Shown here: positions 1 through 64,000 of the stretch, one piece after another
Position numbering within the stretch: the first letter of the stretch is position 1
Layout: every line of letters starts with the position of its first letter
NCBI RefSeq assembly: GCF_002854065.1
Contig: NZ_CP024147.1
Length of the DNA: 64,000 nucleotides
Strand: one strand, 5' to 3'
From: Escherichia coli
Lineage (GTDB): Bacteria > Pseudomonadota > Gammaproteobacteria > Enterobacterales > Enterobacteriaceae
Position numbers and translations under genes: made by a program
Notes under the pieces: model-generated
What the model saw: only the letters and a program-made list of their open reading frames with translations
What the model was told of the DNA's origin: nothing
The model's database searches: none

Positions 1-126
1 AAGCAAAACTTCAGACACCTGACATATAAAAAATAATCTCGGTGTGAGATGCTTTACGTCTTCCAAGCCCCCTTCCTTGCCGTAAATGGAAAGATACATC
101 TAATTATAGAATTTATATGTTTTACC

Positions 127-702
127 CTACGGCAGTGCTGGCCATTCAATATCCTGTGCAGTTGACGTATCAACACGGTTCAGCAACACCCGATACTTTT
201 TCCAGGCTTCCAGCAATGAGGTTTCTTCCTCCGTTGCGATTTCCAGATCTACAGCATCCTGAAGTGGCGCAATATGCTCACTGGCTACCTGCATCAGGCT
301 GTTTTTTGTTTCTTCCGCCTCCCGGATCCGGAACAGTTTTTCTGCTTCTGCATCTTTCACCCAGGCTGTGCCGTTCCACTTCTGAAACTCCCCTTCCGGC
401 GATAACCAGGTAACATTTTCCGGTAACGGACCGAGTTCAGAAATAAATAACGCGTCCCCTGACGCTACGTCATAAACCGTTTTACCCCGATGGTCTTCAA
501 CGAGATGCCACGATGCCTCATCACTGTTGAAAACAGCCACAAAGCCAGCAGGAATATCTGGCGGTGCAATATCGGTACTGTTTGCTGGCAGACCTGTATG
601 AGGCGGAATATATGCATCACCTTCACCAATAAATTCATTAGTTCCGGCCAGCAGATTATAAATTTTTATGGTCCGTGGTTGTTCACTCATTCTGAATGCC
701 AT
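127..702 (-). CDS. phage tail fibre assembly protein (Tfa family)
   Basis: 191-aa ORF; recognised as lambdoid Tfa; sits immediately 3' of the tail-fibre fragment. Confidence 0.8.
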
Positions 703-1271
703 TATGCAAGCCTCACAATATAGTTAAATGCGATGTTTTTGACGGTGTTTTCCGCGTTACCAGCAGCGTTAACGGTGATGGTGTGTCCATGTGAACCAAT
801 CGCAACGGAGTGCGTATGAGCACCAATACCGACAGTATGTGCGTGTGCACCTGCGCTTGCAGCAGTGCCGGACAGTGAGTGGGTACTGGTATAATCCCAT
901 TGAATATTTACACCAGTCGCATAATTTCCGATTGCAACGTAAATATCGTAAGTATCACCAGATGTATTGACCCAGGCAAAATTTGTAAACCCTGCCGATG
1001 TGCGCTGCCATAAAGCACCAGTAATCCCCTTCGGATTACCATTACCTGCACGCAAAACAAGTTCAGATATACCTGCCTGTTGAGGTGAACCGACGTTATA
1101 TCCAGCCCCACCAATCAACGTAATTGAAACAACAGAACTCGCCTGCGGCATGGTTACCGTTGCTAATTTGAACCAACCAGCACCACCGCTGAATGACATT
1201 GTTGTTGAGTTAAGCGTACCAATATCTTTCGGTGTCAGTGTTATATCCGCTGAAAGCGCCTTACCATTCAC
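702..1271 (-). pseudogene. side tail fibre, C-terminal fragment only
   Basis: 189-aa open frame ending in the His-rich HxH tail-fibre tip motif; frame opens on GTG with no N-terminal body; lies directly after gene L. Confidence 0.6.
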
Positions 1272-1406
1272 CTTACGGGCAGAAGGTATTCACGCAGGGA
1301 AAATATCTTTCCCCCTCCGGTGTTCTCACCACGAAGCCGCACGACTCCGCTGGCGCACATCGCCGGGCGTGCGCCAGAATCGCTGATTCTGTCTCTGTCA
1401 TGGGAT

Positions 1407-2105
1407 TCACTGCGAAAGTTTGTTAATGGAAAGGAAGCCGCCAAAGTTGCCGACGTTATTGCGAAACTTACAGCCGCTCAGGCATTTGCTGCATTTATCC
1501 TTCGTGATATCGGACGTCGGCTGATCATATTCATCCGCGACCGCCGGACCGTGATAACCGCACTCATCACCGCGATAGGTCCAGGTGCAGGTGTTGGCCA
1601 GCATGATACGTCCCGGAAAAACGGCACCGTCCGTTTCCGTCGGCGTGGACAGTACAAAAGAGGCACTGACCGCGCTCAGTTCGCTGCACTGCTCGATGCG
1701 CCAGCGGCTGATCACCTCCTGCTCCGGATCGGCGTCACTGTTTCCGTTGACGAAGTTCACCGCATCCAGAAAACGGGCGTAAACCTTACGCCGGACCACC
1801 GTTCCTCCGACCAGACTCTGCAGGTCTTCCGCCATCCCGGTGACCATGCCGTGCAGGTTAGAAACCGTCAGTGTCGGACGGGCAGCACTGCCTTTGCCGT
1901 TCAGTTCAAATCCCGTCCCCTGAATGGGATACGCCTGATACTGTCGCCCCTGCCAGGTGACCGGCTCACCTTTATCGTTCTGCTCATTACAGAAAAAGTA
2001 GCGTTCCCCGCCTACCTCGGTCAGGTCGATTTCCCAGAGCACCACCTGGGCTGACTGAGTGAGGCGTGTCGTCTCATGATGTGTTTCCTGTGGAATATCC
2101 TGCAT
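1407..2105 (-). CDS. minor tail protein L (lambda gpL-like)
   Basis: 232-aa ORF closely matching lambda L as recalled (MQDI...CSKCLSGCKFRNN...INKLSQ). Confidence 0.85.
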   Translation of the reverse strand: MQDIPQETHHETTRLTQSAQVVLWEIDLTEVGGERYFFCNEQNDKGEPVTWQGRQYQAYPIQGTGFELNGKGSAARPTLTVSNLHGMVTGMAEDLQSLVGGTVVRRKVYARFLDAVNFVNGNSDADPEQEVISRWRIEQCSELSAVSASFVLSTPTETDGAVFPGRIMLANTCTWTYRGDECGYHGPAVADEYDQPTSDITKDKCSKCLSGCKFRNNVGNFGGFLSINKLSQ

Positions 2106-2114
2106 CAGAGACTC

Positions 2115-2444
2115 CTATGCCACGACCTGTTCAAAATCTGCCGTTATGGTTACCCACAACGCCCCCACGCTTGCCGACCATTTACGACAAACCACCCTGA
2201 TCGGCTTCCAGTCATAAGGTGGCGTCCACTGAAATGCGCGGACGCCACCGTGCCGTTCCAGAAAGGCTTTTAAAGATGGGTGTTCACATTTACGAACACG
2301 TATAGTCACGCTGTAAATCGACAACTGGTTATTCAGTCCCGCCGCACGACGCTGTTCATAACCATCGCCCAGCTTCACTGTCACCACTTTCGGCTCTGAT
2401 ACCACATTCATATCCGGGCGCACTTTCCAGTGAAACGTCTCCAT
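2115..2444 (-). CDS. minor tail protein M (lambda gpM-like)
   Basis: 109-aa ORF, lambda M-like, immediately upstream of L. Confidence 0.8.
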   Translation of the reverse strand: METFHWKVRPDMNVVSEPKVVTVKLGDGYEQRRAAGLNNQLSIYSVTIRVRKCEHPSLKAFLERHGGVRAFQWTPPYDWKPIRVVCRKWSASVGALWVTITADFEQVVA

Positions 2445-4648
2445 TACCGATATGCTCCACTTAACCGACCACCATCACGGGCCTGCTGTTGCATAAAGTC
2501 CGCTGCCGCTTTTTTCCCAAGGTCATAAACCACCTTCAGGGCAGCCGGACCTATCTGCCCGTTCGTGCCATCGTTATTGATCTCGATGTTGTACTGCGGG
2601 GCAAACATCGCCATACCTGAACCACCAATATCCGCCACAACCCCCAGCTTACCGTCAGCACCACGACGCAGTGGCAGAATGGCTTCAGGTCCAGCTTCCC
2701 CCATCACACCCGCGCCTTTTGCAAAAGCAAAAAACGTCGGACGGTTAACCACCGTGCCACTGTAACGACTCAAATCAGCAGACTGATAAATCCCCCCATT
2801 GGCATTCAGGGAAAGGCTGCTGAGATCAAATCCCAGTACACTGCCAATCCCTTTTATCGATTTCATCATGGTTGCCTGCGCCAGGATTTTCGCCATATCT
2901 GACAGCACCGAAGAGGTGAAGGATTTGAAGTTGAGTTTGCCGGTAGTGACAAAAGTTGCCAGGCCATTTCCCATGTTGCTGAAGGCTGATGAGAACACCT
3001 GTTCTGCTGTTCCTGCCGTATTGTCTGCATCCACGGTAAAATCCTGAAATGCACGCAGGACTCCGTTTTTCCAGTTACCCTGCACAACTTCAAGCTGTTG
3101 CCAGTAACGGCGATTCTCATTCAGTTGTCGGTTCAGGCTCTCCGTCAGCGCCTGCTCGGCCTTTCTGTAGTCATCCGTGTTATATGTCCCTTTCTGCTCA
3201 CTATCCCGCCTCAACTGCTCCAGCTGTTGCTGGTATTTCTGGCGAAGACTCAGTTGTACCTGATATCGCTGCCGCTGCTGATCACCCATACCCACCGTGG
3301 CGATATCCAGGTCATGTTGCTGACGCTGAGCGCGCTCTTCTTCAGCCAGTTGACTGGTCAGCTGAATTGTTTTTTTCTTCAGATCGTTGAGTGCCGTCTG
3401 TTTCTGAAGCTCCTGCTGTTTTACATCCAGCAGCGTCAGTGCCTGAATCAGTTCATCTTTACGGGCCAGCACACTCTTTTCATCTGCCGTCAGTTTTTTC
3501 CCGTCCAGATCGCTGATGCGCTGCTGCAGAGCCAGAAGCTGTTTATGCGCTTCTGTCATCTTTTCAGTGGCAATGCCTGCTGACTGTCTTGCAGCAGCAA
3601 TCTGTCCTTCCACCTGTGCCTGTTGCTGACTGTACTGCAGCAATAACCGGGTGGCCTCATCATTACGGGGTTCGCGTGTTTTTTTCTTACCGGATGCCAG
3701 GGCTTTCTCGTAACGTTCATTTTCACGTTGTATCGCCGCATCCCTGACAGCCTGATCGGCGTACTGCATGGCATTAATACGCGCAATTTCACGCTGATGT
3801 CGTGCTGCTTCCGTTTCATTCATCCGGTTCAGTGCAGCATTTTCAGCATTACGGCGTTTCTGTTGCTCCTGATAATTCCGCTCTGCCTGCTCTTTTGCAT
3901 CCTGCAAATCCTTCTGGCGTTTTTTCTCCTGAAGCTCGTTAAGACGCTGCTGATCGTACTCAACCTGAGAAGATGATGCCGTCCAGGGGAGTCTTTTCAC
4001 CCGCGACACTTTCTCCTGTAAAGCGGAAATCTGTTCATCCAGCGAGTCTTCACGACCAATATTCATGGCCGCATCCCAGAAACGACTCCATAAATCAGAC
4101 AGATACTTCAGCGTACTGCCCAGCGCATTGAGGTTATTATCAATATCCGCAGTACGCCGACCGGTTTCCTCTGCCAGTGCAGACATGGCTATCCGTGCCG
4201 CATCACTGGACCGCCCCTGTTCCCCAAGGACGCGTATCTGTTCAAGCTGAGTGGCAGTAAGAAAATGCAGCTCATTGTCCAGAGCCTTCGCGGCATTTAC
4301 AGGATCATCCTTCAGCCGCTTAAACTGATTTATGGTATCGCTGACCGACTGGCCAACCGATCGCTCCATCTGTGCGGCAGCTCTCGCCACCATACGGGAT
4401 GGATCATGAACAGAGTCTGCTGCCTCATGCTTCACACTAAACAGGGCTGGCCCGACATGGTGCAGGGCGTAAACGGGGTTCCCCCTGACAGTCGCAGCCA
4501 CAGGAGTGTTGGCCGCGAGGAGCCGTTTTTTTACTGTGTCCCGGTGAAGCCCAAAGGCCTCAGCGATTTTAAAAACACTCCAGTAATAAGCATCACCGAT
4601 CCCGCTCACATTTGACATAAGCAACTCCATCTGGCAGGTGAAAATCAT
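2444..4648 (-). CDS. tail tape-measure protein (lambda H-like C-terminal two thirds) with a divergent, possibly Nu1/small-terminase-derived N-terminus
   Basis: 734-aa ORF; C-terminus ...INNDGTNGQIGPAALK...RDGG resembles lambda H; N-terminal ~170 aa has an HTH-like segment; ATG at 4648. Confidence 0.65.
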   Translation of the reverse strand: MIFTCQMELLMSNVSGIGDAYYWSVFKIAEAFGLHRDTVKKRLLAANTPVAATVRGNPVYALHHVGPALFSVKHEAADSVHDPSRMVARAAAQMERSVGQSVSDTINQFKRLKDDPVNAAKALDNELHFLTATQLEQIRVLGEQGRSSDAARIAMSALAEETGRRTADIDNNLNALGSTLKYLSDLWSRFWDAAMNIGREDSLDEQISALQEKVSRVKRLPWTASSSQVEYDQQRLNELQEKKRQKDLQDAKEQAERNYQEQQKRRNAENAALNRMNETEAARHQREIARINAMQYADQAVRDAAIQRENERYEKALASGKKKTREPRNDEATRLLLQYSQQQAQVEGQIAAARQSAGIATEKMTEAHKQLLALQQRISDLDGKKLTADEKSVLARKDELIQALTLLDVKQQELQKQTALNDLKKKTIQLTSQLAEEERAQRQQHDLDIATVGMGDQQRQRYQVQLSLRQKYQQQLEQLRRDSEQKGTYNTDDYRKAEQALTESLNRQLNENRRYWQQLEVVQGNWKNGVLRAFQDFTVDADNTAGTAEQVFSSAFSNMGNGLATFVTTGKLNFKSFTSSVLSDMAKILAQATMMKSIKGIGSVLGFDLSSLSLNANGGIYQSADLSRYSGTVVNRPTFFAFAKGAGVMGEAGPEAILPLRRGADGKLGVVADIGGSGMAMFAPQYNIEINNDGTNGQIGPAALKVVYDLGKKAAADFMQQQARDGGRLSGAYR

Positions 4649-4798
4649 GTTTATTTATATATTTCAATTAATTGCAAACTGGTCTAATGACAGGGAGAAA
4701 AAAATATTGTACAGGTGAAAAGAGAAATAACTTTTAATTATCAATAAATTACCAAACATGCTGCCGCCGCCATGGAAATGCAAAAACTAGCCTTTTTC

Positions 4799-4818
4799 CG
4801 CGACGCTCCCGCCCCGTG
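4799..4818 (-). other. cos-like site (candidate cosN region)
   Basis: Minus strand reads ACGGGGCGGGAGCGTCGCGG, close to lambda cosN ACGGGGCGGCGACCTCGCGG as recalled; ~150 bp upstream of the ORF start at 4648, inside a GC-rich island. Confidence 0.4.
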
Positions 4819-4995
4819 GCAGGGGCCCCCACCGGGAGGACCCGACAGCCTGACAGCCGTGACGAGCATCTGATACAGCGCTTTACATAATGGCATAGGA
4901 ATAATTCAGAAGGACATCACAGCATGCCCACACAAATTAGTGTGAGTGTCCTGTTTCTTCCTACGCACAGGACTGACGAGCATGAGGGGAAAATA

Positions 4996-5163
4996 TGCGA
5001 ACCATAAATGCCTCATCTTCAGCAATGCAGCCGGCATCCGAACAGGACGATATTGTAAATTCACCTAATTACGAGGACATTGCAGTAGTTGAATTGCAGC
5101 TCTGTATTAGCCTGACAGTGACAGAATGCGATACTGACTCTGTCACAGGTGAAATAGTTTGAA
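4996..5163 (+). CDS. hypothetical small protein (55 aa)
   Basis: ATG preceded by GAGGGG at Shine-Dalgarno spacing; below the ORF-track cutoff; no recognised homology. Confidence 0.25.
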
Positions 5164-5182
5164 TGATTAGCAGTTATGGTGC

Positions 5183-5389
5183 TCAGTCAACCACCAGGGA
5201 ATAATCCTTCGAATTCTTATCGTGCTTCACCAACGCTGCCTCAATTGCCCTGAATGCTTCCAGAGACACCTGATGTTCTATACATGCAATTACAACATCC
5301 GGGTAACTCATAGAAATGGTGCTATTAAGCATATTTTTTACACGAATCAGATCCAACGAGAGTTCATCAGCAGATTGTTCTTTATTCAT
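5183..5389 (-). CDS. hypothetical prophage protein (68 aa)
   Basis: ATG start with GGAG Shine-Dalgarno 7 nt upstream; divergent from the DUF1398 gene. Confidence 0.5.
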
Positions 5390-5689
5390 TTTGTCGCTCC
5401 ATGCGTTTGCTCGTCATCTAGCGGTTAAAATATTACTTCAAATCTTTCTGCATAAAAGAGGAAAAGTATGAAAGTTTGAGTACATCGACCTTACATACAT
5501 CTGTCGGTTGCATATCCCTCCTGGATGCCAGCAAGGCTCAACTTTGTTACGCAATCAACACTATTCATTAAAAACAGGCTTAATATTTGACATAAATCAT
5601 CAACAAAACACAAAGAGGTCAGACCAGATTGAAACAATAAACACGATAATGCAAACTACGCGCCATCGTATCACATGGAAGGTTAACCA

Positions 5690-6100
5690 ATGGCTCAGGC
5701 TGCCATTTTTAAAGAAATATTCGATCAAGTGCGTAAAGATTTAAACTGTGAATTATTTTATTCTGAGCTAAAACGTCACAATGTCTCACTTTATATTTAC
5801 TATTTAGCCACAGATAATATTCACATTGTGTTAGAAAACGACAACATAGTGTTAGTAAAAGGACTCAAAAAGGTTGTAAATGTTAAATTCTCCAGAAACA
5901 AACATCTTATAGAGACCTCCTATAATAAGTTGAAATCAAAAGAAATCACATTTCAACAATACAGGGATAATCTTGCTAAAGCAGGAGTTTTCCGATGGGT
6001 TACAAATATCCAGGAACACCAAAGATATTACTATGCCTTTGATAACTCATTACTATTTACTGAAAGCATCCAGAAAACTACACAGATCTTACCACGCTAA
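5690..6100 (+). CDS. ydfO: DUF1398-family prophage protein (YdfO-like)
   Basis: 136-aa ORF, ATG with GGAAGG Shine-Dalgarno; position between the cos region and gnsB. Confidence 0.6.
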
Positions 6101-6251
6101 ACCATAACGTCCGGCTTCTCTCACTCCTGAGCCGGACTGCATTGGTTTAATAAAAACCATCAACAATTGTGATTTAGATATTCGGAACCATTCAAATATA
6201 ACAAAACCCCGTAAAAACGAGGTTTATGGATAAATTTTATTATTGAATACA

Positions 6252-6425
6252 TCAGATTAAATTAATCTTGACATCATAGCTTTCAAGACCCGTCATTTTT
6301 TCCCGTGCGGTAAACTGAATACTGGTAACTTCTTTCCCGGTCTTTTTCTTAAGTTCAATAATTTTTTTTGTTATATATTCAGAAATATCTGCTTCTGCTT
6401 TTGTTTTTAAGTCTTCAATATTCAT
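6252..6425 (-). CDS. gnsB: GnsB-family small protein (57 aa)
   Basis: Manual translation MNIEDLKTKAEADISEYITKKIIELKKKTGKEVTSIQFTAREKMTGLESYDVKINLI; missed by the ORF track because it is under 60 aa. Confidence 0.75.
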   Translation of the reverse strand: MNIEDLKTKAEADISEYITKKIIELKKKTGKEVTSIQFTAREKMTGLESYDVKINLI

Positions 6426-6596
6426 CATTTCCTCTTTTAGTCTGTTATGACTTTCCAGTTACACAGTAAATCGATTATATGGTGCAAACGTGTAAAAGAT
6501 AAGATGAAAAATCGCAATAATCAACATACGATAGTCTAAATTTTACACAAACAGACAAAGAGAATTTTCCTGAATTATCAATGCAATAGCATCAAA

Positions 6597-6752
6597 TCAA
6601 CTCAAGAGCCTTATTGCTGCTTCCAGAATTTCTTCTGAAGTAACATGTCGATCCGCGGCTACATAAATGACTTTATGATCTCCGGTCAGAGATGGAAACC
6701 CTGCGGCCATTACAGTAAGGTGTGTTTTTTCGCCATTTGGATATTCACGCAT
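6597..6752 (-). CDS. small prophage protein (51 aa; possibly YnfN-like)
   Basis: In-frame ATG giving MREYPNG...; longer alternatives start at 6827 (ATG) or 6869 (TTG); start uncertain. Confidence 0.4.
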   Translation of the reverse strand: MREYPNGEKTHLTVMAAGFPSLTGDHKVIYVAADRHVTSEEILEAAIRLLS

Positions 6753-6875
6753 GATGGTGTTAACTCCAGTCATCGCTGGCACTACCACTGCTGGTTCAGA
6801 GTTAAAAAAAACTATGATTTTTTTCATGATGTTACCGTAGTATGTGAGTATCCATCGAATAGACACCAAGCAAAA

Positions 6876-6900
6876 AAGCTCCCGAAGGAGCCTTCATTTT
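6876..6900 (-). terminator. rho-independent terminator-like hairpin
   Basis: Minus strand GCTCC-TTCG-GGAGC followed by TTTTTTGCTT. Confidence 0.45.
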
Positions 6901-7098
6901 CACTTTTTTAAATCCAACGACAGACGGCTGGCATTTAAGTATTGTGAAATATTATCAAATGTAATCATCATTGATTTACAAAAGATACATTTTGCCCCGA
7001 AAGGATTCATGTCAGAAACATCAAAAGATGATGTTCTATACTGGGAACCATGACAACACGGGCATCTAAAGTGAATATGGTTTGTAATATTGTCTACC

Positions 7099-7311
7099 TC
7101 AAAGCGCCACTACATGAACAGCGGCAGGACCTTTAGGTCCGTTCTCAATACCAAATTCAACTTCCTGATTCTCAGTTAATGTTTTGAAATCGTTGCTCTG
7201 AATTGCTGAGAAATGGACAAACACATCTTTGCTGCCATCTTTCGGCGTGATGAAACCAAAACCTTTTTCAGGGTTAAACCATTTCACTAAACCAGTCATT
7301 TTGTTAGACAT
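7099..7311 (-). CDS. cspI: cold shock protein CspI
   Basis: 70-aa CspA-family [26 protein letters not shown]... Confidence 0.9.
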
Positions 7312-7673
7312 AATTATTACCTTTTGAAGAAATTAGCCCTTGGGCAGAATGGTCCGAAAAAAAATATCAGAGAGAAAAACCAACAAGGAAATCCCAAGAG
7401 GTACAAATAATAAAATTATAACAATGACTGCTTCAGATAAATTTGTAACAAACCAGAACACCATTAACGCATGATTAACCACCCATAGCAAGGATTACTT
7501 TTGTAAAGAAAAACACAGCAATGAAAGAATAGCTTTATTTATTAATAAAACGTGTCATTCTGATTAAGACCTTTTATCTTACCCTTAAGATTTCAGGAAT
7601 TTTGGCTCATGGAAGAGTCCTTTTTATTTAAATTTTACATTCCGCGATGTAAATGTTCCGATTTAATATTACC

Positions 7674-8698
<1,025 letters not shown>

Positions 8699-8702
<4 letters not shown>

Positions 8703-9010
8703 AGATATTTATGATGAGGACGCTCGTGCTTATTGGCAGGATTTTCAATCTTAAAGGAGTACTGATGCTGCAGATAAGACTCAACTTTTTCTGACAATTT
8801 TTCTGCTACTTCCAGGAAGACTTGCCGGACGCTCCTTCTGGCTGCTGCCTCATAAAACTCCAGCGCAGCTCCTTCAACACGGTCCATGGCGACATCCAGG
8901 TCAAAAATTTCACCGTCAAAGCGTTCTTTGTCCTGTAAGGCTACAGTTACCGTAACTTTGTTCTCAAAATTACGGACTCCTTTCACAACCAGTTCATAGT
9001 CTTGAGTCAT
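8699..9010 (-). CDS. ydfR: prophage protein YdfR-like, located between holin and endolysin
   Basis: 103-aa ORF whose stop overlaps the endolysin start. Confidence 0.65.
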
Positions 9011-9014
9011 TGGA

Positions 9015-9230
9015 TTACTCTCCTCTCGCAGCCTTACGCCTGTCTTCTTTAATCTTGAAATAAAGATTTGTCAGATACGTCAGCAGGCCAAAAACCAGGC
9101 TACCCAGCACACCGATTGCAGCCCACTGTGACGGAGTTACTTTATCGAGTAACTGCAATGCCCAGAAACCAGCATTACCCGCCGATGTGCCATAGGCAAC
9201 ACCTGTTGTTAACTTATCCATTGATTTCAT
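9015..9230 (-). CDS. essQ: phage holin (S-like)
   Basis: 71 aa from [14 protein letters not shown]...; GAGG Shine-Dalgarno; ORF track shows a longer upstream extension. Confidence 0.8.
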
Positions 9231-9449
9231 ATCCTCACCCCGATGTACACGGATGGTGCAATATGTTTGAAAAGATCGGAGTCTACGGGGTAGTTTTGAC
9301 AGCACACGCTGTTCTCAACGGCGCTAAAGAAACATACACATTAAAAATGTGAGTAATTATTTTGAAAGAAAGTCATATATAAAATAATAATACGAGAAAT
9401 GTTTTCATATTTAGTGTACTGTATACGGCCATTTATACAGGAAAAGCCT

Positions 9450-9620
9450 ATGTCAGAACGTAAAGACTCAAAATCACGCCGTAATTATCTCGTTAAATGT
9501 TCCTGCCCAAACTGCACCCAAGAGTCAGAACACAGTTTTTCAAGAGTACAAAAAGGTGCCCTTTTGATCTGCCCTCATTGCAACAAAGTATTCCAGACAA
9601 ATCTTAAAGCTGCAGCCTGA
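9450..9620 (+). CDS. small zinc-ribbon protein (CxxC...CxxC), 56 aa
   Basis: ATG at 9450 with AGGAAA Shine-Dalgarno; cysteine pairs CPNC and CPHC; followed by a terminator. Confidence 0.5.
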   Translation: MSERKDSKSRRNYLVKCSCPNCTQESEHSFSRVQKGALLICPHCNKVFQTNLKAAA

Positions 9621-9680
9621 TTGATTTTATTAGTAACAAGTATTTTTTATATTTTAATAATATATTTAAAGTAGATAATA

Positions 9681-9702
9681 AAAAACCCGCCTGAGCGGGT
9701 TT
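9681..9702. terminator. bidirectional intrinsic terminator-like hairpin
   Basis: AAAAA-CCCGC-CTGA-GCGGG-TTT between convergent genes. Confidence 0.5.
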
Positions 9703-9983
9703 GAGATTGTGGTGCTTTTTGTGGGAGTCATCCACTTACGCACTTTGTTTTGCCATGCCAGCAGTTAGCTTCTGCTGTAAAACTATTCATGCCGCAAACC
9801 TGCACTTCACCACAATGGTTAGCATACTTTTCCTGATTAAGATTTTGCCAAATATGCTGGCCATTGTTTCATGTATTGGACCTCCTTAATTTTTATTAAA
9901 GAAATCCAATATTCACTACTCTGTCCGTATCTCTACTCAGGCATCAGCCTTCTTCGTTATCGTATACAGACGAGCGATGAATT

Positions 9984-10199
9984 TTAATCAGTAATGATGA
10001 CATTTGCTGCTGCAGGACCTTTAGCACCACTCTCTATAGAGAAGGTAACCTTTTGACCTTCAAATAAGGTTCGATAATTATCATTCTGAATCGCAGAAAA
10101 ATGCACAAACACATCTTTACTACCATCAACAGGAGAAATAAAGCCGAAACCTTTATCAGCGTTAAACCATTTTACTAAACCAGTCATTTTATTTGACAT
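9984..10199 (-). CDS. cspB: cold shock protein CspB
   Basis: 71-aa CspA-family [26 protein letters not shown]... Confidence 0.9.
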
Positions 10200-10509
10200 T
10201 CTACATTCCTTAACTTGAGCCTTTCGGCATAAATGGTTTGCATAACAGAAACGACTTCGTACTTAATTGGAGAGACTCAAAGAAGGAATAAGTGAATAAC
10301 ACCTGAAATGAGAACTGCTTTAGTAAACTACTTCGTATATCGTCTGTTCTTCAAACCGACGCAGTCATTAACTCATAGTTGAACATATGAAGCAATGTTT
10401 ATTTTAGACATCCAGCCACCTTCAACCCTATCAAAAAAGTAGTTTTCTCCAGGAACGTGTGTATGGTGCACCAGGTTATCAGTATTAAGGAGTTTTTCTG
10501 TCCCCTAAA

Positions 10510-10715
10510 ATGACAGGAATTGTCAAAAACTTTGACTACAAAAGCAGCAAAGGTCTTATATCCCCATCCGATGGCGTATCGATGCCCAGCTTCAGGTTTC
10601 AGCTCTCAATCTTCGAGATGCAGAAGAAATTACCACAGGATTACGCGTGGAATTTTGCCGGATAAATGGTTCGCGTGGACCTTCAACTCCCAATGTTTAT
10701 CCTGGGATGAGATTC
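10510..10715 (+). pseudogene. cspF: cspF-like cold shock gene, frameshifted
   Basis: [22 protein letters not shown] in frame 1; homology continues as [32 protein letters not shown] in the -1 frame; one base missing around 10573-10578; original stop lost. Confidence 0.65.
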
Positions 10716-10744
10716 AATATCTCTATTGCCCCATTTAAAGCACA

Positions 10745-10775
10745 AAAACCCGCTTATCAGCGGGTTTTCTACTTT
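10745..10775 (+). terminator. rho-independent terminator
   Basis: ACCCGCT-TATC-AGCGGGT followed by TTTTCTACTTTTTT. Confidence 0.55.
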
Positions 10776-10874
10776 TTTCTAAACGTCGGATACACAAAGC
10801 CCATCGTTGAGAAAATCTTATCCATGTTTTTTGAAAAATGCAAACATCATGTCGCCATCTTCAGCAAAAATCAT

Positions 10875-12508
<1,634 letters not shown>

Positions 12509-12516
12509 CCACTACA

Positions 12517-12852
12517 GTTTTTCAACCTGAAGTGTCAGCGAGAGTAAAAAATTATGGTGACCATTTTACCGTTGACTCAATAAGGCAGATGTGGGACGCA
12601 GCGATAAAACGTGCCGGACTCCGCCATTGAAAATCATATCAGTCGAGACATACTTATGCCTGCTGGTCGCTGACAGCTGGTGCTAACCCGGCATTTATAG
12701 CAAACCAGATGGGCCATGCAGATGCGCAAATGGTATTTCAGGTATACGGAAAATGGATGTCTGAAAACAATAATGCACAGGTAGCTTTGTTAAATACACA
12801 GTTAAGCGAGTTTGCCCCAACCATGCCCCATAACGAAGCAATGAAAAATTAA
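12517..12852 (+). pseudogene. phage tyrosine integrase, 3' remnant
   Basis: Open frame 12631-12852 encodes ...RHTYACWSLTAGANPAFIANQMGHADAQMVFQVYGKWM...; in-frame TGA at 12628; begins at the IS right end. Confidence 0.55.
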
Positions 12853-13039
12853 TTTAATATTTATCAAATAGTTGACACGTATGACTCTTGAAATCCATAA
12901 ATTCAAGCGCAGTGCCCAGCCATCCCGATACTGCTGCTTTCACCAAATCCTTAGTGCTTCTTTCGTGTTTTTCTATTGTCATAATGGTTATCTCTAAAAA
13001 AGAGGTAAGATGCGTACTACTTACTCGCCGTTATTGGTA

Positions 13040-14059
13040 TTATTCAGAAAAAGTGAGTAAGACTTTGCAGCAATGTTTTTGATCCTGTTCAAATAAACTA
13101 ATGGCATCAGCAACATGCTGGAAATCAAACGTATGGGTAATTAATTTTTCTGGTTTAATTAACCCTTTACTTAACCAGTCGATAACGACCGGAAATTTAT
13201 TTGCATTTAAGCGTGAAGAGAAAATAGATAGTTCTTTTCCGGTAATTCCTTGCTGAATCACTTCAGAAGGTTCACTGGAGAAGCCCATCAATACAATACG
13301 TGCCGCTGGAGAAGCCAGCGTTACGGCCTCTTTCAGGATAGAAGGATGACAAGCCGCATCAATAATTAATGTCGGCTTTATGCCTTTTTCAGCGAAAATC
13401 TCGCCAAGCGGTGTCTGGCTGTTATTAATCACCCAGTCAGCCCCGCTCTCTTTCGCTTTTTCCAGTCGTTCATCAATGCGATCGGCAACAATCACATTTT
13501 TAACGTTATAGACGCCTTTTAATACCTGAACGATCGTCAGGCCGATTGGACCGGCACCGTAAACCAGAACGGTATCATTTTCAGTCGGTTGACCATGACC
13601 GGTTACGTTAGCCGCAATGGTAAAAGGTTCGATCATCACCGCATATTGATCGGCCACTGCTTCAGGAATTTTCCACGCATTTTTTGCCGGAACCACAGCA
13701 TATTCACTGAAACCACCGTCAGCGTGCACACCTAATACAGCGAGTGTCGTACAAACGTTCGGCTTACCTATAGAGCACGGATAGCAATGACCACAGCTGA
13801 CCACCGGATCGACAGCAACACGTTCACCGACTCTGGCGCTTTCCACACCTTCACCCACCACATCAATGACGCCAAAGAATTCATGTCCAATGACGCGCGG
13901 ATATTTCGCAAAAGGATTATGCCCACGATAAATATGGCTATCTGAACCACAAATTCCGGCAAGTTTCACTTTTACTCGTACTTCACCCGCTGACGGGGTG
14001 GGTATTTCACGTTCGACAATCGCCAGTTGATTCGGTTTTTCAATTAATATGCTTTTCAT
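13040..14059 (-). CDS. rspB: starvation-sensing protein RspB (Zn-dependent dehydrogenase)
   Basis: 339-aa ORF from MKSILIEK with AAGGAG Shine-Dalgarno; ORF-track start is extended. Confidence 0.9.
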   Translation of the reverse strand: MKSILIEKPNQLAIVEREIPTPSAGEVRVKVKLAGICGSDSHIYRGHNPFAKYPRVIGHEFFGVIDVVGEGVESARVGERVAVDPVVSCGHCYPCSIGKPNVCTTLAVLGVHADGGFSEYAVVPAKNAWKIPEAVADQYAVMIEPFTIAANVTGHGQPTENDTVLVYGAGPIGLTIVQVLKGVYNVKNVIVADRIDERLEKAKESGADWVINNSQTPLGEIFAEKGIKPTLIIDAACHPSILKEAVTLASPAARIVLMGFSSEPSEVIQQGITGKELSIFSSRLNANKFPVVIDWLSKGLIKPEKLITHTFDFQHVADAISLFEQDQKHCCKVLLTFSE

Positions 14060-14070
14060 TATCTTACTCC

Positions 14071-15285
14071 TTACCAGTTCCACAGCGTGCCATCTTCCAG
14101 ACGTGCGACTGGTAGATAAGCAGGTTCATAGGGATATTTCGCCGCCAGCTTTTCATCGAATTCGATGCCAAGACCCGGTTTGTCTCCCGGATGCATATAG
14201 CCGTTATCGAAAGTCCAGTTGTGCGGGAAGACTTCGAGCATTTGTTCGGAATAACCCATGTATTCCTGGACACCGAAATTGGGGACCCACAGATCAAAGT
14301 GCAGCGCTGCAGCCATGCAGACTGGTGACAAATCGGAAGGACCGTGTGAGCCAGTACGTACCTGATACAGCGAAGCAAAATCGGCAATCCGGCGCATACC
14401 GGTAATTCCGCCTGCATGGGTCAGCGTGGTGCGGATATAATCGATGAGTTGCTCTTCAATCAGTTGTTTGCAGTCCCAGATGCTGTTGAAGACTTCACCC
14501 ACTGCGATGGGTGTGACGGTATGTTGGCGAATGAGACGGAAGCATTCCTGGTTTTCCGCAGGCGTCGGGTCTTCCATCCAGAACATGCGATAATCTTCAA
14601 TGCTTTTACCAAAGCGCGCCGCTTCAATAGGCGTTAAGCGATGGTGCATGTCATGCAGCAAATGTTCATTAAAACCAAACTTGTTACGTACCGCGTCAAA
14701 CAATTTCGGCATGAAATCGAGGTATTTCTCCGTCGACCACAGCTGCTCTTCCGGCCACTGTCCTTTGGTTGCGGGTTCATAAGCCAGACCTTTACCTTTC
14801 GACATGCCGTAGGTGGTTTTCATACCAGGGATTCCGCACTGCACGCGGATGGCTTTGAATCCCAGCTCCTGATGACGGGCATAATCATCCAGAGCTTCAT
14901 CAATACTGTGACCGGTGGTATGGCAATAAACCATCACCCCTTCACGAGACGCGCCGCCGAGTAACTGGTAAAGCGGCATGTTGGCAGCTTTGGCTTTAAT
15001 ATCCCACAGCGCCATATCAACCGCTGAAATAGCCGACATCGTAACCGGACCGCGACGCCAGTAAGCACCTTTATAGAAAAACTGCCAGATATCTTCGATA
15101 CGGTGCGCATCGCGACCAATAAGCTGCGGACAAAGGTGATCCTGCAAATAAGAGGCCACGGAAAGCTCACGTCCATTGAGGGTGGCATCCCCAAGGCCCG
15201 TAATACCGTCCTCAGTGGTGATTTTTAATGTGACGAAATTACGCCCCGGACAGGTAACAAAAACTTCAGCCTTTACGATCTTCAT
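14071..15285 (-). CDS. rspA: starvation-sensing protein RspA (enolase-superfamily dehydratase)
   Basis: 404-aa ORF from MKIVKAEV. Confidence 0.9.
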
Positions 15286-15491
15286 GTTCGATTCCTTGCA
15301 TCGCTTGTCGTGATGCATGAAATCTACGCAACTGAGCTACTACCATACAAGTATGAGGATCAAAAAAAGCCGGAGTGATCACAAAAAAAAGGCGTATATT
15401 TTCGCCATGAATGGTTGACAAAAGATGAAATAGAGTACCTTTTATCAGCTGACGCTTCCTCGTATCTTATTGATAAAATAGATTTATGTCC

Positions 15492-15818
15492 TTACGTGCG
15501 CCCCCAGCCGGCAACAATGATCAACATGCCGCAAAGCGCAATCAACGCCCCCGTCCAGTCATAAAGACTCAGTTTCACGCCATCCACAACGCGCAGCCAC
15601 ATCAACGCCGTGCAGACATAAACGCCACCATAAGCCGCGTAAACACGCCCACTCGCCGCAGGATGCAACGTTAACAACCAGACAAACAGCGCCAGTGAAA
15701 TCCCCGCCGGAAGCAACAGCCAGATACTGGCGTTTCGTTTTAACCACAACCAGGGCAGAAAGCATCCAATAATTTCACACAGCGCAGTAGCAAAAAATAG
15801 TAACGTTGTTTTAATCAT
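15492..15818 (-). CDS. ynfA: UPF0060 inner membrane protein YnfA
   Basis: 108-aa hydrophobic ORF. Confidence 0.85.
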
Positions 15819-15952
15819 CTTTGTCTCTTATTGACATCATGTATAGTTATAGGGCGACATAATATCATCAATATAAACACCCTCCTGGTACGTTTTGCGT
15901 CCGCAGTGGATGGTGTAGAATCACCTTTAATCATTCATACAGGGAATGAATT

Positions 15953-16294
15953 ATGAAAATCACTCTCAGCAAACGAATCGGCCTGCTCGCTTTTCTGCTG
16001 CCTTGCGCACTGGCATTGAGCACAACTGTTCATGCCGAAACTAACAAACTGGTGATTGAGTCTGGCGACAGTGCACAAAGCCGCCAGCACGCCGCTATGG
16101 AAAAAGAGCAATGGAATGACACGCGCAATCTGCGCCAGAAAGTGAATAAACGCACTGAAAAAGAGTGGGATAAAGCCGACGCCGCTTTTGATAACCGCGA
16201 TAAATGTGAGCAAAGCGCCAACATCAATGCCTACTGGGAGCCAAATACTTTGCGCTGCCTGGACCGTCGAACTGGCCGCGTTATTACCCCCTAA
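15953..16294 (+). CDS. ynfB: UPF0482 protein YnfB (secreted)
   Basis: 113-aa ORF with signal peptide. Confidence 0.85.
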
Positions 16295-16328
16295 CCTGTT
16301 ATTGATTTAAGGAATGTAAGGACACGTT

Positions 16329-16889
16329 ATGCCAAGCGCCCACAGTGTTAAGCTACGCCCGCTGGAGCGTGAAGATTTACGCTATGTACATCAACTCGAC
16401 AATAACGCCAGTGTGATGCGTTACTGGTTTGAGGAACCCTACGAAGCCTTTGTTGAACTCTCTGATCTGTATGATAAGCATATTCACGATCAGAGCGAAC
16501 GACGCTTTGTGGTGGAATGTGACGGCGAAAAAGCCGGTCTGGTGGAGTTGGTGGAAATTAACCATGTACATCGCCGCGCAGAATTTCAGATAATTATCTC
16601 CCCGGAGTATCAGGGGAAAGGTCTGGCAACCCGTGCCGCCAAATTAGCAATGGACTATGGCTTCACCGTTCTCAATCTCTATAAGCTGTATCTGATCGTC
16701 GATAAAGAGAATGAAAAAGCGATTCACATTTACCGCAAGCTTGGCTTTACGGTTGAAGGTGAATTGATGCATGAGTTCTTTATTAATGGTCAATATCGTA
16801 ATGCTATTCGCATGTGTATATTCCAGCATCAGTATCTGGCAGAGCACAAAACACCGGGTCAGACTCTCCTGAAGCCGACCGCACAATAG
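16329..16889 (+). CDS. speG: spermidine N1-acetyltransferase
   Basis: 186-aa GNAT ORF. Confidence 0.9.
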
Positions 16890-16891
16890 CA

Positions 16892-17163
16892 TTAATAATA
16901 ATCGATCGTATTTTTGATGGTGTAAACCCGTTCGACGGCGGGTTTTACTCCTTCATCAACAATGATCAGCTGACAGTCCACTGGATTGGCGTGACTGTCA
17001 TATTCACAGCTCTGTTTTACATTACCAACCCGTTGATTGTTCAGTAAAGTAACCGCTGTGTAATCTAATTTTTTGATCGGATCCGTTGATGGCGTGGCGC
17101 TGACAGATAATGTTTTGTCGTTACTTTTCGTGGTTTTACCCAGCGGATACCCCTGATCATCAT
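16892..17163 (-). pseudogene. ynfC: ynfC lipoprotein gene, 3' portion (interrupted by IS2)
   Basis: Reading frame continues from 18495 across the IS: ...EYRYD|QGYPLGKTT... Confidence 0.8.
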
Positions 17164-17174
17164 TGGATTTGCCC

Positions 17175-18080
17175 CTATATTTCCAGACATCTGTTATCAC
17201 TTAACCCATTACAAGCCCGCTGCCGCAGATATTCCCGTGGCGAGCGATAACCCAGCGCACTATGCGGATGCCATTCGTTATAATGCTCGAACGCCTCTGC
17301 AAGGTTCTTTGCTGCCGTTAACCCGTCTGGTTTGGGCATGATACTGATGTAGTCACGCTTTATCGTTTTCACGAAGCTCTCTGCTATTCCGTTACTCTCC
17401 GGACTCCGCACCGCCGTGTTCTTCGGTTCAAGTCCCAACATCCGGGCGAACTGGCGTGTTTCATTAGCCCGGTAGCATGAACCATTATCCGTCAGCCACT
17501 CCACTGGAGACGACGGAAGATCGTTGCCGAAGCGGCGTTCCACCGCTCCCAGCATGACGTCCTGTACTGTTTCACTGTTGAAGCCGCCGGTAGTGACCGC
17601 CCAGTGCAGTGCCTCACGATCACAGCAGTCCAGCGCGAACGTGACACGCAGTCTCTCTCCGTTATCACAGCAGAACTCGAACCCGTCAGAGCACCATCGC
17701 TGATTGCTTTCTTTCACGGCCACTCTGCCTGTATGTGCCCGTTTCGATGGCGGTACAGCAGGTTTTCGCTCAAGCAACAGCGCATTCTGGCGCATGATCC
17801 GGTAAACACGTTTGGCATTGATCGCAGGCATACCATCAAGTTCTGCCTGTCTGCGAAGCAGCGCCCATACCCGACGATAACCATACGTGGGCAGCTCTCC
17901 GATAACATGGTGTATACGGAGAAGCACATCCGTATCATCAGTGTGACGACTGCGGCGGCCATCCATCCAGTCATCGGTTCGTCTGAGAATGACGTGCAAC
18001 TGCGCACGCGACACCCGGAGACAACGGCTGACTAAGCTTACTCCCCATCCCCGGGCAATAAGGGCGCGTGCGCTATCCAC
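17175..18080 (-). CDS. insD: IS2 transposase InsD (OrfB)
   Basis: 301-aa ORF. Confidence 0.9.
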
Positions 18081-18403
18081 TTTTTTGCCCGTCCATATTC
18101 AACGGCTTCTTTGAGGAGTTCATTTTCCATCGTTTTCTTGCCGAGCAGGCGCTGGAGTTCTTTAATCTGCTTCATGGCGGCAGCAAGTTCAGAGGCAGGA
18201 ACAACCTGTTCTCCGGCGGCGACAGCAGTAAGACTTCCTTCCTGGTATTGCTTACGCCAGAGAAATAACTGGCTGGCTGCTACACCATGTTGCCGGGCAA
18301 CGAGGGAGACCGTCATCCCCGGTTCAAAGCTCTGCTGAACAATTGCGATCTTTTCCTGTGTGGTACGCCGTCTGCGTTTCTCCGGCCCTAAGACATCAAT
18401 CAT
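18038..18403 (-). CDS. insC: IS2 transposase InsC (OrfA)
   Basis: 121 aa from [18 protein letters not shown]... Confidence 0.9.
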
Positions 18404-18494
18404 CTGTTCTCCAATGACTAGTCTAAAAACTAGTATTAAGACTATCACTTATTTAAGTGATATTGGTTGTCTGGAGATTCAGGGGGCCAGTCTA

Positions 18495-18974
18495 ATCATA
18501 GCGATATTCCATCTGCATCTGTTTGCTGCTGGCTTTAATCACGAAGCCATTATCATCGGTTTCCCAACTCACCCCGGCAGAAGGTAATTCTGCTAGCTGG
18601 CATTTTCCCTGTAAACGTACTCTCTTCTCCAGCGTCTCGGCATCACGGTAATAATTGGCGTCCAGTACCAGAGCGACCACGGTATTATTTTCCAGATCCA
18701 GTAATTCGAGTGAATCAAAACAGCCTTCTTCCGACAAAGTCCCCGAAACACGTTTCGTCACTTCACCTTGCTCATCCATTAATGTCTGAGTGAAATCTTT
18801 TACCGGACCACGCAGCGGATCAAAATCGAATTCATTAGAGAAACTGGCCATCTCAGGAGTAAATGAAAGTGTTACCTCTGTGCGGTCACATCCTGTGAGT
18901 AATATCGCGAGTAAGCATGGCAGTAATTTGTATTTCACATCAGTCACCAGAGAGTAGAGATGATTCTCAATCAT
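18495..18974 (-). pseudogene. ynfC: ynfC lipoprotein gene, 5' portion (interrupted by IS2)
   Basis: 160 codons with lipobox LLTGC; truncated by the IS2 end at 18494. Confidence 0.8.
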
Positions 18975-19045
18975 AGTAGCAAATACAGTACTTTACACGT
19001 TAAATGCTATGCTTAAAGAAGTTATCTTCGCGTAAGGAGCTTATG

Positions 19046-19351
19046 ATGAAACTCTCAACCTGCTGTGCCGCGCTTCTGCTCGCCCTCGCCTCACCCGCGG
19101 TACTCGCCGCGCCGGGATCCTGTGAGTGCATACAGAGCGATATATCACAGCGCATTATCAATAATGGCGTACCCGAAAGCAGCTTCACGTTAAGTATTGC
19201 ACCCAATGACCAGGTTGATCAGCCTGATTCCCAGGTCGTCGGGCATTGTGCTAATGATACGCATAAAATTCTCTACACCCGCACCACCAGCGGTAACGTC
19301 TCTGCTCCCGCGCAGTCTACCCAGGATGGCGCGCCTGCCGAACTGCAGTAA
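19046..19351 (+). CDS. ynfD: secreted protein YnfD (DUF1161)
   Basis: 101 aa from MKLSTCCAALLLALA; AAGGAG Shine-Dalgarno. Confidence 0.8.
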   Translation: MKLSTCCAALLLALASPAVLAAPGSCECIQSDISQRIINNGVPESSFTLSIAPNDQVDQPDSQVVGHCANDTHKILYTRTTSGNVSAPAQSTQDGAPAELQ

Positions 19352-19367
19352 TACATTATCGACTGAA

Positions 19368-19390
19368 CGCCGGATACGACGCATCCGGCG
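19368..19390. repeat. REP-like palindrome / terminator hairpin
   Basis: CGCCGGAT-ACGACGC-ATCCGGCG. Confidence 0.35.
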
Positions 19391-19548
19391 ATTTGAACAT
19401 ATAACATAACCCACCTTATTACTCATACCCTTCTATTGATATGGATTAATAATTCTTAACCCAAAATGGGTAGACCCCCTCTATTGTTAGCGCGCTAAAT
19501 ATTCAATATATAAACTTTTATATAACGATAAAGAACAGGGAGTGAGTT

Positions 19549-21975
19549 ATGTCCAAAAATGAACAAATGGTGGGCATCAGCCGCAGAACACTCGTTAAAT
19601 CTACCGCGATAGGTTCTCTGGCGCTGGCTGCAGGCGGTTTTTCTTTACCGTTTACCCTGCACAGTGCAGCAGCAGCGGTACAACAGGCCCGCGAAAAAGT
19701 GGTCTGGGGTGCCTGTTCTGTCAACTGTGGTAGCCGCTGTGCACTTCGTCTACATGTTAAAGATAATGAAGTGACCTGGGTGGAAACTGACAATACCGGC
19801 AGCGATGAGTACGGCAACCATCAGGTACGCGCCTGTTTGCGCGGTCGCTCCATCCGCCGGCGTATTAATCATCCCGATCGCTTGAATTACCCAATGAAAC
19901 GCGTGGGCAAACGCGGCGAAGGCAAATTCGAACGGATTAGCTGGGATGAAGCCCTGGATACTATCGCCAGTAGCCTGAAGAAAACCGTCGAACAATATGG
20001 CAATGAGGCTGTATATATTCAGTACTCTTCGGGGATCGTTGGCGGCAATATGACCCGCTCTTCGCCATCAGCCTCGGCGGTCAAACGCCTGATGAACTGC
20101 TACGGCGGTTCACTCAACCAGTATGGCTCCTACAGCACTGCGCAAATTTCCTGTGCCATGCCCTACACCTACGGCAGTAATGATGGCAACAGCACCACGG
20201 ATATTGAAAACAGCAAGCTGGTCGTGATGTTTGGTAACAACCCGGCAGAAACCCGCATGAGCGGCGGTGGCATCACTTATCTTCTTGAAAAAGCCCGCGA
20301 AAAATCGAACGCAAAAATGATTGTTATCGATCCGCGATATACCGATACGGCTGCCGGTCGTGAAGACGAATGGCTTCCTATTCGCCCGGGCACCGATGCC
20401 GCGCTGGTTGCGGGTATTGCCTGGGTATTGATTAACGAAAATCTCGTTGATCAACCTTTTCTCGATAAATACTGCGTCGGCTATGACGAAAAAACCTTAC
20501 CCGCAGATGCACCCAAAAATGGTCACTATAAAGCCTATATTCTTGGTGAAGGTGACGATAAAACAGCGAAAACGCCGCAGTGGGCTTCGCAAATTACCGG
20601 TATCCCGGTGGACCGTATCATCAAACTGGCGCGTGAAATTGGCACAGCAAAACCCGCTTATATCTGCCAGGGCTGGGGGCCGCAACGCCAGGCAAACGGC
20701 GAGCTGACCGCACGCGCTATTGCTATGTTGCCTATTCTGACGGGCAATGTCGGCATCAGCGGCGGAAATAGTGGCGCGCGTGAATCGACCTATACCATTA
20801 CCATAGAGCGCCTGCCGGTGCTGGATAATCCGGTCAAAACGTCAATTTCCTGCTTCAGCTGGACAGATGCTATCGATCATGGCCCACAAATGACGGCAAT
20901 CCGCGACGGTGTCCGGGGCAAAGATAAACTGGATGTGCCCATTAAGTTCATCTGGAACTACGCGGGAAATACCCTGGTTAATCAGCATTCTGACATCAAC
21001 AAAACGCATGAAATTCTGCAGGACGAATCGAAATGCGAAATGATTGTGGTCATCGAAAACTTTATGACCTCATCGGCAAAATATGCCGACATTCTGCTGC
21101 CAGACCTGATGACCGTTGAGCAGGAAGATATTATTCCTAACGACTACGCCGGTAACATGGGATATCTCATTTTCCTCCAGCCAGTCACCAGCGAAAAATT
21201 CGAACGTAAACCGATTTACTGGATCCTGAGTGAGGTCGCGAAACGTCTTGGACCTGACGTCTATCAAAAGTTCACTGAAGGTCGCACGCAGGAACAATGG
21301 TTACAACATCTGTACGCCAAAATGCTTGCCAAAGATCCGGCGTTACCGTCTTACGACGAACTGAAAAAAATGGGTATCTATAAGCGTAAAGATCCCAATG
21401 GTCATTTTGTCGCCTACAAAGCATTTCGTGACGACCCCGAGGCAAATCCACTTAAAACACCTTCCGGTAAGATTGAAATTTATTCCAGCAAGCTGGCGGA
21501 AATTGCCCGTACCTGGGAACTGGAAAAAGATGAAGTGATAAGCCCACTGCCAGTTTATGCCTCAACCTTTGAAGGCTGGGACTCCCCTGAACGTAGTACC
21601 TTTCCACTGCAACTGTTTGGTTTCCATTACAAATCCCGTACTCACTCGACCTACGGCAATATTGATCTCCTGAAGGCTGCCTGCCGTCAGGAGGTGTGGA
21701 TCAACCCTATAGATGCGCAGAAACGTGGGATTGCCAACGGCGATATGGTGCGGGTGTTTAACCATCGTGGCGAAGTTCGGCTACCAGCCAAAGTGACACC
21801 ACGTATTCTCCCTGGAGTTAGCGCTATGGGCCAGGGAGCCTGGCACGAGGCCAATATGTCTGGCGATAAAATCGACCATGGAGGCTGTGTGAATACGCTA
21901 ACCACTCTGCGCCCTTCACCACTGGCGAAGGGAAACCCGCAGCATACGAATCTGGTCGAGATCGAAAAAATATAA
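19549..21975 (+). CDS. ynfE: Tat-exported molybdoenzyme, DMSO reductase family (YnfE)
   Basis: 808-aa ORF; twin-arginine signal SRRTLVK. Confidence 0.9.
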   Translation: MSKNEQMVGISRRTLVKSTAIGSLALAAGGFSLPFTLHSAAAAVQQAREKVVWGACSVNCGSRCALRLHVKDNEVTWVETDNTGSDEYGNHQVRACLRGRSIRRRINHPDRLNYPMKRVGKRGEGKFERISWDEALDTIASSLKKTVEQYGNEAVYIQYSSGIVGGNMTRSSPSASAVKRLMNCYGGSLNQYGSYSTAQISCAMPYTYGSNDGNSTTDIENSKLVVMFGNNPAETRMSGGGITYLLEKAREKSNAKMIVIDPRYTDTAAGREDEWLPIRPGTDAALVAGIAWVLINENLVDQPFLDKYCVGYDEKTLPADAPKNGHYKAYILGEGDDKTAKTPQWASQITGIPVDRIIKLAREIGTAKPAYICQGWGPQRQANGELTARAIAMLPILTGNVGISGGNSGARESTYTITIERLPVLDNPVKTSISCFSWTDAIDHGPQMTAIRDGVRGKDKLDVPIKFIWNYAGNTLVNQHSDINKTHEILQDESKCEMIVVIENFMTSSAKYADILLPDLMTVEQEDIIPNDYAGNMGYLIFLQPVTSEKFERKPIYWILSEVAKRLGPDVYQKFTEGRTQEQWLQHLYAKMLAKDPALPSYDELKKMGIYKRKDPNGHFVAYKAFRDDPEANPLKTPSGKIEIYSSKLAEIARTWELEKDEVISPLPVYASTFEGWDSPERSTFPLQLFGFHYKSRTHSTYGNIDLLKAACRQEVWINPIDAQKRGIANGDMVRVFNHRGEVRLPAKVTPRILPGVSAMGQGAWHEANMSGDKIDHGGCVNTLTTLRPSPLAKGNPQHTNLVEIEKI

Positions 21976-22032
21976 CCCACTACAACCATAAATTCTGGCA
22001 TGACATTTTGTTTGAAAAGCAATAAGTGAGTA

Positions 22033-24459
22033 ATGATGAAAATCCATACCACAGAGGCGCTCATGAAGGCTGAAATCAGCCGTAGAAGTCTGATGAAAAC
22101 CTCCGCACTTGGCAGTCTTGCGCTGGCAAGCAGTGCTTTCACTCTGCCATTTTCCCAAATGGTCCGGGCGGCAGAGGCTCCGGTAGAAGAGAAAGCGGTC
22201 TGGAGTTCCTGTACCGTTAACTGCGGGAGCCGCTGTCTGTTACGTTTGCATGTGAAAGATGACACCGTGTACTGGGTGGAGTCTGATACGACAGGTGACG
22301 ACGTCTACGGTAATCATCAGGTTCGAGCGTGTTTACGCGGGCGCTCTATCCGCCGACGGATGAATCATCCTGATAGGTTGAAATATCCCATGAAGCGCGT
22401 CGGCAAGCGCGGTGAAGGTAAATTTGAACGGATAAGTTGGGACGAAGCCCTGGATACCATCAGTGATAATCTTCGGCGGATCCTAAAAGATTACGGCAAT
22501 GAGGCTGTACATGTCCTGTACGGAACAGGTGTAGATGGCGGAAACATCACCAACTCAAACGTCCCGTACCGTCTGATGAACTCTTGCGGTGGTTTTCTCA
22601 GTCGCTATGGCAGCTACAGTACCGCACAGATCAGTGCCGCAATGAGTTATATGTTCGGTGCCAATGATGGCAACAGCCCGGATGATATCGCCAATACGAA
22701 ACTGGTCGTTATGTTCGGAAATAACCCGGCAGAAACGCGGATGAGCGGTGGTGGTGTCACTTACTACGTCGAGCAAGCCCGCGAACGTTCAAACGCACGC
22801 ATGATCGTCATCGATCCACGTTATAACGACACAGCTGCCGGGCGTGAAGATGAATGGCTGCCCATTCGCCCTGGCACCGATGGCGCACTGGCCTGTGCGA
22901 TTGCCTGGGTACTGATTACTGAAAACATGGTCGATCAGCCATTTCTCGACAAATATTGTGTTGGTTACGATGAAAAAACGCTGCCCGCCAACGCACCACG
23001 TAACGCGCATTATAAAGCCTATATTCTGGGCGAAGGGCCTGACGGCATAGCTAAAACGCCGGAATGGGCAGCAAAAATCACCTGCATCCCGGCAGAAAAA
23101 ATTATCCAGTTGGCACGAGAGATCGGTTCAGCAAAACCTGCTTATATTTGTCAGGGTTGGGGGCCACAACGACATTCCAACGGCGAGCAAACATCCCGCG
23201 CTATTGCCATGCTTTCCGTTCTCATCGGTAACGTCGGCATAAACGGCGGCAACTCAGGCGTACGCGAAGGTAGCTGGGATCTGGGGGTAGAATGGTTCCC
23301 GATGCTCGAGAATCCTGTTAAAACGCAGATTTCCGTCTTTACATGGACAGATGCCATCGATCATGGTACGGAAATGACCGCGACCCGTGATGGTGTTCGT
23401 GGAAAAGAAAAACTGGATGTCCCCATCAAGTTTTTATGGTGCTACGCCAGTAACACATTGATCAATCAACATGGCGACATCAATCACACCCATGAGGTGC
23501 TTCAGGATGACAGCAAGTGCGAGATGATTGTTGGCATTGACCACTTCATGACGGCCTCGGCTAAGTATTGCGATATCCTGTTGCCCGACCTGATGCCAAC
23601 AGAGCAAGAAGACCTTATCTCTCATGAATCTGCAGGGAATATGGGCTATGTGATCCTCGCCCAACCCGCAACCTCAGCAAAATTTGAACGCAAACCCATC
23701 TACTGGATGCTGAGTGAAGTCGCCAAACGCTTAGGACCGGACGTTTATCAAACCTTTACTGAAGGTCGCAGTCAGCATGAATGGATCAAATATCTCCATG
23801 CGAAAACGAAGGAACGTAACCCTGAGATGCCCGACTACGAGGAGATGAAAACGACCGGGATCTTTAAGAAAAAATGCCCGGAAGAACACTACGTCGCTTT
23901 CCGCGCATTCCGTGAAGATCCACAGGCAAACCCGTTGAAAACACCTTCGGGGAAAATCGAAATTTATTCTGAACGACTGGCGAAGATTGCAGATACCTGG
24001 GAATTGAAAAAAGATGAAGTTATTCATCCCCTTCCAGCTTATACGCCAGGTTTTGATGGCTGGGACGATCCCCTGCGGAAAACCTATCCACTGCAGTTAA
24101 CGGGCTTCCACTACAAAGCGCGTACCCACTCCAGCTACGGCAATATTGATGTGTTACAGCAGGCCTGCCCACAAGAGGTGTGGATCAACCCCATTGATGC
24201 TCAGGCACGCGGTATCCGTCATGGCGATACCGTGCGGGTATTTAACAATAATGGAGAAATGCTGATTGCCGCAAAAGTGACTCCGCGTATTCTGCCTGGC
24301 GTTACCGCCATCGGGCAAGGTGCGTGGCTTAAAGCGGATATGTTTGGTGACCGGGTCGATCACGGCGGCAGTATTAATATTCTGACCTCTCACCGCCCTT
24401 CACCGCTGGCAAAGGGAAACCCGTCGCACAGCAATCTTGTCCAGATCGAAAAGGTTTAA
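22033..24459 (+). CDS. ynfF: Tat-exported molybdoenzyme, DMSO reductase family (YnfF)
   Basis: 808-aa paralogue of the upstream gene; twin-arginine signal SRRSLMK; start may be 3 nt downstream. Confidence 0.9.
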   Translation: MMKIHTTEALMKAEISRRSLMKTSALGSLALASSAFTLPFSQMVRAAEAPVEEKAVWSSCTVNCGSRCLLRLHVKDDTVYWVESDTTGDDVYGNHQVRACLRGRSIRRRMNHPDRLKYPMKRVGKRGEGKFERISWDEALDTISDNLRRILKDYGNEAVHVLYGTGVDGGNITNSNVPYRLMNSCGGFLSRYGSYSTAQISAAMSYMFGANDGNSPDDIANTKLVVMFGNNPAETRMSGGGVTYYVEQARERSNARMIVIDPRYNDTAAGREDEWLPIRPGTDGALACAIAWVLITENMVDQPFLDKYCVGYDEKTLPANAPRNAHYKAYILGEGPDGIAKTPEWAAKITCIPAEKIIQLAREIGSAKPAYICQGWGPQRHSNGEQTSRAIAMLSVLIGNVGINGGNSGVREGSWDLGVEWFPMLENPVKTQISVFTWTDAIDHGTEMTATRDGVRGKEKLDVPIKFLWCYASNTLINQHGDINHTHEVLQDDSKCEMIVGIDHFMTASAKYCDILLPDLMPTEQEDLISHESAGNMGYVILAQPATSAKFERKPIYWMLSEVAKRLGPDVYQTFTEGRSQHEWIKYLHAKTKERNPEMPDYEEMKTTGIFKKKCPEEHYVAFRAFREDPQANPLKTPSGKIEIYSERLAKIADTWELKKDEVIHPLPAYTPGFDGWDDPLRKTYPLQLTGFHYKARTHSSYGNIDVLQQACPQEVWINPIDAQARGIRHGDTVRVFNNNGEMLIAAKVTPRILPGVTAIGQGAWLKADMFGDRVDHGGSINILTSHRPSPLAKGNPSHSNLVQIEKV

Positions 24460-24469
24460 GGAGTAGCCC

Positions 24470-25087
24470 ATGACCACACAATATGGATTTTTTATCGATT
24501 CCAGCCGCTGTACTGGCTGTAAAACCTGCGAACTGGCGTGCAAAGATTTTAAAGATCTTGGCCCGGAAGTCAGTTTCCGCCGTATTTATGAATATGCTGG
24601 CGGCGACTGGCAGGAAGATAATGGCGTCTGGCACCAGAACGTGTTCGCTTATTATCTCTCCATCTCCTGTAACCATTGCGATGACCCCGCATGTACAAAA
24701 GTCTGCCCCAGCGGCGCAATGCATAAGCGTGAAGATGGCTTTGTGGTGGTTGATGAAGATGTTTGTATCGGCTGCCGCTACTGCCACATGGCTTGTCCGT
24801 ACGGCGCGCCACAGTACAATGCTGAAAAAGGGCACATGACGAAGTGCGATGGTTGTTATTCGCGCGTCGCCGAGGGGAAACAACCCATATGTGTCGAATC
24901 CTGCCCGCTGCGTGCACTTGAGTTCGGTCCAATTGAAGAGCTGCGCCAGAAGCACGGCACTCTGGCTGCCGTCGCGCCACTGCCGCGCGCGCATTTCACA
25001 AAACCCAATATCGTTATCAAACCTAACGCCAACAGCCGCCCGACCGGCGATACCACTGGTTATCTGGCTAATCCGGAGGAAGTTTAA
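24470..25087 (+). CDS. ynfG: 4Fe-4S ferredoxin-type subunit (DmsB-like)
   Basis: 205-aa ORF with multiple CxxCxxCxxxCP motifs. Confidence 0.9.
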   Translation: MTTQYGFFIDSSRCTGCKTCELACKDFKDLGPEVSFRRIYEYAGGDWQEDNGVWHQNVFAYYLSISCNHCDDPACTKVCPSGAMHKREDGFVVVDEDVCIGCRYCHMACPYGAPQYNAEKGHMTKCDGCYSRVAEGKQPICVESCPLRALEFGPIEELRQKHGTLAAVAPLPRAHFTKPNIVIKPNANSRPTGDTTGYLANPEEV

Positions 25088-25088
25088 A

Positions 25089-25943
25089 ATGGGAAATGGA
25101 TGGCATGAATGGCCACTGGTTATCTTTACCGTATTGGGTCAATGCATAGTAGGCGCGCTGATTGTTAGCGGAATTGGCTGGTTCGCCGCCAAAAATGACG
25201 CAGACCGTCAGCACATTGTTCGTGGCATGTTTTTCCTCTGGCTGTTGATGGGCATCGGGTTTATTGCCTCTGTCATGCACCTGGGATCGCCACTGCGGGC
25301 GTTTAACTCGCTGAATCGAATCGGAGCTTCTGGTCTGAGTAACGAGATTGCTGCCGGTTCCATATTTTTTGCCGTTGGCGGACTATGGTGGCTGGTGGCG
25401 GTCATCGGTAAAATGCCGCAAGCGTTGGGGAAACTCTGGTTACTTGTCAGCATGGCGCTCGGCGTCATTTTCGTCTGGATGATGACCTGCGTGTATCAAA
25501 TCGACACTGTGCCCACCTGGCATAACGGTTACACTACGCTGGCTTTCTTCCTGACGGTATTGTTGAGTGGTCCAATACTTGCTGCCGCAATTCTGCGGGC
25601 AGCCCGCGTTACATTTAATACCACACCATTTGCCATCATTAGCGTTCTAGCGCTGATCGCTTGTGCCGGGGTGATTGTGCTGCAAGGTTTGTCTCTGTCG
25701 TCTATTCACTCATCCGTGCAACAAGCCAGCGCACTAGTACCAGATTACGCCTCCTTACAGGTCTGGCGTGTGGTATTGTTATGCGCAGGTCTAGGATGCT
25801 GGCTTTGTCCGCTCATACGTCGCCGTGAACCTCACGTTGCCGGACTTATTCTGGGGTTAATCCTCATTCTTGGCGGTGAGATGATCGGGCGTGTGCTCTT
25901 TTATGGCCTGCACATGACGGTAGGAATGGCTATTGCAGGTTAA
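25089..25943 (+). CDS. ynfH: membrane anchor subunit (DmsC-like)
   Basis: 284 aa from MGNGWHEW; polytopic; ORF-track start is extended. Confidence 0.85.
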   Translation: MGNGWHEWPLVIFTVLGQCIVGALIVSGIGWFAAKNDADRQHIVRGMFFLWLLMGIGFIASVMHLGSPLRAFNSLNRIGASGLSNEIAAGSIFFAVGGLWWLVAVIGKMPQALGKLWLLVSMALGVIFVWMMTCVYQIDTVPTWHNGYTTLAFFLTVLLSGPILAAAILRAARVTFNTTPFAIISVLALIACAGVIVLQGLSLSSIHSSVQQASALVPDYASLQVWRVVLLCAGLGCWLCPLIRRREPHVAGLILGLILILGGEMIGRVLFYGLHMTVGMAIAG

Positions 25944-25985
25944 CAAATTGGTGCGGGGCAACCCGCACATTTCAGGATGTTAGGA

Positions 25986-26600
25986 ATGACCCATTTTTCA
26001 CAGCAAGATAATTTTTCTGTCGCGGCGCGCGTGTTGGGCGCGCTGTTTTATTACGCTCCAGAGAGTGCTGAAGCCGCACCTCTGGTTGCGGTACTCACCA
26101 GTGACGGCTGGGAAACTCAGTGGCCTCTACCAGAAGCGTCATTAGCGCCGCTGGTGACGGCTTTTCAGACACAGTGTGAAGAGACTCACGCCCAGGCCTG
26201 GCAGCGTTTGTTTGTCGGCCCGTGGGCACTGCCGTCTCCGCCGTGGGGGTCGGTCTGGCTGGATCGCGAATCTGTGCTGTTTGGCGATTCAACATTGGCA
26301 CTTCGTCAGTGGATGCGCGAGAAAGGCATTCAGTTTGAAATGAAGCAAAACGAACCGGAAGATCATTTTGGTTCACTGCTGTTGATGGCTGCGTGGTTGG
26401 CGGAGAATGGTCGCCAGACAGAATGCGAAGAATTGCTGGCATGGCACCTTTTTCCGTGGTCAACACGTTTTCTTGACGTTTTTATCGAAAAAGCAGAACA
26501 CCCTTTCTACCGCGCACTGGGTGAACTGGCTCGCTTAACGCTGGCGCAATGGCAATCACAACTGTTAATTCCTGTCGCGGTTAAACCGCTGTTTCGATAG
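25986..26600 (+). CDS. dmsD: Tat proofreading chaperone DmsD
   Basis: 204 aa from MTHFSQQDNFS. Confidence 0.9.
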   Translation: MTHFSQQDNFSVAARVLGALFYYAPESAEAAPLVAVLTSDGWETQWPLPEASLAPLVTAFQTQCEETHAQAWQRLFVGPWALPSPPWGSVWLDRESVLFGDSTLALRQWMREKGIQFEMKQNEPEDHFGSLLLMAAWLAENGRQTECEELLAWHLFPWSTRFLDVFIEKAEHPFYRALGELARLTLAQWQSQLLIPVAVKPLFR

Positions 26601-26612
26601 GATCACCGTAAT

Positions 26613-26649
26613 ATTGCCGGATGGTGACGATTACGCGCAATCCGGCAAT
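26613..26649. repeat. REP-like palindrome
   Basis: ATTGCCGGAT-17 nt-ATCCGGCAAT just after the dmsD stop. Confidence 0.3.
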
Positions 26650-26793
26650 AATAGGTTACAGTGTCACGTTTTTTATCTCTTAAAGCACGCACTGCTTTTG
26701 CGGCTGGCCTCTTTTGCCGCAAAATAGTCGCCCGTGTTTCATTGCCCATTTCTGCTCATGCATCATCTACACATCTATCCGGATCTGCGCACT

Positions 26794-28050
26794 ATGTTCC
26801 GCCGTCTGCTTATCGAAACAGTCGTCGGTATTCTCGCGGCCTTTGCCGTTGCCGGGTTTCGTCATGCGATGCTGCTACTGGAGTGGTTGTTCCTCAATAA
26901 TGACTCGGGCAGTCTGGTCAATGCAGCGACAAATCTTTCCCCCTGGCGACGGCTGCTAACTCCGGCGCTCGGCGGACTGGCGGCGGGTTTGTTGTTGATG
27001 GGCTGGCAGAAATTTACCCAGCAACGCCCTCATGCGCCGACCGATTACATGGAAGCGTTGCAAACCGATGGTCAGTTTGATTACGCAGCAAGCCTGGTTA
27101 AATCGCTTGCCTCTCTGCTGGTAGTAACCAGCGGCAGCGCAATTGGTCGCGAAGGTGCGATGATTCTTTTAGCTGCCCTTGCCGCCTCCTGTTTTGCCCA
27201 ACGTTTTACGCCACGCCAGGAGTGGAAATTATGGATCGCCTGTGGGGCCGCGGCGGGAATGGCTGCGGCCTATCGTGCCCCGCTTGCTGGCAGTTTATTT
27301 ATAGCCGAAGTGCTGTTTGGCACTATGATGTTGGCCTCTCTCGGCCCGGTGATTATTTCCGCCGTCGTGGCATTGCTGGTTAGCAATCTGATTAATCATA
27401 GCGACGCGTTACTCTACAGCGTACAACTCTCAGTGACGGTTCAGGCTCGTGACTATGCGCTGATTATCAGTACAGGTGTGCTGGCAGGTCGGTGCGGACC
27501 ACTGTTGTTAACGTTAATGAACGCCTGTCATCGTGGATTTGTGAGTCTCAAACTTGCGCCGCCCTGGCAACTGGCACTAGGCGGGTTGATCGTGGGTCTG
27601 CTTTCCCTGTTCACACCTGCAGTGTGGGGCAACGGCTATAGCACCGTACAATCCTTTTTAACCGCCCCGCCACTGTTAATGATCATTGCCGGGATCTTCC
27701 TTTGTAAACTGTGTGCCGTGCTGGCGAGTAGCGGTTCCGGCGCACCCGGTGGTGTCTTTACACCGACGCTATTTATCGGTCTTGCCATTGGCATGTTGTA
27801 TGGTCGTAGCCTGGGATTATGGTTCCCTGATGGCGAAGAAATTACGCTTTTACTCGGATTGACCGGGATGGCGACACTGTTGGCGGCAACCACGCACGCG
27901 CCGATTATGTCGACGTTGATGATATGTGAAATGACCGGGGAGTATCAGCTACTCCCCGGTTTATTGATTGCCTGCGTAATTGCGTCGGTAATCTCGCGGA
28001 CGTTACACCGTGACTCTATCTACCGCCAGCACACTGCGCAGCATAGCTAA
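26794..28050 (+). CDS. clcB: ClC-family chloride channel/transporter ClcB
   Basis: 418 aa from [12 protein letters not shown]; ORF-track start is extended. Confidence 0.9.
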
Positions 28051-28698
28051 GCGGATGTATTGCCCCAGTTCACGCTGTTCGGCGCGCGGCAGATAAGGCA
28101 GTTCACCAATGAGCGGTGCCGGAAGTTTTTTACCGAGCACATCAATGATTTCCGCATAATGCGCCAGTCCTGGGTTGATTCGGTTAGCCACCCAGCCAAT
28201 GAGCGGCAGCCCGTCGTTGGCAATCGCCTGAGCTGTTAGCAGTGCATGGTTAATGCAACCTTCCTGAATACCGACAACCATCAACACCGGCAGTTGTTCC
28301 TGCACCACCCATTCAGAGAGTGGACGCAAATCATTCATCAGACTACGCCAGCCGCCAGTCCCTTCTACCACGACATGATCGACTTTTTCGGTCAGGTTTG
28401 CCAGGCCGTTTGAAATGAGGGTGTAATTGATTGGGCAACTGTGCGCCACGCTACTTTCTTCTTCGCTTAACGCGATAGGATTAACTGCTTCATAAGGCAG
28501 TTCGATGGTTGAAACACTCTGCAACACCAGGGCATCTTTATTACGCAGCCCTTCGGGTGTCTCTTTGCTCCCCTTCGCTACGGGTTTATATCCCGCAACC
28601 GTTTTTCCCTGGGAGGCTAACGCTTGTAGCAATGCGCGGGAAACCACCGTTTTCCCTACAGAAGTGTCTGTACCGGTAATAAAGAAACGCTTCAGCAT
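28003..28698 (-). CDS. ynfK: dethiobiotin synthetase paralogue YnfK
   Basis: 231 aa from [17 protein letters not shown] (P-loop). Confidence 0.85.
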
Positions 28699-28822
28699 CA
28701 CTAACTCCACCGTTATGCTTCACAAATATAAACCAGGAAAATAATTAACCTTGAAAGTCTAAGTTATGCTTTCCTGGCCCAAATTGAGATAGCGCAAATT
28801 TTGGTAGAACAGTTAAAAAATG

Positions 28823-30043
28823 TTAACCCTGCAACAGACGAATCAACAAAGAACCGTTATACATCGCGTCTTTTACCAGCGCAGCCCCTGCCATCGTGCC
28901 CTGGTTAGAAAACTGAGTACTCTCAACGCTAATGTGCTGACTATACGCAGGAAGGGCCTGCTGACGGATGCTATCTGAGATGACCGGGAAGAGGATATCT
29001 GCCGCTTTACTTAACGGTGAGCCAATCAGTATTTTTTGTGGGTTAAATAAATTCACCATGATGGCAAGAATGCGCCCTACATGCGCGCCCACCCCGGTAA
29101 TGATGTCTTTTGCCAGCAGATCGCCGCGCAATGCCGCCTGACACAATGAGTCCACGGTTAACGGTTGCCCATGTAACATCGAGCTCATGGATTGATTGAG
29201 ACGCAGCTGTGCCAGCTCAAGAATACTGTCCACACTGGCGATGGTTTCGAGGCAGCCGTGGTTCCCGCAATAACAGCGTTTACCATATGGGTCTACCTGT
29301 GTGTGACCTATTTCCACGAGGCTACTGCTGCCTGCGTGTAGCAGATGACCATCGGTAATGACGCCCGCCCCCACGTTGTGATCGATAACCACCTGGATCA
29401 CATCGCGCGCCCCGCGTGAGGCACCAAACAAGGCCTCTGCCATCGTCCATGCGCTGATATCATGCTGAATATAAACCGGAACGCCGGTATGCTGCTCCAG
29501 AGCCTCGCCGAGCGGCATCTCTTTTACATCCTCGTAGAACGGCATGCGATGTACAATGCCATTTTCCGTATCAATAATTCCCGGCAGGGTTATGGCAATC
29601 GAAGTTAGACGCTCAAGTTTTTTCTGGTGGCGGATAAAAAACTGATCGATATGGGAAATGATACGATCCAGCAATGGCGAGTCATCTTTTAACGCCAGTT
29701 CCTGCGACTCTTCCACCACCAGTTTGCTGCTCAGATCGCGCAGAGCAAGGAAAATCTCCCCGCGACTAATGCGCAGAGAAAGATAGTGCCAGGCTTCAGT
29801 TTCAACCACCAGCCCCACCGCCGGACGGCCACGGTTCCCCGCTTCTTTGATTTCCAGCTCTTGTACCAAGTGTGCTTCGAGCATCTCACGGACAATTTTA
29901 GTGATACTGGCAGGAGCCAGCTGCGCCAGACGGGAAAGATCGATACGCGAGACTGGACCAAGCTGATCAATCAGGCGATAAACCGCGCCCGCGTTGGTCT
30001 GCTTTATTTGATCAATGTGCCCAGGCTGGTTTTCAGCAACCAC
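28823..30043 (-). CDS. mlc: ROK-family global regulator Mlc (DgsA)
   Basis: 406-aa ORF; GTG start. Confidence 0.9.
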   Translation of the reverse strand: MVAENQPGHIDQIKQTNAGAVYRLIDQLGPVSRIDLSRLAQLAPASITKIVREMLEAHLVQELEIKEAGNRGRPAVGLVVETEAWHYLSLRISRGEIFLALRDLSSKLVVEESQELALKDDSPLLDRIISHIDQFFIRHQKKLERLTSIAITLPGIIDTENGIVHRMPFYEDVKEMPLGEALEQHTGVPVYIQHDISAWTMAEALFGASRGARDVIQVVIDHNVGAGVITDGHLLHAGSSSLVEIGHTQVDPYGKRCYCGNHGCLETIASVDSILELAQLRLNQSMSSMLHGQPLTVDSLCQAALRGDLLAKDIITGVGAHVGRILAIMVNLFNPQKILIGSPLSKAADILFPVISDSIRQQALPAYSQHISVESTQFSNQGTMAGAALVKDAMYNGSLLIRLLQG

Positions 30044-30177
30044 CGCATACTCCCTATATTTTCGCGCTCCGAAATAATCTGTAGGCTATGGTGAAGCACT
30101 TCAATACGTGTCGTCAAATTTTTACTTAGGCATGTGATTAACAGCACATTTTTCGGGCTTTTTCGCTGAAATTTCCC

Positions 30178-31071
30178 TCACCTGAGAGCATTCAGCAGAT
30201 GAATACGAAAGTTACGCGCAGCTGGACTTTGTTCATGATGTTTCGGCCAGACCAACCACATTTCAGAAACCGCATCCTCTTCAGCAATCGGCACCCAGCG
30301 CATTTCGTTGAGCTGAACACGTTTAAATGACGCAGGCAAAATTGAAACACCCAGACCGGCGGAAACCAGACCGATGATGGTCATTGCCTCGCCCACCTCC
30401 TGAGTGATGACGGGCGTCAAATGGTAACGTCGCATCAGCCCGAGAATATCGTCATACAGCCCTGTCCCGACGTGCGGATCAAAAAAGACAAAGGGTTCTT
30501 TCGCCAGTTCAGCCAGTTTTACACTCGAATTATTTGCCAGGGGATGATCGTGCGGGATCATCGCCATAAGCGGTTCATGGACGATGACTGCGTGTTCAAG
30601 CGTCTCCGGTAACGCTGTGTTACGCAGCAATCCCATATCCAGCGTTCCTTCAATGAGCGGAGCGATTTGCTCGCGAGTGTTCATTTCGCGGGTTTGTAAA
30701 TGGACATCGGGATAATCTCGGCGAAACAGCGATAACGTATCGGACACCGCCCGAATAAAAGGAGCCGACGAAGTAAAACCAATGCGCAACTCCCCCGCTT
30801 CACCCTGATGCAGTCTTTCAGCGCGAGCGGCAGCGTCATCCACCATAGACAGGATTTGCCGACTATCTGCAAGAAACTGTTTTCCTGCTGCCGTCAGCAA
30901 TACACTGCGATTGGTTCGTGCCAGCAGTCGGGCACCAATTTGTTGCTCCAGCGCCTGAATCTGCTGACTTAGCGGCGGTTGCGAAATATTCAGGCGGGCA
31001 GCGGCGCGCCCGAAATGCAGCTCTTCCGCAACAGCAACAAAGTAACGCAGATGACGAAGTTCAATATTCAT
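30178..31071 (-). CDS. ynfL: LysR-family transcriptional regulator YnfL
   Basis: 297-aa ORF with N-terminal HTH. Confidence 0.85.
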   Translation of the reverse strand: MNIELRHLRYFVAVAEELHFGRAAARLNISQPPLSQQIQALEQQIGARLLARTNRSVLLTAAGKQFLADSRQILSMVDDAAARAERLHQGEAGELRIGFTSSAPFIRAVSDTLSLFRRDYPDVHLQTREMNTREQIAPLIEGTLDMGLLRNTALPETLEHAVIVHEPLMAMIPHDHPLANNSSVKLAELAKEPFVFFDPHVGTGLYDDILGLMRRYHLTPVITQEVGEAMTIIGLVSAGLGVSILPASFKRVQLNEMRWVPIAEEDAVSEMWLVWPKHHEQSPAARNFRIHLLNALR

Positions 31072-31177
31072 ATTTAAAACATCTTATTTGAGATTATTAA
31101 TATATTAGACAGAACAATTCGATTTTCCTACCCTATGTATAAGCCTGATCCACAGGCATATTTAGCAAGGATTTCAA

Positions 31178-32431
31178 GTGAGCCGTACTACAACTGTTGA
31201 TGGCGCTCCGGCAAGCGACACTGACAAGCAAAGCATTTCTCAGCCAAATCAATTTATTAAACGCGGTACGCCGCAATTTATGCGCGTCACCCTGGCGCTG
31301 TTCTCTGCCGGACTGGCAACATTTGCACTTCTCTATTGTGTGCAGCCTATCCTTCCGGTGCTTTCGCAGGAGTTTGGCTTAACGCCCGCGAACAGTAGTA
31401 TTTCACTGTCCATTTCCACGGCGATGTTGGCTATTGGTTTGCTGTTTACTGGCCCCCTATCCGATGCCATTGGTCGCAAACCAGTGATGGTCACGGCGCT
31501 ACTGTTGGCCTCCATTTGTACGTTACTTTCGACAATGATGACCAGCTGGCACGGCATTTTGATTATGCGCGCCTTGATTGGGCTTTCGTTAAGTGGCGTG
31601 GCAGCTGTTGGCATGACTTATCTTAGCGAGGAAATCCACCCCAGTTTCGTGGCCTTTTCGATGGGGTTGTATATCAGCGGCAACTCAATTGGCGGCATGA
31701 GCGGACGCTTAATTAGTGGTGTCTTCACGGACTTTTTCAACTGGCGAATTGCTCTGGCGGCTATCGGTTGTTTCGCGCTAGCCTCGGCGTTGATGTTCTG
31801 GAAAATCCTCCCGGAATCACGCCATTTTCGCCCGACTTCGCTGCGACCTAAGTCGTTGTTTATCAACTTTCGTCTGCACTGGCGTGACCGGGGATTACCG
31901 TTATTGTTCGCAGAAGGCTTTTTGCTGATGGGGTCGTTCGTCACGCTGTTTAATTACATCGGCTATCGGTTGATGCTCTCCCCCTGGCATGTCAGTCAGG
32001 CCGTGGTTGGCTTATTATCGCTGGCTTATTTGACCGGTACATGGAGCTCACCCAAAGCCGGAACCATGACCACCCGCTATGGGCGTGGTCCAGTGATGTT
32101 GTTTTCGACGGGGGTTATGCTGTTTGGTTTACTGATGACCTTATTCAGCTCGCTGTGGCTGATCTTTGCCGGAATGTTACTCTTCTCAGCCGGATTCTTC
32201 GCAGCCCACTCAGTAGCCAGCAGCTGGATCGGCCCCCGCGCAAAACGCGCTAAAGGCCAGGCCTCCTCGCTGTATCTGTTCAGTTACTATCTGGGGTCGA
32301 GTATTGCCGGGACGCTGGGTGGTTTTTTCTGGCATAACTATGGCTGGAACGGCGTCGGCGCATTTATTGCTCTGATGCTGGTCATTGCTCTGCTGGTCGG
32401 GACGCGTTTGCATCGTCGTCTGCACGCCTGA
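31178..32431 (+). CDS. ynfM: MFS transporter YnfM
   Basis: 417-aa polytopic ORF; GTG start; divergent from ynfL. Confidence 0.85.
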   Translation: MSRTTTVDGAPASDTDKQSISQPNQFIKRGTPQFMRVTLALFSAGLATFALLYCVQPILPVLSQEFGLTPANSSISLSISTAMLAIGLLFTGPLSDAIGRKPVMVTALLLASICTLLSTMMTSWHGILIMRALIGLSLSGVAAVGMTYLSEEIHPSFVAFSMGLYISGNSIGGMSGRLISGVFTDFFNWRIALAAIGCFALASALMFWKILPESRHFRPTSLRPKSLFINFRLHWRDRGLPLLFAEGFLLMGSFVTLFNYIGYRLMLSPWHVSQAVVGLLSLAYLTGTWSSPKAGTMTTRYGRGPVMLFSTGVMLFGLLMTLFSSLWLIFAGMLLFSAGFFAAHSVASSWIGPRAKRAKGQASSLYLFSYYLGSSIAGTLGGFFWHNYGWNGVGAFIALMLVIALLVGTRLHRRLHA

Positions 32432-32854
32432 AAAATAAGTCCGGACTGCGGTAAATACCCGTCCGGACTTATTGCCTGCTCAAACCAACGTTAATAGCCA
32501 TCCTAAAATAGACGAAGCGCCAGCCAATTCCCGCAGCGCGTCTAGCGTCATCAGGATTATAAGTACCCAAATAAACGGATTCATTTTGCTGTGTGTCATT
32601 TATTACTGATGCGCAGTTATTCTACCGCTTTGTAAGTAGTAAAATAGTTAACCCGATCAAGACTACTATTATTGGTAGCTAAATTTCCCTTAAGTCACAA
32701 TACGTTATTATCAATGCTGTAATTTATTCAGCGTTTGTACATATCGTTACACGCTGAAACCAACCACTCACGGAAGTCTGCCATTCCCAGGGATATAGTT
32801 ATTTCAACGGCCCCGCAGTGGGGTTAAATGAAAAAACAAATTGAGGGTATGACA

Positions 32855-33163
32855 ATGAAAAAAGTATTAGCTCTGGTTGTTGCCGCTGCTATGGGTCTGT
32901 CTTCTGCCGCCTTTGCTGCAGAGACTGCGACCACACCTGCTCCGACTGCGACGACCACCAAAGCAGCGCCGGCGAAAACTACACATCATAAAAAACAGCA
33001 TAAAGCAGCACCTGCCCAGAAAGCGCAGGCGGCTAAAAAGCATCATAAAAATACGAAAGCTGAACAGAAAGCCCCTGAACAAAAAGCGCAGGCAGCGAAG
33101 AAACACGCCGGGAAACACAGCCATCAGCAACCGGCAAAACCTGCTGCACAACCCGCAGCGTAA
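32855..33163 (+). CDS. asr: acid shock protein Asr
   Basis: 102 aa from [14 protein letters not shown]; Lys/His/Ala-rich low-complexity body; GAGGGT Shine-Dalgarno. Confidence 0.85.
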
Positions 33164-33255
33164 GTTTTCAACAGTAATGCTGGCGCGCCCCCTCGCGCCT
33201 GAAAATTACGGTGCTAAGCGGGTAACGTTTAGCACCGTCTTTAGCGGAGGGTAGT

Positions 33256-33339
33256 ATGGTGGGCCGTTATCGCTTTGAGTTCATTCTTATCATCCTTATT
33301 TTATGCGCACTGATTGCCGCTCGTTTTTATCTTTCCTGA
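33256..33339 (+). CDS. ydgU: small membrane protein YdgU (27 aa)
   Basis: MVGRYRFEFILIILILCALIAARFYLS with GGAGGG Shine-Dalgarno; below ORF-track cutoff. Confidence 0.6.
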   Translation: MVGRYRFEFILIILILCALIAARFYLS

Positions 33340-33438
33340 CTGTAGTTATCTGATTTTACTCCCACTTTCATCCCGTCCCGTCTATAGTATTTATGAGGGT
33401 TTGCTTTTAATAATCATAATTACCCACCAGAGTGTGAT

Positions 33439-34260
33439 ATGCGTACAACCATTGCTGTAGTGTTGGGTGCAATTAGTTTGACGTCTGCTTTTGTGTTTGC
33501 AGATAAACCAGACGTTGCCAAATCGGCAAACGATGAGGTCAGCACCCTGTTTTTTGGTCATGATGATCGTGTGCCAGTGAATGACACGACCCAATCACCG
33601 TGGGATGCGGTTGGGCAACTGGAAACGGCCAGCGGCAATTTATGTACGGCGACGCTGATTGCACCCAATCTGGCATTAACGGCAGGACACTGTTTATTGA
33701 CACCTCCAAAGGGTAAAGCCGATAAAGCAGTGGCGCTGCGTTTTGTGTCAAATAAAGGTCTTTGGCGCTATGACATCCACGACATAGAAGGCCGCGTTGA
33801 TCCGACACTGGGAAAGCGGTTAAAAGCAGATGGGGATGGTTGGATTGTACCTCCCGCAGCCGCGCCGTGGGACTTCGGATTGATTGTGCTACGTAATCCC
33901 CCTTCTGGCATTACGCCGTTGCCGTTATTTGAGGGAGATAAAGCCGCGCTTACCGCCGCATTAAAAGCGGCAGGTCGTAAAGTGACTCAGGCAGGATACC
34001 CTGAAGATCATCTCGATACGTTGTACAGTCATCAAAACTGTGAAGTGACTGGCTGGGCGCAAACGTCGGTGATGTCACATCAGTGCGATACCTTGCCGGG
34101 TGACAGCGGTTCGCCTCTGATGTTGCATACCGATGACGGCTGGCAATTAATTGGGGTGCAAAGTTCGGCTCCTGCCGCGAAAGATCGCTGGCGCGCCGAT
34201 AACCGGGCCATTTCTGTTACCGGTTTTCGCGACAAGCTGGATCAACTGTCGCAAAAATAA
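33439..34260 (+). CDS. ydgD: trypsin-like serine protease YdgD
   Basis: 273-aa ORF; signal peptide; TAGHC and GDSGSP motifs. Confidence 0.85.
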
Positions 34261-34298
34261 TGTTCAAACGCTGCCCGACAGCGCGGGCAGCGTCTTCA

Positions 34299-34628
34299 TC
34301 AGGCAAGTTTCACCATGATCATTCCAGCCAACAGCAAGACCAGGCCAATCCAGCCTTTACGATTTAACCGTTGACCAAACAAGATCCAACCTGCGGCTAA
34401 CGTGGCGGCAATACCAAACCCGCCCCACAATGCATAAGCGACAGACAAGTCGATCCCTTTAACGGCCTGAGAAAGCGCACTAAAGGCAGCCAGCACCGCC
34501 GCAAGGGAGAGCAAGCCAAATATTTTGCGACGAAAGCCGTCAGAAAATTTCAAAAAGACGTTAGCAACGATTTCCAGCACGATTGCCAATGCCAGCCAGG
34601 CGGCGTGAACCCATTCAAACTGCGCCAT
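34299..34628 (-). CDS. mdtI: SMR-family spermidine exporter subunit MdtI
   Basis: 109-aa 4-TM ORF. Confidence 0.9.
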
Positions 34629-34980
34629 GGTTCACCTCCAGTTCAGGTTTACGCGCTTTACGGGTACCTGATTTTATCAACACAATCCCGGCGACCAGGG
34701 TGGTTAACCCGGCAATTTTCATCAGCGATAAACTTTCGTCGAATAACAAAACGCTAAACAAGGTAATAAATAAAATACCGATACCTTCCCACAGCGCATA
34801 AGCTACGCCTAAGGCGATTTTTTTAACGGCGAAAGAGAGAAATATATACGACAGAGAAATCATCACCAGCATTAAAATAAAGCCGCCATTTCCCTCACTG
34901 ACGCTCGCCCATTTCATGGACAGCGTACCGGTAATTTCTGTAGCAATAGCCAGACCTAATAAAATCCAATAAATATACAC
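34615..34980 (-). CDS. mdtJ: SMR-family spermidine exporter subunit MdtJ
   Basis: 121-aa ORF overlapping mdtI. Confidence 0.9.
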
Positions 34981-35391
34981 TGTCCTTCTCCTGCAAGAGA
35001 ATTATTTTAATTTTCGCTTAATTCAGCGAAACCAAAGTAAAGTGGTCAAGCCCCGCGCTTAGCGCAAGCTTTGGCAGAAGAAAGGACTAAAGCGCGTTGC
35101 GCCAGTGCTGCTCACCTACGAGCAAGATAGTGGATGAGGTACGAAGATGGGTAAATGTAGAAAATAACGTCCTGAACAAATTGTCCATAATATTACAATT
35201 ATCCGCAGTGTTGCTTCTCGTCATCGCGGATGATAATTGTCCTCGGTAGTTGAACACGCCTGATTTGTATCATAGCTTAAGAATTAACTCAAAATATTTT
35301 CACTTCTTTACCTGAGCGGTTTGATTTTCGTTATGATGACGGAGCGAAAAAGACATTATTATTAGCAAAGGAAGAAAAAACGGGGACAAGC

Positions 35392-36426
35392 ATGGCAAAG
35401 CCGATCATCACGCTCAATGGCCTAAAAATCGTCATTATGTTGGGAATGCTGGTCATTATTCTCTGCGGTATCCGTTTTGCCGCCGAGATCATCGTGCCGT
35501 TTATTCTCGCATTATTTATTGCTGTTATTCTTAACCCGCTGGTGCAACACATGGTCCGCTGGCGAGTGCCGCGTGTACTGGCGGTGTCGATTTTGATGAC
35601 CATCATCGTGATGGCGATGGTGTTGCTGTTAGCTTATCTGGGTTCCGCGCTCAACGAGTTGACGCGGACGTTACCGCAATATCGCAACTCTATTATGACG
35701 CCGCTGCAAGCTCTTGAACCGTTGTTGCAACGCGTAGGGATTGACGTCTCAGTTGACCAACTGGCGCATTACATTGATCCGAACGCGGCGATGACGTTGC
35801 TCACCAACTTATTGACGCAGTTATCTAATGCCATGTCATCAATATTTTTATTGCTGCTGACGGTGCTGTTTATGCTGCTCGAAGTGCCACAATTGCCCGG
35901 AAAATTTCAGCAAATGATGGCGCGTCCGGTTGAAGGGATGGCGGCGATTCAGCGTGCGATTGACAGTGTGTCTCATTATCTGGTGCTGAAAACAGCCATC
36001 AGCATCATCACCGGCCTGGTCGCATGGGCGATGCTCGCCGCCCTCGATGTTCGCTTCGCTTTTGTCTGGGGATTGCTGGCCTTTGCGCTTAATTACATCC
36101 CTAATATTGGTTCAGTTCTCGCAGCAATTCCCCCTATCGCTCAGGTACTGGTGTTTAATGGCTTCTACGAAGCGTTGTTGGTGCTGGCGGGATATCTGCT
36201 GATTAATCTGGTCTTCGGCAATATTCTGGAGCCACGCATCATGGGGCGTGGGCTGGGACTTTCCACATTGGTGGTATTTTTGTCGTTGATTTTTTGGGGA
36301 TGGTTGTTAGGACCGGTGGGTATGCTGCTTTCCGTGCCGTTAACAATTATTGTCAAAATTGCGCTTGAACAAACAGCGGGAGGTCAAAGCATCGCCGTTC
36401 TGTTAAGCGATCTCAATAAAGAGTGA
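35392..36426 (+). CDS. tqsA: AI-2 transport protein TqsA (YdgG)
   Basis: 344-aa polytopic ORF. Confidence 0.85.
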
Positions 36427-36447
36427 CGGCCTCCGCAGAGGCCGTCA
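36424..36447. terminator. bidirectional terminator hairpin
   Basis: TGACGGCCTC-CGCA-GAGGCCGTCA between convergent tqsA and pntB. Confidence 0.45.
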
Positions 36448-36450
36448 GGG

Positions 36451-37842
<1,392 letters not shown>

Positions 37843-37849
37843 TTACCCC

Positions 37850-39445
<1,596 letters not shown>

Positions 39446-39905
39446 TCATGTACGAGCTAAATGTTACTCCGTTAAAATAAATTAGTAACAAACGCCCTAT
39501 AACGTACTGAAAATTATGCCTGTGATCTAGCGCCAAAAATCAGTATTTCGGCGTGAACTCGCAAAATATTAACGATTCAGCCGTGATAGTGGGATAAACA
39601 CCTTAGAACGCCGGATAAAGACTGATAATTGTCTTCGACGGTCGGGTAAAACGAGACAACGCCCCGGCACGAATCACTACTTAACATTAAATTAACTTAT
39701 ACAATTCAGTTGCTTCAGTAGTATTGATGCTGATACGGCTGTTTTTTAAGCATAGACGGTCATTTGAGCAGGATTAAAATTGGTTTAAGGAATGTGATAT
39801 GAAAAATGACGCAGACAGTTACACCGTTTAAATGCAATAATCAGCCACGTTTCTCGTTAATAACAATACCAGTACCTGGTTTGCGCAAGGCGAAGGATTA
39901 TTTTT

Positions 39906-40850
39906 ATGAAGCTTAAGAACACCCTCCTGGCGTCGGCACTGCTTTCTGCTACGGCATTCTCCGTTAACGCAGCAACAGAACTGACACCGGAGCAAGCGGC
40001 AGCGGTTAAACCTTTTGACCGTGTAGTGGTTACCGGTCGTTTTAATGCTATTGGCGAAGCGGTGAAAGCCGTTTCTCGTCGCGCAGATAAAGAAGGTGCC
40101 GCCTCTTTTTATGTTGTCGACACTTCTGATTTTGGTAACAGCGGTAACTGGCGTGTGGTCGCTGACCTCTATAAAGCCGATGCTGAAAAAGCAGAAGAAA
40201 CAAGTAATCGCGTAATTAACGGTGTTGTCGAACTGCCGAAAGATCAGGCTGTTCTGATTGAACCGTTTGACACGGTCACCGTCCAGGGCTTCTATCGTAG
40301 CCAGCCAGAAGTCAATGATGCCATCACCAAAGCGGCAAAAGCGAAAGGTGCCTACTCTTTCTACATTGTTCGTCAAATCGATGCCAACCAGGGCGGCAAC
40401 CAGCGTATTACTGCATTCATCTATAAAAAAGATGCTAAGAAACGTATCGTCCAGAGCCCGGATGTGATCCCGGCAGATTCCGAAGCAGGACGTGCAGCTC
40501 TGGCTGCCGGTGGCGAAGCCGCGAAGAAAGTTGAGATCCCGGGTGTTGCGACTACCGCATCACCAAGTTCTGAAGTCGGTCGCTTCTTTGAAACCCAGTC
40601 ATCAAAAGGCGGGCGTTACACCGTCACGCTCCCGGATGGCACTAAAGTCGAAGAACTGAACAAAGCGACCGCAGCGATGATGGTCCCGTTCGACAGCATC
40701 AAATTCTCTGGCAACTACGGCAACATGACCGAAGTCTCCTATCAGGTTGCGAAACGTGCCGCGAAGAAAGGTGCTAAGTATTACCACATCACCCGCCAGT
40801 GGCAGGAACGTGGTAATAACCTGACCGTCAGCGCAGATCTGTATAAATAA
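39906..40850 (+). CDS. ydgH: DUF1471 periplasmic protein YdgH
   Basis: 314-aa ORF with signal peptide and internal repeats. Confidence 0.85.
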   Translation: MKLKNTLLASALLSATAFSVNAATELTPEQAAAVKPFDRVVVTGRFNAIGEAVKAVSRRADKEGAASFYVVDTSDFGNSGNWRVVADLYKADAEKAEETSNRVINGVVELPKDQAVLIEPFDTVTVQGFYRSQPEVNDAITKAAKAKGAYSFYIVRQIDANQGGNQRITAFIYKKDAKKRIVQSPDVIPADSEAGRAALAAGGEAAKKVEIPGVATTASPSSEVGRFFETQSSKGGRYTVTLPDGTKVEELNKATAAMMVPFDSIKFSGNYGNMTEVSYQVAKRAAKKGAKYYHITRQWQERGNNLTVSADLYK

Positions 40851-40868
40851 CTATTCAGTTACTCCTAT

Positions 40869-40900
40869 AAGGCGGCTTGATGCCGCCTTTCGCATTTTTA
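40869..40900 (+). terminator. rho-independent terminator
   Basis: AAGGCGGC-TTGAT-GCCGCCTT followed by TCGCATTTTT. Confidence 0.55.
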
Positions 40901-41035
40901 GTCACAAATTTCCCCGCGACCATTGCATGCAGACACATCTCTTCGTAAAATCCCGCGCTTCAGTGGCAAACTCCATTTTTATGCGTTTTGCCCTAATATT
41001 TATTCTTCTTATCACGTTTTAATCACTGGATATCG

Positions 41036-42418
41036 ATGGAAAAGAAACTGGGACTGAGCGCACTCACCGCGCTGGTATTAAGCTCAATGCTGGGCGCGGG
41101 TGTTTTCAGTCTGCCGCAAAATATGGCGGCAGTTGCCAGCCCGGCAGCACTGCTCATCGGCTGGGGTATTACTGGCGCTGGCATTTTATTGCTGGCCTTT
41201 GCCATGCTGATCCTCACGCGCATTCGTCCCGAACTTGACGGCGGTATCTTTACCTACGCCCGCGAAGGGTTTGGCGAGCTAATCGGCTTTTGTTCCGCAT
41301 GGGGATACTGGCTGTGCGCAGTCATCGCCAACGTCTCCTATCTGGTGATCGTTTTTTCCGCGTTAAGCTTTTTTACGGACACGCCGGAATTGCGCCTGTT
41401 TGGCGATGGTAATACCTGGCAATCGATAGTCGGTGCATCGGCTTTATTGTGGATTGTTCACTTTTTGATCCTGCGCGGGGTGCAAACCGCTGCCAGCATT
41501 AACCTGGTGGCGACACTGGCAAAATTGTTGCCGCTGGGTCTGTTTGTTGTGCTGGCGATGATGATGTTCAAACTGGATACCTTCAAGCTCGACTTCACCG
41601 GACTTGCACTTGGCGTACCTGTTTGGGAACAGGTGAAAAACACCATGCTGATCACCCTGTGGGTTTTCATTGGTGTGGAAGGTGCCGTGGTTGTTTCTGC
41701 GCGTGCGCGTAATAAACGTGATGTTGGCAAAGCGACACTGCTGGCGGTTCTCTCCGCTCTGGGCGTTTACTTGCTGGTAACGCTGCTTTCGCTGGGTGTG
41801 GTGGCACGTCCTGAACTGGCTGAAATTCGTAACCCATCAATGGCCGGTCTGATGGTGGAAATGATGGGACCATGGGGCGAAATCATCATCGCTGCCGGTT
41901 TGATCGTTTCCGTTTGCGGCGCGTACTTAAGCTGGACCATCATGGCGGCAGAAGTTCCGTTCCTGGCTGCCACTCATAAAGCATTCCCACGCATTTTTGC
42001 GCGCCAGAACGCACAAGCTGCGCCATCCGCCTCACTGTGGTTGACCAACATCTGCGTGCAAATTTGTCTGGTACTCATCTGGCTGACCGGTTCCGATTAC
42101 AACACGTTGCTGACCATCGCCTCAGAAATGATTCTGGTGCCCTATTTCCTGGTCGGCGCGTTCTTGCTGAAAATCGCAACCCGTCCACTGCATAAAGCGG
42201 TAGGTGTCGGTGCCTGCATTTATGGCTTATGGTTATTGTACGCCTCTGGTCCAATGCACTTGCTGTTATCCGTTGTTCTGTATGCACCGGGGCTGCTGGT
42301 TTTCCTGTATGCGCGCAAAACGCATACACATGATAATGTACTGAACCGTCAGGAAATGGTGCTGATTGGCATGCTGTTAATTGCCTCAGTTCCGGCGACC
42401 TGGATGCTGGTGGGATAA
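41036..42418 (+). CDS. ydgI: APC-family arginine:ornithine antiporter-like transporter YdgI
   Basis: 460-aa polytopic ORF. Confidence 0.8.
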   Translation: MEKKLGLSALTALVLSSMLGAGVFSLPQNMAAVASPAALLIGWGITGAGILLLAFAMLILTRIRPELDGGIFTYAREGFGELIGFCSAWGYWLCAVIANVSYLVIVFSALSFFTDTPELRLFGDGNTWQSIVGASALLWIVHFLILRGVQTAASINLVATLAKLLPLGLFVVLAMMMFKLDTFKLDFTGLALGVPVWEQVKNTMLITLWVFIGVEGAVVVSARARNKRDVGKATLLAVLSALGVYLLVTLLSLGVVARPELAEIRNPSMAGLMVEMMGPWGEIIIAAGLIVSVCGAYLSWTIMAAEVPFLAATHKAFPRIFARQNAQAAPSASLWLTNICVQICLVLIWLTGSDYNTLLTIASEMILVPYFLVGAFLLKIATRPLHKAVGVGACIYGLWLLYASGPMHLLLSVVLYAPGLLVFLYARKTHTHDNVLNRQEMVLIGMLLIASVPATWMLVG

Positions 42419-42454
42419 CGTTCATCCCATCGTTGGATAGTAAAGGAGATAACG

Positions 42455-43177
42455 ATGGGTAAAACCCAGCCCTTGCCAATATTAATTACTGGCGGAGGTC
42501 GTCGCATCGGCCTCGCCCTTGCATGGCATTTCATTAATCAAAAGCAACCGGTGATTGTCAGCTATCGGACACACTATCCAGCCATTGATGGACTGATTAA
42601 TGCAGGTGCGCAGTGTATTCAGGCTGATTTTTCGACCAACGACGGTGTGATGGCGTTTGCCGATGAAGTACTAAAAAGCACCCATGGTCTGCGTGCTATT
42701 TTGCATAACGCCAGTGCGTGGATGGCGGAAAAACCGGGTGCGCCACTGGCCGACGTACTGGCTTGCATGATGCAGATCCACGTTAATACCCCATACCTGC
42801 TCAACCATGCGCTGGAAAGATTACTGCGTGGGCACGGACACGCCGCCAGCGATATCATTCACTTTACCGATTATGTGGTGGAGCGCGGTAGCGACAAGCA
42901 TATTGCGTATGCTGCAAGCAAAGCGGCACTGGATAATATGACCCGCTCGTTTGCCCGCAAGCTGGCACCGGAAGTGAAAGTGAATTCTATTGCGCCATCG
43001 CTGATCCTGTTTAATGAACATGATGATGCCGAATATCGACAACAGGCGCTGAATAAATCACTGATGAAAACCGCGCCTGGCGAGAAAGAAGTGATCGACC
43101 TGGTCGATTACTTACTTACCAGTTGCTTTGTCACCGGACGCAGTTTCCCACTTGATGGCGGTCGTCATCTGCGTTAA
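42455..43177 (+). CDS. folM: dihydromonapterin reductase FolM (SDR)
   Basis: 240-aa ORF with Rossmann motif TGGGRRIG. Confidence 0.85.
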   Translation: MGKTQPLPILITGGGRRIGLALAWHFINQKQPVIVSYRTHYPAIDGLINAGAQCIQADFSTNDGVMAFADEVLKSTHGLRAILHNASAWMAEKPGAPLADVLACMMQIHVNTPYLLNHALERLLRGHGHAASDIIHFTDYVVERGSDKHIAYAASKAALDNMTRSFARKLAPEVKVNSIAPSLILFNEHDDAEYRQQALNKSLMKTAPGEKEVIDLVDYLLTSCFVTGRSFPLDGGRHLR

Positions 43178-43509
43178 TGCAGCTTTATCCAGCATATAAT
43201 CAACACCCATGCGCTTATCCCCCAACACGCAACAGAACCAACAAAAGCAGCGGGTAAGCGCATCATTCCGGTGAAATACCACAGTGACACCAGGTAAACA
43301 AAATAGGGAATAATCGACCACATGCTAAAAATGATGGTTGCACGCAAGGCTTCGATGCCACGTTCGCTGGCAACAATATAATGCGCGATGAGCGCAAAGG
43401 TCGGGAAAAGTGGAATCAGCCCGGCGATATAATAATTTTTCGTTTTTGCTAAAACACCAATCAACAGCACTACCAGCGCACCGAGCGCGGCTTTGATTAC
43501 CAGCCCCAT
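43174..43509 (-). CDS. ydgC: GlpM-family inner membrane protein YdgC
   Basis: 111-aa hydrophobic ORF. Confidence 0.8.
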   Translation of the reverse strand: MGLVIKAALGALVVLLIGVLAKTKNYYIAGLIPLFPTFALIAHYIVASERGIEALRATIIFSMWSIIPYFVYLVSLWYFTGMMRLPAAFVGSVACWGISAWVLIICWIKLH

Positions 43510-43637
43510 CTTTTTACCTTAACACTTCCATAACAAGTCATCAGTAGAATACCTGATGAAAACTTGTTTAGAAACGATTGATAGTAAGTAAAAACAGCGC
43601 GGTGTATTGTGACGTTTTTATATCTACCGTGAATGTT

Positions 43638-44357
43638 ATGAACACTATCGTATTTGTGGAAGATGATGCGGAAGTCGGTTCACTGATTGCCGCGTACCTG
43701 GCAAAACATGATATGCAGGTTACCGTAGAGCCGCGCGGCGACCAGGCCGAAGAAACCATTTTGCGAGAAAATCCGGATTTGGTGTTACTCGACATCATGC
43801 TACCAGGCAAGGACGGCATGACCATTTGTCGTGATTTACGCGCAAAGTGGTCCGGACCGATTGTTCTTCTAACCTCTCTCGATAGCGATATGAACCACAT
43901 CCTGGCACTGGAAATGGGTGCCTGCGACTATATTCTCAAAACGACGCCCCCTGCTGTTTTGTTAGCGCGTTTACGTTTGCATTTGCGTCAGAATGAGCAA
44001 GCCACACTGACCAAAGGTCTTCAGGAAACGTCTCTGACTCCCTACAAAGCCCTGCATTTCGGCACGTTGACCATCGATCCCATCAACCGCGTAGTCACCC
44101 TGGCTAACACTGAAATCTCGCTCTCGACAGCTGATTTCGAATTATTGTGGGAATTAGCTACCCATGCCGGGCAAATCATGGACCGCGATGCATTGCTGAA
44201 AAATTTACGCGGCGTCAGTTATGACGGACTGGATCGTAGCGTGGACGTGGCTATTTCGCGGTTAAGAAAAAAACTGCTCGATAACGCCGCAGAACCTTAT
44301 CGCATTAAAACTGTGCGTAACAAAGGCTATCTTTTTGCGCCTCATGCATGGGAATAA
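43638..44357 (+). CDS. rstA: two-component response regulator RstA
   Basis: 239 aa from MNTIVFVEDD; OmpR-family; ORF-track start is extended. Confidence 0.9.
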   Translation: MNTIVFVEDDAEVGSLIAAYLAKHDMQVTVEPRGDQAEETILRENPDLVLLDIMLPGKDGMTICRDLRAKWSGPIVLLTSLDSDMNHILALEMGACDYILKTTPPAVLLARLRLHLRQNEQATLTKGLQETSLTPYKALHFGTLTIDPINRVVTLANTEISLSTADFELLWELATHAGQIMDRDALLKNLRGVSYDGLDRSVDVAISRLRKKLLDNAAEPYRIKTVRNKGYLFAPHAWE

Positions 44358-44360
44358 GCG

Positions 44361-45662
44361 ATGAAAAAACTGTTTATCCAGTTTTACCTGTTATTGTTTG
44401 TCTGCTTCCTTGTGATGTCTCTGCTGGTTGGGCTGGTGTACAAATTTACCGCCGAACGCGCGGGCAAACAGTCGCTGGATGATTTGATGAACAGTTCGCT
44501 GTATCTGATGCGCAGCGAATTGCGTGAGATCCCCCCACACGACTGGGGTAAGACGCTGAAAGAGATGGATTTAAATCTCTCTTTCGATCTGCGTGTCGAG
44601 CCACTGAGTAAATACCATCTTGATGATATTTCCATGCACCGACTGCGTGGCGGCGAAATTGTCGCCCTGGACGATCAGTACACGTTTTTGCAGCGTATCC
44701 CGCGCAGCCACTACGTGCTGGCAGTTGGTCCTGTTCCTTATCTTTATTATCTCCATCAGATGCGATTGCTGGATATCGCCCTGATCGCTTTTATTGCTAT
44801 TTCCCTCGCCTTTCCGGTGTTTATCTGGATGCGTCCGCACTGGCAGGATATGTTAAAACTGGAAGCAGCGGCGCAACGATTTGGCGATGGGCATCTCAAT
44901 GAACGTATCCACTTTGATGAGGGTTCGAGCTTTGAACGACTTGGTATCGCATTTAACCAGATGGCGGACAATATCAACGCCTTGATTGCCAGCAAAAAAC
45001 AGCTTATTGACGGTATCGCTCACGAACTGCGAACACCGTTAGTGCGCCTGCGTTATCGACTGGAGATGAGCGATAACCTGAGCGCCGCCGAATCCCAGGC
45101 GTTGAATCGTGATATCAGTCAACTTGAAGCTTTAATTGAAGAGCTGCTGACTTATGCCCGACTCGATCGCCCACAAAACGAGCTTCATCTTAGCGAACCA
45201 GACCTGCCGTTGTGGCTATCAACGCATCTGGCAGATATTCAGGCAGTAACGCCCGATAAAACGGTACGGATAAAAACGCTCATGCAAGGCCATTATGCGG
45301 CGTTGGATATGCGCTTAATGGAGCGCGTGCTGGATAATTTGCTCAATAACGCCCTGCGCTACTGCCATTCAACGGTTGAAACCAGCCTGCTACTGTCGGG
45401 GAATAGAGCGACATTAATTGTTGAGGATGATGGCCCAGGGATTGCCCCAGAAAACCGCGAACATATCTTTGAACCTTTTGTTCGCCTCGATCCCAGCCGG
45501 GATCGCTCAACCGGCGGCTGCGGGCTGGGGCTGGCAATTGTCCACTCTATAGCACTGGCAATGGGCGGTACGGTTAATTGTGACACCAGCGAACTGGGTG
45601 GTGCCCGCTTCTCGTTTAGCTGGCCGTTATGGCATAACATCCCGCAATTTACCTCTGCTTGA
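44361..45662 (+). CDS. rstB: two-component sensor histidine kinase RstB
   Basis: 433-aa ORF with HAMP and H-box (HELRTP). Confidence 0.9.
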   Translation: MKKLFIQFYLLLFVCFLVMSLLVGLVYKFTAERAGKQSLDDLMNSSLYLMRSELREIPPHDWGKTLKEMDLNLSFDLRVEPLSKYHLDDISMHRLRGGEIVALDDQYTFLQRIPRSHYVLAVGPVPYLYYLHQMRLLDIALIAFIAISLAFPVFIWMRPHWQDMLKLEAAAQRFGDGHLNERIHFDEGSSFERLGIAFNQMADNINALIASKKQLIDGIAHELRTPLVRLRYRLEMSDNLSAAESQALNRDISQLEALIEELLTYARLDRPQNELHLSEPDLPLWLSTHLADIQAVTPDKTVRIKTLMQGHYAALDMRLMERVLDNLLNNALRYCHSTVETSLLLSGNRATLIVEDDGPGIAPENREHIFEPFVRLDPSRDRSTGGCGLGLAIVHSIALAMGGTVNCDTSELGGARFSFSWPLWHNIPQFTSA

Positions 45663-45704
45663 CACTACGCGCACGGTGGTCAAGTCACCACCACTGTGCT
45701 ATAA

Positions 45705-48067
<2,363 letters not shown>

Positions 48068-48180
48068 GGCCTGCTCCTCACCTGATTAATTTTTTCTTTC
48101 TGCTTTGCTTTCGTTAAGCAACTTTTAGCTCACTCATTATTTACCATTTGATAACAAATGTTTGGTCTTTCGTGCCATAT

Positions 48181-48204
48181 AAAAAAAACGCCCCGAAGGG
48201 CGGC
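48181..48204 (-). terminator. rho-independent terminator downstream of fumA
   Basis: Minus strand CCGCCC-TTCG-GGGCG followed by T8. Confidence 0.6.
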
Positions 48205-48209
48205 TCTGT

Positions 48210-49856
48210 TTATTTCACACAGCGGGTGCATTGTGTGAGTTGTATCTGCTGGAAGAAGTCATTTCCTTTATCATCCACAAGGATAAACGCCGGGAAATCT
48301 TCCACTTCAATTTTCCAGATGGCTTCCATTCCCAGTTCCGGATATTCAACACATTCCAGGCTCTTAATACTTCCCTGCGCCAATACAGCGGCCGGACCAC
48401 CGATACTGCCAAGGTAGAAGCCGCCGTGTTTTTTACAGGCATCCGTCACCTGCTGGCTGCGGTTGCCTTTCGCCAGCATGATCATACTTCCGCCCTGCGC
48501 TTGCAGTTGATCGACATAAGAATCCATCCGTCCGGCGGTCGTTGGGCCAAGAGAACCGGAGGCATAACCTTCCGGCGTTTTGGCCGGACCCGCGTAGTAA
48601 ATCGGATGATCTTTAATGTACTGCGGCAGCCCTTCACCGTTATCCATCCGCTCTTTCAGTTTGGCGTGAGCAATATCACGACCGACGATAATCGTGCCGT
48701 TAAGCGATAAGCGTGTAGAAACGGGATACTGCGACAACTGTGCGAGGATCTCTTTCATCGGACGGTTAAGGTCAACGCGCACCGCTTCGCCTTCTCCCGC
48801 TTTGCGCAGCTCTTCCGGGATATATTTGCCTGGATTATGTTCCAGTTTTTCGATCCAGATCCCCTGACGGTTGATCTTCGCTTTGATATTACGGTCAGCA
48901 GAGCAGGAGACGCCCATACCGACCGGGCAGGATGCGCCGTGACGTGGCAGGCGAATCACGCGGATGTCGTGAGCGAAGTATTTACCACCAAACTGCGCAC
49001 CCAGACCAAGATTTTGCGCTTCGATCAGCAATTCTTTTTCCAGTTCCACATCGCGGAACGCCTGACCGTGCTCATTCCCTTCCGTTGGCAGTTCATCATA
49101 GTATTTCGCGGAAGCCAGTTTCACCGTTTTAAGGTTCGTTTCTGCAGAAGTTCCACCAATAACGAACGCAATATGATACGGAGGACAGGCCGCCGTACCC
49201 AGCGTGCGCATCTTCTCAACCAGGTAATTTTTCAGTTTCCCCGGCGTCAGTAACGCTTTGGTTTCCTGATAGAGATACGTCTTGTTTGCCGAACCACCAC
49301 CTTTGGCGATACAGAGGAATTTGTATTCGTCGCCATCAACGGCATAAAGATCGATCTGCGCTGGCAGATTGGTGCCGGTATTCACTTCTTTATACATATC
49401 CAGCGGCGCGTTTTGCGAGTAGCGCAGATTATCTTCGATATAAGTGTTATAGACACCGCGCGCCAGCGCCGCTTCATCACCACCACCGGTCCATACACGC
49501 TGCCCTTTTTTACCAACAATAATCGCGGTGCCGGTATCCTGACAGGTTGGCAGAACGCCTTTCGCCGCGATGTCGGAGTTACGCAGGAATTGCAGCGCCA
49601 CATATTTATCATTTTCGCTGGCCTCCGGGTCACGCAGAATGTCGGCCACCTGTTGTTGGTGAGCCGGACGCAGCATAAACGACGCATCATGAAACGCCTG
49701 ACGCGCCAACAGAGTTAACGCTTCGGGTGCGACTTTCAAAATCTCCTGCCCTTCAAATTCAGATACGCTAACGTGTTCGCTGGTTAGCAGGTAATACTCA
49801 GTATCATCTTTTTTGAGTGGAAAAGGAGCCTGATAATGAAAGGGTTTGTTTGACAT
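48210..49856 (-). CDS. fumA: fumarate hydratase class I (Fe-S)
   Basis: 548-aa ORF. Confidence 0.9.
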
Positions 49857-50054
49857 TGTTCTCTCACTTACTGCCTGGTTTGGTTATGCTCTGGGCGGGT
49901 GTTCCGTTGCCCTGTTAAAAGCGAGTAACAATATCCTACACACTTTTTTAACAAAAACTGAGACTAGTACGACTTTTTGCGGCTCCAGGTTACTTCCCGT
50001 AGGATTCTTGCTTTAATAGCGGGATTAATTTCCACATTAAAACAGGGATTGATC

Positions 50055-51230
50055 ATGCAAAAACTCATTAACTCAGTGCAAAACTATGCCTGGGGCAGCA
50101 AAACGGCGTTGACTGAACTTTATGGTATGGATAATCCGTCCAGCCAGCCGATGGCCGAGCTGTGGATGGGCGCACATCCGAAAAGCAGTTCACGAGTGCA
50201 GAATGCCGCCGGAGATATCGTTTCACTGCGTGATGTGATTGAGAGTGATAAATCGACTCTGCTCGGAGAGGCCGTTGCCAAACGCTTTGGCGAACTGCCT
50301 TTCCTGTTCAAAGTATTATGCGCAGCACAGCCACTCTCCATTCAGGTTCATCCAAACAAACACAATTCTGAAATCGGTTTTGCCAAAGAAAATGCCGCAG
50401 GTATCCCGATGGATGCCGCCGAGCGTAACTATAAAGATCCTAACCACAAGCCGGAGCTGGTTTTTGCGCTGACGCCTTTCCTTGCGATGAACGCGTTTCG
50501 TGAATTTTCCGAGATTGTCTCCCTACTCCAGCCAGTCGCAGGTGCACATCCGGCAATTGCTCACTTTTTACAACAGCCACATGCCGAACGTTTAAGCGAA
50601 CTGTTCGCCAGCCTGTTGAATATGCAGGGTGAAGAAAAATCCCGCGCGCTGGCGATTTTAAAATCGGCGCTCGACAGTCAGCAGGGTGAACCGTGGCAAA
50701 CGATTCGTTTAATTTCTGAATTTTACCCGGATGACAGCGGCCTGTTCTCTCCGCTGTTGCTGAATGTGGTGAAATTGAATCCTGGCGAAGCGATGTTCCT
50801 GTTCGCTGAAACACCGCACGCTTACCTGCAAGGCGTGGCGCTGGAAGTGATGGCAAACTCCGATAACGTGCTGCGTGCGGGTCTGACGCCTAAATACATT
50901 GATATTCCGGAACTGGTTGCCAATGTGAAGTTCGAAGCCAAACCGGCTAACCAGTTGTTGACCCAGCCGGTGAAACAAGGTGCAGAACTGGACTTCCCGA
51001 TTCCTGTTGATGATTTTGCCTTCTCGCTGCATGACCTTAGTGATAAAGAAACCACCATTAGCCAGCAGAGTGCCGCCATTTTGTTCTGTGTCGAAGGCGA
51101 TGCAACGCTGTGTAAAGGTTCTCAGCAGTTACAGCTTAAACCGGGTGAATCAGCGTTTATTGCCGCCAACGAATCACCGGTGACTGTTAAAGGCCACGGC
51201 CGTTTAGCGCGTGTTTACAACAAGCTGTAA
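50055..51230 (+). CDS. manA: mannose-6-phosphate isomerase
   Basis: 391 aa from MQKLINSVQNYAWGS; ORF-track start is extended. Confidence 0.9.
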   Translation: MQKLINSVQNYAWGSKTALTELYGMDNPSSQPMAELWMGAHPKSSSRVQNAAGDIVSLRDVIESDKSTLLGEAVAKRFGELPFLFKVLCAAQPLSIQVHPNKHNSEIGFAKENAAGIPMDAAERNYKDPNHKPELVFALTPFLAMNAFREFSEIVSLLQPVAGAHPAIAHFLQQPHAERLSELFASLLNMQGEEKSRALAILKSALDSQQGEPWQTIRLISEFYPDDSGLFSPLLLNVVKLNPGEAMFLFAETPHAYLQGVALEVMANSDNVLRAGLTPKYIDIPELVANVKFEAKPANQLLTQPVKQGAELDFPIPVDDFAFSLHDLSDKETTISQQSAAILFCVEGDATLCKGSQQLQLKPGESAFIAANESPVTVKGHGRLARVYNKL

Positions 51231-51287
51231 GAGCTTACTGAAAAAATTAACATCTCTTGCTAAGCTTATTAAAGGCTTATAACACCT

Positions 51288-51317
51288 TCAGGCGGCCAGT
51301 CCGCCTGATTTCATTTT
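51288..51317 (+). terminator. rho-independent terminator
   Basis: CAGGCGG-CCAGT-CCGCCTG followed by ATTTCATTTT. Confidence 0.5.
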
Positions 51318-51330
51318 ATGGATAATCATT

Positions 51331-52839
51331 ATGAATAAATCGCTGGTAGCGGTAGGCGTCATTGTTGCGCTAGGCGTAGTCTGGACAGGCGGCGCATGGT
51401 ATACAGGCAAGAAGATTGAAACCCATCTCGAAGACATGGTCGCGCAGGCGAACGCGCAACTCAAACTGACCGCTCCTGAATCCAACCTGGAAGTGAGTTA
51501 TCAAAACTATCATCGCGGCGTATTCAGCAGTCAGCTGCAACTGTTGGTGAAACCCATTGCCGGGAAAGAAAATCCGTGGATTAAAAGCGGTCAGAGCGTC
51601 ATCTTCAACGAATCGGTTGATCATGGTCCCTTCCCCCTTGCCCAGCTTAAAAAACTGAACCTGATCCCATCGATGGCATCAATTCAAACCACGCTGGTCA
51701 ATAACGAAGTAAGCAAACCACTGTTTGATATGGCAAAAGGTGAAACGCCTTTTGAGATTAACTCCCGCATTGGTTACAGCGGTGATTCCAGTTCCGATAT
51801 TTCGCTCAATCCGCTGAATTACGAGCAAAAGGATGAAAAAGTCGCCTTTAGCGGCGGCGAGTTCCAGTTAAATGCGGACAGAGACGGCAAAGCTATCTCC
51901 CTTTCCGGGGAGGCGCAAAGTGGTCGGATAGACGCAGTTAACGAATACAACCAGAAAGTGCAGTTGACCTTTAATAATCTGAAAACTGACGGTTCCAGCA
52001 CGCTGGCAAGTTTTGGTGAGCGCGTAGGAAACCAAAAACTGTCACTGGAAAAAATGACCATTTCAGTGGAAGGCAAAGAACTGGCACTGCTGGAAGGCAT
52101 GGAGATCAGCGGTAAATCGGATCTGGTCAATGACGGTAAAACGATCAATAGCCAACTGGATTACTCGCTAAACAGCCTGAAGGTACAGAATCAGGATCTG
52201 GGCAGCGGCAAGCTGACTTTAAAAGTCGGCCAAATTGATGGCGAAGCCTGGCATCAGTTTAGCCAGCAATATAACGCGCAAACTCAGGCGCTGCTGGCAC
52301 AGCCAGAAATTGCCAACAATCCCGAACTTTATCAGGAGAAAGTGACGGAAGCCTTCTTTAGCGCCCTGCCGCTGATGTTGAAAGGCGATCCGGTGATTAC
52401 TATCGCGCCACTAAGCTGGAAAAACAGTCAGGGTGAAAGTGCACTGAATCTGTCGCTGTTCCTGAAAGATCCGGCAACGACTAAAGAAGCGCCGCAAACG
52501 CTGGCGCAGGAAGTAGATCGTTCGGTTAAATCTCTGGATGCGAAACTGACCATTCCGGTGGATATGGCAACTGAGTTGATGACTCAGGTAGCGAAGCTGG
52601 AAGGTTATCAGGAAGATCAAGCGAAAAAACTGGCGAAACAGCAAGTTGAAGGTGCATCAGCAATGGGGCAGATGTTCCGTCTGACCACCTTGCAGGACAA
52701 TACCATCACCACCAGCCTGCAATATGCTAACGGTCAGATAACGTTAAATGGGCAGAAAATGCCACTGGAAGATTTCGTTGGTATGTTTGCAATGCCGGCA
52801 TTAAACGTTCCGGTCGTACCCGCTATTCCGCAGCAGTAA
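51331..52839 (+). CDS. ydgA: DUF945 protein YdgA
   Basis: 502-aa ORF with N-terminal TM/signal. Confidence 0.85.
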   Translation: MNKSLVAVGVIVALGVVWTGGAWYTGKKIETHLEDMVAQANAQLKLTAPESNLEVSYQNYHRGVFSSQLQLLVKPIAGKENPWIKSGQSVIFNESVDHGPFPLAQLKKLNLIPSMASIQTTLVNNEVSKPLFDMAKGETPFEINSRIGYSGDSSSDISLNPLNYEQKDEKVAFSGGEFQLNADRDGKAISLSGEAQSGRIDAVNEYNQKVQLTFNNLKTDGSSTLASFGERVGNQKLSLEKMTISVEGKELALLEGMEISGKSDLVNDGKTINSQLDYSLNSLKVQNQDLGSGKLTLKVGQIDGEAWHQFSQQYNAQTQALLAQPEIANNPELYQEKVTEAFFSALPLMLKGDPVITIAPLSWKNSQGESALNLSLFLKDPATTKEAPQTLAQEVDRSVKSLDAKLTIPVDMATELMTQVAKLEGYQEDQAKKLAKQQVEGASAMGQMFRLTTLQDNTITTSLQYANGQITLNGQKMPLEDFVGMFAMPALNVPVVPAIPQQ

Positions 52840-52850
52840 TTCACAGCCAA

Positions 52851-52878
52851 AACGCCGGAGGTTTTTCTCTCCGGCGTT
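52851..52878. terminator. bidirectional terminator hairpin
   Basis: ACGCCGGAG-GTTTTTCTC-TCCGGCGT between convergent ydgA and uidC. Confidence 0.5.
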
Positions 52879-52883
52879 ATTTC

Positions 52884-54149
52884 TTACTTCAGCATAAAGT
52901 CATACTGAATACTCATTTTCACATCCCAGTAATTCAGGCGATCGCCCAGCACACTGCCATCGCGCTTTTCCCCCCCTTTATCGGCAGCAAGAAAGAAATT
53001 CATCCCTTGTAACGGCCCTTCGCTGACCCGATAGTTCATACCACCTAAGATACCCGCGCCTTCAATCCGCACATCTCGTTTACTGGATTCATAGCCGCGA
53101 GTCACAATCGGTGCAAATGTCAGTGTAAATTGCGGCGTTAAACGATAGTTGACGCCCAATTGCCAGGACTGCATTCCTTCACGGTTACGATAAAGACTTA
53201 ATGAAAAGGGATAGCCAATGTCGGTATCCACCACGGCACCATTCATTGCATGGCGCAAATAACCACCACTGCCAAATACGCTTCCCCACGGCGCATTCCA
53301 GGTCAATTGTCCACTAACCAACGCCGTTTCATTGGGCTGACTGGTATTACGACTTAAACCTTCGAGCTGCGCGTAAAAGCCGAGCAACTCCCCTTTCAAC
53401 GTATAATTCGGGTCGAGCGGTATGCTTTTCTCGAGAATACTTTGTATCTGATTGGAAACATCTTTCTGTACCGATGCCCCCAGAGAATAGCGACTGGTAT
53501 CATCATGCCAACTGGCGGCTAAAAAAGAACGTGCGCGATGTTTATCGTATTTTCCCGTCTGGCTGTTATAAACCCCTTCATCACGAATACCGGTTGTTGA
53601 ATCGGTCCATAAAAATACTCGTGAACGCCACATTCCCCACAGATCAATATTTGGCGTTAACGCCCAATAACCTAATGCTCCTTCAGAAACTGTCGGTAAT
53701 GTACGTTGCGAACTGCCAGCCATTAACGGAATACGATAAGGTAAGCTACCATAACTATAATCCGTCCCGAAGCGACCTAATTTAAGCTGGCTATTTTCAC
53801 TGGGTTTTATTTTTACTGCCCCCAGGGCAAAGCCAAAACTTTTATCACCATCAAGATACCACCGGGTACTCATATCAGCACGAGCACCTAATTTATAAAC
53901 ATAATACGCTCCGCCTTCAACGCCAATAATATTGGAATAATAACCACTATTGAAATCGAGCAATCCTCCCTGTACCCATGCGTAAATATCTCTTCCCGCG
54001 CCAGCACTGGGCTTATCCGCCCTGCGCAATTCGTTTTTCAGTCTGATGCGTAGTCCCGCTTCATCGTCAGCCAGTTGCGCCGCGTAAGCAGAGGTAAGGC
54101 CAGAGGCAGCCGTCAGGCAAATAACGGCCATGGCCACTATTTTTCTCAT
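52884..54149 (-). CDS. uidC: outer membrane glucuronide porin-like protein UidC
   Basis: 421-aa ORF with signal peptide. Confidence 0.85.
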   Translation of the reverse strand: MRKIVAMAVICLTAASGLTSAYAAQLADDEAGLRIRLKNELRRADKPSAGAGRDIYAWVQGGLLDFNSGYYSNIIGVEGGAYYVYKLGARADMSTRWYLDGDKSFGFALGAVKIKPSENSQLKLGRFGTDYSYGSLPYRIPLMAGSSQRTLPTVSEGALGYWALTPNIDLWGMWRSRVFLWTDSTTGIRDEGVYNSQTGKYDKHRARSFLAASWHDDTSRYSLGASVQKDVSNQIQSILEKSIPLDPNYTLKGELLGFYAQLEGLSRNTSQPNETALVSGQLTWNAPWGSVFGSGGYLRHAMNGAVVDTDIGYPFSLSLYRNREGMQSWQLGVNYRLTPQFTLTFAPIVTRGYESSKRDVRIEGAGILGGMNYRVSEGPLQGMNFFLAADKGGEKRDGSVLGDRLNYWDVKMSIQYDFMLK

Positions 54150-54187
54150 AGTTGCACCTTTGATGTTCTGATTATTTTTATTGAATA

Positions 54188-54323
54188 TTAATTAGTGATA
54201 TCGCTGATTAATTGCTGCTGCACTTTTTTACGATTATCAATTTCAACCACGATTTCTTTGAATTTTTTATCCGTGAGCGGATAAAACCAGATAATGACGA
54301 ATGCCAGTAACATAAATCCGCAA
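54188..54323 (-). pseudogene. uidB: uidB 3' fragment (separated by IS1)
   Basis: Encodes ...[44 protein letters not shown] in the same frame as the upstream part once IS1 and its duplication are removed. Confidence 0.7.
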
Positions 54324-54338
54324 GGTAATGACTCCAAC

Positions 54339-54842
54339 TTATTGATAGTGTTTTATGTTCAGATAATGCCCGATGACTTTGTCATGCAGCTCCACCGATT
54401 TTGAGAACGACAGCGACTTCCGTCCCAGCCGTGCCAGGTGCTGCCTCAGATTCAGGTTATGCCGCTCAATTCGCTGCGTATATCGCTTGCTGATTACGTG
54501 CAGCTTTCCCTTCAGGCGGGATTCATACAGCGGCCAGCCATCCGTCATCCATATCACCACGTCAAAGGGTGACAGCAGGCTCATAAGACGCCCCAGCGTC
54601 GCCATAGTGCGTTCACCGAATACGTGCGCAACAACCGTCTTCCGGAGCCTGTCATACGCGTAAAACAGCCAGCGCTGGCGCGATTTAGCCCCGACGTATC
54701 CCCACTGTTCGTCCATTTCCGCGCAGACGATGACGTCACTGCCCGGCTGTATGCGCGAGGTTACCGACTGCGGCCTGAGTTTTTTAAATGGCGGAAAATC
54801 GTGTTGAGGCCAACGCCCATAATGCGGGCGGTTGCCCGGCAT
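54339..54842 (-). CDS. insB: IS1 transposase InsB
   Basis: 167-aa ORF. Confidence 0.9.
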
Positions 54843-55036
54843 CCAACGCCATTCATGGCCATATCAATGATTTTCTGGTGCGTACCGGGTTGAGAAGCGG
54901 TGTAAGTGAACTGCAGTTGCCATGTTTTACGGCAGTGAGAGCAGAGATAGCGCTGATGTCCGGCAGTGCTTTTGCCGTTACGCACCACCCCGTCAGTAGC
55001 TGAACAGGAGGGACAGCTGATAGAAACAGAAGCCAC
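54761..55036 (-). CDS. insA: IS1 InsA
   Basis: 91-aa ORF; A-run frameshift window at the insA/insB overlap. Confidence 0.9.
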
Positions 55037-55091
55037 TGGAGCACCTCAAAAACACCATCATACACTAAATCAGTAAGTTGGCAGCATCACC

Positions 55092-58197
<3,106 letters not shown>

Positions 58198-58536
58198 TTA
58201 ACCAATTCTGTGTTGCACACAGTTATCTGTGAGAAACCCATGGAAGAGAAATGGAAATAAAAAGAACTGACACCGCGATCAAAAAACCAAAAACTGCAAT
58301 ACCCACAGCGTGATATAGATCGCATTAATCTTTAAAACAGCGTTGACAGAAGCCATAAAACAAGCAATCGAACGTTCGTTCTATCGTATTGGGAACGATA
58401 AACTCTCATGACATATGGCTACGGTGAATATTTTAGGGAGGAATTCCCCGCTCCGGCGAGATTGTATTTTGTACAGGGAAATTAAAGTATGAAACGCGGG
58501 CTCAGTTGTCACCAGCCCGCGGAAAGAGAGAGAGAA

Positions 58537-59127
58537 TCAGGATGCGGTTAAGATACCGCCAATCATCGCGCGTAATCCCTGAGCAAACGACACTTCACGC
58601 GCCAGGTCTTCCGCTTCGATATCGGCCAGTACACCGTAGGTCAGATCCAGCAGTAAACGTGAAGTCATTGCCGTGTTGATGTCTGGGCTTATCTCGCCTT
58701 TTTGCTGGGCATCACGCATCCGCTGAGCAACAAATTCAGTGATCGTCATATGCTTATTTTTAAGCATGGCGGCGACCTGTGGGTTACGCATCCCTTCCGC
58801 CATAATTTCGACCACCAGCGCCCGTTGCCCAAAGGCTTCATGGGTGAGAGAGACAATAGACTCGACCATATAGTCAACAAAATGAATCCCTTCAATCGGT
58901 TCCCGGAAACGAGCCAGCGCCCTCTCCTGATCCTGTAAGATAATCGCCTGAATCAAGGCTTCTTTGGAGATGAAATGGTGATAGAGCGTCCCGGGACTAA
59001 TGGCGCAAGATTTACAGATGGCTTTCATCGAGGCACTGTGAAATCCATTTTCTGAAAAAATCTCTCTGGCAGCATTGAGGATCCGGGTCCGTGTCGGTTG
59101 TGCTTCAGTCTGCATGTTATCCATCAT
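58537..59127 (-). CDS. uidR: TetR-family repressor UidR
   Basis: 196-aa ORF with N-terminal HTH. Confidence 0.9.
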   Translation of the reverse strand: MMDNMQTEAQPTRTRILNAAREIFSENGFHSASMKAICKSCAISPGTLYHHFISKEALIQAIILQDQERALARFREPIEGIHFVDYMVESIVSLTHEAFGQRALVVEIMAEGMRNPQVAAMLKNKHMTITEFVAQRMRDAQQKGEISPDINTAMTSRLLLDLTYGVLADIEAEDLAREVSFAQGLRAMIGGILTAS

Positions 59128-59355
59128 TAAACCATTATAGTTAGCGTGAATAACTAGTTTACCGCGTTGTCAGGTGAGCGCCTATCATTGCTGTTGAATA
59201 GTGCGAAGGCACACTCTATTCGTATGCTTTTCATCCAGCTATTGGTTAACCAATAGCCGTGATTTGGCTGCCAGTTGTTTAGCAGAGACGTTGATGAATT
59301 GCACACGCTATCCCGGTAAACAACACATACGGCTGTTTACCGGTTCGTTAGTGTA

Positions 59356-60123
59356 TTAATTGAGCTCTTGTACCCCACCACCGGAGACGGTGAGAATTTG
59401 TCCGCTTACCCAGCTGGCTGCAGGCGAGCAAAGGAACAGCGCTGCGTTAGCAATATCTTGCGGTTGGCCCAGACGTCTGATCGGCGTGTGCTGTAACATT
59501 TTTTGTTCAATTTCTGGTGTAATAACGGATTTCAGGGCATCGGTTAATATTGCCCCCGGCGCAATGCCATTTACCCGAATATTTTTTTCACCCAGGTCAA
59601 ACGCCATATTTCTGACCAGATGACTGGCCGCAGCTTTAGATGATGCATAGGAAGTCATGTTTATATTTTTATTTTCTGCCGCCATAGAAGTGATGGTCAG
59701 AATAACGCCACCGCCATTTTTTTCCATTTCTGGCGCAACAAGTTGTGACAGATGGAAAAAAGAAAACACATTCAGTTCATAAGCACGGCGAAAATCCGCC
59801 ATTGGCATATCAAACGGTTTAGGTCCACCGCCACCGGCGTTGTTAACCAGAATATCAACTTTACCCAGCTTACTGATAGCAAAGTCTGCCAGTGCAGAGA
59901 GTTCCTGTTCGGAAGTAATATCACAACGGCAGGCAAATGCCTGACCACCCAGTTGTTGAATTTCGTCTACAACATGGTTAGCTGCGTCGGCGTTAATATC
60001 ACTGACCACCACAGATGCGCCAGCTGTCGCGAATGTAATGGCGATTTCTTTACCAATACCTGCACCCGCACCTGTGATGATGGCGCATTTTCCGTCGAGT
60101 CTCAGGTTGTCAGAATTAAACAC
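59356..60123 (-). CDS. hdhA: 7-alpha-hydroxysteroid dehydrogenase (SDR)
   Basis: 255-aa ORF with TGAGAGIG and YxxxK motifs. Confidence 0.9.
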   Translation of the reverse strand: MFNSDNLRLDGKCAIITGAGAGIGKEIAITFATAGASVVVSDINADAANHVVDEIQQLGGQAFACRCDITSEQELSALADFAISKLGKVDILVNNAGGGGPKPFDMPMADFRRAYELNVFSFFHLSQLVAPEMEKNGGGVILTITSMAAENKNINMTSYASSKAAASHLVRNMAFDLGEKNIRVNGIAPGAILTDALKSVITPEIEQKMLQHTPIRRLGQPQDIANAALFLCSPAASWVSGQILTVSGGGVQELN

Positions 60124-60234
60124 ATAAACCTCCTGTGAACTTCAGTAAAAATAAAAGGCACCGCCTGTGTGCCACATTTTTTATCATTAACCTTGAGGAA
60201 AGGACACTACCAGGTATAGCAGATAAAGAGAGGA

Positions 60235-63030
<2,796 letters not shown>

Positions 63031-63039
63031 GGATAAGAT

Positions 63040-64000
63040 ATGTTCGATTTTTCAAAGGTCGTGGATCGTCATGGCACATGGTGTACGCAGTGGGATTATG
63101 TCGCTGACCGTTTCGGCACTGCTGACCTGTTACCGTTCACGATTTCAGACATGGATTTTGCCACTGCCCCCTGCATTATCGAGGCGCTGAATCAGCGCCT
63201 GATGCACGGCGTGTTTGGCTACAGCCGCTGGAAGAACGATGAGTTTCTCGCGGCTATTGCCCACTGGTTTTCCACCCAGCATTACACCGCCATCGATCCT
63301 CAGTCGGTGGTGTATGGCCCTTCTGTTATCTATATGGTCTCAGAACTGATTCGTCAGTGGTCTGAAACAGGTGAAGGCGTGGTGATCCACACACCCGCCT
63401 ATGACGCATTTTACAAGGCCATTGATGGTAATCAGCGCACAGTAATGCCCGTTGCTTTAGAGAAGCAGGCTGACGGCTGGTTTTGCGATATGGGCAAGCT
63501 GGAAGCCGTGTTGGCGAAACCAGAATGTAAAATTATGCTCCTGTGTAGCCCACAGAATCCTACCGGGAAAGTGTGGACGTGCGATGAGCTGGAGATCATG
63601 GCTGACCTGTGCGAGCGTCATGGTGTGCGGGTTATTTCCGATGAAATCCATATGGATATGGTTTGGGGCGAGCAGCCGCATATTCCCTGGAGTAATGTGG
63701 CTCGCGGAGACTGGGCGTTGCTAACGTCGGGATCGAAAAGTTTCAATATTCCCGCCCTGACCGGTGCTTACGGGATTATAGAAAATAGCAGTAGCCGCGA
63801 TGCCTATTTATCGGCACTGAAAGGCCGTGATGGGCTTTCTTCCCCTTCGGTACTGGCGTTAACTGCCCATATCGCCGCCTATCAGCAAGGCGCGCCGTGG
63901 CTGGATGCCTTACGCATCTATCTGAAAGATAATCTGACGTATATCGCAGATAAAATGAACGCCGCGTTTCCTGAACTCAACTGGCAGATCCCGCAATCCA
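63040..64000 (+). CDS. malY: MalY (PLP-dependent C-S lyase), 3'-truncated by window end
   Basis: ATG at 63040 giving MFDFSKVVDRHGTWCTQWDYVADRFG...; open to the window end. Confidence 0.85.
   Translation, partial: MFDFSKVVDRHGTWCTQWDYVADRFGTADLLPFTISDMDFATAPCIIEALNQRLMHGVFGYSRWKNDEFLAAIAHWFSTQHYTAIDPQSVVYGPSVIYMVSELIRQWSETGEGVVIHTPAYDAFYKAIDGNQRTVMPVALEKQADGWFCDMGKLEAVLAKPECKIMLLCSPQNPTGKVWTCDELEIMADLCERHGVRVISDEIHMDMVWGEQPHIPWSNVARGDWALLTSGSKSFNIPALTGAYGIIENSSSRDAYLSALKGRDGLSSPSVLALTAHIAAYQQGAPWLDALRIYLKDNLTYIADKMNAAFPELNWQIPQS

What the first reader, a model, noticed from the sequence alone, without database searches (positions are those of the whole stretch)
702..2105. Tail module jumps from gene L directly to a tail-fibre 3' fragment
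In lambdoid order L is followed by K, I, J, lom and stf. Here the L stop (1407) is followed after 136 bp by only the last 189 codons of a tail fibre (frame opens on GTG) and then tfa. K, I, J and the fibre body are missing, so this is a second internal deletion and the prophage cannot form tails.
Basis: partly seen in the sequence, partly recalled or inferred. Interest (0 to 1): 0.3.

Follow-up and report, generated by a model that had tools for sequence, protein, structure and literature searches.

The report
Decayed Qin prophage tail remnant
This is an ordinary deletion scar in the dead Qin prophage of an E. coli strain, but its right-hand breakpoint is a single TA dinucleotide in the tail-fibre gene that has been reused, to the base, in at least eleven different prophage truncations, and no known enzyme accounts for that.

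Summary
The window is the Qin cryptic prophage of E. coli strain 100416, with its genes on the minus strand.

- **The "136-bp gap".** The stretch after L is not empty. It holds codons 1-38 of K (1401-1288). These are fused out of frame, at a shared TA (1288-1287), to an internal point of the side tail fibre gene stf.
- **What is missing.** The rest of K, I, J, lom and about 1.76 kb of stf are absent from the window and from 20 kb beyond its start.
- **The 189-codon frame.** It is not "the last 189 codons". It is two joined pieces: a second, in-frame 576-nt deletion at another TA (885-884) removed the Collar and fibre-repeat domains.
- **A third junction.** At GTA (4395-4393) a terminase small-subunit stub is fused to the last two-thirds of tape-measure gene H.
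- **Rarity.** Junctions A (K'|'stf) and B (internal stf) occur contiguously in no other of 5,426 complete genomes. Junction C was not counted.
- **Invertase sites.** No Pin crossover sites are present.

So this is prophage decay, and the element cannot build tails.

One thing is unexpected. The stf breakpoint (GGGTA|CCTTCTGCCCG) is joined, always at this exact TA, to eleven different upstream partners in other strains. The K breakpoint recurs with three different stf positions. The mechanism is unknown.

The parts
1..29 (+). Last 29 nt of pinQ (serine DNA invertase), ending in TAA at 27-29. The gene runs off the window start and is convergent with tfaQ.
   Evidence: PGAP annotation of the identical record NZ_CM128593.1; sequence read.
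127..702 (-). tfaQ, an intact tail fibre assembly chaperone gene (191 aa).
   Evidence: Pfam Caudo_TAP E 3e-44; annotated tfaQ.
702..1288 (-). stf remnant: two non-contiguous pieces of a side tail fibre gene. The open frame from GTG 1271 gives 189 aa.
   Evidence: Window 1288-884 matches SE11 stf nt ~1763-2167 and window 885-1 matches the stf 3' end plus tfa. PHROG hits: aa 1-135 match internal fibre positions and aa 130-189 match the fibre C-terminus. No Pfam domain remains.
884..885 (-). Junction B: the shared TA of an in-frame 576-nt (192-codon) deletion inside stf.
   Evidence: Parents in NDM1 stf..ACCAGTA|ATGCC.. and ..GCACATA|CCCAC... The contiguous form is found only in strain 100416 among 5,426 genomes.
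1287..1288 (-). Junction A: the shared TA where K nt 114 meets stf (site 'stf1', GGGTA|CCTTCTGCCCG in intact stf). The K and stf frames differ.
   Evidence: Alignments to intact K (mEp460) and intact stf (SE11, NDM1) overlap by exactly these 2 nt. Only one genome has this junction contiguous.
1273..1401 (-). K' stub ORF: ATG 1401, 38 K codons, 4 out-of-frame codons (TFCP), stop TAA 1275-1273. The stop lies 1 nt before the GTG of the 189-aa frame.
   Evidence: PGAP pseudogene 'missing C-terminus'.
1407..2105 (-). L, an intact minor tail protein gene.
   Evidence: Pfam Phage_tail_L E 5e-99; 99.6% identical to mEp460 L.
2115..2444 (-). M, an intact minor tail protein gene.
   Evidence: Pfam Phage_min_tail E 5e-39.
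2444..4395 (-). 'H: the C-terminal ~650 residues of the tape measure protein (from residue ~373 of 1021).
   Evidence: blastn to mEp460 H starts at window 4395; tblastn; Pfam Tape_meas_lam_C, TMP_4 and TMP_2.
4393..4395 (-). Junction C: the shared GTA where a terminase small-subunit 5' stub meets H.
   Evidence: Window ..CATCCCGTA|TGGTGG.. against the H parent ..ATATCGGTA|TGGTGG...
4396..4648 (-). Terminase small-subunit N-terminal stub (~84 aa), fused in frame to 'H. Together they give the 734-aa ORF listed.
   Evidence: phrog_141 'terminase small subunit' E 3e-17; weak DUF1441 hit.

Best explanation
The locus is the late-gene remnant of the Qin cryptic lambdoid prophage, integrated at ydfJ, in E. 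coli strain 100416. Three RecA-independent (illegitimate) deletions shaped it, each joined at a 2-3-nt overlap containing TA.

- **Junction C:** terminase small subunit' | 'H.
- **Junction A:** K codon 38 | stf nt ~1763. It removes about 7 kb: the K 3' part, I, J, lom and the stf 5' part.
- **Junction B:** an in-frame 576-nt loss inside the stf remnant.

Shown: the junction coordinates, the parental sequences on both sides, the absence of the missing genes, and the rarity of junctions A and B.

Inferred:
- Junction A probably arose in two steps. The sister Qin in strain FCI56 carries the same K stub joined in frame 143 nt further upstream in stf. The window then lost exactly the 143 nt between that TA and the stf1 TA.
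- Site choice is not random. stf1 behaves as a fixed DNA end or crossover point that pairs through its terminal TA with TA dinucleotides upstream. My most likely mechanism is a recurrent break or stalled 3' end at stf1, followed by 2-nt microhomology joining or template switching. The K site lies at the foot of a stable hairpin, which fits stalling there.

Consequence: the prophage cannot make tails. The 189-aa frame could be translated only by reinitiation after the K' mini-ORF, and it lacks the receptor-binding Collar and repeat region.
For: - **Identity and context.** 100% match to NZ_CM128593.1, with ydfJ', ynfT, ydfK, pinQ, tfaQ, cspI, rrrQ, essD and cspB around it.
- **Junction mapping.**
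- **Missing genes.**
- **Rarity.**
- **FCI56 relationship.** It shares upstream context through window 6149-4542 and has the same K stub.
- **Hot spot, partners.** The right flank of stf1 is joined at the same TA to eleven partners:
  - K
  - terminase small subunit
  - gpA
  - H
  - J, at two positions
  - a P2-type H gene at nt 7
  - a ParB_N gene, at two positions
  - a bor-proximal site
  - an int/xis-proximal site
- **Hot spot, precision.** In a search anchored downstream of the site, every aberrant context among 73 contigs diverges exactly at that TA. A second anchor further downstream found no other breakpoint between stf1 and itself.
- **Contrast with ordinary deletions.** Those in the same kind of loci use 3-8 nt of non-TA microhomology.
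- **K site structure.** ssDNA fold z = -3.5, with 0 of 200 shuffles as stable.
Against: - The enzyme or lesion that defines stf1 is unidentified.
- The stf1 region has no unusual predicted structure (z about 0.3), so the stalling idea is unsupported for the hotter of the two sites.
- Similarity of the flanks beyond TA does not explain partner choice.
- The two-step history rests on parsimony, not on a dated phylogeny.
- Junctions A and B are each seen in one assembly only, so they have no independent confirmation.
Confidence: 0.8

Rival explanations
1. The deletion was made by the adjacent serine invertase PinQ (or PinR/PinE in trans), recombining a quasi crossover site in K with one in stf.
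For: - pinQ lies next to tfaQ.
- Every junction has at least a 2-bp identity, as a 2-bp-stagger serine recombinase would require.
- The 9 nt right of stf1 (CCTTCTGCC) resemble the outer edge of the e14 pix repeat (CCTTCTCCC) in 8 of 9 positions.
Against: - PinQ, PinR and PinE act on e14 pix sites (TTGGTTTGGGAGAAGG; PMC12529663). In e14 these read TTCTCCCAAACC AA GGTTT.., so the core is AA, not TA.
- No site in window 1-2500, in intact K-I, or in SE11, Turner or 100416 stf-tfa-pin modules comes closer than 10 of 24 mismatches, the level shuffled sequence gives.
- In pix geometry the cut would fall about 14 nt to the right of the observed TA.
- Invertases make inversions, whereas all events here are deletions.
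- stf1 junctions are not associated with an adjacent pin gene.
Confidence: 0.05
2. The stf 3' part plus tfa is a mobile cassette with a defined left end at stf1. It inserts at TA targets in a transposition-like way, so the window shows an insertion into K rather than a deletion.
For: - One invariant end is joined to eleven different contexts, always at TA.
- The left flank of stf1 was never found joined to anything else.
- PHROG families exist in which this domain starts about 50 aa from the N-terminus of shorter proteins.
Against: - No K 3' remainder, I or J lies downstream or anywhere in 84 kb.
- Every left partner whose position could be placed lies upstream of stf in normal prophage gene order. 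Every partner with a readable ORF has the same orientation as stf. This is what cis deletions give.
- In most contigs (58 of 73) the sequence is simply continuous coding stf.
- No transposase, terminal inverted repeat or duplicated TA at a right end was seen.
Confidence: 0.08
3. The 189-aa frame is a functional, selected gene, for example a receptor-masking anti-phage Stf fragment like StfE2. It would be expressed by termination-reinitiation after the K' mini-ORF, so the junction was kept by selection rather than being neutral decay.
For: - The K' stop TAA lies 1 nt before the GTG, within TAAGGTG.
- Both stf deletions leave the frame open.
- tfaQ and pinQ are intact.
- Stf chimeras from cryptic prophages can block T2 adsorption (PMC12529663).
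Against: - The fragment lacks the Collar and fibre-repeat region and has no Pfam domain.
- Upstream ORFs enter stf1 in all three frames with no bias (1, 5 and 3 cases).
- Selection on the product cannot explain single-nucleotide precision of the endpoint.
- There are no expression data.
Confidence: 0.12
4. Junctions A and B are assembly artefacts of the single chromosome-level assembly that contains them.
For: Both are contiguous in only one of 5,426 genomes. The stf 3' region is a multi-copy repeat in E. coli genomes (median 5 places per genome).
Against: - Junction-spanning sequence must exist in reads to be assembled.
- The same class of junction, with the same stf1 end and the same K end, occurs in many independent complete genomes and IMG/VR (public viral-contig collection) contigs.
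- The reading frames and flanks are clean.
Confidence: 0.03

Closest known systems
Qin cryptic prophage of E. coli K-12 (ydfJ'-ynfT-ydfK-pinQ-tfaQ-stfQ'-nohA...)
   Same: Same chromosomal site and the same right-end module (ynfT, ydfK, pinQ, tfaQ). Same lysis and cold-shock genes: essD, ydfR, rrrQ, rzpQ, cspI, cspB, cspF. The window's last 885 nt are 97% identical to K-12 stfQ-tfaQ. The K-12 nohA|stfQ junction is also at a TA.
   Different: K-12 joins the terminase small subunit (nohA) directly to a different stf position and keeps no H, M, L or K. Strain 100416 keeps 'H-M-L-K' and has three different junctions.
Intact lambdoid tail modules (phage mEp460, cdtI, lambda: H-M-L-K-I-J-lom-stf-tfa)
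   Same: H (3' part), M, L and K codons 1-38 are 95-100% identical at protein level and collinear.
   Different: K residues 39-247 (JAB and NlpC/P60 domains), I, J, lom and the Stf N-terminal, repeat and Collar domains are absent.
Int-promoted deletions of phage lambda, with one endpoint fixed at the att crossover point and the other at secondary sites (from my own knowledge of the classical literature; not retrieved here)
   Same: The pattern is the same: one endpoint invariant to the nucleotide, many different partner sites, and short core identity at the joint.
   Different: Here the fixed point lies inside stf, not at att. The shared core is 2-3 nt (TA), not a 7-bp overlap. No recombinase or recognition arms could be identified.
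Hin/Gin/Cin/Pin invertible tail-fibre segments (e14 P segment)
   Same: An invertase gene sits next to stf-tfa. stf1 lies where a constant/variable fibre boundary would be. Eight of 9 nt resemble the outer edge of pix.
   Different: There are no 26-bp crossover sites, no inverted alternative Sv/tfa copy, the junction core is TA rather than AA, and the events are deletions, not inversions (PMC12529663).
Microhomology-mediated illegitimate deletions in decaying prophages
   Same: Collinear loss of internal DNA with short overlap at the joint. Ordinary examples occur in the same loci: TCCGG, CTGTGGAA, CAGC, AGGTAT, AAA.
   Different: The window's junctions use only 2-3 nt, always containing TA. 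One of them uses an endpoint recurrent to the base in eleven contexts, which random microhomology does not predict.

Membership tests
Qin cryptic prophage | Integrated at ydfJ, with ynfT-ydfK-pinQ-tfaQ at one end and the cspI/rrrQ/essD/cspB/cspF block inside | tested here: met
   PGAP annotation of the 100%-identical record. The gene order matches K-12 Qin.
Lambda gpK tail tip assembly protein | About 247 aa with Prok-JAB and NlpC/P60 domains | tested here: not met
   Only residues 1-38 are present. The domains of intact K span residues 4-105 and 111-224.
Lambda-type side tail fibre Stf | phage_tail_N domain, Phage_fiber_2 repeats, Collar domain and a C-terminal His-rich end in one ~980-aa protein | tested here: not met
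   The intact NDM1 Stf has all four. The 189-aa frame has none at Pfam thresholds. It retains only an internal block plus the last 60 aa.
Tail fibre assembly protein Tfa (Caudo_TAP) | Full-length ORF with the Caudo_TAP domain directly after stf | tested here: met
   191 aa, E 3e-44, profile positions 1-130 of 131.
Pin/Gin-type invertible segment | Two inverted 26-bp crossover sites (12-bp half-sites, as in TTCTCCCAAACC, around a 2-bp core) | tested here: not met
   e14 controls are found at 3-4 mismatches. The best site in the window or in related modules has 10 of 24 mismatches, which is chance level.
Pin/Gin-type invertible segment | Alternative fibre tip and tfa copy in inverted orientation between the sites | tested here: not met
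   Only one tfa lies between stf and pinQ. In SE11 and Turner the second tfa fragment is in direct orientation and lies beyond pin.
Pin/Gin-type invertible segment | Adjacent serine invertase gene | tested here: met
   pinQ, 196 aa, annotated recombinase.
Serine-recombinase crossover (general) | Identical 2-bp core at both parental sites, with the product switching parent exactly at the core | tested here: met
   TA is shared at junctions A and B and at all stf1 and K-site junctions.
Serine-recombinase crossover (general) | Recognisable, dyad-symmetric binding arms shared by the recombining sites | tested here: not met
   No common or symmetric flanks among the parental sites listed. Flank similarity ranks are unremarkable.
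Serine-recombinase crossover (general) | Dependence on a specific recombinase | not testable with these tools
   Needs genetics or biochemistry.
Ordinary microhomology-mediated deletion | Endpoints scattered, with overlap of variable sequence and length | tested here: inconclusive
   The overlap is present, but it is always TA-containing and the stf1 endpoint is invariant. Controls in the same loci behave ordinarily.

The most novel reading that the evidence does not exclude
The TA at stf1 (GGGTA|CCTTCTGCCCGTAAGG), and to a lesser degree the TA in K (GCGTGAATA|TCTCC), would be primary sites of an uncharacterised site-specific break or 2-bp-core strand-exchange activity in E. coli. This activity would repeatedly truncate lambdoid and P2-like prophages by joining the fibre-tip/tfa module to any upstream TA. 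Prophage domestication at this locus would then be partly enzyme-directed rather than random decay.
Probability: 0.3. Interest if true: 0.7.

Novelty: new member of a known kind. Interest (0 to 1): 0.4.

Why it matters
As a deletion scar in Qin, the finding only refines the annotation: a K' stub, a twice-cut stf, and three junctions. It confirms that the element cannot make tails.

The wider interest is the breakpoint itself. A single TA inside the side tail fibre gene is the right-hand end of at least eleven different truncations. They occur in Qin-, Rac- and DLP12-site prophages and in P2-like prophages. They always preserve the fibre-tip/tfa module, which recent work links to anti-phage receptor masking (PMC12529663).

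If a dedicated activity makes these joints, it would be a new route by which bacteria trim prophages into defence modules. It would also be a concrete, sequence-defined substrate for studying RecA-independent recombination in E. coli.

Tried and rejected
- **Pin crossover sites.** I scanned the window, intact K-I, and the SE11, Turner and 100416 stf-tfa-pin regions with the e14 pix half-site. Nothing exceeded chance.
- **Extended homology as the driver of partner choice.** Local alignment of flanks for all 696 TA sites of the mEp460 late region put the K site at rank 544 and the J site at rank 692 for the left flank.
- **Hairpin-induced stalling at stf1.** No unusual fold was predicted (z 0.3 and 0.1). 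Only the K site is structured.
- **Frame selection at stf1.** Upstream ORFs enter in all three frames.
- **Association with an adjacent pin gene.** None.
- **Metagenome scan for aberrant stf1 contexts.** Zero hits; a relaxed pattern gave 17 contigs, all intact.
- **Reciprocal product** (stf1 left flank joined elsewhere). Zero in IMG/VR.
- **BLAST mapping of truncation points along stf.** The 132-nt tandem repeats confounded it.
- **Automated junction scan of about 180 loci.** It found only five sharp junctions because the reference set was small. Four had ordinary 4-8-nt microhomology.
- **Literature.** The Rpn nuclease paper gives no TA specificity. No paper describing this hot spot was found.
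- **Considered from my own knowledge and rejected on sequence grounds, without tests.**
  - IS630 (needs CTAG) and IS5 (needs YTAR) targets.
  - IS608-type TTAC targets.
  - Type II or Type III restriction cuts.
  - Chi/RecBCD ends.
  - Gyrase 4-bp stagger.
  - Lambda Int core sites.
- **EC596 capsid|L and Z217-2 terminase|K junctions.** They could not be resolved cleanly for lack of parental sequences.
Full report
**What the region is**

The first 2.5 kb of the window is 100% identical to the chromosome of E. coli strain 100416 (NZ_CM128593.1, human stool, Gambia), read on the opposite strand. The record's annotation places it in the Qin cryptic prophage. On one side lie ydfJ' (truncated), ynfT, ydfK, pinQ and tfaQ. 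Further in lie cspI, rzpQ, rrrQ, ydfR, essD, cspB and cspF. This matches K-12 Qin.

All tail genes are on the window's minus strand. Reading in the gene direction they are:
- a terminase small-subunit stub (4648-4396; phrog_141, E 3e-17);
- the last two-thirds of tape measure gene H (4395-2444);
- M (2444-2115);
- L (2105-1407);
- a K stub (1401-1288);
- an stf remnant (1288-702);
- tfaQ (702-127);
- the convergent 3' end of pinQ (1-29, plus strand).

These assignments rest.

**Checking the observation**

The "136 bp" between L and that frame is not spacer. It begins with the K start codon (ATG 1401) and encodes K residues 1-38, identical to phage mEp460 K. PGAP annotates it as a C-terminally truncated pseudogene.

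Alignments to intact K (mEp460) end at window 1287. Alignments to intact stf (SE11, NDM1 and many others) begin at 1288. The two parents therefore overlap by exactly the dinucleotide TA.
- K parent: ..CCCTGCGTGAATA|TCTCCGG..
- stf parent: ..AATGGTCGGGTA|CCTTCTGCCCG..
- Product: ..GTGAATA|CCTTCTGCCCG..

The K frame continues for four codons (TFCP) to TAA at 1275-1273. That stop lies one base before the GTG at 1271. The fusion is out of frame.

**A second deletion inside the fibre fragment**

Window 1288-884 and window 885-1 match stf segments that are 576-612 nt apart in every other genome that has both.

Against the closest parental allele (strain NDM1), the window lacks 576 nt, or 192 codons. 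The loss is in frame and again lies between two TAs..ACCAGTA|ATGCC.. and ..GCACATA|CCCAC...

The lost piece contains the Collar domain and the Phage_fiber repeats. The resulting 189-aa frame has no Pfam domain. Its residues 1-135 hit internal positions of tail-fibre PHROGs, and residues 130-189 hit fibre C-termini. The GTG is the Val codon of ..RKVNGK.. in intact Stf. So this is not "the last 189 codons", and it is not a complete short-fibre gene.

**A third junction**

The 734-aa ORF at 4648-2444 is a fusion. About 84 aa of a terminase small subunit are joined at GTA (4395-4393) to H residue ~373.

**What is missing**

tblastn with the mEp460 V, U, Z, G, H, M, L, K, I, J, Lom and Stf proteins was run against the whole 64-kb window and against 20 kb beyond its start. 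It finds only H (C-terminal part), M, L and K residues 1-38.

Relative to an intact module, junction A removes about 7 kb. That is about 5.4 kb from the K site to the stf start in mEp460, plus about 1.76 kb of stf.

Junctions A and B are contiguous in no other of 5,426 complete E. coli genomes.

**The invertase idea**

The e14 P segment gave the positive control. Its two pix sites are CTCTCGAAAACC TT GGTTTGGGAGAA and TTCTCCCAAACC AA CGTTTATGAAAA. They lie 1797 nt apart, which matches the published PinQ/PinR/PinE substrate (PMC12529663).

The same scan was applied to window 1-2500, to intact K-I, and to the stf-tfa-pin regions of 100416, SE11 and phage Turner. It finds nothing better than 10 of 24 mismatches, which is what shuffled sequence gives.

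There is no inverted alternative tfa or fibre tip. The junction core is TA rather than AA. The events are deletions, not inversions. I conclude that Pin did not make this junction.

**Probable history of junction A**

The Qin of strain FCI56 (Colombia) shares the upstream context with the window (window 6149-4542) and has the same 114-nt K stub. It joins that stub in frame to a TA 143 nt further upstream in stf..GTGAATA|ACGGGAAATAC...

The simplest reading is a common ancestor with K'|stf2. The 100416 lineage then lost exactly the 143 nt between that junction TA and the stf1 TA, and also lost the 576 nt of junction B.

FCI56's own additional deletions (within H, and from H into L) have ordinary 3-6-nt non-TA overlaps.

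**The unexpected part: reuse of the same breakpoints**

*K breakpoint.* The same K endpoint is also joined in frame to a third stf position, in a different stf allele..GTGAATA|AGGGACGC.. This occurs in prophages at the DLP12 site of strains EC596, ECL27977 and ECL27829, and in an IMG/VR (public viral-contig collection) contig.

*stf1 breakpoint.* This is the more striking case. The right flank of stf1 is joined, always at the same TA, to eleven different left partners:

| Left partner | Where seen |
|---|---|
| K | this window |
| Terminase small subunit | strain B-1109 |
| Terminase large subunit gpA | NCTC9100; two IMG/VR contigs |
| Tape measure H at ..KDDPV | L066 |
| J at nt ~466 | strain Z217-2 |
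| J C-terminal receptor-binding domain | L044 |
| P2-type H gene at nt 7 | strain AR_0128; L073 |
| ParB_N gene at codon 9 | L037 |
| ParB_N gene at codon ~98 | L040 |
| Site just past bor | L038 |
| Site in the int/xis-proximal early region | L047 |

*Precision.* I ran a search anchored 10-33 nt downstream of stf1, so that the dinucleotide at the break was not pre-specified. It returned 73 contigs.
- 58 had the intact upstream sequence, and a few had allelic variants.
- Every aberrant context diverged exactly at that TA.
- A second anchor further downstream found no extra contigs, so no breakpoints lie between stf1 and that anchor.
- The left flank of stf1 joined to anything else was not found.

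*Nature of the events.* Every partner whose position could be placed lies upstream of stf in normal prophage order. Every partner with a readable ORF has the same orientation as stf. They are therefore cis deletions.

*Other TA-containing overlaps.* The K-12 Qin nohA|stfQ junction and the K-12 DLP12 aaaD|tfaD junction also have them, TA and TAT respectively.

*Contrast.* Other sharp deletions in the same kinds of loci use T, AAA, TCA.., TCCGG, CTGTGGAA, CAGC or AGGTAT. TA is therefore not a universal feature of prophage deletions.

**What could explain the hot spot**

- Extended homology does not explain it.
- Reading-frame selection does not explain it.
- Pin adjacency does not explain it.
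- The K site sits between two hairpins, one base before a 6-bp GC stem. The ssDNA fold has z = -3.5, and none of 200 shuffles is as stable. This fits a stalled nascent 3' end that re-pairs through its terminal TA.
- Another junction 6 nt further into that stem exists, which favours a structural hot region rather than a strict site.
- stf1 shows no such structure.

My working model is a recurrent, position-fixed DNA end or 2-bp-core exchange at stf1 that pairs with upstream TAs. The agent is unidentified.

The formal analogy is to Int-promoted lambda deletions, which have one end fixed at att. That comparison comes from my own knowledge and was not retrieved here.

A transposition-like insertion of a fibre-tip cassette is less likely. 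No target remainder is found downstream, and all partners that could be placed are collinear.

**Verdict**

The finding is a real, privately derived deletion variant of a well-known cryptic prophage.

It is wrong in four details:
- a K stub is present between L and the fibre fragment;
- the fibre fragment is itself internally deleted;
- there are three junctions, not two;
- there are no invertase sites.

In itself this is ordinary. The score is raised because the breakpoint is one of the most precisely recurrent deletion endpoints I could document, and it has no identified mechanism.

Noticed in passing
window 1287-1288 (site stf1); loci L008, L013, L017, L018, L036-L040, L044, L047, L066, L073: The same TA in stf (GGGTA|CCTTCTGCCCGTAAGG) is the right-hand end of truncations joined to eleven different upstream partners. 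These occur in Qin-, Rac- and DLP12-site prophages and in P2-like prophages. No breakpoints fall at neighbouring positions and no reciprocal product was found.
   Followed up: partly
window 1288-1401; L003 5632-5746; L004 5657-5771; L041 ~3870: The K breakpoint (GCGTGAATA|TCTCC) recurs joined to three different stf positions. Two of these are in-frame K(1-38)-Stf fusions. The site lies one base before a GC-rich hairpin, and the 70-nt region folds far better than shuffles (z -3.5).
   Followed up: partly
window 4393-4648: A terminase small-subunit N-terminal stub is fused in frame at GTA to tape measure residue ~373. This gives a 734-aa chimeric ORF (2444-4648, minus strand).
   Followed up: yes
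window 884-885: An in-frame 576-nt deletion inside the stf remnant, between two TAs, removes the Collar and fibre-repeat domains. It is unique to this strain.
   Followed up: yes
L009 (K-12 Qin, nohA/stfQ junction) and L093 (K-12 DLP12, aaaD/tfaD junction): The classical K-12 cryptic prophage junctions also have TA-containing overlaps (GTGAATATA|ACCGCG, and TAT). The annotated GTG start of K-12 stfQ is made of nohA-derived bases.
   Followed up: partly
window ~12700-14208 (L001 8293-9801): A group II intron reverse transcriptase/maturase (ltrA) sits between IS3-family transposase fragments near the other end of Qin, next to a truncated antiterminator gene.
   Followed up: no
L002 5614-6009 (SE11 stf), immediately left of stf1: Three tandem 132-nt repeats encode Phage_fiber_2 units and end within a few bases of stf1. 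Copy number varies between alleles. This confounded BLAST mapping of truncation points.
   Followed up: partly
L002 10378-10590; L011 7363-7494; L093 4876-5061: A second, direct-orientation tfa fragment (tfaX-like) lies about 2.5 kb beyond pin, after a SAM-methyltransferase gene, in SE11, phage Turner and K-12 DLP12. No inverted copy exists, so these pin genes have no local invertible segment.
   Followed up: partly
window 1-126: tfaQ and pinQ are convergent, with a 97-nt spacer. This orientation is opposite to e14, where the pinE 5' end abuts the invertible segment.
   Followed up: no
L133 (IMG/VR contig), K 5' region: Another K truncation lies 6 nt downstream of the K site (..ATATCTCCG|TAAGCGTCAACGG..), inside the hairpin stem. 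Its partner was not identified.
   Followed up: no

Follow-up and report, generated by a model that had tools for sequence, protein, structure and literature searches.

The 734-aa ORF at 4648..2444 (minus strand) of the window, the whole 64,000-nt stretch of Escherichia coli DNA analysed here, is a fusion of the 5' end of a small-terminase gene (terS) with the 3' part of a tape-measure gene, and the core idea of the initial annotation therefore holds. Very probably, an illegitimate deletion of 10,392 bp between two copies of the hexamer GTATGG produced this terS'::'tape-measure pseudogene in a decaying Qin-like prophage. We could demonstrate how the fusion is built, from which sequences it derives, exactly where they join and in which frame, and that cosQ and cosN are present upstream.

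Junction and deleted block

As a reference we used L004, the intact Qin-like prophage of E. coli 98206 (NZ_CP173544.1), with the gene order cos-terS-terL-portal-protease/capsid-...-G-T-TMP-M-L-K-I-J-lom-stf. Window positions 9000..4390 align with L004 16202..20811, and positions 4395..1287 with L004 31198..34305; identity is 99.5% left and 98.7% right of the junction. The two alignments overlap by exactly the six bases of GTATGG, a microhomology that occurs in both parental genes. With the alignment endpoints at 20811 and 31198 and this 6-bp overlap, 10,392 bp are missing relative to L004, a multiple of three. Aligning the window with both terS and the tape-measure gene places the deletion junction at 4390..4395 (minus strand). 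Here terS codon 76 is joined in frame to tape-measure codon 373, at ORF residue 86, and both breakpoints lie at codon phase 1 of their own gene. The in-frame deletion proposed at the outset is thus borne out by the endpoints in L004, the length of the missing block and the matching codon phase, and the comparison with an intact Qin-like prophage, also suggested then, yielded precisely this block, present in L004 and absent here.

The deletion took the rest of terS, terL, the portal, protease/capsid and head-tail joining genes, the tail tube gene, the genes for the G/T chaperones and the 5' third of the tape-measure gene. The assertion that the entire head module had been removed is right as far as the head goes, but the loss extends to the tail-shaft genes Z, U, tube, G and T. 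As stated in the same annotation, the ORF list of the window has no head or packaging gene between the cos motif and the ORF.

The same junction was found in one of 5,426 complete E. coli genomes, that of strain 100416, with 99.94% identity over 12 kb. PGAP annotates the stretch in that strain as a tape-measure pseudogene missing its N-terminus.

Composition of the ORF

The likely start of the ORF is ATG 4618, which leaves 724 codons. GGAG is found 6 nt before it, and intact homologues are annotated from this ATG; the open frame runs 10 codons further upstream, to ATG 4648. Profiles from PHROGs, NCBIfam and Pfam split the ORF at residue 84-88. In BLAST searches against complete E. coli genomes and phages the query breaks at nucleotide 806-811, with matches to position 1-425 of phages cdtI and Tritos on the left and to tape-measure genes of mEp460-like phages on the right. 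Residues 1-86 are the only part of the ORF that is foreign to a tape-measure protein, and they align with the N-terminus of no intact tape-measure protein. The HTH-like segment YWSVFKIAEAFGLHRDTVKKRL that had been singled out occupies ORF residues 22-43.

The tape-measure part (2444..4389, minus strand) is the 3' 64% of the gene, codons 373-1021 of 1021 with the stop included, and is 98.7% identical to L004 31198..33149. It scores 287.6 bits with TIGR01541 (tape_meas_lam_C; cut-off 104.75), matches Pfam TMP_2, TMP_4 and Tape_meas_lam_C, and aligns by BLASTP with residues 205-853 of lambda H (E = 9e-38), on the ORF side from residue 87. These matches confirm the lambda H-like character of the C-terminal part, while its extent has to be revised. 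The first ~170 aa had been described as unlike H, with a junction near residue 170; matches to Pfam TMP_2 and the PHROG tape-measure profiles begin at residue 84-85, that to lambda H at 87, and the true junction is at residue 86. The H-like share is consequently 88% of the ORF rather than two thirds, a fraction that does fit the C-terminal 64% retained from the full-length tape-measure protein. The complete lambda-type setting of a tape-measure gene is absent from the window, which lacks G, T, the tube gene, U and Z.

The small-terminase fragment

The terS fragment (4391..4618, minus strand) comprises codons 1-76 of 175 and encodes a modelled winged-HTH (wHTH) domain plus linker. ORF residues 6-88 match positions 4-81 of 183 in phrog_141, "terminase small subunit" (E = 1.1e-17), and residues 25-87 match Pfam DUF1441 (PF07278, E = 4.7e-07), a domain present in all 263 homologues. 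Compared with cdtI nucleotides 1-425, the terS side has a nucleotide identity of 98.4%. In intact relatives (L004, cdtI and L007), terS lies between cos and terL; the window itself has no terL. Judged by sequence, the gene is a DUF1441/PHROG-141 small terminase of the cdtI/mEp460/Gifsy type and not a homologue of Nu1/NohA. Membership in the Nu1 family was rejected, since BLASTP of intact TerS against lambda Nu1 gave E = 4.6 and 5.7 and Pfam reported DUF1441 only. The K-12 protein NohA is essentially lambda Nu1 and unrelated to the terS fragment of the window. The expression "Nu1-like gene" in the initial annotation was therefore apt for a small terminase downstream of cos, but not for its sequence family.

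An AF2 model of intact TerS (pLDDT 83) shows a wHTH at residues 7-60 with a strand-helix-helix-wing-helix arrangement; residues 61-69 form a linker and 78-99 a long helix. The best Foldseek matches to this model in the PDB are MerR-like wHTH proteins (RacA, BldC, MerR regulators) and 7lwr_A, an entry whose title names a viral DNA-packaging motor study, all with E of at least 0.08; a PDB sequence search with TerS gave chance matches only. TerS would accordingly resemble Nu1 only in position, in role and in the MerR-like winged-HTH fold of the model. The 76 retained residues correspond to the whole modelled DNA-binding domain and end just before the oligomerisation helix. Helices 78-166 of the model (oligomerisation and C-terminal) are deleted, so that a full-length DUF1441 protein is no longer encoded.

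The cos site upstream

A cos-like motif differing from lambda cosN at a few positions had been reported about 150 bp upstream of the ORF, and on sequence grounds it is a real cos core. The 20-mer ACGGGGCGGGAGCGTCGCGG lies at 4818..4799 on the same strand as the ORF, its 3' end 151 bp upstream of the first ATG, and is identical to the lambda cos junction ACGGGGCGGCGACCTCGCGG at 16/20 positions. It contains the cosN cohesive-end sequence GGGCGGGAGCGT (4803..4814, minus strand), which agrees with lambda GGGCGGCGACCT at 8/12 positions. Positions 1-6 are identical, differences are confined to positions 7, 8, 9 and 11, and the ACG before and the CGCGG after the cohesive end are conserved. A heptamer GGGTCCT at 4837..4843 (minus strand) is the same as the one 23 nt before the lambda genome end, which we take to be lambda cosQ; here it is 22 nt upstream of the top-strand nick position, compared with 23 nt in lambda. 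Phages cdtI and Tritos have genome records that start exactly at window position 4814, the first G of GGGCGGGAGCGT, and the block cosQ...ACGGGGCGG...CGCGG is invariant in a 6-phage alignment with lambda, mEp213, VT1-Sakai, mEp460 and a Klebsiella phage. Because phage records start at this point, cosQ is suitably spaced and the block is invariant, the motif is more than a GC-rich string. Two elements of a lambda-like cos were found, namely a cosN recognizable by its 12-bp identity, its conserved left half and CG at both nicks, and a cosQ at ~20 nt. Positions 4799-4818 thus do match known cos sites.

Between cosN and the terS start lies a 184-bp spacer (4619..4802, minus strand), putatively cosB by position only, whose identity with the first 196 bp of cdtI and Tritos is 98-99%. 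A repeat search of 4380-4900 identified no terminase-binding repeats, only short two-copy matches at chance level.

The site shares with lambda cos, as described by Feiss and co-workers (PMC4669245), the 12-nt end, its left half GGGCGG, CG at both nicks and cosQ, an element highly conserved in lambda-like phages. It differs in the four changes in cosN, in the position of cosQ (1 nt closer here), in a cosB region unrelated to the R3-I1-R2-R1 arrangement of lambda, and in the matching TerS, which is of a different sequence family. All four changes are located in the naturally variable right half of cosN, where natural variation is a pattern of positions 7-12, for example in N15 and Gifsy-1 (PMC4669245). 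The cos appears to remain a suitable substrate for a terminase from a cdtI/mEp460-type phage.

The remaining prophage

The window holds the right-hand remnant of a Qin-like lambdoid prophage at ydfJ, with its late operon on the minus strand. Following the ORF, the genes for minor tail proteins M (2115..2444, minus strand, 109 aa, colinear with L004 33149..33478) and L (1407..2105, minus strand, 232 aa) are intact; in strain 100416 they are annotated as phage tail protein and "phage minor tail protein L", respectively. Of tail gene K only a 5' fragment is left (1288..1401, minus strand; incomplete with missing C-terminus according to PGAP), which forms the left side of a second deletion. The L004 alignment ends at 34305, 115 bp into K, and matches to phage K genes stop at window position 1287/1284. 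Joined to it is a 3' fragment of the side-tail-fibre gene stf (702..1287, minus strand, from ORF 702..1271 and PGAP), followed by tfaQ (127..702). Positions 885..1 are 97.4% identical to K-12 stfQ/tfaQ, and positions ~1211..884 match stf of phage JL22.

On the other side, a 3' remnant of the late antiterminator gene Q (10875..11255, minus strand; N-terminus missing according to PGAP in 100416) is cut off by an IS3-family element. The element, one end of which starts at 11259, has an IS911-like terminal repeat at 11259..11285 and an IS3 transposase at 11462..12505 (NF033516, E = 5e-91), and chromosomal rspB/rspA homologues follow directly. At least three deletions would have shrunk the prophage: the one joining terS' to the tape-measure gene, one associated with IS3 that took the entire left arm, and the one behind the K'::'stf fusion. 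No integrase, replication, primase or excision genes were found in the remnant. A cos-bearing PICI-like satellite was considered and rejected, given the lack of int, rep and primase genes and a left arm replaced by an IS3-family element that abuts the rspB homologue. A scan for a promoter of the ORF's own gave one weak match, fewer than in shuffled sequence.

Recurrent junctions in terS

The breakpoint falls in a stretch of ~12 bp of terS, ATCCATCCCGTATGGAGC, at which we observed 11 different deletion junctions and four IS insertions in other genomes; the junctions were drawn from a sample of short database ORFs. One end of these junctions is fixed, the distal endpoint varies (0.6 to about 22 kb), and the joints show short microhomologies. 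Other genomes (L019/L020 and L031) carry IS911-like elements immediately after GTATGGAGC, inserted in either orientation, with a target duplication AGC 3 nt right of GTATGG, and ends of IS66-family elements also adjoin the stretch (L017, L021). The IS1 of strain J31 (hit H17) sits upstream of terS and was not accepted as a hotspot insertion. Among 787 complete genomes, terS is intact across the stretch in 737 and partial in 50; the four partial cases listed have match edges at query nucleotides 282, 174, 372 (match start) and 63, none of them at the hotspot. Scans of IMG/VR and metagenomes revealed no further junctions in the form of a non-wild-type continuation after CCCGTA/CCCGTAT.

None of the causes that we examined is proven. 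A 5-bp hairpin, TCCAT[CCCGT]ATGGA, is predicted at the hotspot; DNA secondary structure was rejected as its cause, since the sequence is no more structured than shuffles (z = -0.06 and +0.28). A protecting Chi site was discarded as well, the nearest Chi being at 8277. The aligned partner sites share C-G-N-TA-T, with a flank information of 6.9 bits against a null of 4.7 +/- 0.7. We do not claim a recombinase recognition motif, because imperfect base-pairing with the hotspot sequence CCCGTAT explains this pattern equally well. To our knowledge the sites are unlike the consensus of the Pin invertase, lambda Int, Xer/dif, integron and restriction-site models, and these models were dropped. It is possible, if on balance doubtful, that ATCCATCCCGTATGGAGC of the DUF1441 terS is a true hotspot of DNA breakage or transposition, which repeatedly seeds one-sided deletions of morphogenesis genes and leaves cos and the DNA-binding domain of TerS behind.

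Origin and nature of the fusion

The deletion would be of the illegitimate, RecA-independent type, between two GTATGG copies 10,392 bp apart in terS codons 75-77 and tape-measure codons 371-373. Everything between the copies would have been removed and the reading frame kept by chance; the odds of keeping it are about one in three, which agrees with chance without proving it. The predicted product combines the cos-binding winged-HTH of TerS with a tape-measure protein devoid of its N-terminal 372 residues. Most likely, the ORF is an inert, non-functional pseudogene, because TerL, the capsid, the tail tube, the G/T chaperones, I, J and most of K are gone, Q, on which late transcription depends, is truncated and a convincing own promoter is absent before the ORF. 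Against inertness, no stop interrupts the 734 codons of the frame, and a single residue separates it from that of strain 100416, so that expression of a fusion protein is possible. The uninterrupted frame is also what one would expect of a native multi-domain tape-measure protein, or of a junction created in assembly without any deletion. We consider either extremely improbable, as each half is 98-99% identical in nucleotide sequence to a gene of its own, the two genes being separated by 10.4 kb in intact prophages and phages, the first 372 residues of the intact tape-measure protein are different, and the identical junction is present in the independently assembled complete chromosome of 100416. 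The fusion, or the cos together with the TerS DNA-binding domain, might instead have been kept as something useful, either a decoy that binds or titrates the packaging machinery of incoming cdtI/mEp460-type phages or a cos through which a helper phage packages the neighbouring DNA. In favour of this, both cosQ and cosN are preserved, with 98-99% identity to functional phages, the 76 residues span the whole modelled DNA-binding domain, and N-terminal TerS fragments are kept in many genomes. Such a use is nevertheless quite unlikely: the junction occurs in just that one complete genome, and many fusions at the hotspot are not in frame or continue into the end of an IS, which gives no sign of selection for a product. 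The truncated Q, the lack of an own promoter, the missing integrase, replication and excision functions and the absence of a second cos within packaging distance in the window speak against it as well.

A further alternative concerns how the deletion arose and not what the feature is. Since the breakpoint lies in a recurrent hotspot, the deletion may stem from a specific lesion, for example IS transposase activity, rather than from random slippage. An IS911-like IS3-family element could have inserted immediately after GTATGGAGC in terS and been excised in a transposase-dependent manner with the flanking 10.4 kb, the donor ends being sealed at the nearest microhomology, GTATGG; an IS-excision enhancer (IEE) with microhomology end-joining possibly helped. 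Such a course would explain the fixed end and the variable other end of the 11 junctions, and it is in keeping with the IS911-like elements at this exact nucleotide in both orientations, the abutting IS66-family ends and the IS911-like IS3-family element that truncates Q in the same prophage. Deletions by IEE and IS3-family transposases likewise have a fixed endpoint by an IS3-family site, variable distal ends and short microhomologies. However, no IS or IS scar is left at the junction in the window, and the microhomologies do not consist of the bases immediately adjoining the IS boundary. TA or TAT serves as the joint in most hotspot junctions, at a distance of 6-7 nt from the IS911 boundary, and the GGAGC beside that boundary in none. 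We regard this route as a tentative proposal, with a plain illegitimate deletion between the GTATGG copies as the preferred account of the pseudogene.

Comparison with known prophages and phages

The closest chromosomal counterpart is the nohA-stfQ region of K-12 Qin. It occupies the same locus, ydfJ, and is 97% identical to window positions 5612..11258 and 1..885; it has decayed in the same manner, in that its small-terminase gene, beside a retained cos, runs straight into a tail-fibre gene and the head genes are all lost. Qin differs in having a cos identical to that of lambda and NohA, a Nu1 homologue that overlaps stfQ and follows the sequence of lambda Nu1 except in the last ~13 residues. 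The window, in contrast, carries a cdtI/mEp460-type cos and 76 DUF1441 terS codons joined to a tape-measure gene, and still keeps M, L and the K fragment; positions 886..5611 have no counterpart in K-12. Parental-type sequences are found in the 98206 prophage and in phages cdtI, Tritos, mEp460 and Ayreon. The cos-terS region of cdtI and Tritos is 98.4-98.8% identical to the window, and the tape-measure segment of mEp460 and Ayreon at the junction 99.3-99.7%. Unlike the window, the 98206 prophage and these phages keep the complete 10.4-kb block of packaging, head and tail-shaft genes.

Implications

Taken alone, the ORF is an ordinary, textbook case of prophage decay. For annotation, it should be read as a terS'::'tape-measure pseudogene with a retained cos, rather than as a tape-measure gene whose N-terminus is unusual. 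This chromosomal cos is 98-99% identical to that of live cdtI/mEp460-type phages, so the terminase of a superinfecting phage could still cut it. The breakpoint falls on a hotspot, defined at the scale of nucleotides, where deletions and IS insertions recur within the DUF1441 terS family. If the hotspot is a true one, a specific lesion or enzyme, and not random decay, would drive the stereotyped disabling of a widespread E. coli prophage family, and a specific cause would offer general insight into how lambdoid prophages become disabled.

A fusion gene left by an in-frame deletion

The fusion is real, and the explanation offered in the initial annotation, an in-frame deletion, is essentially correct. 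Three corrections concern the position of the junction, the family of the terminase fragment and the extent of the loss. The 734-aa ORF is present on the minus strand (4648..2444), and profile searches (PHROG, Pfam, TIGR01541) divide it cleanly in two. Residues 6-88 match the terminase small subunit (PHROG 141, E = 1.1e-17) and residues 25-87 match DUF1441 in Pfam. The rest of the ORF, beginning at residue 84-85, matches tape-measure profiles (PHROG 24 and 20739; Pfam TMP_2, TMP_4 and Tape_meas_lam_C), among them TIGR01541 with a score of 287.6 bits (cut-off 104.75). In BLASTP, residues 87-734 align with lambda H residues 205-853 (E = 9e-38), and no alignment to lambda H was found before residue 87. 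The first ~170 aa had been taken as unlike H; the profile, BLASTP and nucleotide alignments place the junction at residue 86. ATG 4618 is likely the terS start: a GGAG precedes it by 6 nt, and intact homologues are annotated from this codon. The first ATG of the fusion ORF lies 10 codons further upstream.

The parental arrangement is seen in an apparently intact Qin-like prophage of E. coli 98206 (L004, NZ_CP173544.1), which has the full gene order cos-terS-terL-W-like-portal-protease/capsid-decoration-...-Z-U-tube-G-T-TMP-M-L-K-I-J-lom-stf. Its positions 16202..20811 align with window 9000..4390 (99.5% identity) and positions 31198..34305 with window 4395..1287 (98.7%). The two alignments overlap by 6 bases, GTATGG, which are found in both parental genes. 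These endpoints and the overlap define a deletion of 10,392 bp. Since this length is divisible by 3 and both breakpoints are in codon phase 1, the reading frame passes from terS codon 76 (...HDPSRM) straight to tape-measure codon 373 (VARAAAQ...). The comparison with L004 thus agrees with the proposed joining of a small-terminase 5' end to the 3' part of a tape-measure gene. The entire head module had been thought removed, and it is indeed gone, together with the tail-shaft genes.

A 1.1-kb query across the region was compared with 5,426 complete E. coli genomes. It was covered completely (100%) in one of them, strain 100416, while in all other matching genomes the alignment ended at query position 811-820. 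In a phage search, the left part (query 387-811) matched positions 1-425 of cdtI and Tritos with 98.4-98.8% identity, and the right part (806-1101) matched the interior of the tape-measure gene of mEp460, Ayreon and relatives with 99% identity. Strain 100416 is 99.94% identical to the window across 12 kb, and PGAP annotates the same stretch there as a tape-measure pseudogene 'missing N-terminus'.

Because Q is truncated and no convincing promoter was found upstream of the fusion ORF, the ORF is presumably silent or nearly so. A role in packaging or tail assembly is excluded, since the terL, capsid, tube and chaperone genes are absent.

Terminase fragment and cos site

The N-terminal part had been described as Nu1-like. 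It is so by position, because the gene lies between cos and terL in intact relatives, but not by sequence: BLASTP between lambda Nu1 and TerS was not significant, and Pfam assigns this part to DUF1441 only. PHROGs labels the family small terminase. A sequence search found no solved structure for TerS. In an AlphaFold model (35-sequence alignment as input, mean pLDDT 83), a strand-helix-helix-wing-helix unit is predicted at residues 7-60, followed by a poorly ordered linker (61-69) and long helices from residue 78 on. The best PDB matches in Foldseek were MerR-like winged-HTH domains, only at E >= 0.08, one match in this range being an entry whose title refers to a study of a viral DNA-packaging motor. 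A MerR-like winged-HTH fold is therefore no more than suggested for the TerS N-terminus. On this model, the deletion would retain the whole DNA-binding domain and drop the oligomerisation and C-terminal parts.

The cos-like 20-mer reported upstream is present (4818..4799) and ends 151 bp short of the ORF; 16 of its 20 bases agree with the lambda cos junction. Window 4814, where GGGCGGGAGCGT begins, corresponds to the start of the cdtI and Tritos genome records. Compared with lambda GGGCGGCGACCT, positions 1-6 are identical and positions 7, 8, 9 and 11 differ, with the CG steps retained at both nick positions of cosN. This is exactly the pattern of natural cosN variants (N15 differs at positions 9 and 12, Gifsy-1 at 8, 9 and 11) described by Feiss and co-workers, who also report the 7-bp cosQ to be highly conserved (PMC4669245). 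A cosQ-like heptamer, GGGTCCT (4843..4837), precedes the nick by 22 nt, compared with 23 nt in lambda. The blocks GGGTCC, ACGGGGCGG and CGCGG do not vary across the aligned sites of the window, lambda, mEp213, VT1-Sakai, mEp460 and a Klebsiella phage. The 184-bp spacer between cosN and terS probably holds cosB, judging from its position and 98-99% identity to live phages; the assignment is tentative, since a repeat search identified no terminase-binding repeats in the spacer.

A recurrent breakpoint in terS

Database proteins that start with the TerS N-terminus very often depart from it at ...HDPSR(M), which is also the codon of the window junction, and continue into different sequences. DNA was recovered for most of them and mapped onto the intact reference (loci L009-L017, L019-L023 and L031), in a sample biased to fusions yielding short ORFs. 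Eleven different deletions have the common left end ...GATCCATCCCGTA(T)(GG) (...CCATCCCGTA(T)(GG)), at window 4385-4402 (terS codons 73-78), and their right ends range from terL to stf. Mapping on DNA places right ends in TerL, the prohead protease, the C-terminus of the capsid, the tape measure (the window), L, J (two cases) and stf (L012 and L022); two more, in J (database protein P0096) and stf (P0103), were deduced from protein sequence alone. On the reference, the measured deletions range from 0.58 to 15.5 kb, and those that reach stf are longer. The overlaps are 2-6 bp, with TA in every one. Four IS insertions fall inside the same 12 bp: IS911-like elements at the identical nucleotide in both orientations (target duplication AGC), and two IS66-family elements, one with the 8-bp duplication ATCCATCC. 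These cases are not one lineage, as some of the prophages carry different upstream lysis genes. Other left endpoints in terS (codons 46, 49/50, 62-64, 73, 85 and 119) account for at most four cases each. In complete genomes, 737 of 787 terS copies are intact across the site, and four partial terS cases among the matches listed end elsewhere.

The 6-bp overlap and the absence of longer homology indicate that the window deletion arose by microhomology-mediated illegitimate recombination between the GTATGG copies, which may have come about through slippage during replication, through end joining or through an event set off by a transposase. Partner sites of the hotspot have an extra, imperfect similarity to it, C-G-N-TA-T, which we read as base-pairing with a recurrent DNA end and not as a protein recognition motif. 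A plausible cause of the hotspot is excision of an IS3-family element with flanking deletion, a documented process with fixed-end deletions sealed at microhomologies (PMC9943667), since IS911-like elements hit exactly this site and one sits in the window's own prophage. However, the window junction has no IS scar, and the bases adjoining the IS boundary are not those that served as microhomologies.

Neither a hairpin nor a Chi site was retained as the cause: the small hairpin predicted at the hotspot is not exceptional, and no Chi lies near the hotspot or junction. The whole window has seven copies of Chi (GCTGGTGG) against 1.9 expected from shuffles, an enrichment that is usual in E. coli chromosomal DNA.

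An identical stf point, GAGT|TATACGAGG, is found in L008 (E. coli STEC308, 9085-9095) and L022 (4187-4195) with two different left ends, terL ...GCTCCCGTAT and terS ...CATCCCGTAT. As terS and terL both contain the 8-mer TCCCGTAT, a further deletion between these 8-bp repeats could have turned one arrangement into the other. A J-gene position near L004 38445 (GCGGATATCAGTGG) is the right endpoint of two independent deletions (L010 3883-3888, L011 1965), one starting at the terS hotspot and the other, with a 6-bp overlap (TATCAG), at the protease gene.

Decay of the surrounding prophage

The remnant is located at ydfJ. It has the lysis, csp and gnsB backbone in common with K-12 Qin (L018), and the flanking backbone is 97% identical. 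K-12 Qin has a lambda-identical cos, the Nu1 homologue NohA and ynfO, whereas in the window the cos is of cdtI type, terS belongs to DUF1441 and a hypothetical gene of 68 aa (5183..5389) is present. Window 886..5611 has no counterpart in K-12 and represents a module swap inside 'Qin'.

At least two additional losses accompany the terS/tape-measure deletion. At window 10875-12508, an IS3-family element of IS911-like type, with its end at 11259 and its transposase at 11462..12505, truncates the gene for the late antiterminator Q. Chromosomal homologues of rspB/rspA (13043..15318) follow this element directly, which means that none of the prophage's early/left arm is left. Strain 100416 differs here, having a group II intron and ISEc31 without rspAB. 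At window 1284-1290, tail gene K breaks off after 115 bp and is joined to the 3' part of a side-tail-fibre gene; this deletion took the remainder of K along with I, J, lom and the 5' part of stf. About 75 nt past this joint (1284..1211) had no match in the phage collection.

Smaller lesions were also seen. The Rz-like spanin gene rzpQ (7674-8172) is split into ORFs of 123 aa and 51 aa and is marked frameshifted by PGAP in strain 100416. Near window 10700 (cspF region) the alignment with the intact prophage breaks, skipping ~259 bp of L004 (14241 to 14497); cspF of strain 100416 is annotated as a frameshifted and truncated pseudogene.

With nohA-stfQ of K-12 Qin as a parallel case, the window represents deletion decay of a lambdoid prophage, which is of a very familiar kind. 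It is the recurrent breakpoint in terS that adds modest interest beyond such decay.

Follow-up and report, generated by a model that had tools for sequence, protein, structure and literature searches.

Annotated cargo genes occupy the interval between the lysis cassette and cos of a defective Qin/Tritos-type prophage in Escherichia coli

Introduction

The lysis genes of a lambdoid prophage in E. coli are separated from a cos-like site by close to 3 kb of DNA, and the question raised by this interval is whether it holds genes that have escaped description. We analyzed a 64,000-nt stretch of contig NZ_CP024147.1 (assembly GCF_002854065.1), here referred to as the window, with a focus on positions 4650-7311. 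An initial annotation made from the sequence alone had assumed that lysis genes normally lie close to cos, and had regarded the cluster of small genes found here instead as the most likely place for uncharacterized content. This architectural premise needs correction, since lambda itself carries 2.1 kb with bor, p78 and p79 at this position.

Our analysis indicates that positions 4650-7311 very probably belong to a defective lambdoid prophage of the Qin/Tritos type, where they form the end of the late (Q/pR') operon farthest from its promoter, a variable moron slot between Rz and cos that holds two known modules and nothing else. Over 4 kb the region is 99.8% identical to annotated E. coli chromosomes, in which cspI, ymcF, ynfR, ynfN, gnsB, the DUF1398 gene and a hypothetical 68-aa protein are all annotated. 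Annotation already covers every real gene of the interval, whether in RefSeq E. coli genomes, in K-12 Qin, in DLP12, in lambda or in Tritos, and the interval contains nothing new. The gene identities, homologies, position of cos, synteny of the operon and non-conservation of a 55-aa open frame described below were all observed directly.

Boundaries of the interval and position of cos

The lysis cassette lies entirely on the minus strand and consists of holin (9015-9230), ydfR, lysozyme (8169-8702) and Rz (7674-8172). With the Rz stop at 7674 and the cos cut between 4814 and 4815, the interval from Rz to cos measures 2859 bp, compared with 2075 bp in lambda. The cos site (4803..4843, minus strand) is composed of GGGTCCT at 4843-4837, which we take to be the cosQ heptamer, and the 12-nt cosN end GGGCGGGAGCGT at 4814-4803, which occurs only once in the whole window. 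The two elements are arranged as at the right end of lambda, as would befit a cos of the functional type, and the linear Tritos genome has its left end at the equivalent of window position 4814 and its right end at that of 4815.

On the other side of cos, the 5' part of a nohA-type (DUF1441) small-terminase gene (4381..4648, minus strand) is fused in frame to the tape-measure gene, resulting in a single 734-aa open reading frame with Pfam matches to both DUF1441 and tape-measure domains. Mapping of the junction against Tritos identified the fusion as the product of a 10.4-kb deletion; in addition, the Q gene of the prophage is cut short where it meets the edge of an IS3-family element. The lysis genes and the DUF1441 TerS remnant bound the interval in one orientation, placing it within the cargo of the late operon.

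Several features of the initial annotation agree with these results, including a cargo (moron) cluster between the lysis genes and what is a genuine cos (approximately 2.9 kb from Rz), the AT-rich character of the cargo DNA (30-40% GC vs. approximately 50% in the flanks), and open reading frames that lie at, or within 1 nt of, the positions it had given (the 55-aa frame at 4995-5162 rather than 4996-5163). It had missed two genes, ymcF/ynfQ (6900-7088, with an ATT start) and ynfR (6832-6897), and its 51-aa frame is indeed a gene, ynfN, which encodes 76 aa here and 51 aa in the K-12 form. The description of these genes as individually terminated holds for three units, with terminator-like hairpins 3' of ymcF (6878-6891), gnsB (6204-6225) and ydfO (~6110-6140), but not for every gene. 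An Rfam scan of positions 4000-11500 (E up to 1) recovered two thermoregulators of the cspA type together with an isrC match located on an IS and nothing else, with no RNA family in 4650-6250. In a repeat scan, nothing beyond short matches of 14-21 nt in two copies was detected, and we regard these as chance.

A cold-shock module downstream of Rz

The first module (~7457-6204, minus strand) appears to be a cold-shock operon. Its first gene, cspI (7099..7311, minus strand), encodes a 70-aa cold-shock protein (Pfam CSD, E 1.6e-31; annotated as such in RefSeq and K-12) that is 78.6% identical to CspG. CspI is an RNA chaperone. The cspI mRNA leader and coding region (7072..7457, minus strand) match the full cspA cold-shock thermoregulator model, Rfam RF01766 (positions 1-428; 113.1 bits vs. 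a gathering score of 78, E 4e-29), and belong to this family. By homology, the cspA-type leader would act as an RNA thermometer, with the mRNA being stabilized and opened for translation at low temperature. Beginning 10 nt 3' of the cspI stop, ymcF/ynfQ (6900..7088, minus strand) encodes a 62-aa protein with a CxxC...CxxC pattern that belongs to the YmcF-like family PF23641 (E 6.9e-32, 109.9 bits vs. a gathering score of 27, covering residues 1-62 of 62). The product has the same sequence as K-12 YnfQ and shares 66% identity with YmcF. The gene for this zinc-ribbon-like protein is probably co-transcribed with cspI.

An intrinsic-terminator-like hairpin, GGCUCCUUCGGGAGC followed by U6 (6878..6891, minus strand; −14.5 kcal/mol, z −2.5), lies 3' of ymcF/ynfQ and is overlapped by ynfR (6832..6897, minus strand), a 21-aa small open reading frame identical to K-12 YnfR. 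Past this hairpin, read-through or separate initiation would lead to production of YnfN (76 aa) and GnsB. The gnsB gene (6252..6428, minus strand; 57/58 aa) encodes a member of the GnsA/GnsB family with a full-length match to Pfam GnsAB_toxin (PF08178; E 5e-35, 119.6 bits vs. 27) and 65% identity to GnsA, and is followed by a terminator-like hairpin (6204..6225, minus strand). We infer that ynfN and gnsB are co-transcribed with cspI, although the hairpin between ymcF and ynfN and the 170-nt gap between ynfN and gnsB count against this.

Evidence for expression and for GnsB activity comes from published work on identical or near-identical genes (K-12 and LF82 homologs). In transcriptomes published for the Tritos lysogen LF82, CspI, CspB and YnfN are documented expressed morons, with CspI at 93-fold and YnfN at 27-fold over the prophage background (PMC9928086), and YnfR-SPA was induced by cold shock (PMC6001520). 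Given that unsaturated fatty acids increase when GnsA or GnsB is overproduced, the cold-shock module could plausibly aid the lysogen in the cold through effects on RNA folding and membrane fluidity. A documented connection to cold adaptation is confined to CspI-type proteins, GnsB when overexpressed, and the cold induction of YnfR.

YnfN and the question of a toxin-antitoxin or defense function

The window carries the full 76-aa form of ynfN (6597..6827, minus strand), while the K-12 gene has lost one nt from a run of T and as a result encodes only 51 aa. What is often cited as the 51-aa K-12 protein represents a truncated allele, the conserved protein being 76 aa in length. Structure modeling of the 76-aa form predicted, with confidence, a domain of five strands plus a helix, for which fold searches found no relatives. 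In a distant setting where gnsB is absent, a 60%-identical homolog adjoins a CSD gene, directly downstream of it. This persistent placement suggests that full-length YnfN might be a dedicated partner of the prophage-borne cold-shock CspA paralogs and might contribute to cold adaptation or to RNA handling in a way not yet described, an idea that we consider rather unlikely. Studies in K-12 would miss such a role because the frameshifted 51-aa allele is missing the part of the protein in which three of the five modeled strands lie.

The neighborhood of ynfN and gnsB could also be read as a hidden toxin-antitoxin or anti-phage locus, with YnfN-GnsB resembling the proposed YmcE-GnsA pair or with the DUF1398 protein of the adjacent module as a nuclease-like effector. 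Names and position invite this reading: PF08178 is titled 'GnsA/GnsB toxin of bacterial toxin-antitoxin system', PGAP names the gnsB product 'addiction module toxin', YnfN occupies the slot of YmcE upstream of a gns gene with both proteins being 76 aa in length, and the DNA is AT-rich and sits in a prophage moron slot. However, YnfN and YmcE are unrelated (21.5% global identity with a negative score), and a gap of 170 nt lies between ynfN and gnsB, in contrast to the overlapping ymcE and gnsA; the locus thus has no YmcE-like partner overlapping or abutting gns, and the distant YnfN homolog after a CSD gene has no gnsB at all. In the literature, overexpression of GnsA or GnsB led to growth rescue and not to killing. 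The DUF1398 protein gave a weak PADLOC match to REase_II (E 2.4e-4, 18.6 bits), but this is much too weak, and the candidate acidic residue E49 is a lysine in K-12 YdfO. A search of all open reading frames against PADLOC-DB v2 recovered only this match and one of YbcW to Mem_04 (12.5 bits), with no model passed by YnfN, GnsB, YbcW or YmcF and no protein assigned to a defense system. Across Pfam, NCBIfam, PHROG and PADLOC, no defense or toxin domain was found in any open reading frame beyond the GnsA/GnsB family label, in line with the initial annotation, which had seen no recognizable defense domain. We therefore consider a toxin-antitoxin or anti-phage function quite improbable and retain the cold-shock module as the preferred reading.

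The DUF1398 and ybcW-like genes beside cos

The second module (6140-5183) corresponds to the gene pair that lambda carries beside its own cos, with the DUF1398 gene antisense to late transcription and the ybcW-like gene in the sense orientation. The DUF1398 gene (5690..6100, plus strand, antisense to late transcription) is a homolog of ydfO, ybcV and lambda p78. Its product belongs to Pfam PF07166 (E 3.7e-43, 146.8 bits vs. 22), matches the solved YdfO structure PDB 2HH8 (E 1.5e-66) and is 78% identical to K-12 YdfO. The ybcW-like gene (5183..5389, minus strand), a homolog of lambda p79, is the final gene before cos. Its 68-aa product, encoded between the DUF1398 gene and cos, matches PHROG 657 over residues 1-68 of 68 (E 5e-47), is 91% identical to lambda p79 and accordingly belongs to the YbcW/p79 family; Pfam, PDB and fold searches gave no match.

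The intergenic region from which the two genes diverge contains a PdhR box (5613..5629, minus strand) that matches exactly the DLP12 ybcV/ybcW site ATCTGGTCTGACCTCTT. Divergence from this region suggests that both genes are probably host-regulated via pyruvate sensing. In DLP12, the ybcV/ybcW mRNA is PdhR-dependent and the homolog of the 68-aa gene is transcribed (PMC7660256). The initial annotation had allowed for all of its frames proving to be annotated Qin/DLP12 cargo and for the 55-aa and 68-aa frames being silent; the former is essentially what we found, whereas the DLP12 homolog of the 68-aa gene is known to be transcribed. HMM checks of the 68-aa, 55-aa and DUF1398 proteins (Pfam, PADLOC) brought no defense assignment, the structure check suggested for the 68-aa protein brought no fold match, and YbcW-like, DUF1398 and YnfN proteins are, as it had supposed, of no known function.

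YbcW could alternatively be a cos-proximal accessory factor, with a function in packaging or in the late operon, instead of a moron of benefit to the host. No other sense-strand gene separates it from cos in lambda, DLP12, Tritos, HannyBb or mEp460, and the same applies to a 39%-identical homolog, which is followed after approximately 45 nt by a lambda-like cosQ/cosN and a Nu1 TerS. Furthermore, the YbcW frame is intact and free of indels in five phages, with changes biased to third codon positions, and from this comparison the coding sequence is evidently under purifying selection. Modular recombination alone can, however, produce linkage to cos, and YbcW is absent from K-12 Qin and from Citrobacter prophages, which share the DUF1441 type of TerS. 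In fold searches the protein was structurally unlike any DNA-binding or terminase protein. Both p78 and p79 of lambda are non-essential, p79 lying inside the late transcript, and in the literature a CRISPRi effect on p79 has been put down to polarity. Given this evidence, a cos-related role for YbcW seems highly improbable, and we favor its interpretation as part of the moron cargo.

Exhaustive homolog searches recovered only two truly divergent YbcW homologs, the results being dominated by error-rich versions of the lambda gene, located on contigs of approximately 3.5 kb that we take to be nanopore lambda control amplicon. The possibility that cos-type satellites also carry YbcW was considered and rejected. 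The Nu1-like protein next to it is a true TerS, and the simplest reading of the ybcW-cos-terS block is therefore phage DNA beside an island.

A 55-aa open frame next to cos

The 55-aa frame (4995..5162, plus strand) had been highlighted for its good ribosome-binding site, and a GAGGGG Shine-Dalgarno-like motif does lie 5 nt before its ATG. It is also intact in Tritos with two non-synonymous changes, intact in ~440 E. coli genomes with at least 95% identity at the locus, and matched over its full length by PHROG 4035, as would be expected of a genuine small protein gene that evolved recently in the Tritos/Qin lineage. In all relatives of ~88-90% identity, however, the start is lost and the frame is broken (ATG to ACG with frameshifts or stops in HannyBb, mEp460, PhiR30_1, lambda and E. 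coli STLEFF_47). Substitutions per codon position were 4/7/6 and 8/7/5, which is not the third-position bias of a coding gene. The frame is antisense to the late transcript, has no match in Pfam, NCBIfam or PADLOC, and was annotated in none of the 12 E. coli genomes sampled. A recent gene at this position is extremely improbable; because start and frame are lost in these relatives and codon-position bias is absent, we judge the frame from its sequence evolution to be a spurious, chance one. A conserved non-coding block at 5040-5182 with an 8-bp inverted repeat was also considered and rejected, with conservation (~88%) equal to that of the flanks and a folding z of only −1.6.

The discovery value of the interval is small: it is a textbook moron slot, thousands of E. 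coli genomes have these genes annotated, expression of the region's genes has been documented in a 99%-identical phage, and the 55-aa frame is not worth pursuing. YnfN, YbcW and the DUF1398 protein are nevertheless uncharacterized small proteins of a model phage family, and would be cheap targets for work on prophage-encoded cold adaptation.

Comparison with known systems

The K-12 Qin prophage shares with the window the order and orientation of cspI-ynfQ-ynfR-ynfN-gnsB-ydfO in near-identical sequence, with the same lysis cassette upstream. It differs in having ynfO (DUF3950) where the window has ybcW, DNA homology beginning only at about window position 5612; in its 51-aa ynfN, due to the 1-nt deletion, vs. 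76 aa in the window; and in keeping a fuller nohA, as opposed to the fusion of nohA with the tape-measure gene in the window. Phage Tritos (prophage 3 of AIEC LF82, OV696610) is 99.2% identical from cos to Rz, with the same genes and with cos ends coinciding with window 4814/4815. In contrast to the window prophage, which is minus ~10.4 kb of head and tail genes and has Q truncated at the edge of the IS3-family element, Tritos is a complete, viable phage of 46.4 kb.

In lambda, a DUF1398 gene and a divergent 68-aa gene likewise adjoin cos, the cosQ/cosN layout is the same, and positions 47023-48090 share 88-90% DNA identity with window 5037-6120. The lambda order is Rz-bor-YbcV-YbcW-cos, with bor at the place that the cspI-gnsB cold-shock module takes in the window, and lambda combines a Nu1-type TerS with cosN GGGCGGCGACCT whereas the window combines a DUF1441-type TerS with cosN GGGCGGGAGCGT. 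DLP12 (ybcV-ybcW-nohD) also has the DUF1398 and 68-aa pair by cos, with a PdhR box identical to that of the window.

The cold-shock module is paralogous to the chromosomal K-12 cspG-ymcF-ymcE-gnsA locus, which has the same order of csp, YmcF-like gene, 76-aa open reading frame and Gns (79% identity for CspI/CspG, 66% for YnfQ/YmcF and 65% for GnsB/GnsA). The middle gene product YmcE is, however, unrelated to YnfN, and ynfR and the intergenic gaps belong to the prophage version only, being absent from the chromosomal locus. Citrobacter prophages carry a corresponding CSD-YmcF-YnfN-GnsB operon, likewise located between the lysis genes and a DUF1441 TerS.

Gene Order of the Prophage and Position of cos

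Open reading frame listing and megablast identified window positions 1-11500 as a Qin-type lambdoid prophage of E. coli, with its late genes read along the minus strand. In late-gene order these are the Q antiterminator gene (annotated as incomplete, with the N-terminus missing and the CDS ending at 11258, and truncated where it borders an IS3-family element), cspF (10498-10700), cspB, ynfU, the holin gene (9015-9230), ydfR, the lysozyme gene (8169-8702), the frameshifted Rz gene (rzpQ, 7674-8172), cspI (7099-7311), ymcF/ynfQ (6900-7088), ynfR (6832-6897), ynfN (6597-6827) and gnsB (6252-6428). A plus-strand DUF1398 gene (5690-6100), a minus-strand 68-aa gene (5183-5389) and, beyond cos, the 5′ end only of a minus-strand DUF1441 (nohA-type) small-terminase gene complete the series. 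The top RefSeq match (99.8% identity over 4 kb) is annotated in exactly this way, and at least part of the region is carried by 3481 of 5426 complete E. coli genomes. GC content is 30-40% across approximately 5200-7600 and about 50% in the flanks. The cargo cluster that the initial annotation had observed between the lysis cassette and cos was confirmed.

Escherichia phage Tritos (OV696610, 46,360 bp, linear), prophage 3 of AIEC LF82, matched window 4815-7700 at 99.2%, its last base aligning to 4815 and its first 434 bases to 4814 down to 4381. These ends place cos at 4814/4815, and the interval from Rz to cos is therefore 2859 bp. The minus-strand sequence at the junction is ...GGGTCCTCCCGGTGGGGGCCCCTGCCACG before the cut and GGGCGGGAGCGTCGCGG after it; in lambda, ...GGGTCCTTTCCGGTGATCCGACAGGTTACG precedes the cut and the left end GGGCGGCGACCT follows. 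The 17-mer containing cosN occurs once in the window. The alignments thus show a genuine cos site and fix its position exactly.

A Known Cold-Shock Operon Encodes a 76-aa YnfN

The minus-strand genes from cspI to gnsB, referred to here as Module A, constitute a known cold-shock operon. CspI matched the CSD (E 1.6e-31), and its mRNA scored 113 bits with RF01766, the cspA thermoregulator, for which the gathering score is 78. The ymcF/ynfQ gene (PF23641 match) begins 10 nt past the cspI stop at an ATT, a start also present in K-12; ORF finders using ATG/GTG/TTG therefore detect no more than a 36-aa internal piece (6900-7010), the probable reason that the gene had been missed initially. A GC-rich hairpin followed by U6 lies after ymcF/ynfQ, where the 21-aa ynfR overlaps it; ynfN and gnsB (PF08178 match) come next, and a second hairpin, at 6204-6225, resembles a terminator. 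Cold strongly induces YnfR-SPA (PMC6001520). Transcription of CspI, CspB and YnfN in LF82, the Tritos lysogen, was 93-, 59- and 27-fold over prophage background, respectively, and they were classed as morons for this reason (PMC9928086).

The gene first described as a 51-aa ORF is present, but that length is the K-12 annotation, whereas in the window, Tritos and mEp460 the frame extends to 76 aa. K-12 YnfN (51 aa; 1637954-1638109) comes from an allele truncated by a frameshift, the loss of one T from a T8 run, and full-length 76-aa homologs (52-76% identity) were found in Citrobacter and other Enterobacteriaceae. The comparison indicates that the conserved protein is 76 aa long. Its AF2 model was confident (pLDDT 87), with five strands and a C-terminal helix, and the 25 residues absent from K-12 form three of the five strands. 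A 60%-identical homolog directly follows a CSD gene, and gnsB is not found near it, which associates YnfN with the csp gene and not with gnsB. That full-length YnfN would be a new-fold partner of prophage cold-shock proteins is improbable.

The statement that the cluster has no recognizable defense or toxin domains held: PADLOC on the cluster proteins gave nothing convincing, and the sole toxin label was the GnsA/GnsB family name. GnsB is unlikely to be the toxin of a toxin-antitoxin pair; no counterpart of YmcE, the partner proposed for GnsA, is present in the cluster, and GnsB in excess rescues growth and does not prevent it. Overexpression of GnsA or GnsB is reported to raise unsaturated fatty acids and to rescue cold-sensitive mutants (attributed to Sugai et al., 2001).

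The DUF1398 and ybcW-Like Genes

K-12 YdfO, which has a solved structure (2HH8), shares 78% identity with the DUF1398 protein. Its divergent neighbor, the 68-aa ybcW-like protein, is a member of PHROG 657 and had no match in Pfam, PDB and fold searches. Because its frame is intact and indel-free in five phages with third-position-biased substitutions (6/6/11 and 3/1/8 by codon position), the 68-aa ORF is a real gene. The YbcW family is tiny: exhaustive searches gave two true homologs (54 and 39% identity), whereas most of what they returned was the lambda gene in corrupted copies. Hundreds of “variants” of p79, the lambda YbcW-like protein, carry frameshift-like errors on ENA contigs of about 3.5 kb (hits P0028-P0120 and P0181-P0325). 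Judging from their size and content, these contigs may be assembled from the nanopore lambda control amplicon, and the “variants” inflate the family’s apparent diversity. On a contig of SRR12826347 / GCA_014959845.1, positions 1-5860 encode DUF4222, a DUF927 primase, PerC, a 68-aa ORF, a lambda-E-like capsid protein and an HDPD decoration protein, directly upstream of the 39%-identical ybcW, lambda-like cosQ/cosN and Nu1 TerS. The arrangement resembles a satellite or PICI-like island beside, or embedded in, a lambdoid prophage late operon.

The 300 bp intergenic region between the divergent genes contains a predicted PdhR box (5613-5629), an exact copy of the ybcV/ybcW box of the K-12 prophage DLP12. 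In a pdhR mutant, DLP12 ybcV and ybcW mRNAs are approximately 10-fold down (PMC7660256). The copied box suggests that host pyruvate sensing may control the pair. In lambda, the YbcV-like p78 is non-essential, and the authors who found p79 “essential” by CRISPRi ascribe this to polar effects within the late transcript. Downstream of ybcW, a non-coding block at 5040-5182 is shared with lambda 47945-48090 and holds an 8-bp inverted repeat, GTGACAGA-N13-TCTGTCAC (about 5119-5147); conservation of the block did not exceed that of its flanks, and its folding was weak (z -1.6).

The 55-aa ORF Is Spurious

A 55-aa ORF on the plus strand (4995-5162), between the ybcW-like gene and cos, had also been proposed as a gene, and this was not borne out. 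Its ATG is ACG in HannyBb, mEp460 and E. coli STLEFF_47, where two 1-nt deletions disrupt the frame; in PhiR30_1 the frame holds stops and one frameshift, and in lambda the 5′ half lacks any homology. Substitutions showed no third-position bias (4/7/6 and 8/7/5, from the same alignment as for ybcW). The region reached at least 95% identity in only about 440 of 1925 matching genomes, and the ORF was annotated in none of 12 genomes sampled. A match to PHROG 4035 is probably a product of ORF calling in near-identical phages. These comparisons argue that the ORF is spurious rather than a gene.

Prophage Decay

Relative to Tritos, a deletion of approximately 10.39 kb at the microhomology CGTATGG (junction about 4389-4396) fuses the first ~87 DUF1441 small-terminase codons in frame to the C-terminal ~650 tape-measure codons, yielding a chimeric 734-aa ORF (2444-4648, minus strand). 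The deletion removed all terminase-large, portal, capsid and tail-tube genes, so the prophage cannot package itself, its intact cos notwithstanding. Rz (rzpQ) and cspF are frameshifted pseudogenes according to the annotation of a near-identical RefSeq genome, which is additional evidence for decay. An IS3-family (ISEc31-like) transposase gene begins at 11295, beside the incomplete Q gene (both within 10875-11450), and an Rfam isrC match (RF01387, 150 bits) falls in the 5′ part of the transposase CDS (11327-11449).

Comparison With Lambda, Qin and Other Relatives

The premise that lambdoid lysis genes are closely followed by cos proved wrong, since in lambda 2075 bp separate the end of Rz (46427) from cos (48502), filled by bor, the DUF1398 gene (p78) and the divergent 68-aa gene (p79). 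The initial interpretation was supported in part: the cluster does carry cargo, some of unknown function. Its architecture, however, is normal for lambdoid phages, the real genes are all annotated already, and the lone unannotated ORF is the spurious one.

Lambda 47023-48090 aligns with window 5037-6120 at 88-90% DNA identity, and the DUF1398 gene and divergent 68-aa ORF are thus lambda’s own right-end pair, which DLP12 likewise has as ybcV and ybcW. Where lambda has bor, the window has the cspI-gnsB module. The layout of the latter matches chromosomal cspG-ymcF-ymcE-gnsA (CspI/CspG 79%, YnfQ/YmcF 66% and GnsB/GnsA 65% identity), although the middle gene ymcE is unrelated to ynfN. Citrobacter prophages with another lysis cassette have CSD, YmcF-like, YnfN (76 aa) and GnsB genes at this location, with DUF1441 TerS and TerL after them. 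In the slot of the DUF1398 gene, Citrobacter prophages have unrelated genes. This gene is absent from mEp460, HannyBb and E. coli STLEFF_47, and K-12 Qin has ynfO (DUF3950) in place of ybcW, its homology to the window beginning only at about 5612. Across these relatives, the slot adjoining cos is a mosaic, variable cargo position.

Follow-up and report, generated by a model that had tools for sequence, protein, structure and literature searches.

A 64,000-nucleotide stretch of Escherichia coli DNA (the window) contains two divergent genes of the cold-shock protein family, one of which had been noted in a preliminary description to lose its reading frame. The locus raises the question of whether this second gene, a cspF-like copy on the plus strand, is a dead copy, an intact gene obscured by an assembly error, a gene expressed by recoding, or a remnant with a new role. 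We consider it about 95% probable that the segment at 10498-10699 (plus strand) is an already annotated dead copy of cspF that carries three independent lesions and lies beside an intact cspB in a decaying Qin-type prophage. The pseudogene is already known and is without a mechanism of its own. The first reading of the locus, a cspB/cspF pair with cspF inactivated by a one-base deletion, was supported.

Identity and setting of the cold-shock gene pair

The divergent arrangement was confirmed, with cspB located at 9984-10199 on the minus strand and the plus-strand paralog starting approximately 300 bp away. The cspB coding sequence (71 amino acids, identified from the list of open reading frames [ORFs] and from the annotated cspB of matching genomes) is intact, as previously described: its product is identical to K-12 CspB at 71 of 71 positions and scored 109.1 bits on the cold-shock domain (CSD, Pfam PF00313) in a profile search and 144.3 bits on the NCBIfam CspA subfamily model, for which the cut-off is 130. 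The gene possesses a 5' leader of the cspA thermoregulator type (10200-10360, minus strand), with the Rfam model RF01766 matching at full length over 9968-10360 (minus strand) and scoring 158.8 bits (gathering score, 78; E = 1.3e-42). Given the complete identity of the protein and the end-to-end match of the RNA model, both the coding sequence and the long cold-sensing leader have been kept. An intact CSD protein combined with a long RF01766-matching leader characterizes a CspA-type cold-shock gene, and cspB, with its cspA-like thermosensing leader, is presumably still a functional cold-inducible RNA chaperone gene. A promoter scan matched no sigma-70 consensus for the promoters of cspB or cspF.

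On the plus strand, the ORF list contains a residual frame of 51 codons (10510-10665) that terminates at a TAA located at 10663-10665 and in which 22 residues of CspF precede 29 that are out of frame. The loss of frame after 22 residues and the position of the expected 32-residue continuation of the cold-shock domain in the -1 frame were thus as had been reported. The ORF as encoded scored 37.2 bits on the NCBIfam CspF model (NF012007, cut-off 111), matching profile positions 5-27 only, and 17.6 bits on Pfam CSD, matching positions 1-23 only. A complete PF00313 domain would span approximately 66 residues and exceed the gathering score, which is 27 bits, and the encoded ORF falls short in both respects. 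It also does not provide what an intact CspF gene would comprise, namely an uninterrupted frame of approximately 70 codons with a start that is well spaced from the Shine-Dalgarno sequence and a stop of its own. The repaired 70-amino acid product scored 134.5 bits (E = 8.5e-40) on the CspF model and 54.2 bits on Pfam CSD (positions 1-65), and its score of 103.1 bits on the CspH model was below the cut-off of 141. The assignment as cspF-like was therefore upheld by the model scores as well as by a gene order equivalent to that of K-12 Qin. The pass on NF012007 establishes the ancestry of the product, as judged from its sequence, but not its function. A cspH-like identity was considered and was ruled out by the translated K-12 loci together with the two model scores.

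An 851-nt region of the window matched E. coli chromosomes with up to 99.9% identity, and the features beneath the matches were annotated cspB and cspF. In strains 100416, C5, LF82, and ATCC 25922, the NCBI pipeline PGAP annotates the equivalent of 10498-10700 as cspF that is "frameshifted; incomplete; missing C-terminus". These annotations and the CspF score of the repaired product define the pseudogene in the window as the remains of codons 1-68. In K-12, cspF (b1558) lies in the cryptic prophage Qin in the same position and orientation, divergent from cspB and between ydfT (Q) and ynfU/essQ, and it shows 89% DNA identity with the window over 264 nt. It has a TTG start, a T in GGT CGT, the codons for LS followed by a stop, and ynfS downstream, all of which are lacking in the window. 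The gene order rrrQ, ydfR, essQ/D, ynfU, cspB, cspF, ydfT is that of K-12 Qin, and the cspB/cspF context is also found in LF82/Tritos and 2H10. The cspF gene of a Qin-type prophage is expected to be divergent from cspB, with Q on one side and the holin gene on the other, and the window was found to provide this genomic context. The locus corresponds to the cspB/cspF pair of accessory genes (morons) that, in Qin/Tritos-type lambdoid prophages, separates the gene for the Q antiterminator from those for lysis.

The chromosomal paralog cspH (b0989) is divergent from cspG and shares with cspF the features of the CspF/CspH clade, including a TTG start, an MSRK NH2-terminus, and few aromatic residues, whereas its locus differs from that of the window in having cspG, ymcF, and gnsA as neighbors. 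CspF and CspH form a separate clade that is limited to Enterobacteriaceae and has no known function, and most of the aromatic residues that bind RNA are missing from both proteins (PMC6719143). Their overproduction left two test mRNAs that other Csp proteins induce, baxL-bax and gdx, largely unaffected (PMC11648934), and knockout of cspF, unlike that of cspB or cspI, did not result in a competition defect in long-term stationary phase (PMC7406224).

Three lesions in cspF

The lesions were placed by alignment of the window to K-12, S88, MEI005, and CP123276. The first affects the start codon. In K-12, both cspF and cspH are annotated as initiating at a TTG that is located 5 nt downstream of a GGA(A/G) ribosome-binding site. 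The corresponding codon of the window (10498-10500, plus strand) is CTG, with positions 10498-10509 reading CTG TCC CCT AAA in place of the TTG TCC CGT AAA of K-12. As a start codon, CTG supports only very weak initiation in E. coli. The MSRK extension that had been described as absent is therefore present as four codons, although in altered form (TTG to CTG, Arg3 to Pro). The Shine-Dalgarno sequence of cspF (GGAG, 10489-10492, plus strand) lies upstream of both possible starts, at the normal distance of 5 nt from the ancestral one at 10498 but at a distance of 17 nt from the ATG at 10510. Given that this ATG is codon 5, the poor spacing noted earlier applies to the ATG but not to the ancestral start. 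PGAP accepts CTG as a start in the otherwise intact alleles of MEI005 and CP123276, and lesion 1 alone is therefore no proof of inactivation.

The second lesion is the deletion of one T between 10574 and 10575 (plus strand), which changes GGT CGT to GG CGT at codons 26/27 and as a result of which reading halts at the TAA after 51 codons. A missing base had been predicted near 10573-10578, and alignment with intact K-12 cspF, the check proposed in the preliminary description, located the deletion inside this range.

The third lesion is a 258-bp deletion whose junction lies between 10699 and 10700 (plus strand) and through which codons 69-70 were lost together with the stop codon and ynfS, a small gene of 29 codons. 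The missing segment corresponds to K-12 coordinates 1642058-1642315. The loss of the original stop, which had also been noticed, is thus attributable to this separate deletion and is not a consequence of the frameshift. No microhomology was seen at the junction, and a CATGAG repeat near both ends of the deletion was rejected as its substrate, given that deletion between its copies would give a different junction. The deletion joins the cspF remnant to sequence approximately 45 nt upstream of a G+C-rich hairpin (10745-10768), which was identified in a terminator scan, has T runs on both strands, and is likely a bidirectional terminator between cspF and Q. The hairpin is kept in all aligned alleles. 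Rfam matches to rnk_pseudo, RsmY, and Trp_leader were all below their gathering scores; those to rnk_pseudo and RsmY overlap the hairpin, on which the rnk_pseudo alignment largely rests. With the T conceptually restored, the cspF frame passes through the hairpin to 11036, over antisense Q sequence.

The CTG start, the excessive distance of the next ATG from the ribosome-binding site, the frameshift, and the 258-bp deletion would together make synthesis of a cold-shock-domain protein impossible.

Distribution and descent of the allele

A cspF match was detected in 1,622 of 5,426 complete E. coli genomes, with 214 of these matches extending across both deletion sites, approximately 1,369 being of the K-12 type, and 38 being intermediate and MEI005-like. 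A 65-nt probe centered on the missing T matched the same 214 genomes, whereas the corresponding T-restored probe had no exact match in RefSeq complete genomes, with all 214 aligning with one gap. All three lesions recur unchanged in phage Tritos (OV696610), where the region was left unannotated. A base that restores the frame, the observation that would have overturned the initial description, is effectively excluded by the presence of the deletion in 214 independently assembled complete genomes and a phage genome. LF82, ATCC 25922, C5, 100416, and Tritos all share the three lesions with the window, with identical junctions. The allele has a single origin and occurs in approximately 4% of complete E. 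coli genomes as well as in a viable temperate phage.

Tritos is prophage 3 of LF82; it makes virions and formed plaques on MG1655 hsdR- (PMC9928086). Transcript data for LF82 list cspB and cspI, but not cspF, among the expressed accessory genes (PMC9928086). In other phages, 2H10 among them, the cspF found at this place is intact. Among the 214 genomes, 100416 is closest to the window, with 99.7% identity over 10440-10800 compared with approximately 98-99% for the other 213, and it alone among the aligned sequences shares three single-nucleotide differences with the window: TTC to TCC at codon 22, CAC to CAG at codon 33, and TCCCGGG to TCCTGGG after the junction.

With regard to the direction of change, all 70-amino acid homologs that were read (from E. 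coli, E. fergusonii, and Citrobacter as well as K-12 cspH) keep SDGR(I/K)D and an NVY(L/F)S end, and the Salmonella hits are likewise 70 amino acids long. The state of cspF in the window is therefore derived. The opposite polarity, an insertion in K-12 rather than a deletion in the window, was rejected, given that every 70-amino acid homolog read ends in NVY(L/F)S followed by a stop.

An intact form of the window lineage is present in CP123276 (GenBank; locus L012, CP123276.1 1639255-1644467), where it encodes a protein (P0001) that forms a single-member cluster. This protein has P3, N11, Y14, S17, A30, S59, and T64 as well as the CTG start in common with the window, but it differs from the window in that the T is present, the normal NVYLS end and stop are kept, ynfS is retained, and the product has 70 amino acids. 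No other genome with an intact allele of this type was found, and the RefSeq complete-genome set lacks it. The window differs from K-12 cspF at 10 nonsynonymous and 9 synonymous codons, and most of the amino acid differences predate the inactivation because they are shared with the intact CP123276 form. Within the former coding region, the window differs from the intact form by F22S, H33Q, and A65P, all of which are nonsynonymous; these sequence differences would be what relaxed constraint predicts, albeit in small numbers.

The CP123276 genome is 4,641,690 bp in size, and its cspF lies within approximately 100 bp of the MG1655 coordinate; it may be that of a K-12-background strain with a Qin segment of foreign origin. 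In both MEI005 (1559-1771 of locus L006) and CP123276 (2501-2713 of L012), the CTG-start cspF is annotated at full length and begins with MSPK. The cspF of MEI005 looks, on the basis of its sequence, like a recombinant that is of the window type to approximately codon 13 and of the K-12 type thereafter.

Further, independent cspF lesions were found in E. coli. Three alleles (P0019, P0026, and P0033) comprise two with frameshifts near codon 57 and one with a deletion that fuses codon 54 to downstream sequence, and in QEC11-421 (L009) the whole of cspF is absent together with the Q gene.

Prophage decay and the fate of cspF

The Q antiterminator gene (ydfT/quuQ) persists in the window as a truncated 3' part (10875-11258, minus strand; identified as an ORF), with the blastn match to K-12 ydfT ending at 11258. 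It is annotated in strain 100416 as "antitermination protein, missing N-terminus". The truncation is attributable to an ISEc31-like insertion sequence of the IS3 family and approximately 1.26 kb (11259-12516, plus strand), which was recognized from its 31-nt inverted repeats (11254-11284 and 12491-12521), its overlapping transposase ORFs, and its annotation in strain 100416 as ISEc31 family. The flanks of the element map to K-12 ydfT and intQ, and beyond it the sequence resumes in the 3' part of intQ, just before rspB (12517-13040). Given that the element joins ydfT to intQ, approximately 9.5 kb of the K-12-equivalent early region of Qin (ydfU, rem, hokD, relBE, dicABC, and others) is absent, a loss that looks like an IS-associated deletion. 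The prophage of the window is more decayed than K-12 Qin on the Q/intQ side, and, whereas the Tritos/LF82 prophage is complete and inducible (PMC9928086), it is truncated by the insertion sequence.

The Rfam isrC model, described as an Hfq-binding sRNA, matched 11327-11449 (plus strand) at full length with 150 bits. The match lies inside the 5' end of transposase orfA, and the model therefore detects the insertion sequence here rather than a free-standing sRNA gene. An rzpQ-like ORF at 7674-8045 (minus strand) encodes 123 amino acids, compared with a gene of 498 nt in K-12, and rzpQ is annotated as frameshifted in the near-identical 100416; this ORF is probably another decayed lysis gene. On the basis of ORF translations only, positions 1-4648 of the window contain a tail-fiber assembly-like ORF, a tail-fiber fragment, minor tail protein L/M-like ORFs, and a tape-measure-like ORF of 734 amino acids, and these tail genes are followed by ynfO/ydfO-like ORFs at approximately 5.2-6.1 kb. 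Given this succession, the head and terminase genes of a complete Tritos-like prophage seem to be missing.

Single-base indels are a common assembly artifact, and a sequencing or assembly error in an otherwise intact gene was therefore weighed. This explanation is hardly credible, given that the same T is missing in all 214 carriers, which originate from many laboratories, and in the Tritos genome, and that restoration of the base would still leave a CTG start and no stop. Expression of CspF by a programmed -1 ribosomal frameshift at GGC/CGT has in its favor that slipping back by one base precisely at GGC would yield ...SDGRIDAQ... again. There is, however, neither an in-frame X XXY YYZ heptamer nor a homopolymer of at least 5 bases within 10498-10665, the -1 frame remains open to 11036, crossing the terminator hairpin and entering sequence antisense to Q, and the start codon is degraded. 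The existence of an intact form of the same lineage that does not have the deletion also indicates that the deletion arose recently and does not represent a conserved signal for recoding, and the probability of such recoding is practically negligible.

The remnant might also have acquired a new role, either through a 51-amino acid peptide initiated at the ATG at 10510 or through a transcript that is antisense to the Q-dependent late transcription reading through into cspB and the lysis genes. The ORF at 10510-10665 is open, the cspF promoter region is conserved, and cspF is antisense to the direction of late transcription. We nevertheless judge such a role to be very improbable: the Shine-Dalgarno sequence is 17 nt away from the ATG, no family match was obtained for the out-of-frame tail, F22S and H33Q are both located inside the region also covered by the 51-amino acid ORF and give no sign of constraint, and truncation of Q by the insertion sequence means that Q-dependent late transcription is gone from the window anyway. 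The persistence of a remnant of approximately 200 bp at approximately 98-99% identity in 214 genomes might conceivably be a sign of constraint, such as one on the shared cspB/cspF control region or the adjacent terminator, but recent common ancestry explains it equally well. It is also very improbable that inactivation of cspF was favored rather than tolerated, or that the remnant serves as an antisense or promoter element through which cspB or late-gene read-through is modulated. The multiple independent lesions, including the allele of the 214 genomes and the viable phage, P0019, P0026, P0033, and the absence of the gene in QEC11-421, are compatible with favored inactivation, but recurrent loss is equally expected from neutral decay of a dispensable prophage accessory gene. 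A dead copy thus remains the preferred reading, and the cspF remnant would be a neutral relic of a dispensable gene that has spread both vertically and by phage transfer.

With regard to annotation, neither the ORF at 10510-10665 nor that at 10647-11036 merits a gene call, and the extent of the pseudogene should be given as 10498-10699. The locus provides an example of the stepwise decay of a prophage accessory gene, with the start codon having been weakened first and the frameshift and terminal deletion having followed, and the resulting dead allele is still carried by a viable phage. These findings add weak support for the dispensability of CspF in E. coli.

Follow-up and report, generated by a model that had tools for sequence, protein, structure and literature searches.

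Background

The closest described relative of the locus considered here is the cryptic prophage Qin of Escherichia coli K-12, the right end of which reads intQ-ynfP-rspB. Ramisetty and Sudhakari (PMC6379469) found Qin inserted at the 5' end of ydfJ, with 28 codons removed, in 48% of strains. The same gene is a recognised site of prophage clusters in O157:H7 and other STEC, according to Nakamura et al. (PMC8112680), where the STEC and EPEC prophages concerned (PPydfJ) appear as large, often clustered prophages with effector or Stx genes. The att sequence of the ydfJ prophages was published in 2021, when the S7 Fig legend of that paper defined an 18- or 19-bp att by way of the excised attP; an attP PCR product is recorded there for the ydfJ prophage of strain 11368.

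The same integration module, in which xis and int are followed by attP, occurs in a number of free lambdoid phages, namely mEp460_ev081 (LR597641.1), PhiR42_1, HannyBb and Tritos, and the phage records show no further gene between the integrase and attP and place the excisionase just upstream of the integrase. Phages of the mEp460_ev081 type have complete genomes of 45-49 kb and an intact integrase. In phage lambda, int lies beside the P' arm of attP and attR and the IHF H' site lies beside the core, and integration proceeds by Int-catalysed strand exchange within the core, aided by IHF bending of the arm.

The junction between prophage and chromosome

The window, i.e. the whole stretch of 64,000 nucleotides of E. 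coli DNA that was analysed, contains a decayed prophage of this kind next to rspB. The first-pass annotation had suggested a prophage-chromosome junction in the 187 bp between the end of an integrase stub at 12852 and the end of rspB at 13040, and its coordinates were right: the integrase reading frame stops with TAA at 12850-12852 and the rspB stop codon, on the minus strand, occupies 13040-13042. The boundary between phage and chromosome was placed by comparing the window with three kinds of site: an empty one, the left junctions of three strains (K-12 among them) and the attP of mEp460_ev081. It lies at 12889/12890, 37 bp past the integrase stop, leaving 150 bp of chromosomal DNA to complete the interval. 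From these alignments the interval is very probably (at a probability of about 0.97) the attR left by a decayed lambdoid prophage of the Qin type (mEp460-like) in ydfJ. The features of the junction are collected in Table 1.

Table 1. Features at and around the right prophage-chromosome junction (window coordinates)
Feature	Position	Strand	Basis or remark
IS3-family element, 1258 bp, ends TGTAGTGG...CCACTACA	11259..12516	+	identical copies bear the label "IS3 family transposase" in numerous E. coli genomes
Integrase 3' stub, codons 321-431 of a 431-aa tyrosine integrase	12517..12852	+	translation compared with the intact integrase of an O103:H2 strain (L005)
Phage-derived attR arm	12853..12889	none	37/37 identical to mEp460_ev081 attP; unrelated to the empty site
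Chimeric 42-aa ORF, YdfJ residues 1-31 plus 11 phage-arm codons	12854..12982	-	homologue of K-12 ynfP (b4534, 36 aa)
IHF consensus WATCAANNNNTTR, perfect match (TATCAAATAGTTG)	12862..12874	+	15 bp from the core; sequence match
att common core GAAATCCATAA, 11 bp	12890..12900	none	exact in attB, attP, attL and attR
ydfJ 5' fragment (MHS-family MFS transporter), codons 1-31	12890..12982	-	identical to intact ydfJ of strain GF66.1
rspB-ydfJ spacer, 57 bp, wholly chromosomal	12983..13039	none	same in occupied and empty sites
rspB (Zn-dependent oxidoreductase), first intact chromosomal gene	13040..14059	-	maps onto K-12 b1580

An unoccupied version of the site is found in strain GF66.1 (L002), which has an intact ydfJ of 455 codons with its start 57 bp from rspB, and alignment with this empty site, the check proposed in the first pass, helped to define the 11-bp core. 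The core covers ydfJ codons 26-31 (L-E-F-M-D-F), which makes the site intragenic. The attB of GF66.1 reads ...taactg GAAATCCATAA attcaagcg... and the attP of the free phages mEp460_ev081 and PhiR42_1 reads ...gactctt GAAATCCATAA ttcacaggtg.... The window consists of the left side of attP, the core and the right side of attB, and is therefore read as attR, while the left junctions of K-12, CUWW06 and CM128593.1 consist of the left side of attB, the core and the right side of attP, the right half of the free-phage attP being the phage arm of the left junctions. Alignment of the window with an empty site and a left junction shows the 11-bp core in each of the three, with the flanks swapping partners there. 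The core lies in all four att sites between flanks that recombine reciprocally.

The identities on the two sides of the boundary are close to complete. On the phage side, 372 of the 373 positions at 12517-12889 are identical to the attP half of mEp460_ev081, and on the chromosomal side all 150 positions at 12890-13039 are identical to the empty site. With the partners exchanged as a control, the sequence to the left of 12889 matched the empty site at only 25 of 100 positions and that to the right of the core matched the phage attP at only 31 of 100; set against 150/150 and 372/373, these figures indicate that the junction is no chance feature. Around the core, attP and attB differ by T vs G just to its left and by a 1-nt A indel on its right, and each junction carries the version of the partner that supplied that flank, which places the crossover within 12890-12900. 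With these variable positions included, an extended, imperfect att of 18 or 19 bp can be drawn at 12887-12905, CTTGAAATCCATAAATTCA, of the form CT(T/G)GAAATCCATAA(A)TTCA.

The first pass had spoken of an attachment-site remnant in the 187 bp between the two genes. An attachment site is indeed present in the interval, but it lies inside ydfJ and not in an intergenic spacer, and the attR half-site is not degraded, as its sequence is found unchanged in the living phage and in lysogens whose integrase is intact.

One might suppose instead that the junction was made by an IS-mediated or other illegitimate rearrangement and that the interval holds no att site at all. The region is certainly rich in IS elements: an IS2 sits in ynfC, and the IS3-family element next to the integrase stub lacks a target duplication. 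However, 373 bp separate the IS3-family element from the junction to its right; thousands of genomes whose integrase is intact have the same junction, base for base, and it joins the left side of attP to the right side of attB as these are found in a living phage. The four-way att comparison refuted this reading, and its probability is negligible. The IS2 itself is full-length (1331 bp, 17164-18494) with a 5-bp duplication, ATCAT, and over 706 bp it has 100% identity to the IS2E fragment found in K-12 Qin.

A second consideration is whether the junction might be internal to a tandem prophage cluster, with phage DNA continuing past it. Such clusters occur at ydfJ in O157:H7 (PMC8112680), and a junction of attP type, in which an integrase is followed by the core and then by a phage arm, was met in the chromosome of O157:H7 strain NE1127. 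At the present locus, however, the sequence continues from the core into the 5' end of ydfJ, the spacer, rspB, rspA, ynfA, ynfB and speG, all of it 98-100% identical to the empty site and to K-12. Immediately beyond the core, on its right, the match to the empty site is complete. This refutes a tandem-array junction, for which the likelihood is vanishingly small, and it equally disposes of the possibility, foreseen in the first pass, of prophage sequence running on beyond 13040. The junction in NE1127 (L004, 4053-4160) has the integrase 3' end, the core and the other phage arm, after which comes a DinI-like gene; it is the tandem or clustered ydfJ-prophage arrangement that Nakamura et al. described in 2021.

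The reading of the interval as attR also draws on the gene beside it. The stub corresponds to the last 111 residues of the integrase that is intact in the O103:H2 strain and matches the Pfam family PF00589 (Phage_integrase) above the cut-off, at 31.7 bits; its intact relatives, of 426-431 aa, have Arm-DNA-bind_2 and Phage_integrase domains. A tyrosine recombinase gene thus adjoins the core, and the first-pass view that the integrase is the terminal prophage gene at the junction held, the integrase being the last gene before att as it is in the phage records. The arm between its stop and the core carries a perfect match to the IHF consensus, which gives a predicted IHF site in the arm beside the core; matches to WATCAANNNNTTR on both strands of the 64 kb numbered 9 against 3.1 expected. 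The arms of the O157 (L004) and O103 (L005) loci, though diverged in other respects, keep the consensus as TATCAATTAGTTA. A search for arm-type integrase-binding repeats gave no convincing repeated motif in 12650-12910 or in the equivalent stretch of the O103 locus.

Sequence comparison establishes the boundary, the core, where each flank came from and the integrase defects, and a very probable course of events can be proposed to account for them. A tyrosine integrase would have recombined the phage attP with attB in ydfJ codons 26-31 by site-specific recombination, possibly with the use of IHF. The crossover fell inside the 11-bp core; to its left remained the integrase gene with 37 bp of phage arm, and to its right ydfJ codons 1-31, the spacer of 57 bp and rspB. 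The insertion split ydfJ and would have parted its start and the upstream rspA-rspB from the body of the gene and from ydfI, presumably with loss of ydfJ function; it also produced a small chimeric reading frame of the ynfP type. Since then, a nonsense mutation in the integrase, removal of its first 320 codons by the IS3-family element and loss of the excisionase and early region have fixed the prophage in place.

Relationship to known systems and occupancy of the site

The right end of the window prophage resembles that of K-12 Qin in its insertion in the 5' part of ydfJ beside rspB, in the 11-bp core and in the order int-att-ynfP-rspB, and the integrase stub with its arm is 99.2% identical. 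The RefSeq annotation of K-12 gives the feature "cryptic prophage Qin" as 1632277..1652745, and its end at 1652745 corresponds to window position 12889 when the offset is fixed by rspB. Gene content is collinear with Qin apart from one deletion of 9.5 kb and one additional block of 4.7 kb. In K-12 an IS2 fragment precedes intQ, whereas the window has one IS3-family element replacing about 9.5 kb; Qin also lacks the tail genes of 886-5611, and its ynfP is of 36 aa against 42 in the window.

The resemblance to the free mEp460_ev081-type phages extends through the integration module, although the window holds a remnant. With the PPydfJ elements of STEC and EPEC the locus shares its chromosomal position and its kind of att, the 19 bp of the window fitting the length reported in the S7 Fig legend, and from that length (18/19 bp) and the locus the att of the window is probably the att of Nakamura et al. 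It differs from them in that those are large and often clustered prophages with effector or Stx genes, and in that the integrase-side arm has diverged, the O103:H2 example being 75.7% identical over the 37-bp arm. The likeness to phage lambda is one of layout: the 3' end of the integrase gene is turned towards the core, an IHF consensus lies between the integrase stop and the core, and a short core is common to all four att sites. The core sequence and the target gene are different, and the insertion in the window is intragenic and disrupts the gene.

How widespread this junction is was assessed by a megablast search of 5,426 complete E. coli genomes with window positions 12780-13200 as query. 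At least 80% of the query, i.e. the junction of int, core and ydfJ 5' fragment, was covered in 2657 of the 5426 genomes, about half, in agreement with the 48% of Ramisetty and Sudhakari (PMC6379469). Among the matches listed for these 2657 genomes, nearly all were of full coverage and annotated with an integrase and rspB. Among the listed genomes annotated with ydfJ and rspB, the match begins at query base 108-111, which is window 12887-12890.

Decay of the prophage and its other end

The integrase gene carries more than one lesion. An in-frame TGA at 12628-12630 stands where phage mEp460_ev081 has CGA, and this C to T change at 12628 is the sole difference from the phage across the 373 bp. 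As CUWW06 has the same stop with no IS at that place, the nonsense mutation is older than the IS insertion. The IS3-family element cuts the integrase gene on its right (12516/12517) and an antiterminator gene, the ydfT/quuQ homologue, on its left; its flanks are TAC and GTT, with no target duplication, which points to an IS-associated deletion. The junction of this element with the integrase was covered by no complete E. coli genome in the collection searched. It was observed, with the flanks taken as 10875-11258 and from 12517, that the element stands in for about 9.5 kb of Qin.

Relative to K-12 Qin, the part lost extends from inside ydfT/quuQ to integrase codon 320 and includes relBE, hokD, dicA/C/F/B and xis. 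The tfaQ/stfQ genes, the block from ydfO to cspF, part of ydfT and the 3' end of intQ are retained in the same order and are 96.8-98.7% identical. Because the integrase has a stop codon, has been cut by the IS3-family element and is accompanied by a deleted excisionase gene, the prophage is unable to excise by its own means. The tail-gene block at 886-5611 is lambda-like and is absent from K-12 Qin; it contains a tail fibre fragment, tail protein L, minor tail protein M and a 5'-truncated tape-measure protein, and has 99.9% identity to the corresponding DNA in CM128593.1.

The first pass had anticipated that the matching repeat would be found outside the window, and this was borne out. A search of the 64 kb for the core, exact and with up to 2 mismatches, gave only the copy at 12890, plus a 2-mismatch match at 9901 of the kind expected by chance, and no part of the remainder of ydfJ or of ydfI is present in the window. 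Positions 1-10703 are collinear with contig CM128593.1 at 99.94% identity, and the left junction of that contig, made up of ydfJ from codon 32 on, the core and a phage arm, is 1,894 bp farther out than the point corresponding to window position 1. By comparison with this relative, the left end in the source genome would lie about 1.9 kb outside the window, the prophage remnant would amount to about 14.8 kb, and the left junction is expected to read ...cctgtgaa TTATGGATTTC cagttatattcgc... joined to ydfJ from codon 32 onward, and pinQ, ydfK and ynfT would lie between it and window position 1. In two of the loci compared, L007 (that of CM128593.1) and L008, a truncated ydfJ body beside the left junction, at about 12598-13881, has no called gene; in the remaining six loci gene calling gives the ydfJ body as a 427-aa product, and L007 and L008 may hold further disruption.

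An attL of the type belonging to this remnant is known from the near-identical genome over about 50 bp of its phage arm. It is conceivable, if rather doubtful, that both att sites of the remnant are still fully functional and that the remnant could be excised in trans by Int and Xis of the mEp460 type, restoring ydfJ. In that event Int and Xis from a superinfecting or co-resident phage would rejoin rspA-rspB-ydfJ-ydfI, and the "dead" prophage would be a reversible switch.

The ynfP-type reading frame

The counterpart of K-12 ynfP is read from the minus strand: its start codon is that of ydfJ, 57 bp past rspB, and its end lies in the phage arm. The first 34 residues of the two are identical, followed by A35T, and within 12854-12871 the window has CAA where K-12 has TAA, by which the ORF is six codons longer. 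The tail of the ORF is set purely by the phage arm and its length varies between lineages. The exact 42-aa product was present in 42,010 blocks of the assembly index and is a very common form; in the look-up its contexts had only intact integrases or other IS elements.

A further question is whether the interval, besides being an attachment site, holds an independent functional element, either a regulatory RNA or a small protein of the YnfP type that is translated. The ORF still begins at the original ydfJ start codon, and rspB is immediately upstream of it with no terminator-like site between the two, and ynfP is an annotated gene in K-12, where its deletion mutant was found to be slower to recover from nitrogen starvation (PMC7417836). 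The same study, however, terms ynfP "possibly fragmented", and the phenotype of the deletion could come from an effect on neighbouring genes. There were no Pfam or Rfam matches, and the C-terminus, being 36 or 42 aa from the start according to lineage, is an accident of the phage arm. A permissive Rfam scan of 12400-13200 gave no matches, a scan of 12500-13300 found no terminators, including any that would separate the ynfP-type ORF from rspB, and promoter-like matches in 12500-13300 occurred at the rate of shuffled sequence, with none above background. A function of this kind is considered unlikely.

Implications

The junction is well known and already annotated, and the finding is correct but ordinary, with little import beyond correct annotation. 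It does fix the boundary to the base, and it identifies most of the apparently "intergenic" gap as the start of ydfJ, cut off from the rest of the gene and read as ynfP. The reasons why the prophage copy in the window cannot excise are documented as well. The locus is a known integration hotspot of E. coli, used among others by phages that carry effector and Stx genes, and exact att coordinates should aid the comparison of its occupancy between strains.

Follow-up and report, generated by a model that had tools for sequence, protein, structure and literature searches.

A simple, probably recent IS2 insertion interrupts the lipoprotein gene ynfC in an Escherichia coli strain

IS2 is a member of the IS3 family and has been studied experimentally. 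Its ends are imperfect inverted repeats of 41/42 bp (IRL 42 bp, IRR 41 bp; PMC3299598), and a −1 frameshift at an A6G motif yields the OrfAB transposase (PMC3299598). Transposition follows a two-step pathway in which a figure-of-eight and then a minicircle are formed before an insertion that generates direct repeats (PMC3299598). The copy used here as the reference is IS2A of E. coli K-12 MG1655 (NC_000913.3, 381260-382590), which is itself flanked by the 5-bp duplication ATTAC; a 5-bp target-site duplication (TSD) can therefore be taken as a signature of IS2. Papers found in a search on the function of the lipoprotein gene ynfC mention the gene only in passing. One interruption of ynfC by an insertion sequence has been described, an IS1203 copy in the ST302 strain F2_18C (PMC6985150).

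The locus described here lies in a 64-kb stretch of E. coli DNA, referred to below as the window, which carries a single copy of IS2. The original prediction held that this copy is exactly 1331 bp long, that it has ATCAT on both sides and that it divides ynfC into two pieces that would be continuous in frame after excision. The features of the locus are as follows, in window coordinates.

16892..17163, minus strand: 3' fragment of ynfC, approximately codons 147-236 (the duplicated ATCAT counted) plus the stop codon, mapping contiguously onto ynfC of strain CUWW06.
17159..17163, no strand assigned: first TSD copy, ATCAT, which occurs once at the unoccupied site of CUWW06 and K-12.
17164..18494, minus strand: complete IS2, 1331 bp exactly, with its IRL end at 18494 and its IRR end at 17164.
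17164..17204, minus strand: IRR, 41 bp, ending ...GGGGCAAATCCA on the minus strand and matching K-12 IS2A.
17175..18080, minus strand: orfB (insD), 301 aa, with a DDE/rve integrase core, 100% identical to K-12 InsD1.
18080..18086, minus strand: A6G (AAAAAAG) programmed −1 frameshift site, a single heptamer at IS position 409 in the orfA/orfB overlap.
18085..18450, minus strand: orfA (insC), repressor/DNA-binding protein of 121 aa with HTH_Tnp_1, bounded as in the K-12 insC1 annotation, stop codon included.
18453..18494, minus strand: IRL, 42 bp, starting TAGACTGGCCCCC on the minus strand and identical to K-12 IS2A.
18495..18499, no strand assigned: second TSD copy, ATCAT, to the right of IS2.
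18495..18938, minus strand: 5' fragment of ynfC, codons 1-148, with GTG start at 18938, signal peptide and lipobox LLTGC, ending at the TAG 18492-18494 in IRL.

The element has the predicted length to the base. In a nucleotide comparison with IS2A, the two copies were of equal length and identical at 1330 of 1331 nt, the sole difference being a synonymous A>C at IS position 606. On the plus strand the element is bounded by TGGATTTGCCCC... at the left and ...GGGGGCCAGTCTA at the right. These are the canonical IS2 ends, TAGACTGGCCCC for IRL on the 18494 side and TGGATTTGCCCC for IRR (plus strand, at 17164), and they agree base for base with those of IS2A; the inverted repeats are imperfect and the termini are of the TA...CA form. 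The interior of the element holds the two overlapping ORFs together with the A6G heptamer. OrfA is 100% identical to K-12 InsC1 and matches Pfam PF01527 (HTH_Tnp_1) and the NCBIfam model of the IS2 repressor TnpA (238.8 bits; cutoff 229). OrfB matches the Pfam families rve, rve_3 and HTH_21 and the NCBIfam model of IS2 TnpB (723.9 bits; cutoff 597). A conceptual OrfAB fusion scored above the curated NCBIfam cutoffs for IS2 transposase TnpB, IS2 repressor TnpA and IS3 family transposase (transpos_IS3). As judged by its sequence, the element is IS2 (IS3 family, IS2 group). All sequence requirements for transposition are intact, and the match to the IS2 characterized by experiment (PMC3299598) suggests that this copy is functional.

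Both ends of the element abut ATCAT, as the original prediction stated, and the element is thus bounded by a direct 5-bp target duplication; for two fixed positions, identity over 5 bp would arise by chance with a probability that we estimate at ~1/1024. ATCAT motifs overlap within the local sequence GATCATCAT, yet the length of the duplication can be fixed at 5 bp, because the site could be compared with its empty counterpart. In CUWW06 the left flank stops at locus position 4706, the right flank resumes at 4707 and one ATCAT is present. Over the 4000 bp of joined flank there is 1 mismatch to CUWW06, whose YnfC protein is identical to the reconstructed one. In silico removal of IS2 and one ATCAT gave an open minus-strand frame of 711 bp, the 236-codon ynfC, identical to the allele in CUWW06 and in strain 100416, as expected if the frame runs on across the insertion. 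Alignment to a reference ynfC, the check named beforehand, gave contiguous flanks and no other IS boundaries. The claim of a simple insertion also holds: there is one copy with a perfect TSD, and nothing has been deleted or rearranged by comparison with the near-isogenic empty site. This comparison is the strongest possible in silico evidence, and it points to a clean, simple insertion after the split from CUWW06 and 100416.

These two relatives were picked by a search with 20 kb of flanking sequence, to which CUWW06 (NZ_CP182139.1) and 100416 (NZ_CM128593.1) were both 100.0% identical; each has an intact 711-bp ynfC. From 12517 to 64000 the window and CUWW06 are collinear, with 99.96-99.98% identity and ~16 substitutions in 49.5 kb, and the only structural differences over this interval are the IS2 itself and 667 bp beside an IS1. 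The insertion had been described as probably recent. Since the nearest relative, at ~16 SNPs in 49.5 kb, has the empty site, the insertion would be recent and lineage-specific, and the two halves of ynfC are otherwise unchanged from the intact allele of CUWW06 and 100416. The insertion is thus probably recent and confined to the lineage of the source strain.

Two other parts of the window bear on its history. The glucuronide porin gene uidC is interrupted by a complete IS1 (768 bp, 54324-55091) with a perfect 9-bp TSD, AATCCGCAA, at 54315-54323 and 55092-55100. CUWW06 shares this IS1 without the adjoining 667 bp (window 53657-54323), which suggests that the IS1 mediated an adjacent deletion there. 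Because the IS1 in uidC is also present in CUWW06, it is older than the split, and the IS2 in ynfC is younger. At the other end, positions 1-12516 hold a defective lambdoid prophage segment with tail tape measure, minor tail and tail-fibre assembly genes and ISEc31. This segment is 99.9% identical to 100416 and was not found in the corresponding region of CUWW06, which has another prophage remnant containing copies of IS1; the backbone from rspB onward is common to both. The region to the left of rspAB is a variable prophage integration area.

Taken together, we consider it almost certain that a functional IS2 transposed into codon 147/148 of ynfC in a textbook IS3-family event that is recent and confined to one lineage. 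We infer the transposition pathway from the IS2 literature (PMC3299598). By the copy-out/paste-in route of the IS3 family, a donor copy would have formed a figure-of-eight intermediate and then a minicircle, which would have integrated at staggered cuts 5 bp apart, and repair of these would have duplicated the target ATCAT. The interrupted gene would then encode an N-terminal fragment of at most 148 residues closed by a TAG that IS2 supplies, and the C-terminal 88 residues would no longer be joined to a translation start or an export signal.

The gene that was interrupted is readily identified. The reconstructed YnfC (236 aa) matches Pfam PF06788 (UPF0257) with 445 bits over positions 1-236 of 236 and the NCBIfam YnfC equivalog model NF002798 with 420 bits (cutoff 263); it differs from K-12 by one residue (F13L), and the gene by 10 nucleotides. 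Its neighbours are speG (16329-16889, plus strand), ynfD (plus) and ynfE (plus), in agreement with the K-12 order ynfA-ynfB-speG-ynfC-ynfD-ynfE; the position of ynfC between speG and ynfD is conserved in K-12, CUWW06 and 100416. The span originally given for the disrupted gene, 16892-18974, is correct at its left edge, which is the ynfC stop. Its right edge is an in-frame ATG at 18974 upstream of the accepted start, GTG 18938, which is the start in RefSeq and K-12 and the point from which the Pfam and NCBIfam profiles align at residue 1. The discrepancy is cosmetic.

The truncated YnfC reads ...MEYRYD and then TAG, the TAG being the first three bases of IRL. At most 148 of 236 residues remain, including ~131 of the mature protein, and the C-terminal 88 are lost. 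The 3' fragment has neither its own promoter nor its own start codon or signal peptide. The source strain has no intact, expressible ynfC ORF, and the gene as it stands is a pseudogene. The original prediction called the insertion inactivating. The loss of 88 of 236 residues is plain from the reading frame, and inactivation is what this loss suggests: the ynfC::IS2 allele is most likely null, or else severely hypomorphic. A lipoprotein fragment of 148 aa could be made, however, and could retain or gain activity. We found no solved structure of YnfC that would show whether a domain is cut by the truncation. Since ynfC is monocistronic between the divergent ynfD and the convergent speG, operon polarity is not expected, and the insertion would appear to be without consequence for the neighbouring genes.

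To place the allele in the species, 5,426 complete E. coli genomes were surveyed; the source genome is not among any of the collections searched. In this set, 5,379 genomes (99.1%) had a contiguous ynfC, 9 had a split or partial one and 38 had none. It is uninterrupted in K-12 MG1655 (b1585, 711 bp), in agreement with the original prediction. Queries of 160 bp across either IS2 junction gave no contiguous match in the 5,426 genomes, only two-piece joins. A megablast search with the whole feature returned 12 of the 5,426 genomes at ≥80% query coverage, all of them multi-piece joins with the IS elsewhere. The exact left-junction 40-mer, CGGATACCCCTGATCATCATTGGATTTGCCCCTATATTTC, had 0 matches in the GTDB representative genomes and JGI metagenome contigs. 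The expectation that the insertion is strain-specific is thus upheld in the complete genomes and, for the left junction, in two larger collections. ynfC is a conserved core gene that is now and then struck by insertion sequences, and the ynfC::IS2 allele appears private to the lineage of the window.

No observation runs counter to this account. There are three ways in which it could be incomplete or wrong. The first is that loss of ynfC was selected, so that the insertion reflects recurrent adaptive inactivation and not chance. Independent insertions in ynfC do exist, IS2 variants in strains TW10590 and TUM9812 and the IS1203 in the ST302 strain F2_18C (PMC6985150), but the gene is contiguous in 99.1% of the 5,426 genomes, and the insertions of the neighbourhood are spread across ynfA/ynfB, speG and ynfC and do not cluster in ynfC. 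In addition, the 12 same-orientation IS2-family insertions in the 3-kb neighbourhood are, by our estimate, about as many as expected if ~25,000 chromosomal IS2 places were distributed at random over 5 Mb. We consider selection for the loss of ynfC very unlikely.

The second concerns effects beyond the loss of the gene. There is a slight chance that the insertion has a regulatory side-effect, with antisense transcription into speG affecting spermidine acetylation and polyamine homeostasis, or that the 148-residue lipoprotein keeps a residual or dominant activity. In its purely regulatory form, this reading has transcription from IS2, from the ynfC promoter or from a hybrid promoter at the IRR junction either driving the 3' fragment of ynfC or altering antisense RNA over speG and thereby changing spermidine acetylation. 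The IS2 transposase genes and ynfC do share an orientation (minus strand), and IS2 ends can supply −35 elements to hybrid promoters (Pjunc). A 102-codon GTG ORF (16892..17200) begins inside IRR and runs into the 3' fragment of ynfC. The convergent, plus-strand speG ends at 16889, leaving a gap of 2 bp to the ynfC stop at 16892, and on the minus strand the interval between the two genes has no predicted intrinsic terminator. Yet a consensus scan detected no promoter-like site at the IRR/ynfC junction; in the promoter and terminator scan of the region, counts were below the shuffle expectation and there was no hybrid promoter at the IS ends. A product of the 3' fragment, having neither signal peptide nor lipobox, could not reach the compartment of YnfC. 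In the wild type, transcription of ynfC is already convergent with that of speG, so that no new topology arises from the insertion. A regulatory effect of this kind is highly improbable. The wild-type speG and ynfC transcripts probably overlap likewise.

The third, that the assembler placed a repeated IS2 in ynfC and the real chromosome is ynfC+, is extremely improbable: E. coli genomes carry multiple copies of IS2 (at a median of 4 places), repeats are well known for causing mis-joins and the source genome is not among the RefSeq complete genomes, but a mis-join would not produce a perfect 5-bp TSD at both ends of a full-length IS2, nor would it leave flanks seamlessly collinear with a near-isogenic genome.

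With transposition of IS2 into ynfC as the preferred reading, the insertion carries little weight beyond strain bookkeeping. The ynfC::IS2 junction, absent from the 5,426 complete genomes, is a unique lineage marker that can be typed by PCR. The source strain is a natural ynfC-disrupted isolate with the near-isogenic ynfC+ relatives CUWW06 and 100416, and it could help to probe the function of YnfC, a highly conserved lipoprotein. The insertion also shows recent IS2 activity in the lineage of the source strain.

Other insertions in this neighbourhood belong to the same class of event, in which an IS3-family element enters ynfC or one of its neighbours. TW10590 has a 1331-bp IS2 variant in ynfC at a position equivalent to ~18922-18927 of the window (locus 3200-4530), and TUM9812 has one at the equivalent of ~18648-18652 (locus 2926-4256). 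These two elements occupy different positions in ynfC from the window IS2. Because they are only ~95.8% identical to it, their insertions are independent events. In TW10590, RefSeq annotates a 714-bp "ynfC" CDS whose start apparently lies inside the IS end; this CDS seems to be either a fusion ORF or an artefact of annotation. The bovine isolate XJW9B277 has IS2 in speG (window equivalent ~16700; locus 2501-3831), and this copy is 100% identical to that of the window. Loss of speG is a known pathoadaptive change in Shigella. The strain designated tolC- has IS2 between ynfA and ynfB, at the equivalent of ~15940, and F2_18C, with its IS1203 in ynfC, belongs to the same class. An IS2 hotspot or orientation bias near ynfC was considered as well and rejected: the search joins same-strand pieces only, and the count matches random expectation. 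The shared orientation of the nearby insertions is thus a search artefact, because pieces were joined on one strand only.

The closest comparison is with IS2A of K-12. The two copies share the length of 1331 bp, both inverted repeats, OrfA and OrfB proteins that are 100% identical, the A6G motif and a 5-bp target duplication. They differ in the base at IS position 606 and in location, IS2A being in yaiX and the copy of the window in ynfC. The locus is an ordinary strain-specific IS2 insertion that most likely knocks out the conserved lipoprotein gene ynfC.

Follow-up and report, generated by a model that had tools for sequence, protein, structure and literature searches.

Two palindromes lie 3' of ynfD and dmsD

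The window, by which we mean the whole 64-kb stretch of E. coli DNA that was analysed, contains ynfD and, downstream on the same strand, the ynfE-ynfF-ynfG-ynfH-dmsD operon (Table 1), which is named ynfEFGH-dmsD in PMC5203670 and is induced during anaerobic growth, when FNR is active. Gene identities were taken from the RefSeq annotation of K-12 and of strain 100416, which is 99.8%-identical. The initial annotation had reported a palindrome behind ynfD and another behind dmsD, and we find both. Site 1 has exactly the bounds given for it; site 2 had been delimited as ATTGCCGGAT-17 nt-ATCCGGCAAT at 26613-26649, and its perfect stem is in fact longer, with one extra pair on each side. Their location at gene 3' ends is likewise borne out by the RefSeq annotation. 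Site 1 starts 16 nt past the TAA of ynfD and the 11-bp stem of site 2 starts 11 nt past the TAG of dmsD, an extragenic position just 3' of a stop codon that both share with repetitive extragenic palindromes (REPs). The K-12 coordinates (NC_000913.3) are 1,657,887-1,657,909 for site 1 and 1,665,132-1,665,170 for site 2.

Table 1. Genes and sequence features at the two sites (window coordinates)
Feature	Position	Strand	Basis or remarks
ynfD CDS (DUF1161 protein)	19046..19351	+	TAA 19349-19351; ORF list and RefSeq annotation of K-12 and strain 100416
Site 1 hairpin, CGCCGGAT-ACGACGC-ATCCGGCG	19368..19390	+	Sequence; 8-bp perfect stem, 7-nt loop
ynfE-ynfF-ynfG-ynfH-dmsD operon	19549..26600	+	ORFs and RefSeq annotation
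dmsD	25986..26600	+	TAG stop 26598-26600
Extended RNA structure, site 2	26601..26665	+	Predicted MFE fold
Site 2 hairpin, TATTGCCGGAT-17 nt-ATCCGGCAATA	26612..26650	+	11-bp perfect stem; single-copy, E. coli core genome
Near-palindrome GTTACAGTGTCAC	26655..26667	+	dmsD-downstream sequences L005-L010 and L013-L016
T-run	26669..26674	+	T6 here; T5 to T9 in other strains

A perfect 8-bp hairpin is not rare by itself: dinucleotide shuffles of the window contain 17.4 ± 4.3 perfect hairpins of at least 8 bp, and the window contains 37. Those of 10 bp or longer are enriched (11 versus 1.0 in dinucleotide shuffles). The outer stem of E. coli REPs (types y, z1 and z2), GCC(G/T)GAT...ATC(C/A)GGC, is exact at both sites. 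Searched as GCC(G/T)GAT-N3-30-ATC(C/A)GGC, it has its sole two occurrences in the window there and none in 30 shuffles, and simple arithmetic with uniform base frequencies predicts about 0.03 per 64 kb. Additionally, both sites are predicted to fold as RNA with energies well below those of shuffled sequences (site 1, -12.6 kcal/mol, z -3.1; 26613-26649 at site 2, -19.7 kcal/mol, z -4.2), and each has the GC-rich stem-loop of an intrinsic terminator.

Neither palindrome scores as a REP

The resemblance to REPs that had been noted for the two sites holds for the outer stem GCCGGAT...ATCCGGC and for the location at a gene 3' end, but it does not extend beyond those two traits. In the REP consensus scan that had been proposed as a check, neither site passed with nhmmer or with a covariance model. 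An nhmmer profile made from 40 K-12 REPs gave 5.2 bits at site 1 (E=1.8) and no match at site 2. Because this profile tolerates the internal deletion too poorly to be informative about site 1, we replaced it with a covariance model, R1, built on 30 distinct K-12 REPs. With this model, canonical REPs score 44-61 bits (K-12) or 33-52 bits (other species). The top match in the window is site 1, at 15.0 bits (E=0.27), which is not significant alone; it covers 19365-19389 on the + strand and is full-length apart from a 12-to-1 internal deletion. No match to site 2 was returned at E<=10. Both sites lie about 30 bits or more below members of the family.

The hallmarks of REPs other than the outer stem are missing. 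The GTAG tetranucleotide conserved 5' of the stem (CTAC on the other strand) is absent at both sites: its position at site 1 reads GAAC (19365-19368), and the sequence on either side of site 2 is AT-rich (TATT and AATA). GTAGGCC and GGCCTAC do not occur anywhere in the window. Of the two-base mismatch and inner stem (AAG(G/A)CG...CG(C/T)CGC), the inner stem is deleted at site 1, and the interior of site 2, GGTGACGATTACGCGCA, does not align to the REP model. Nor are the sites repetitive: queries that included flanks (101 nt for site 1, 47 nt for site 2) each matched a single place per genome (median 1), and the 7-bp stem is the only piece that they have in common. BIME pairing is seen at neither, and in E. 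coli both are single hairpins. Binding and cleavage by TnpA-REP need GTAG and the stem mismatch (PMC3333891), and since these are lacking we predict that neither site is bound or cleaved. We also considered whether site 2 belongs to another repeat family, which was rejected when BLAST at word size 11 returned one place per genome.

Nothing was found at site 1 or site 2 in an Rfam scan at the gathering thresholds, and a permissive scan gave only chance-level matches. Among these, naRNA4 (RF02564) reached 13.7 bits at 26615-26659 (E=4.5), far below its gathering score of 59.5, so that site 2 does not qualify as a member. We take naRNA4 to derive from a REP element (REP325). The missing REP annotation at both sites is uninformative because the RefSeq copy of NC_000913.3 that we used has no REP repeat_region features at all; a BIME that we detected by pattern at 5565-5669 is not listed there either. 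RepRanger defines as 'REP candidates' any intergenic palindrome without a U-tail, of which it counts >4,000 in MG1655 (PMC12306157). As an intergenic palindrome without a U-rich tail, site 1 would probably qualify. Site 2 fits less clearly, its extended fold being followed by a T-run, but it does fall in the class <=15 nt from the stop codon. Such candidacy does not establish REP membership, since the definition requires neither sequence repetition nor the GTAG tail. The part of the RepRanger supplements available to us names neither ynfD nor dmsD.

Site 1 is probably the relic of a REP

At the orthologous position behind ynfD, a true two-REP BIME is present in L006 and L007 (E. whittamii and another Escherichia species), and a BIME or a REP was detected in L006, L007 and L008. 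The second REP of the L006/L007 BIME has the same (+) orientation as site 1 and scores 15-16 bits, about as site 1 does. Site 1 aligns to it with a single 9-nt gap and with GAAC in place of GTAG; counted by hand against L006, 23 of 28 aligned columns are identical. Site 1 also keeps the ATA...CGCATCCGGC of the y consensus. The full BIME at ynfD was not found in any of the 5426 complete E. coli genomes. Because the differences from the second REP of the BIME include the 9-nt internal deletion and the change of GTAG to GAAC, we conclude that site 1 is probably a relic of a y-type REP in which the inner stem was deleted and GTAG mutated. This proposed homology rests on synteny and a short alignment. 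In an evolutionary sense, the REP idea would therefore have been right for site 1. Truncated, tail-less GCCGGAT hairpins have a precedent in K-12, where one stands in the position of a BIME partner (L024, 29427), and in 308 kb of K-12 the other GCCGGAT...ATCCGGC hairpins are canonical REPs, lie beside one or occur at a gene end.

We envisage that an Escherichia ancestor carried a REP or BIME at the 3' end of ynfD and that, the E. coli lineage lost its first REP, the linker and, from the second REP, the inner stem, while GTAG became GAAC. What was left would be a 23-nt hairpin derived from the old outer stem, which may now mark where a monocistronic ynfD transcript ends, ahead of ynfE with its own promoter.

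Site 2 is conserved across the genus

Of 5426 complete E. coli genomes, 5419 contain site 2, each at one place, and species throughout Escherichia retain its core helix in position, with two compensatory pairs. The ancestral form, CCGGATGGCGAC-AATA-GTGCGCCATCCGG, does not match the REP model. In Pseudocitrobacter, the position downstream of dmsD holds a weakly REP-like hairpin (17-19 bits with the covariance model), and for this reason site 2 may have REP ancestry. The initial annotation had named simple terminators as the alternative to REPs, and for site 2 a simple terminator or 3' hairpin is the description that fits better.

A larger structure is predicted around the hairpin in E. coli. 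The MFE fold of 26601-26680 has an energy of -27.3 kcal/mol (z -3.98) and includes an outer helix in which 26601-26612 pairs with 26655-26665, ending 3 nt before the T-run. The T6 accordingly lies 18 nt past the strong stem and 3 nt past the predicted weak outer helix. The near-palindrome at the distal arm of this helix has a counterpart, GTGACAACGTCAC, in Citrobacter sedlakii, Pseudocitrobacter and strain E69. Other Escherichia species have a degenerate T-run, so that the genus-conserved function of site 2 cannot be intrinsic termination.

The hairpins are proposed to act at transcript 3' ends

Variation among strains points to the strand on which the stems act. Three independent substitutions in E. 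coli-group strains fall in the stems: one at site 1 in L005 and L027, one at site 1 in L029 and one at site 2 in L028, L029 and L005. All three are transitions that leave a G·U pair in the RNA of the + strand and would leave A·C on the other, so the substitutions, three in number, keep pairing on the sense strand only. In the loop of site 1, three of the seven positions vary among strains. In other genera, ynfD and dmsD are each directly followed by a GC-rich hairpin of unrelated sequence, indicating that the position is conserved while the sequence has been replaced.

Taken together, these observations lead us to favor, with somewhat better than even confidence, the view that both sites are transcript-end stem-loops that act on the sense RNA and are not active REPs, with site 1 the relic of a REP or BIME and site 2 a genus-conserved element. 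The most likely function of both is that of an mRNA 3'-end hairpin, either for termination or as an exonuclease barrier. Each hairpin would form in the nascent or mature mRNA, where it would block 3'->5' exonucleases, promote termination or both, and in this way define where the upstream message ends and how stable it is, and limit read-through into ynfE or clcB. At dmsD, the last gene of the operon, this role would fall to a unique hairpin directly after the gene, which in E. coli could extend to a 65-nt structure.

Bona fide REPs do the same job at 3' ends, serving as exonuclease barriers or in termination and in message stability, and the intercistronic REPs of malE-malF and hisJ-hisQ are the classical cases of REP-dependent stabilization and attenuation. 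Like these, the two sites are GC-rich hairpins right after a cistron (between dmsD and clcB and between ynfD and ynfE), placed such that they could protect the upstream message and cut downstream expression, although here the function is inferred. They differ in that site 1 is shorter and site 2 unique in sequence. Like Rho-independent terminators, both are GC-rich stem-loops standing where a transcription unit ends, and T6 follows the extended fold at site 2. In such terminators the U-tract starts within about 2 nt of the stem. Site 1 is followed by AUUUGAAC with no U-tract, leaving only AUUUG after the stem; at site 2 the T-run lies 18 nt from the strong stem and 3 nt from the weak outer helix. 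A simple terminator pattern scan flagged neither site. In a search for published RNA 3' ends, we found no ynfD or dmsD entry in the supplements to the Term-seq (eLife 2021) and SMRT-Cappable-seq (Nat Commun 2018) studies, and a literature search on ynfD returned nothing relevant. REPs located <16 nt from a stop codon can lower translation (summarised in PMC12306157), and site 2, which begins within this distance, may for that reason also delay the termination of dmsD translation.

Alternative explanations

That both sites are instead genuine, functional single y-type REPs recognised by the REP-associated transposase TnpA-REP (YafM) is favored by the outer stem identical to that of y-type REPs, by the extragenic setting 3' of a gene and by the rank of site 1 as the window's top covariance-model match; naRNA4, as the sole Rfam family touching site 2, could be counted on the same side. 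The scan largely refutes this reading, which we hold to be very improbable: 15 bits at one site and no match at the other compare with 44-61 bits for real REPs, each site is single-copy per genome, and neither has GTAG/CTAC. The inner stem and mismatch are lacking at site 1 and unmatched at site 2, and TnpA-REP depends on GTAG and the mismatch for binding and cleavage (PMC3333891). Dropping REPs altogether, the sites could be plain terminators or 3' hairpins whose common GCCGGAT stem reflects convergence on a favored GC-rich stem. The single-copy, genus-wide site 2 with its unmatched ancestral form, its extended fold ending 3 nt before T6, and the unrelated hairpins at both positions in other genera are all in keeping with this. 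Yet the exact REP heptamer on both arms of two hairpins is very unlikely to arise by chance, site 1 can be aligned with a real REP that stands, equally oriented, in the orthologous position, the K-12 hairpins with this stem (308 kb) are all canonical REPs, next to one or at gene ends, and a weakly REP-like hairpin occupies the dmsD position in Pseudocitrobacter. We therefore consider an origin without REPs unlikely, while giving it some weight.

The palindromes might also work as double-stranded DNA rather than as RNA, for instance as a protein operator or, at site 2, as part of a clcB promoter. Promoter-like hexamers (GTGACG-17-AATAAT) do occur within site 2 at 26624-26652, and the conserved near-palindrome GTTACAGTGTCAC comes after it, but promoter-like sites are rarer in the region than in shuffles (5 versus 9.5) and after the stem substitutions the arms still pair, as G·U, only in + strand RNA. 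Moreover, a hairpin is present from genus to genus but its arm sequences change, a pattern more in keeping with a constraint on structure than with one on a specific sequence. We hold a DNA site to be quite improbable. That the palindromes are chance occurrences without function deserves very little credence: about 17 perfect 8-bp hairpins are expected in 64 kb by chance and the function of both sites is inferred, but the REP-stem pattern never appears in shuffles, stems are conserved where loops vary, and site 2 is present in nearly all E. coli genomes and genus-wide.

Implications and related observations

The significance of the two sites beyond annotation is slight. The analysis points out likely 3'-end structures for the transcripts of ynfD and of ynfEFGH-dmsD, and these can be annotated. 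An outer-stem match alone is insufficient to call a REP, and site 1 would be a clean case of a REP or BIME decaying to a short hairpin that is retained at a gene end. Other tail-less hairpins comparable to site 1 are found in K-12 after yijD, after yfbR and beside the yjbB-pepE REP. A more speculative proposal, which we regard as doubtful, is that such 'mini-REPs' are a domesticated end-state of REP decay, selected as sense-RNA 3' hairpins and no longer seen by the REP transposase because GTAG and the inner stem are lost, and that the ynfD relic is in addition a recurrent microhomology breakpoint for loss of ynfEFGH.

Two further observations make small contributions on how REPs shape local genome rearrangement. 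A BIME is polymorphic for presence and absence, with duplicated terminators on its flanks. The ynfEFGH selenate-reductase genes have been lost, apparently independently, in strain GmF046, strain E69 and SCPM-O-B-8794, and in this repeated loss one breakpoint lies within a REP or its relic.

Stable hairpins at the 3' ends of ynfD and dmsD

The initial annotation had described palindromes after ynfD and dmsD (sites 1 and 2, respectively), located at gene 3' ends, and both are present exactly where it placed them, site 2 having the longer, 11-bp stem (see table). Each folds more stably than shuffled controls, with −12.6 kcal/mol (z −3.1) at site 1 and −19.7 kcal/mol (z −4.2) at site 2. Perfect hairpins of at least 8 bp number 37 in the 64 kb against 17.4 ± 4.3 in shuffles; by itself, such a hairpin is unremarkable in a stretch of this length. 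What is remarkable is the excess of stems of at least 10 bp (11 in the window vs 1.0 in shuffles), together with two hairpins in which each arm holds the REP heptamer, a configuration found in 0 of 30 shuffles.

The window is E. coli chromosome, and a 601-nt stretch around ynfD has a match in 5383 of 5426 complete E. coli genomes. In K-12 and in a 99.8%-identical strain, the annotated gene order is ynfC (minus strand), ynfD, ynfE, ynfF, ynfG, ynfH, dmsD, clcB. Elsewhere in the window, gathering-level Rfam matches fall at 161-359, 7072-7457, 9968-10360 and 11327-11449; they are IS009, two cspA-type thermoregulator leaders (cold-shock genes of the Qin prophage region) and isrC.

Features of the ynfD and dmsD 3' regions and covariance model scores
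Feature	Coordinates	Strand	Sequence	Score or remark
Site 1 hairpin	19368-19390		CGCCGGAT-ACGACGC-ATCCGGCG	starts 16 nt 3' of ynfD TAA
Site 1, covariance model match	19365-19389	+		15.0 bits, E=0.27, top match in window
Site 1, K-12 allele				13.2 bits
FNR-like site	19436-19449		TTGATATGGATTAA	~100 nt upstream of ynfE start
Site 2 hairpin	26613-26649		ATTGCCGGAT-17 nt-ATCCGGCAAT	
Site 2 perfect stem	26612-26650			11 bp; starts 11 nt 3' of dmsD TAG
Site 2 extended fold	26601-26665			−27.3 kcal/mol
Near-palindrome 3' of site 2	26655-26667		GTTACAGTGTCAC	
T-run	26669-26674			
Hairpin in clcB upstream leader	26696-26724		TTTTGCGGC-11 nt-GCCGCAAAA	perfect 9 bp
Canonical K-12 REPs				44-61 bits
REPs of E. 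albertii, Pseudocitrobacter and strain E69				33-52 bits

Comparison with the REP family

E. coli REPs are defined by a GTAG tetranucleotide and a stem mismatch, both of which are needed for binding and cleavage by TnpA-REP, the REP-associated transposase (PMC3333891). The RefSeq copy of K-12 used here carries no REP features, and a BIME (a cluster of paired REPs) that a pattern search found at K-12 5565-5669 is unlisted there; from 308 kb of K-12 sequence we therefore assembled our own reference, comprising 40 canonical REPs (30 distinct; types y, z1 and z2). Nearly all of them start with GTAG; in four, this motif differs at one or two positions. From these REPs we made a profile HMM, as well as a covariance model based on their known two-helix structure.

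Scanned with the covariance model, site 1 fell well below the canonical range, and nhmmer gave it 5.2 bits. Site 2 had no match to the covariance model at E≤10 on either strand and nothing with the nhmmer profile. Neither GTAGGCC nor GGCCTAC occurs in the 64-kb window, and both sites have one copy per genome. Judged by the defining features, neither site 1 nor site 2 belongs to the REP family. Formally, this is the outcome that the initial annotation had named as refuting its reading, a lack of any match to the REP consensus. The resemblance to REPs proposed in the initial annotation holds in part: site 1 is a probable decayed REP, and site 2 is REP-like in its outer stem only. Aligned full-length to the model, site 1 reads GAACGCCGGAUACG-[1]-CGCAUCCGGC against the consensus GUAGGCCGGAUAAG-[12]-CGCAUCCGGC; both ends of a y REP are therefore kept, the whole inner stem-loop is gone, and GAAC stands in place of GTAG.

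The covariance model found no canonical REP in the window (best 15 bits), and ~8 would be expected in 64 kb when scaled from the 584 reported for K-12 (PMC3333891). Part of the window is Qin-prophage-like sequence. Between ydgA and uidC, K-12 (L003 23372-23590) carries a two-REP BIME (z2 and y) with a copy of a terminator hairpin, AAACGCCGGAG...CTCCGGCGTT, on each side, and the window strain (52846-52880) has the hairpin in one copy, without the BIME. This difference is a BIME presence/absence polymorphism with direct repeats at its bounds.

Origin of site 1

We compared 18 syntenic loci, obtained from a DmsD scan of one genome per species. Escherichia whittamii and Escherichia sp. E1V33 have a real BIME in the ynfD-ynfE spacer, immediately 3' of the ynfD stop, in which a z1-like REP ending CTAC/CAAC is followed by a linker and then by GTAG and a second REP in the opposite orientation; the covariance model finds both (19-21 and 15-16 bits). 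The same spacer in strain E69 holds one z-type REP (36.8 bits). Site 1 (GA-CTGAACGCCGGATACGACG---------CATCCGG) aligns in the same orientation with the second REP of the BIME (GATCTGTAGGCTCGATAAGACGCTCACGAGCCATCCGG), with 23 identities over 28 aligned columns and a single 9-nt gap. The full BIME is found at the ynfD site in 0 of 5426 complete E. coli genomes, and the short form is therefore fixed in the species. From its whole or partial presence in at least three non-coli lineages, we infer that the BIME is ancestral.

Short tail-less hairpins with the GCCGGAT stem of site 1 also occur in K-12. One is in the partner position beside a canonical z REP, 15 nt away, in yjbB-pepE (L024 29427-29445), and the other two (L023 12141-12162 and L026 9496-9514) are 3' of yijD and yfbR. 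REPs have therefore been cut down to the outer stem alone more than once, and these hairpins suggest a recurring 'mini-REP' decay product. Site 1 is itself most likely a REP relic.

Apparent losses of ynfEFGH sequence are seen in three strains. E. coli GmF046 (L027 3040-3065) lacks ~6.4 kb from ynfE to mid-ynfH, window position 19380 being joined to ~25759; at this junction, with ~12 nt of microhomology, the site 1 loop and 3' arm (ACGACAGGTC[C/T]GGCG) run into internal ynfH sequence, TTACAGGTCTGGCGTGTGG. The REP 3' arm of strain E69 (L008 524-575) is fused to the same ynfH point (…ATCAGGCCTGCC joined to GTGTGGTATTG), and in SCPM-O-B-8794 (L009 9937-10000) part of a REP is fused immediately upstream of dmsD. 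All three appear to be independent losses in which one of the breakpoints falls within a REP or relic.

Conservation of site 2

Of 5426 complete E. coli genomes, 5419 carry a single copy of site 2, and in 3101 of these the sequence is identical. All Escherichia loci show a hairpin at this position, usually CCGGATGG(C/T)GAC-loop-G(C/T)GCGCCATCCGG, with better interior pairing than the E. coli version; in strain E69 the sequence differs and pairing is kept (CCGAAGGGCGT...ACGCCTTTCGG). RNAalifold retains the core helix with two compensatory pairs. Farther afield, the hairpins of Citrobacter species are unrelated, a textbook terminator occurs in one Citrobacter MAG (GAAGGCAGG-TTTTT-CCTGCCTTTTCTG), and the Pseudocitrobacter hairpin is weakly REP-like (17-19 bits). 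Kluyvera has no hairpin here because clcB abuts dmsD, its start lying ~10-25 nt from the dmsD stop (L018, L019, L021). Its conservation and single copy thus mark site 2 as a 3' hairpin that is old, unique and conserved in position. It may have REP ancestry, and is better called a conserved transcript-end hairpin than a REP.

In the E. coli MFE fold, the extended hairpin stops 3 nt before T6, a run that varies from T5 to T9 among strains and is degenerate in other Escherichia species. In this species, site 2 may serve as a weak intrinsic terminator.

The dmsD-clcB junction is plastic over evolution: in Citrobacter sedlakii, a Citrobacter MAG and Pseudocitrobacter (L013, L014, L016), a ~4-kb ABC-transporter operon separates the two genes. 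The near-palindrome 3' of site 2 (GTGACAACGTCAC in C. sedlakii, Pseudocitrobacter and strain E69) is kept across genera even where this operon intervenes, usually with a T-rich tract following it, and may either form a small terminator hairpin or bind a protein. The hairpin in the clcB leader has no Rfam match and is recognisable in other Escherichia and Citrobacter loci.

Strain variation and proposed function

In strains of the E. coli group, the stem of site 1 shows no variation beyond wobble changes, and its loop varies at 3 of 7 positions (ACGACGC, ATGACAA, ACGACAC, ACGACAG). This loop (19376-19382) is a variation hot spot, mostly of transitions, and stems change to wobble pairs only. The window's own allele is rare, with 13 of 5426 genomes at least 99% identical over 101 nt. 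As to the stem substitutions, site 1 has A->G in GmF046 and locus L005 and C->T in strain 18KM2445, and site 2 has C->T in APEC O1, 18KM2445 and L005. Each of the three produces a G·U pair in + strand RNA, where the opposite strand would have A·C. The pattern, of three events only, favours a sense-RNA structure more than a DNA site.

A hairpin lies directly 3' of ynfD and dmsD in nearly every genus sampled, with its sequence replaced, which speaks for a structural function where the transcript ends. Most likely, the 3'-end stem-loop would block 3'->5' exonucleases, cause termination, or both, mechanisms long attributed to REPs and terminator hairpins. The upstream message would thereby be stabilised, and the promoter or gene that follows (ynfE, clcB) insulated. 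We found no RNA 3' ends for ynfD or dmsD, both poorly expressed, in the E. coli transcript-mapping data searched. The finding is an ordinary one, of use mainly for annotation.

Hairpins starting <16 nt past a stop codon are reported to reduce translation of the preceding gene (PMC12306157), and site 2 falls in this class because of its distance from the dmsD stop. Downstream of site 1, the FNR-like site resembles the consensus TTGAT-N4-ATCAA and is kept in almost every Escherichia and Citrobacter locus compared; it is compatible with a separate FNR-dependent ynfE promoter.
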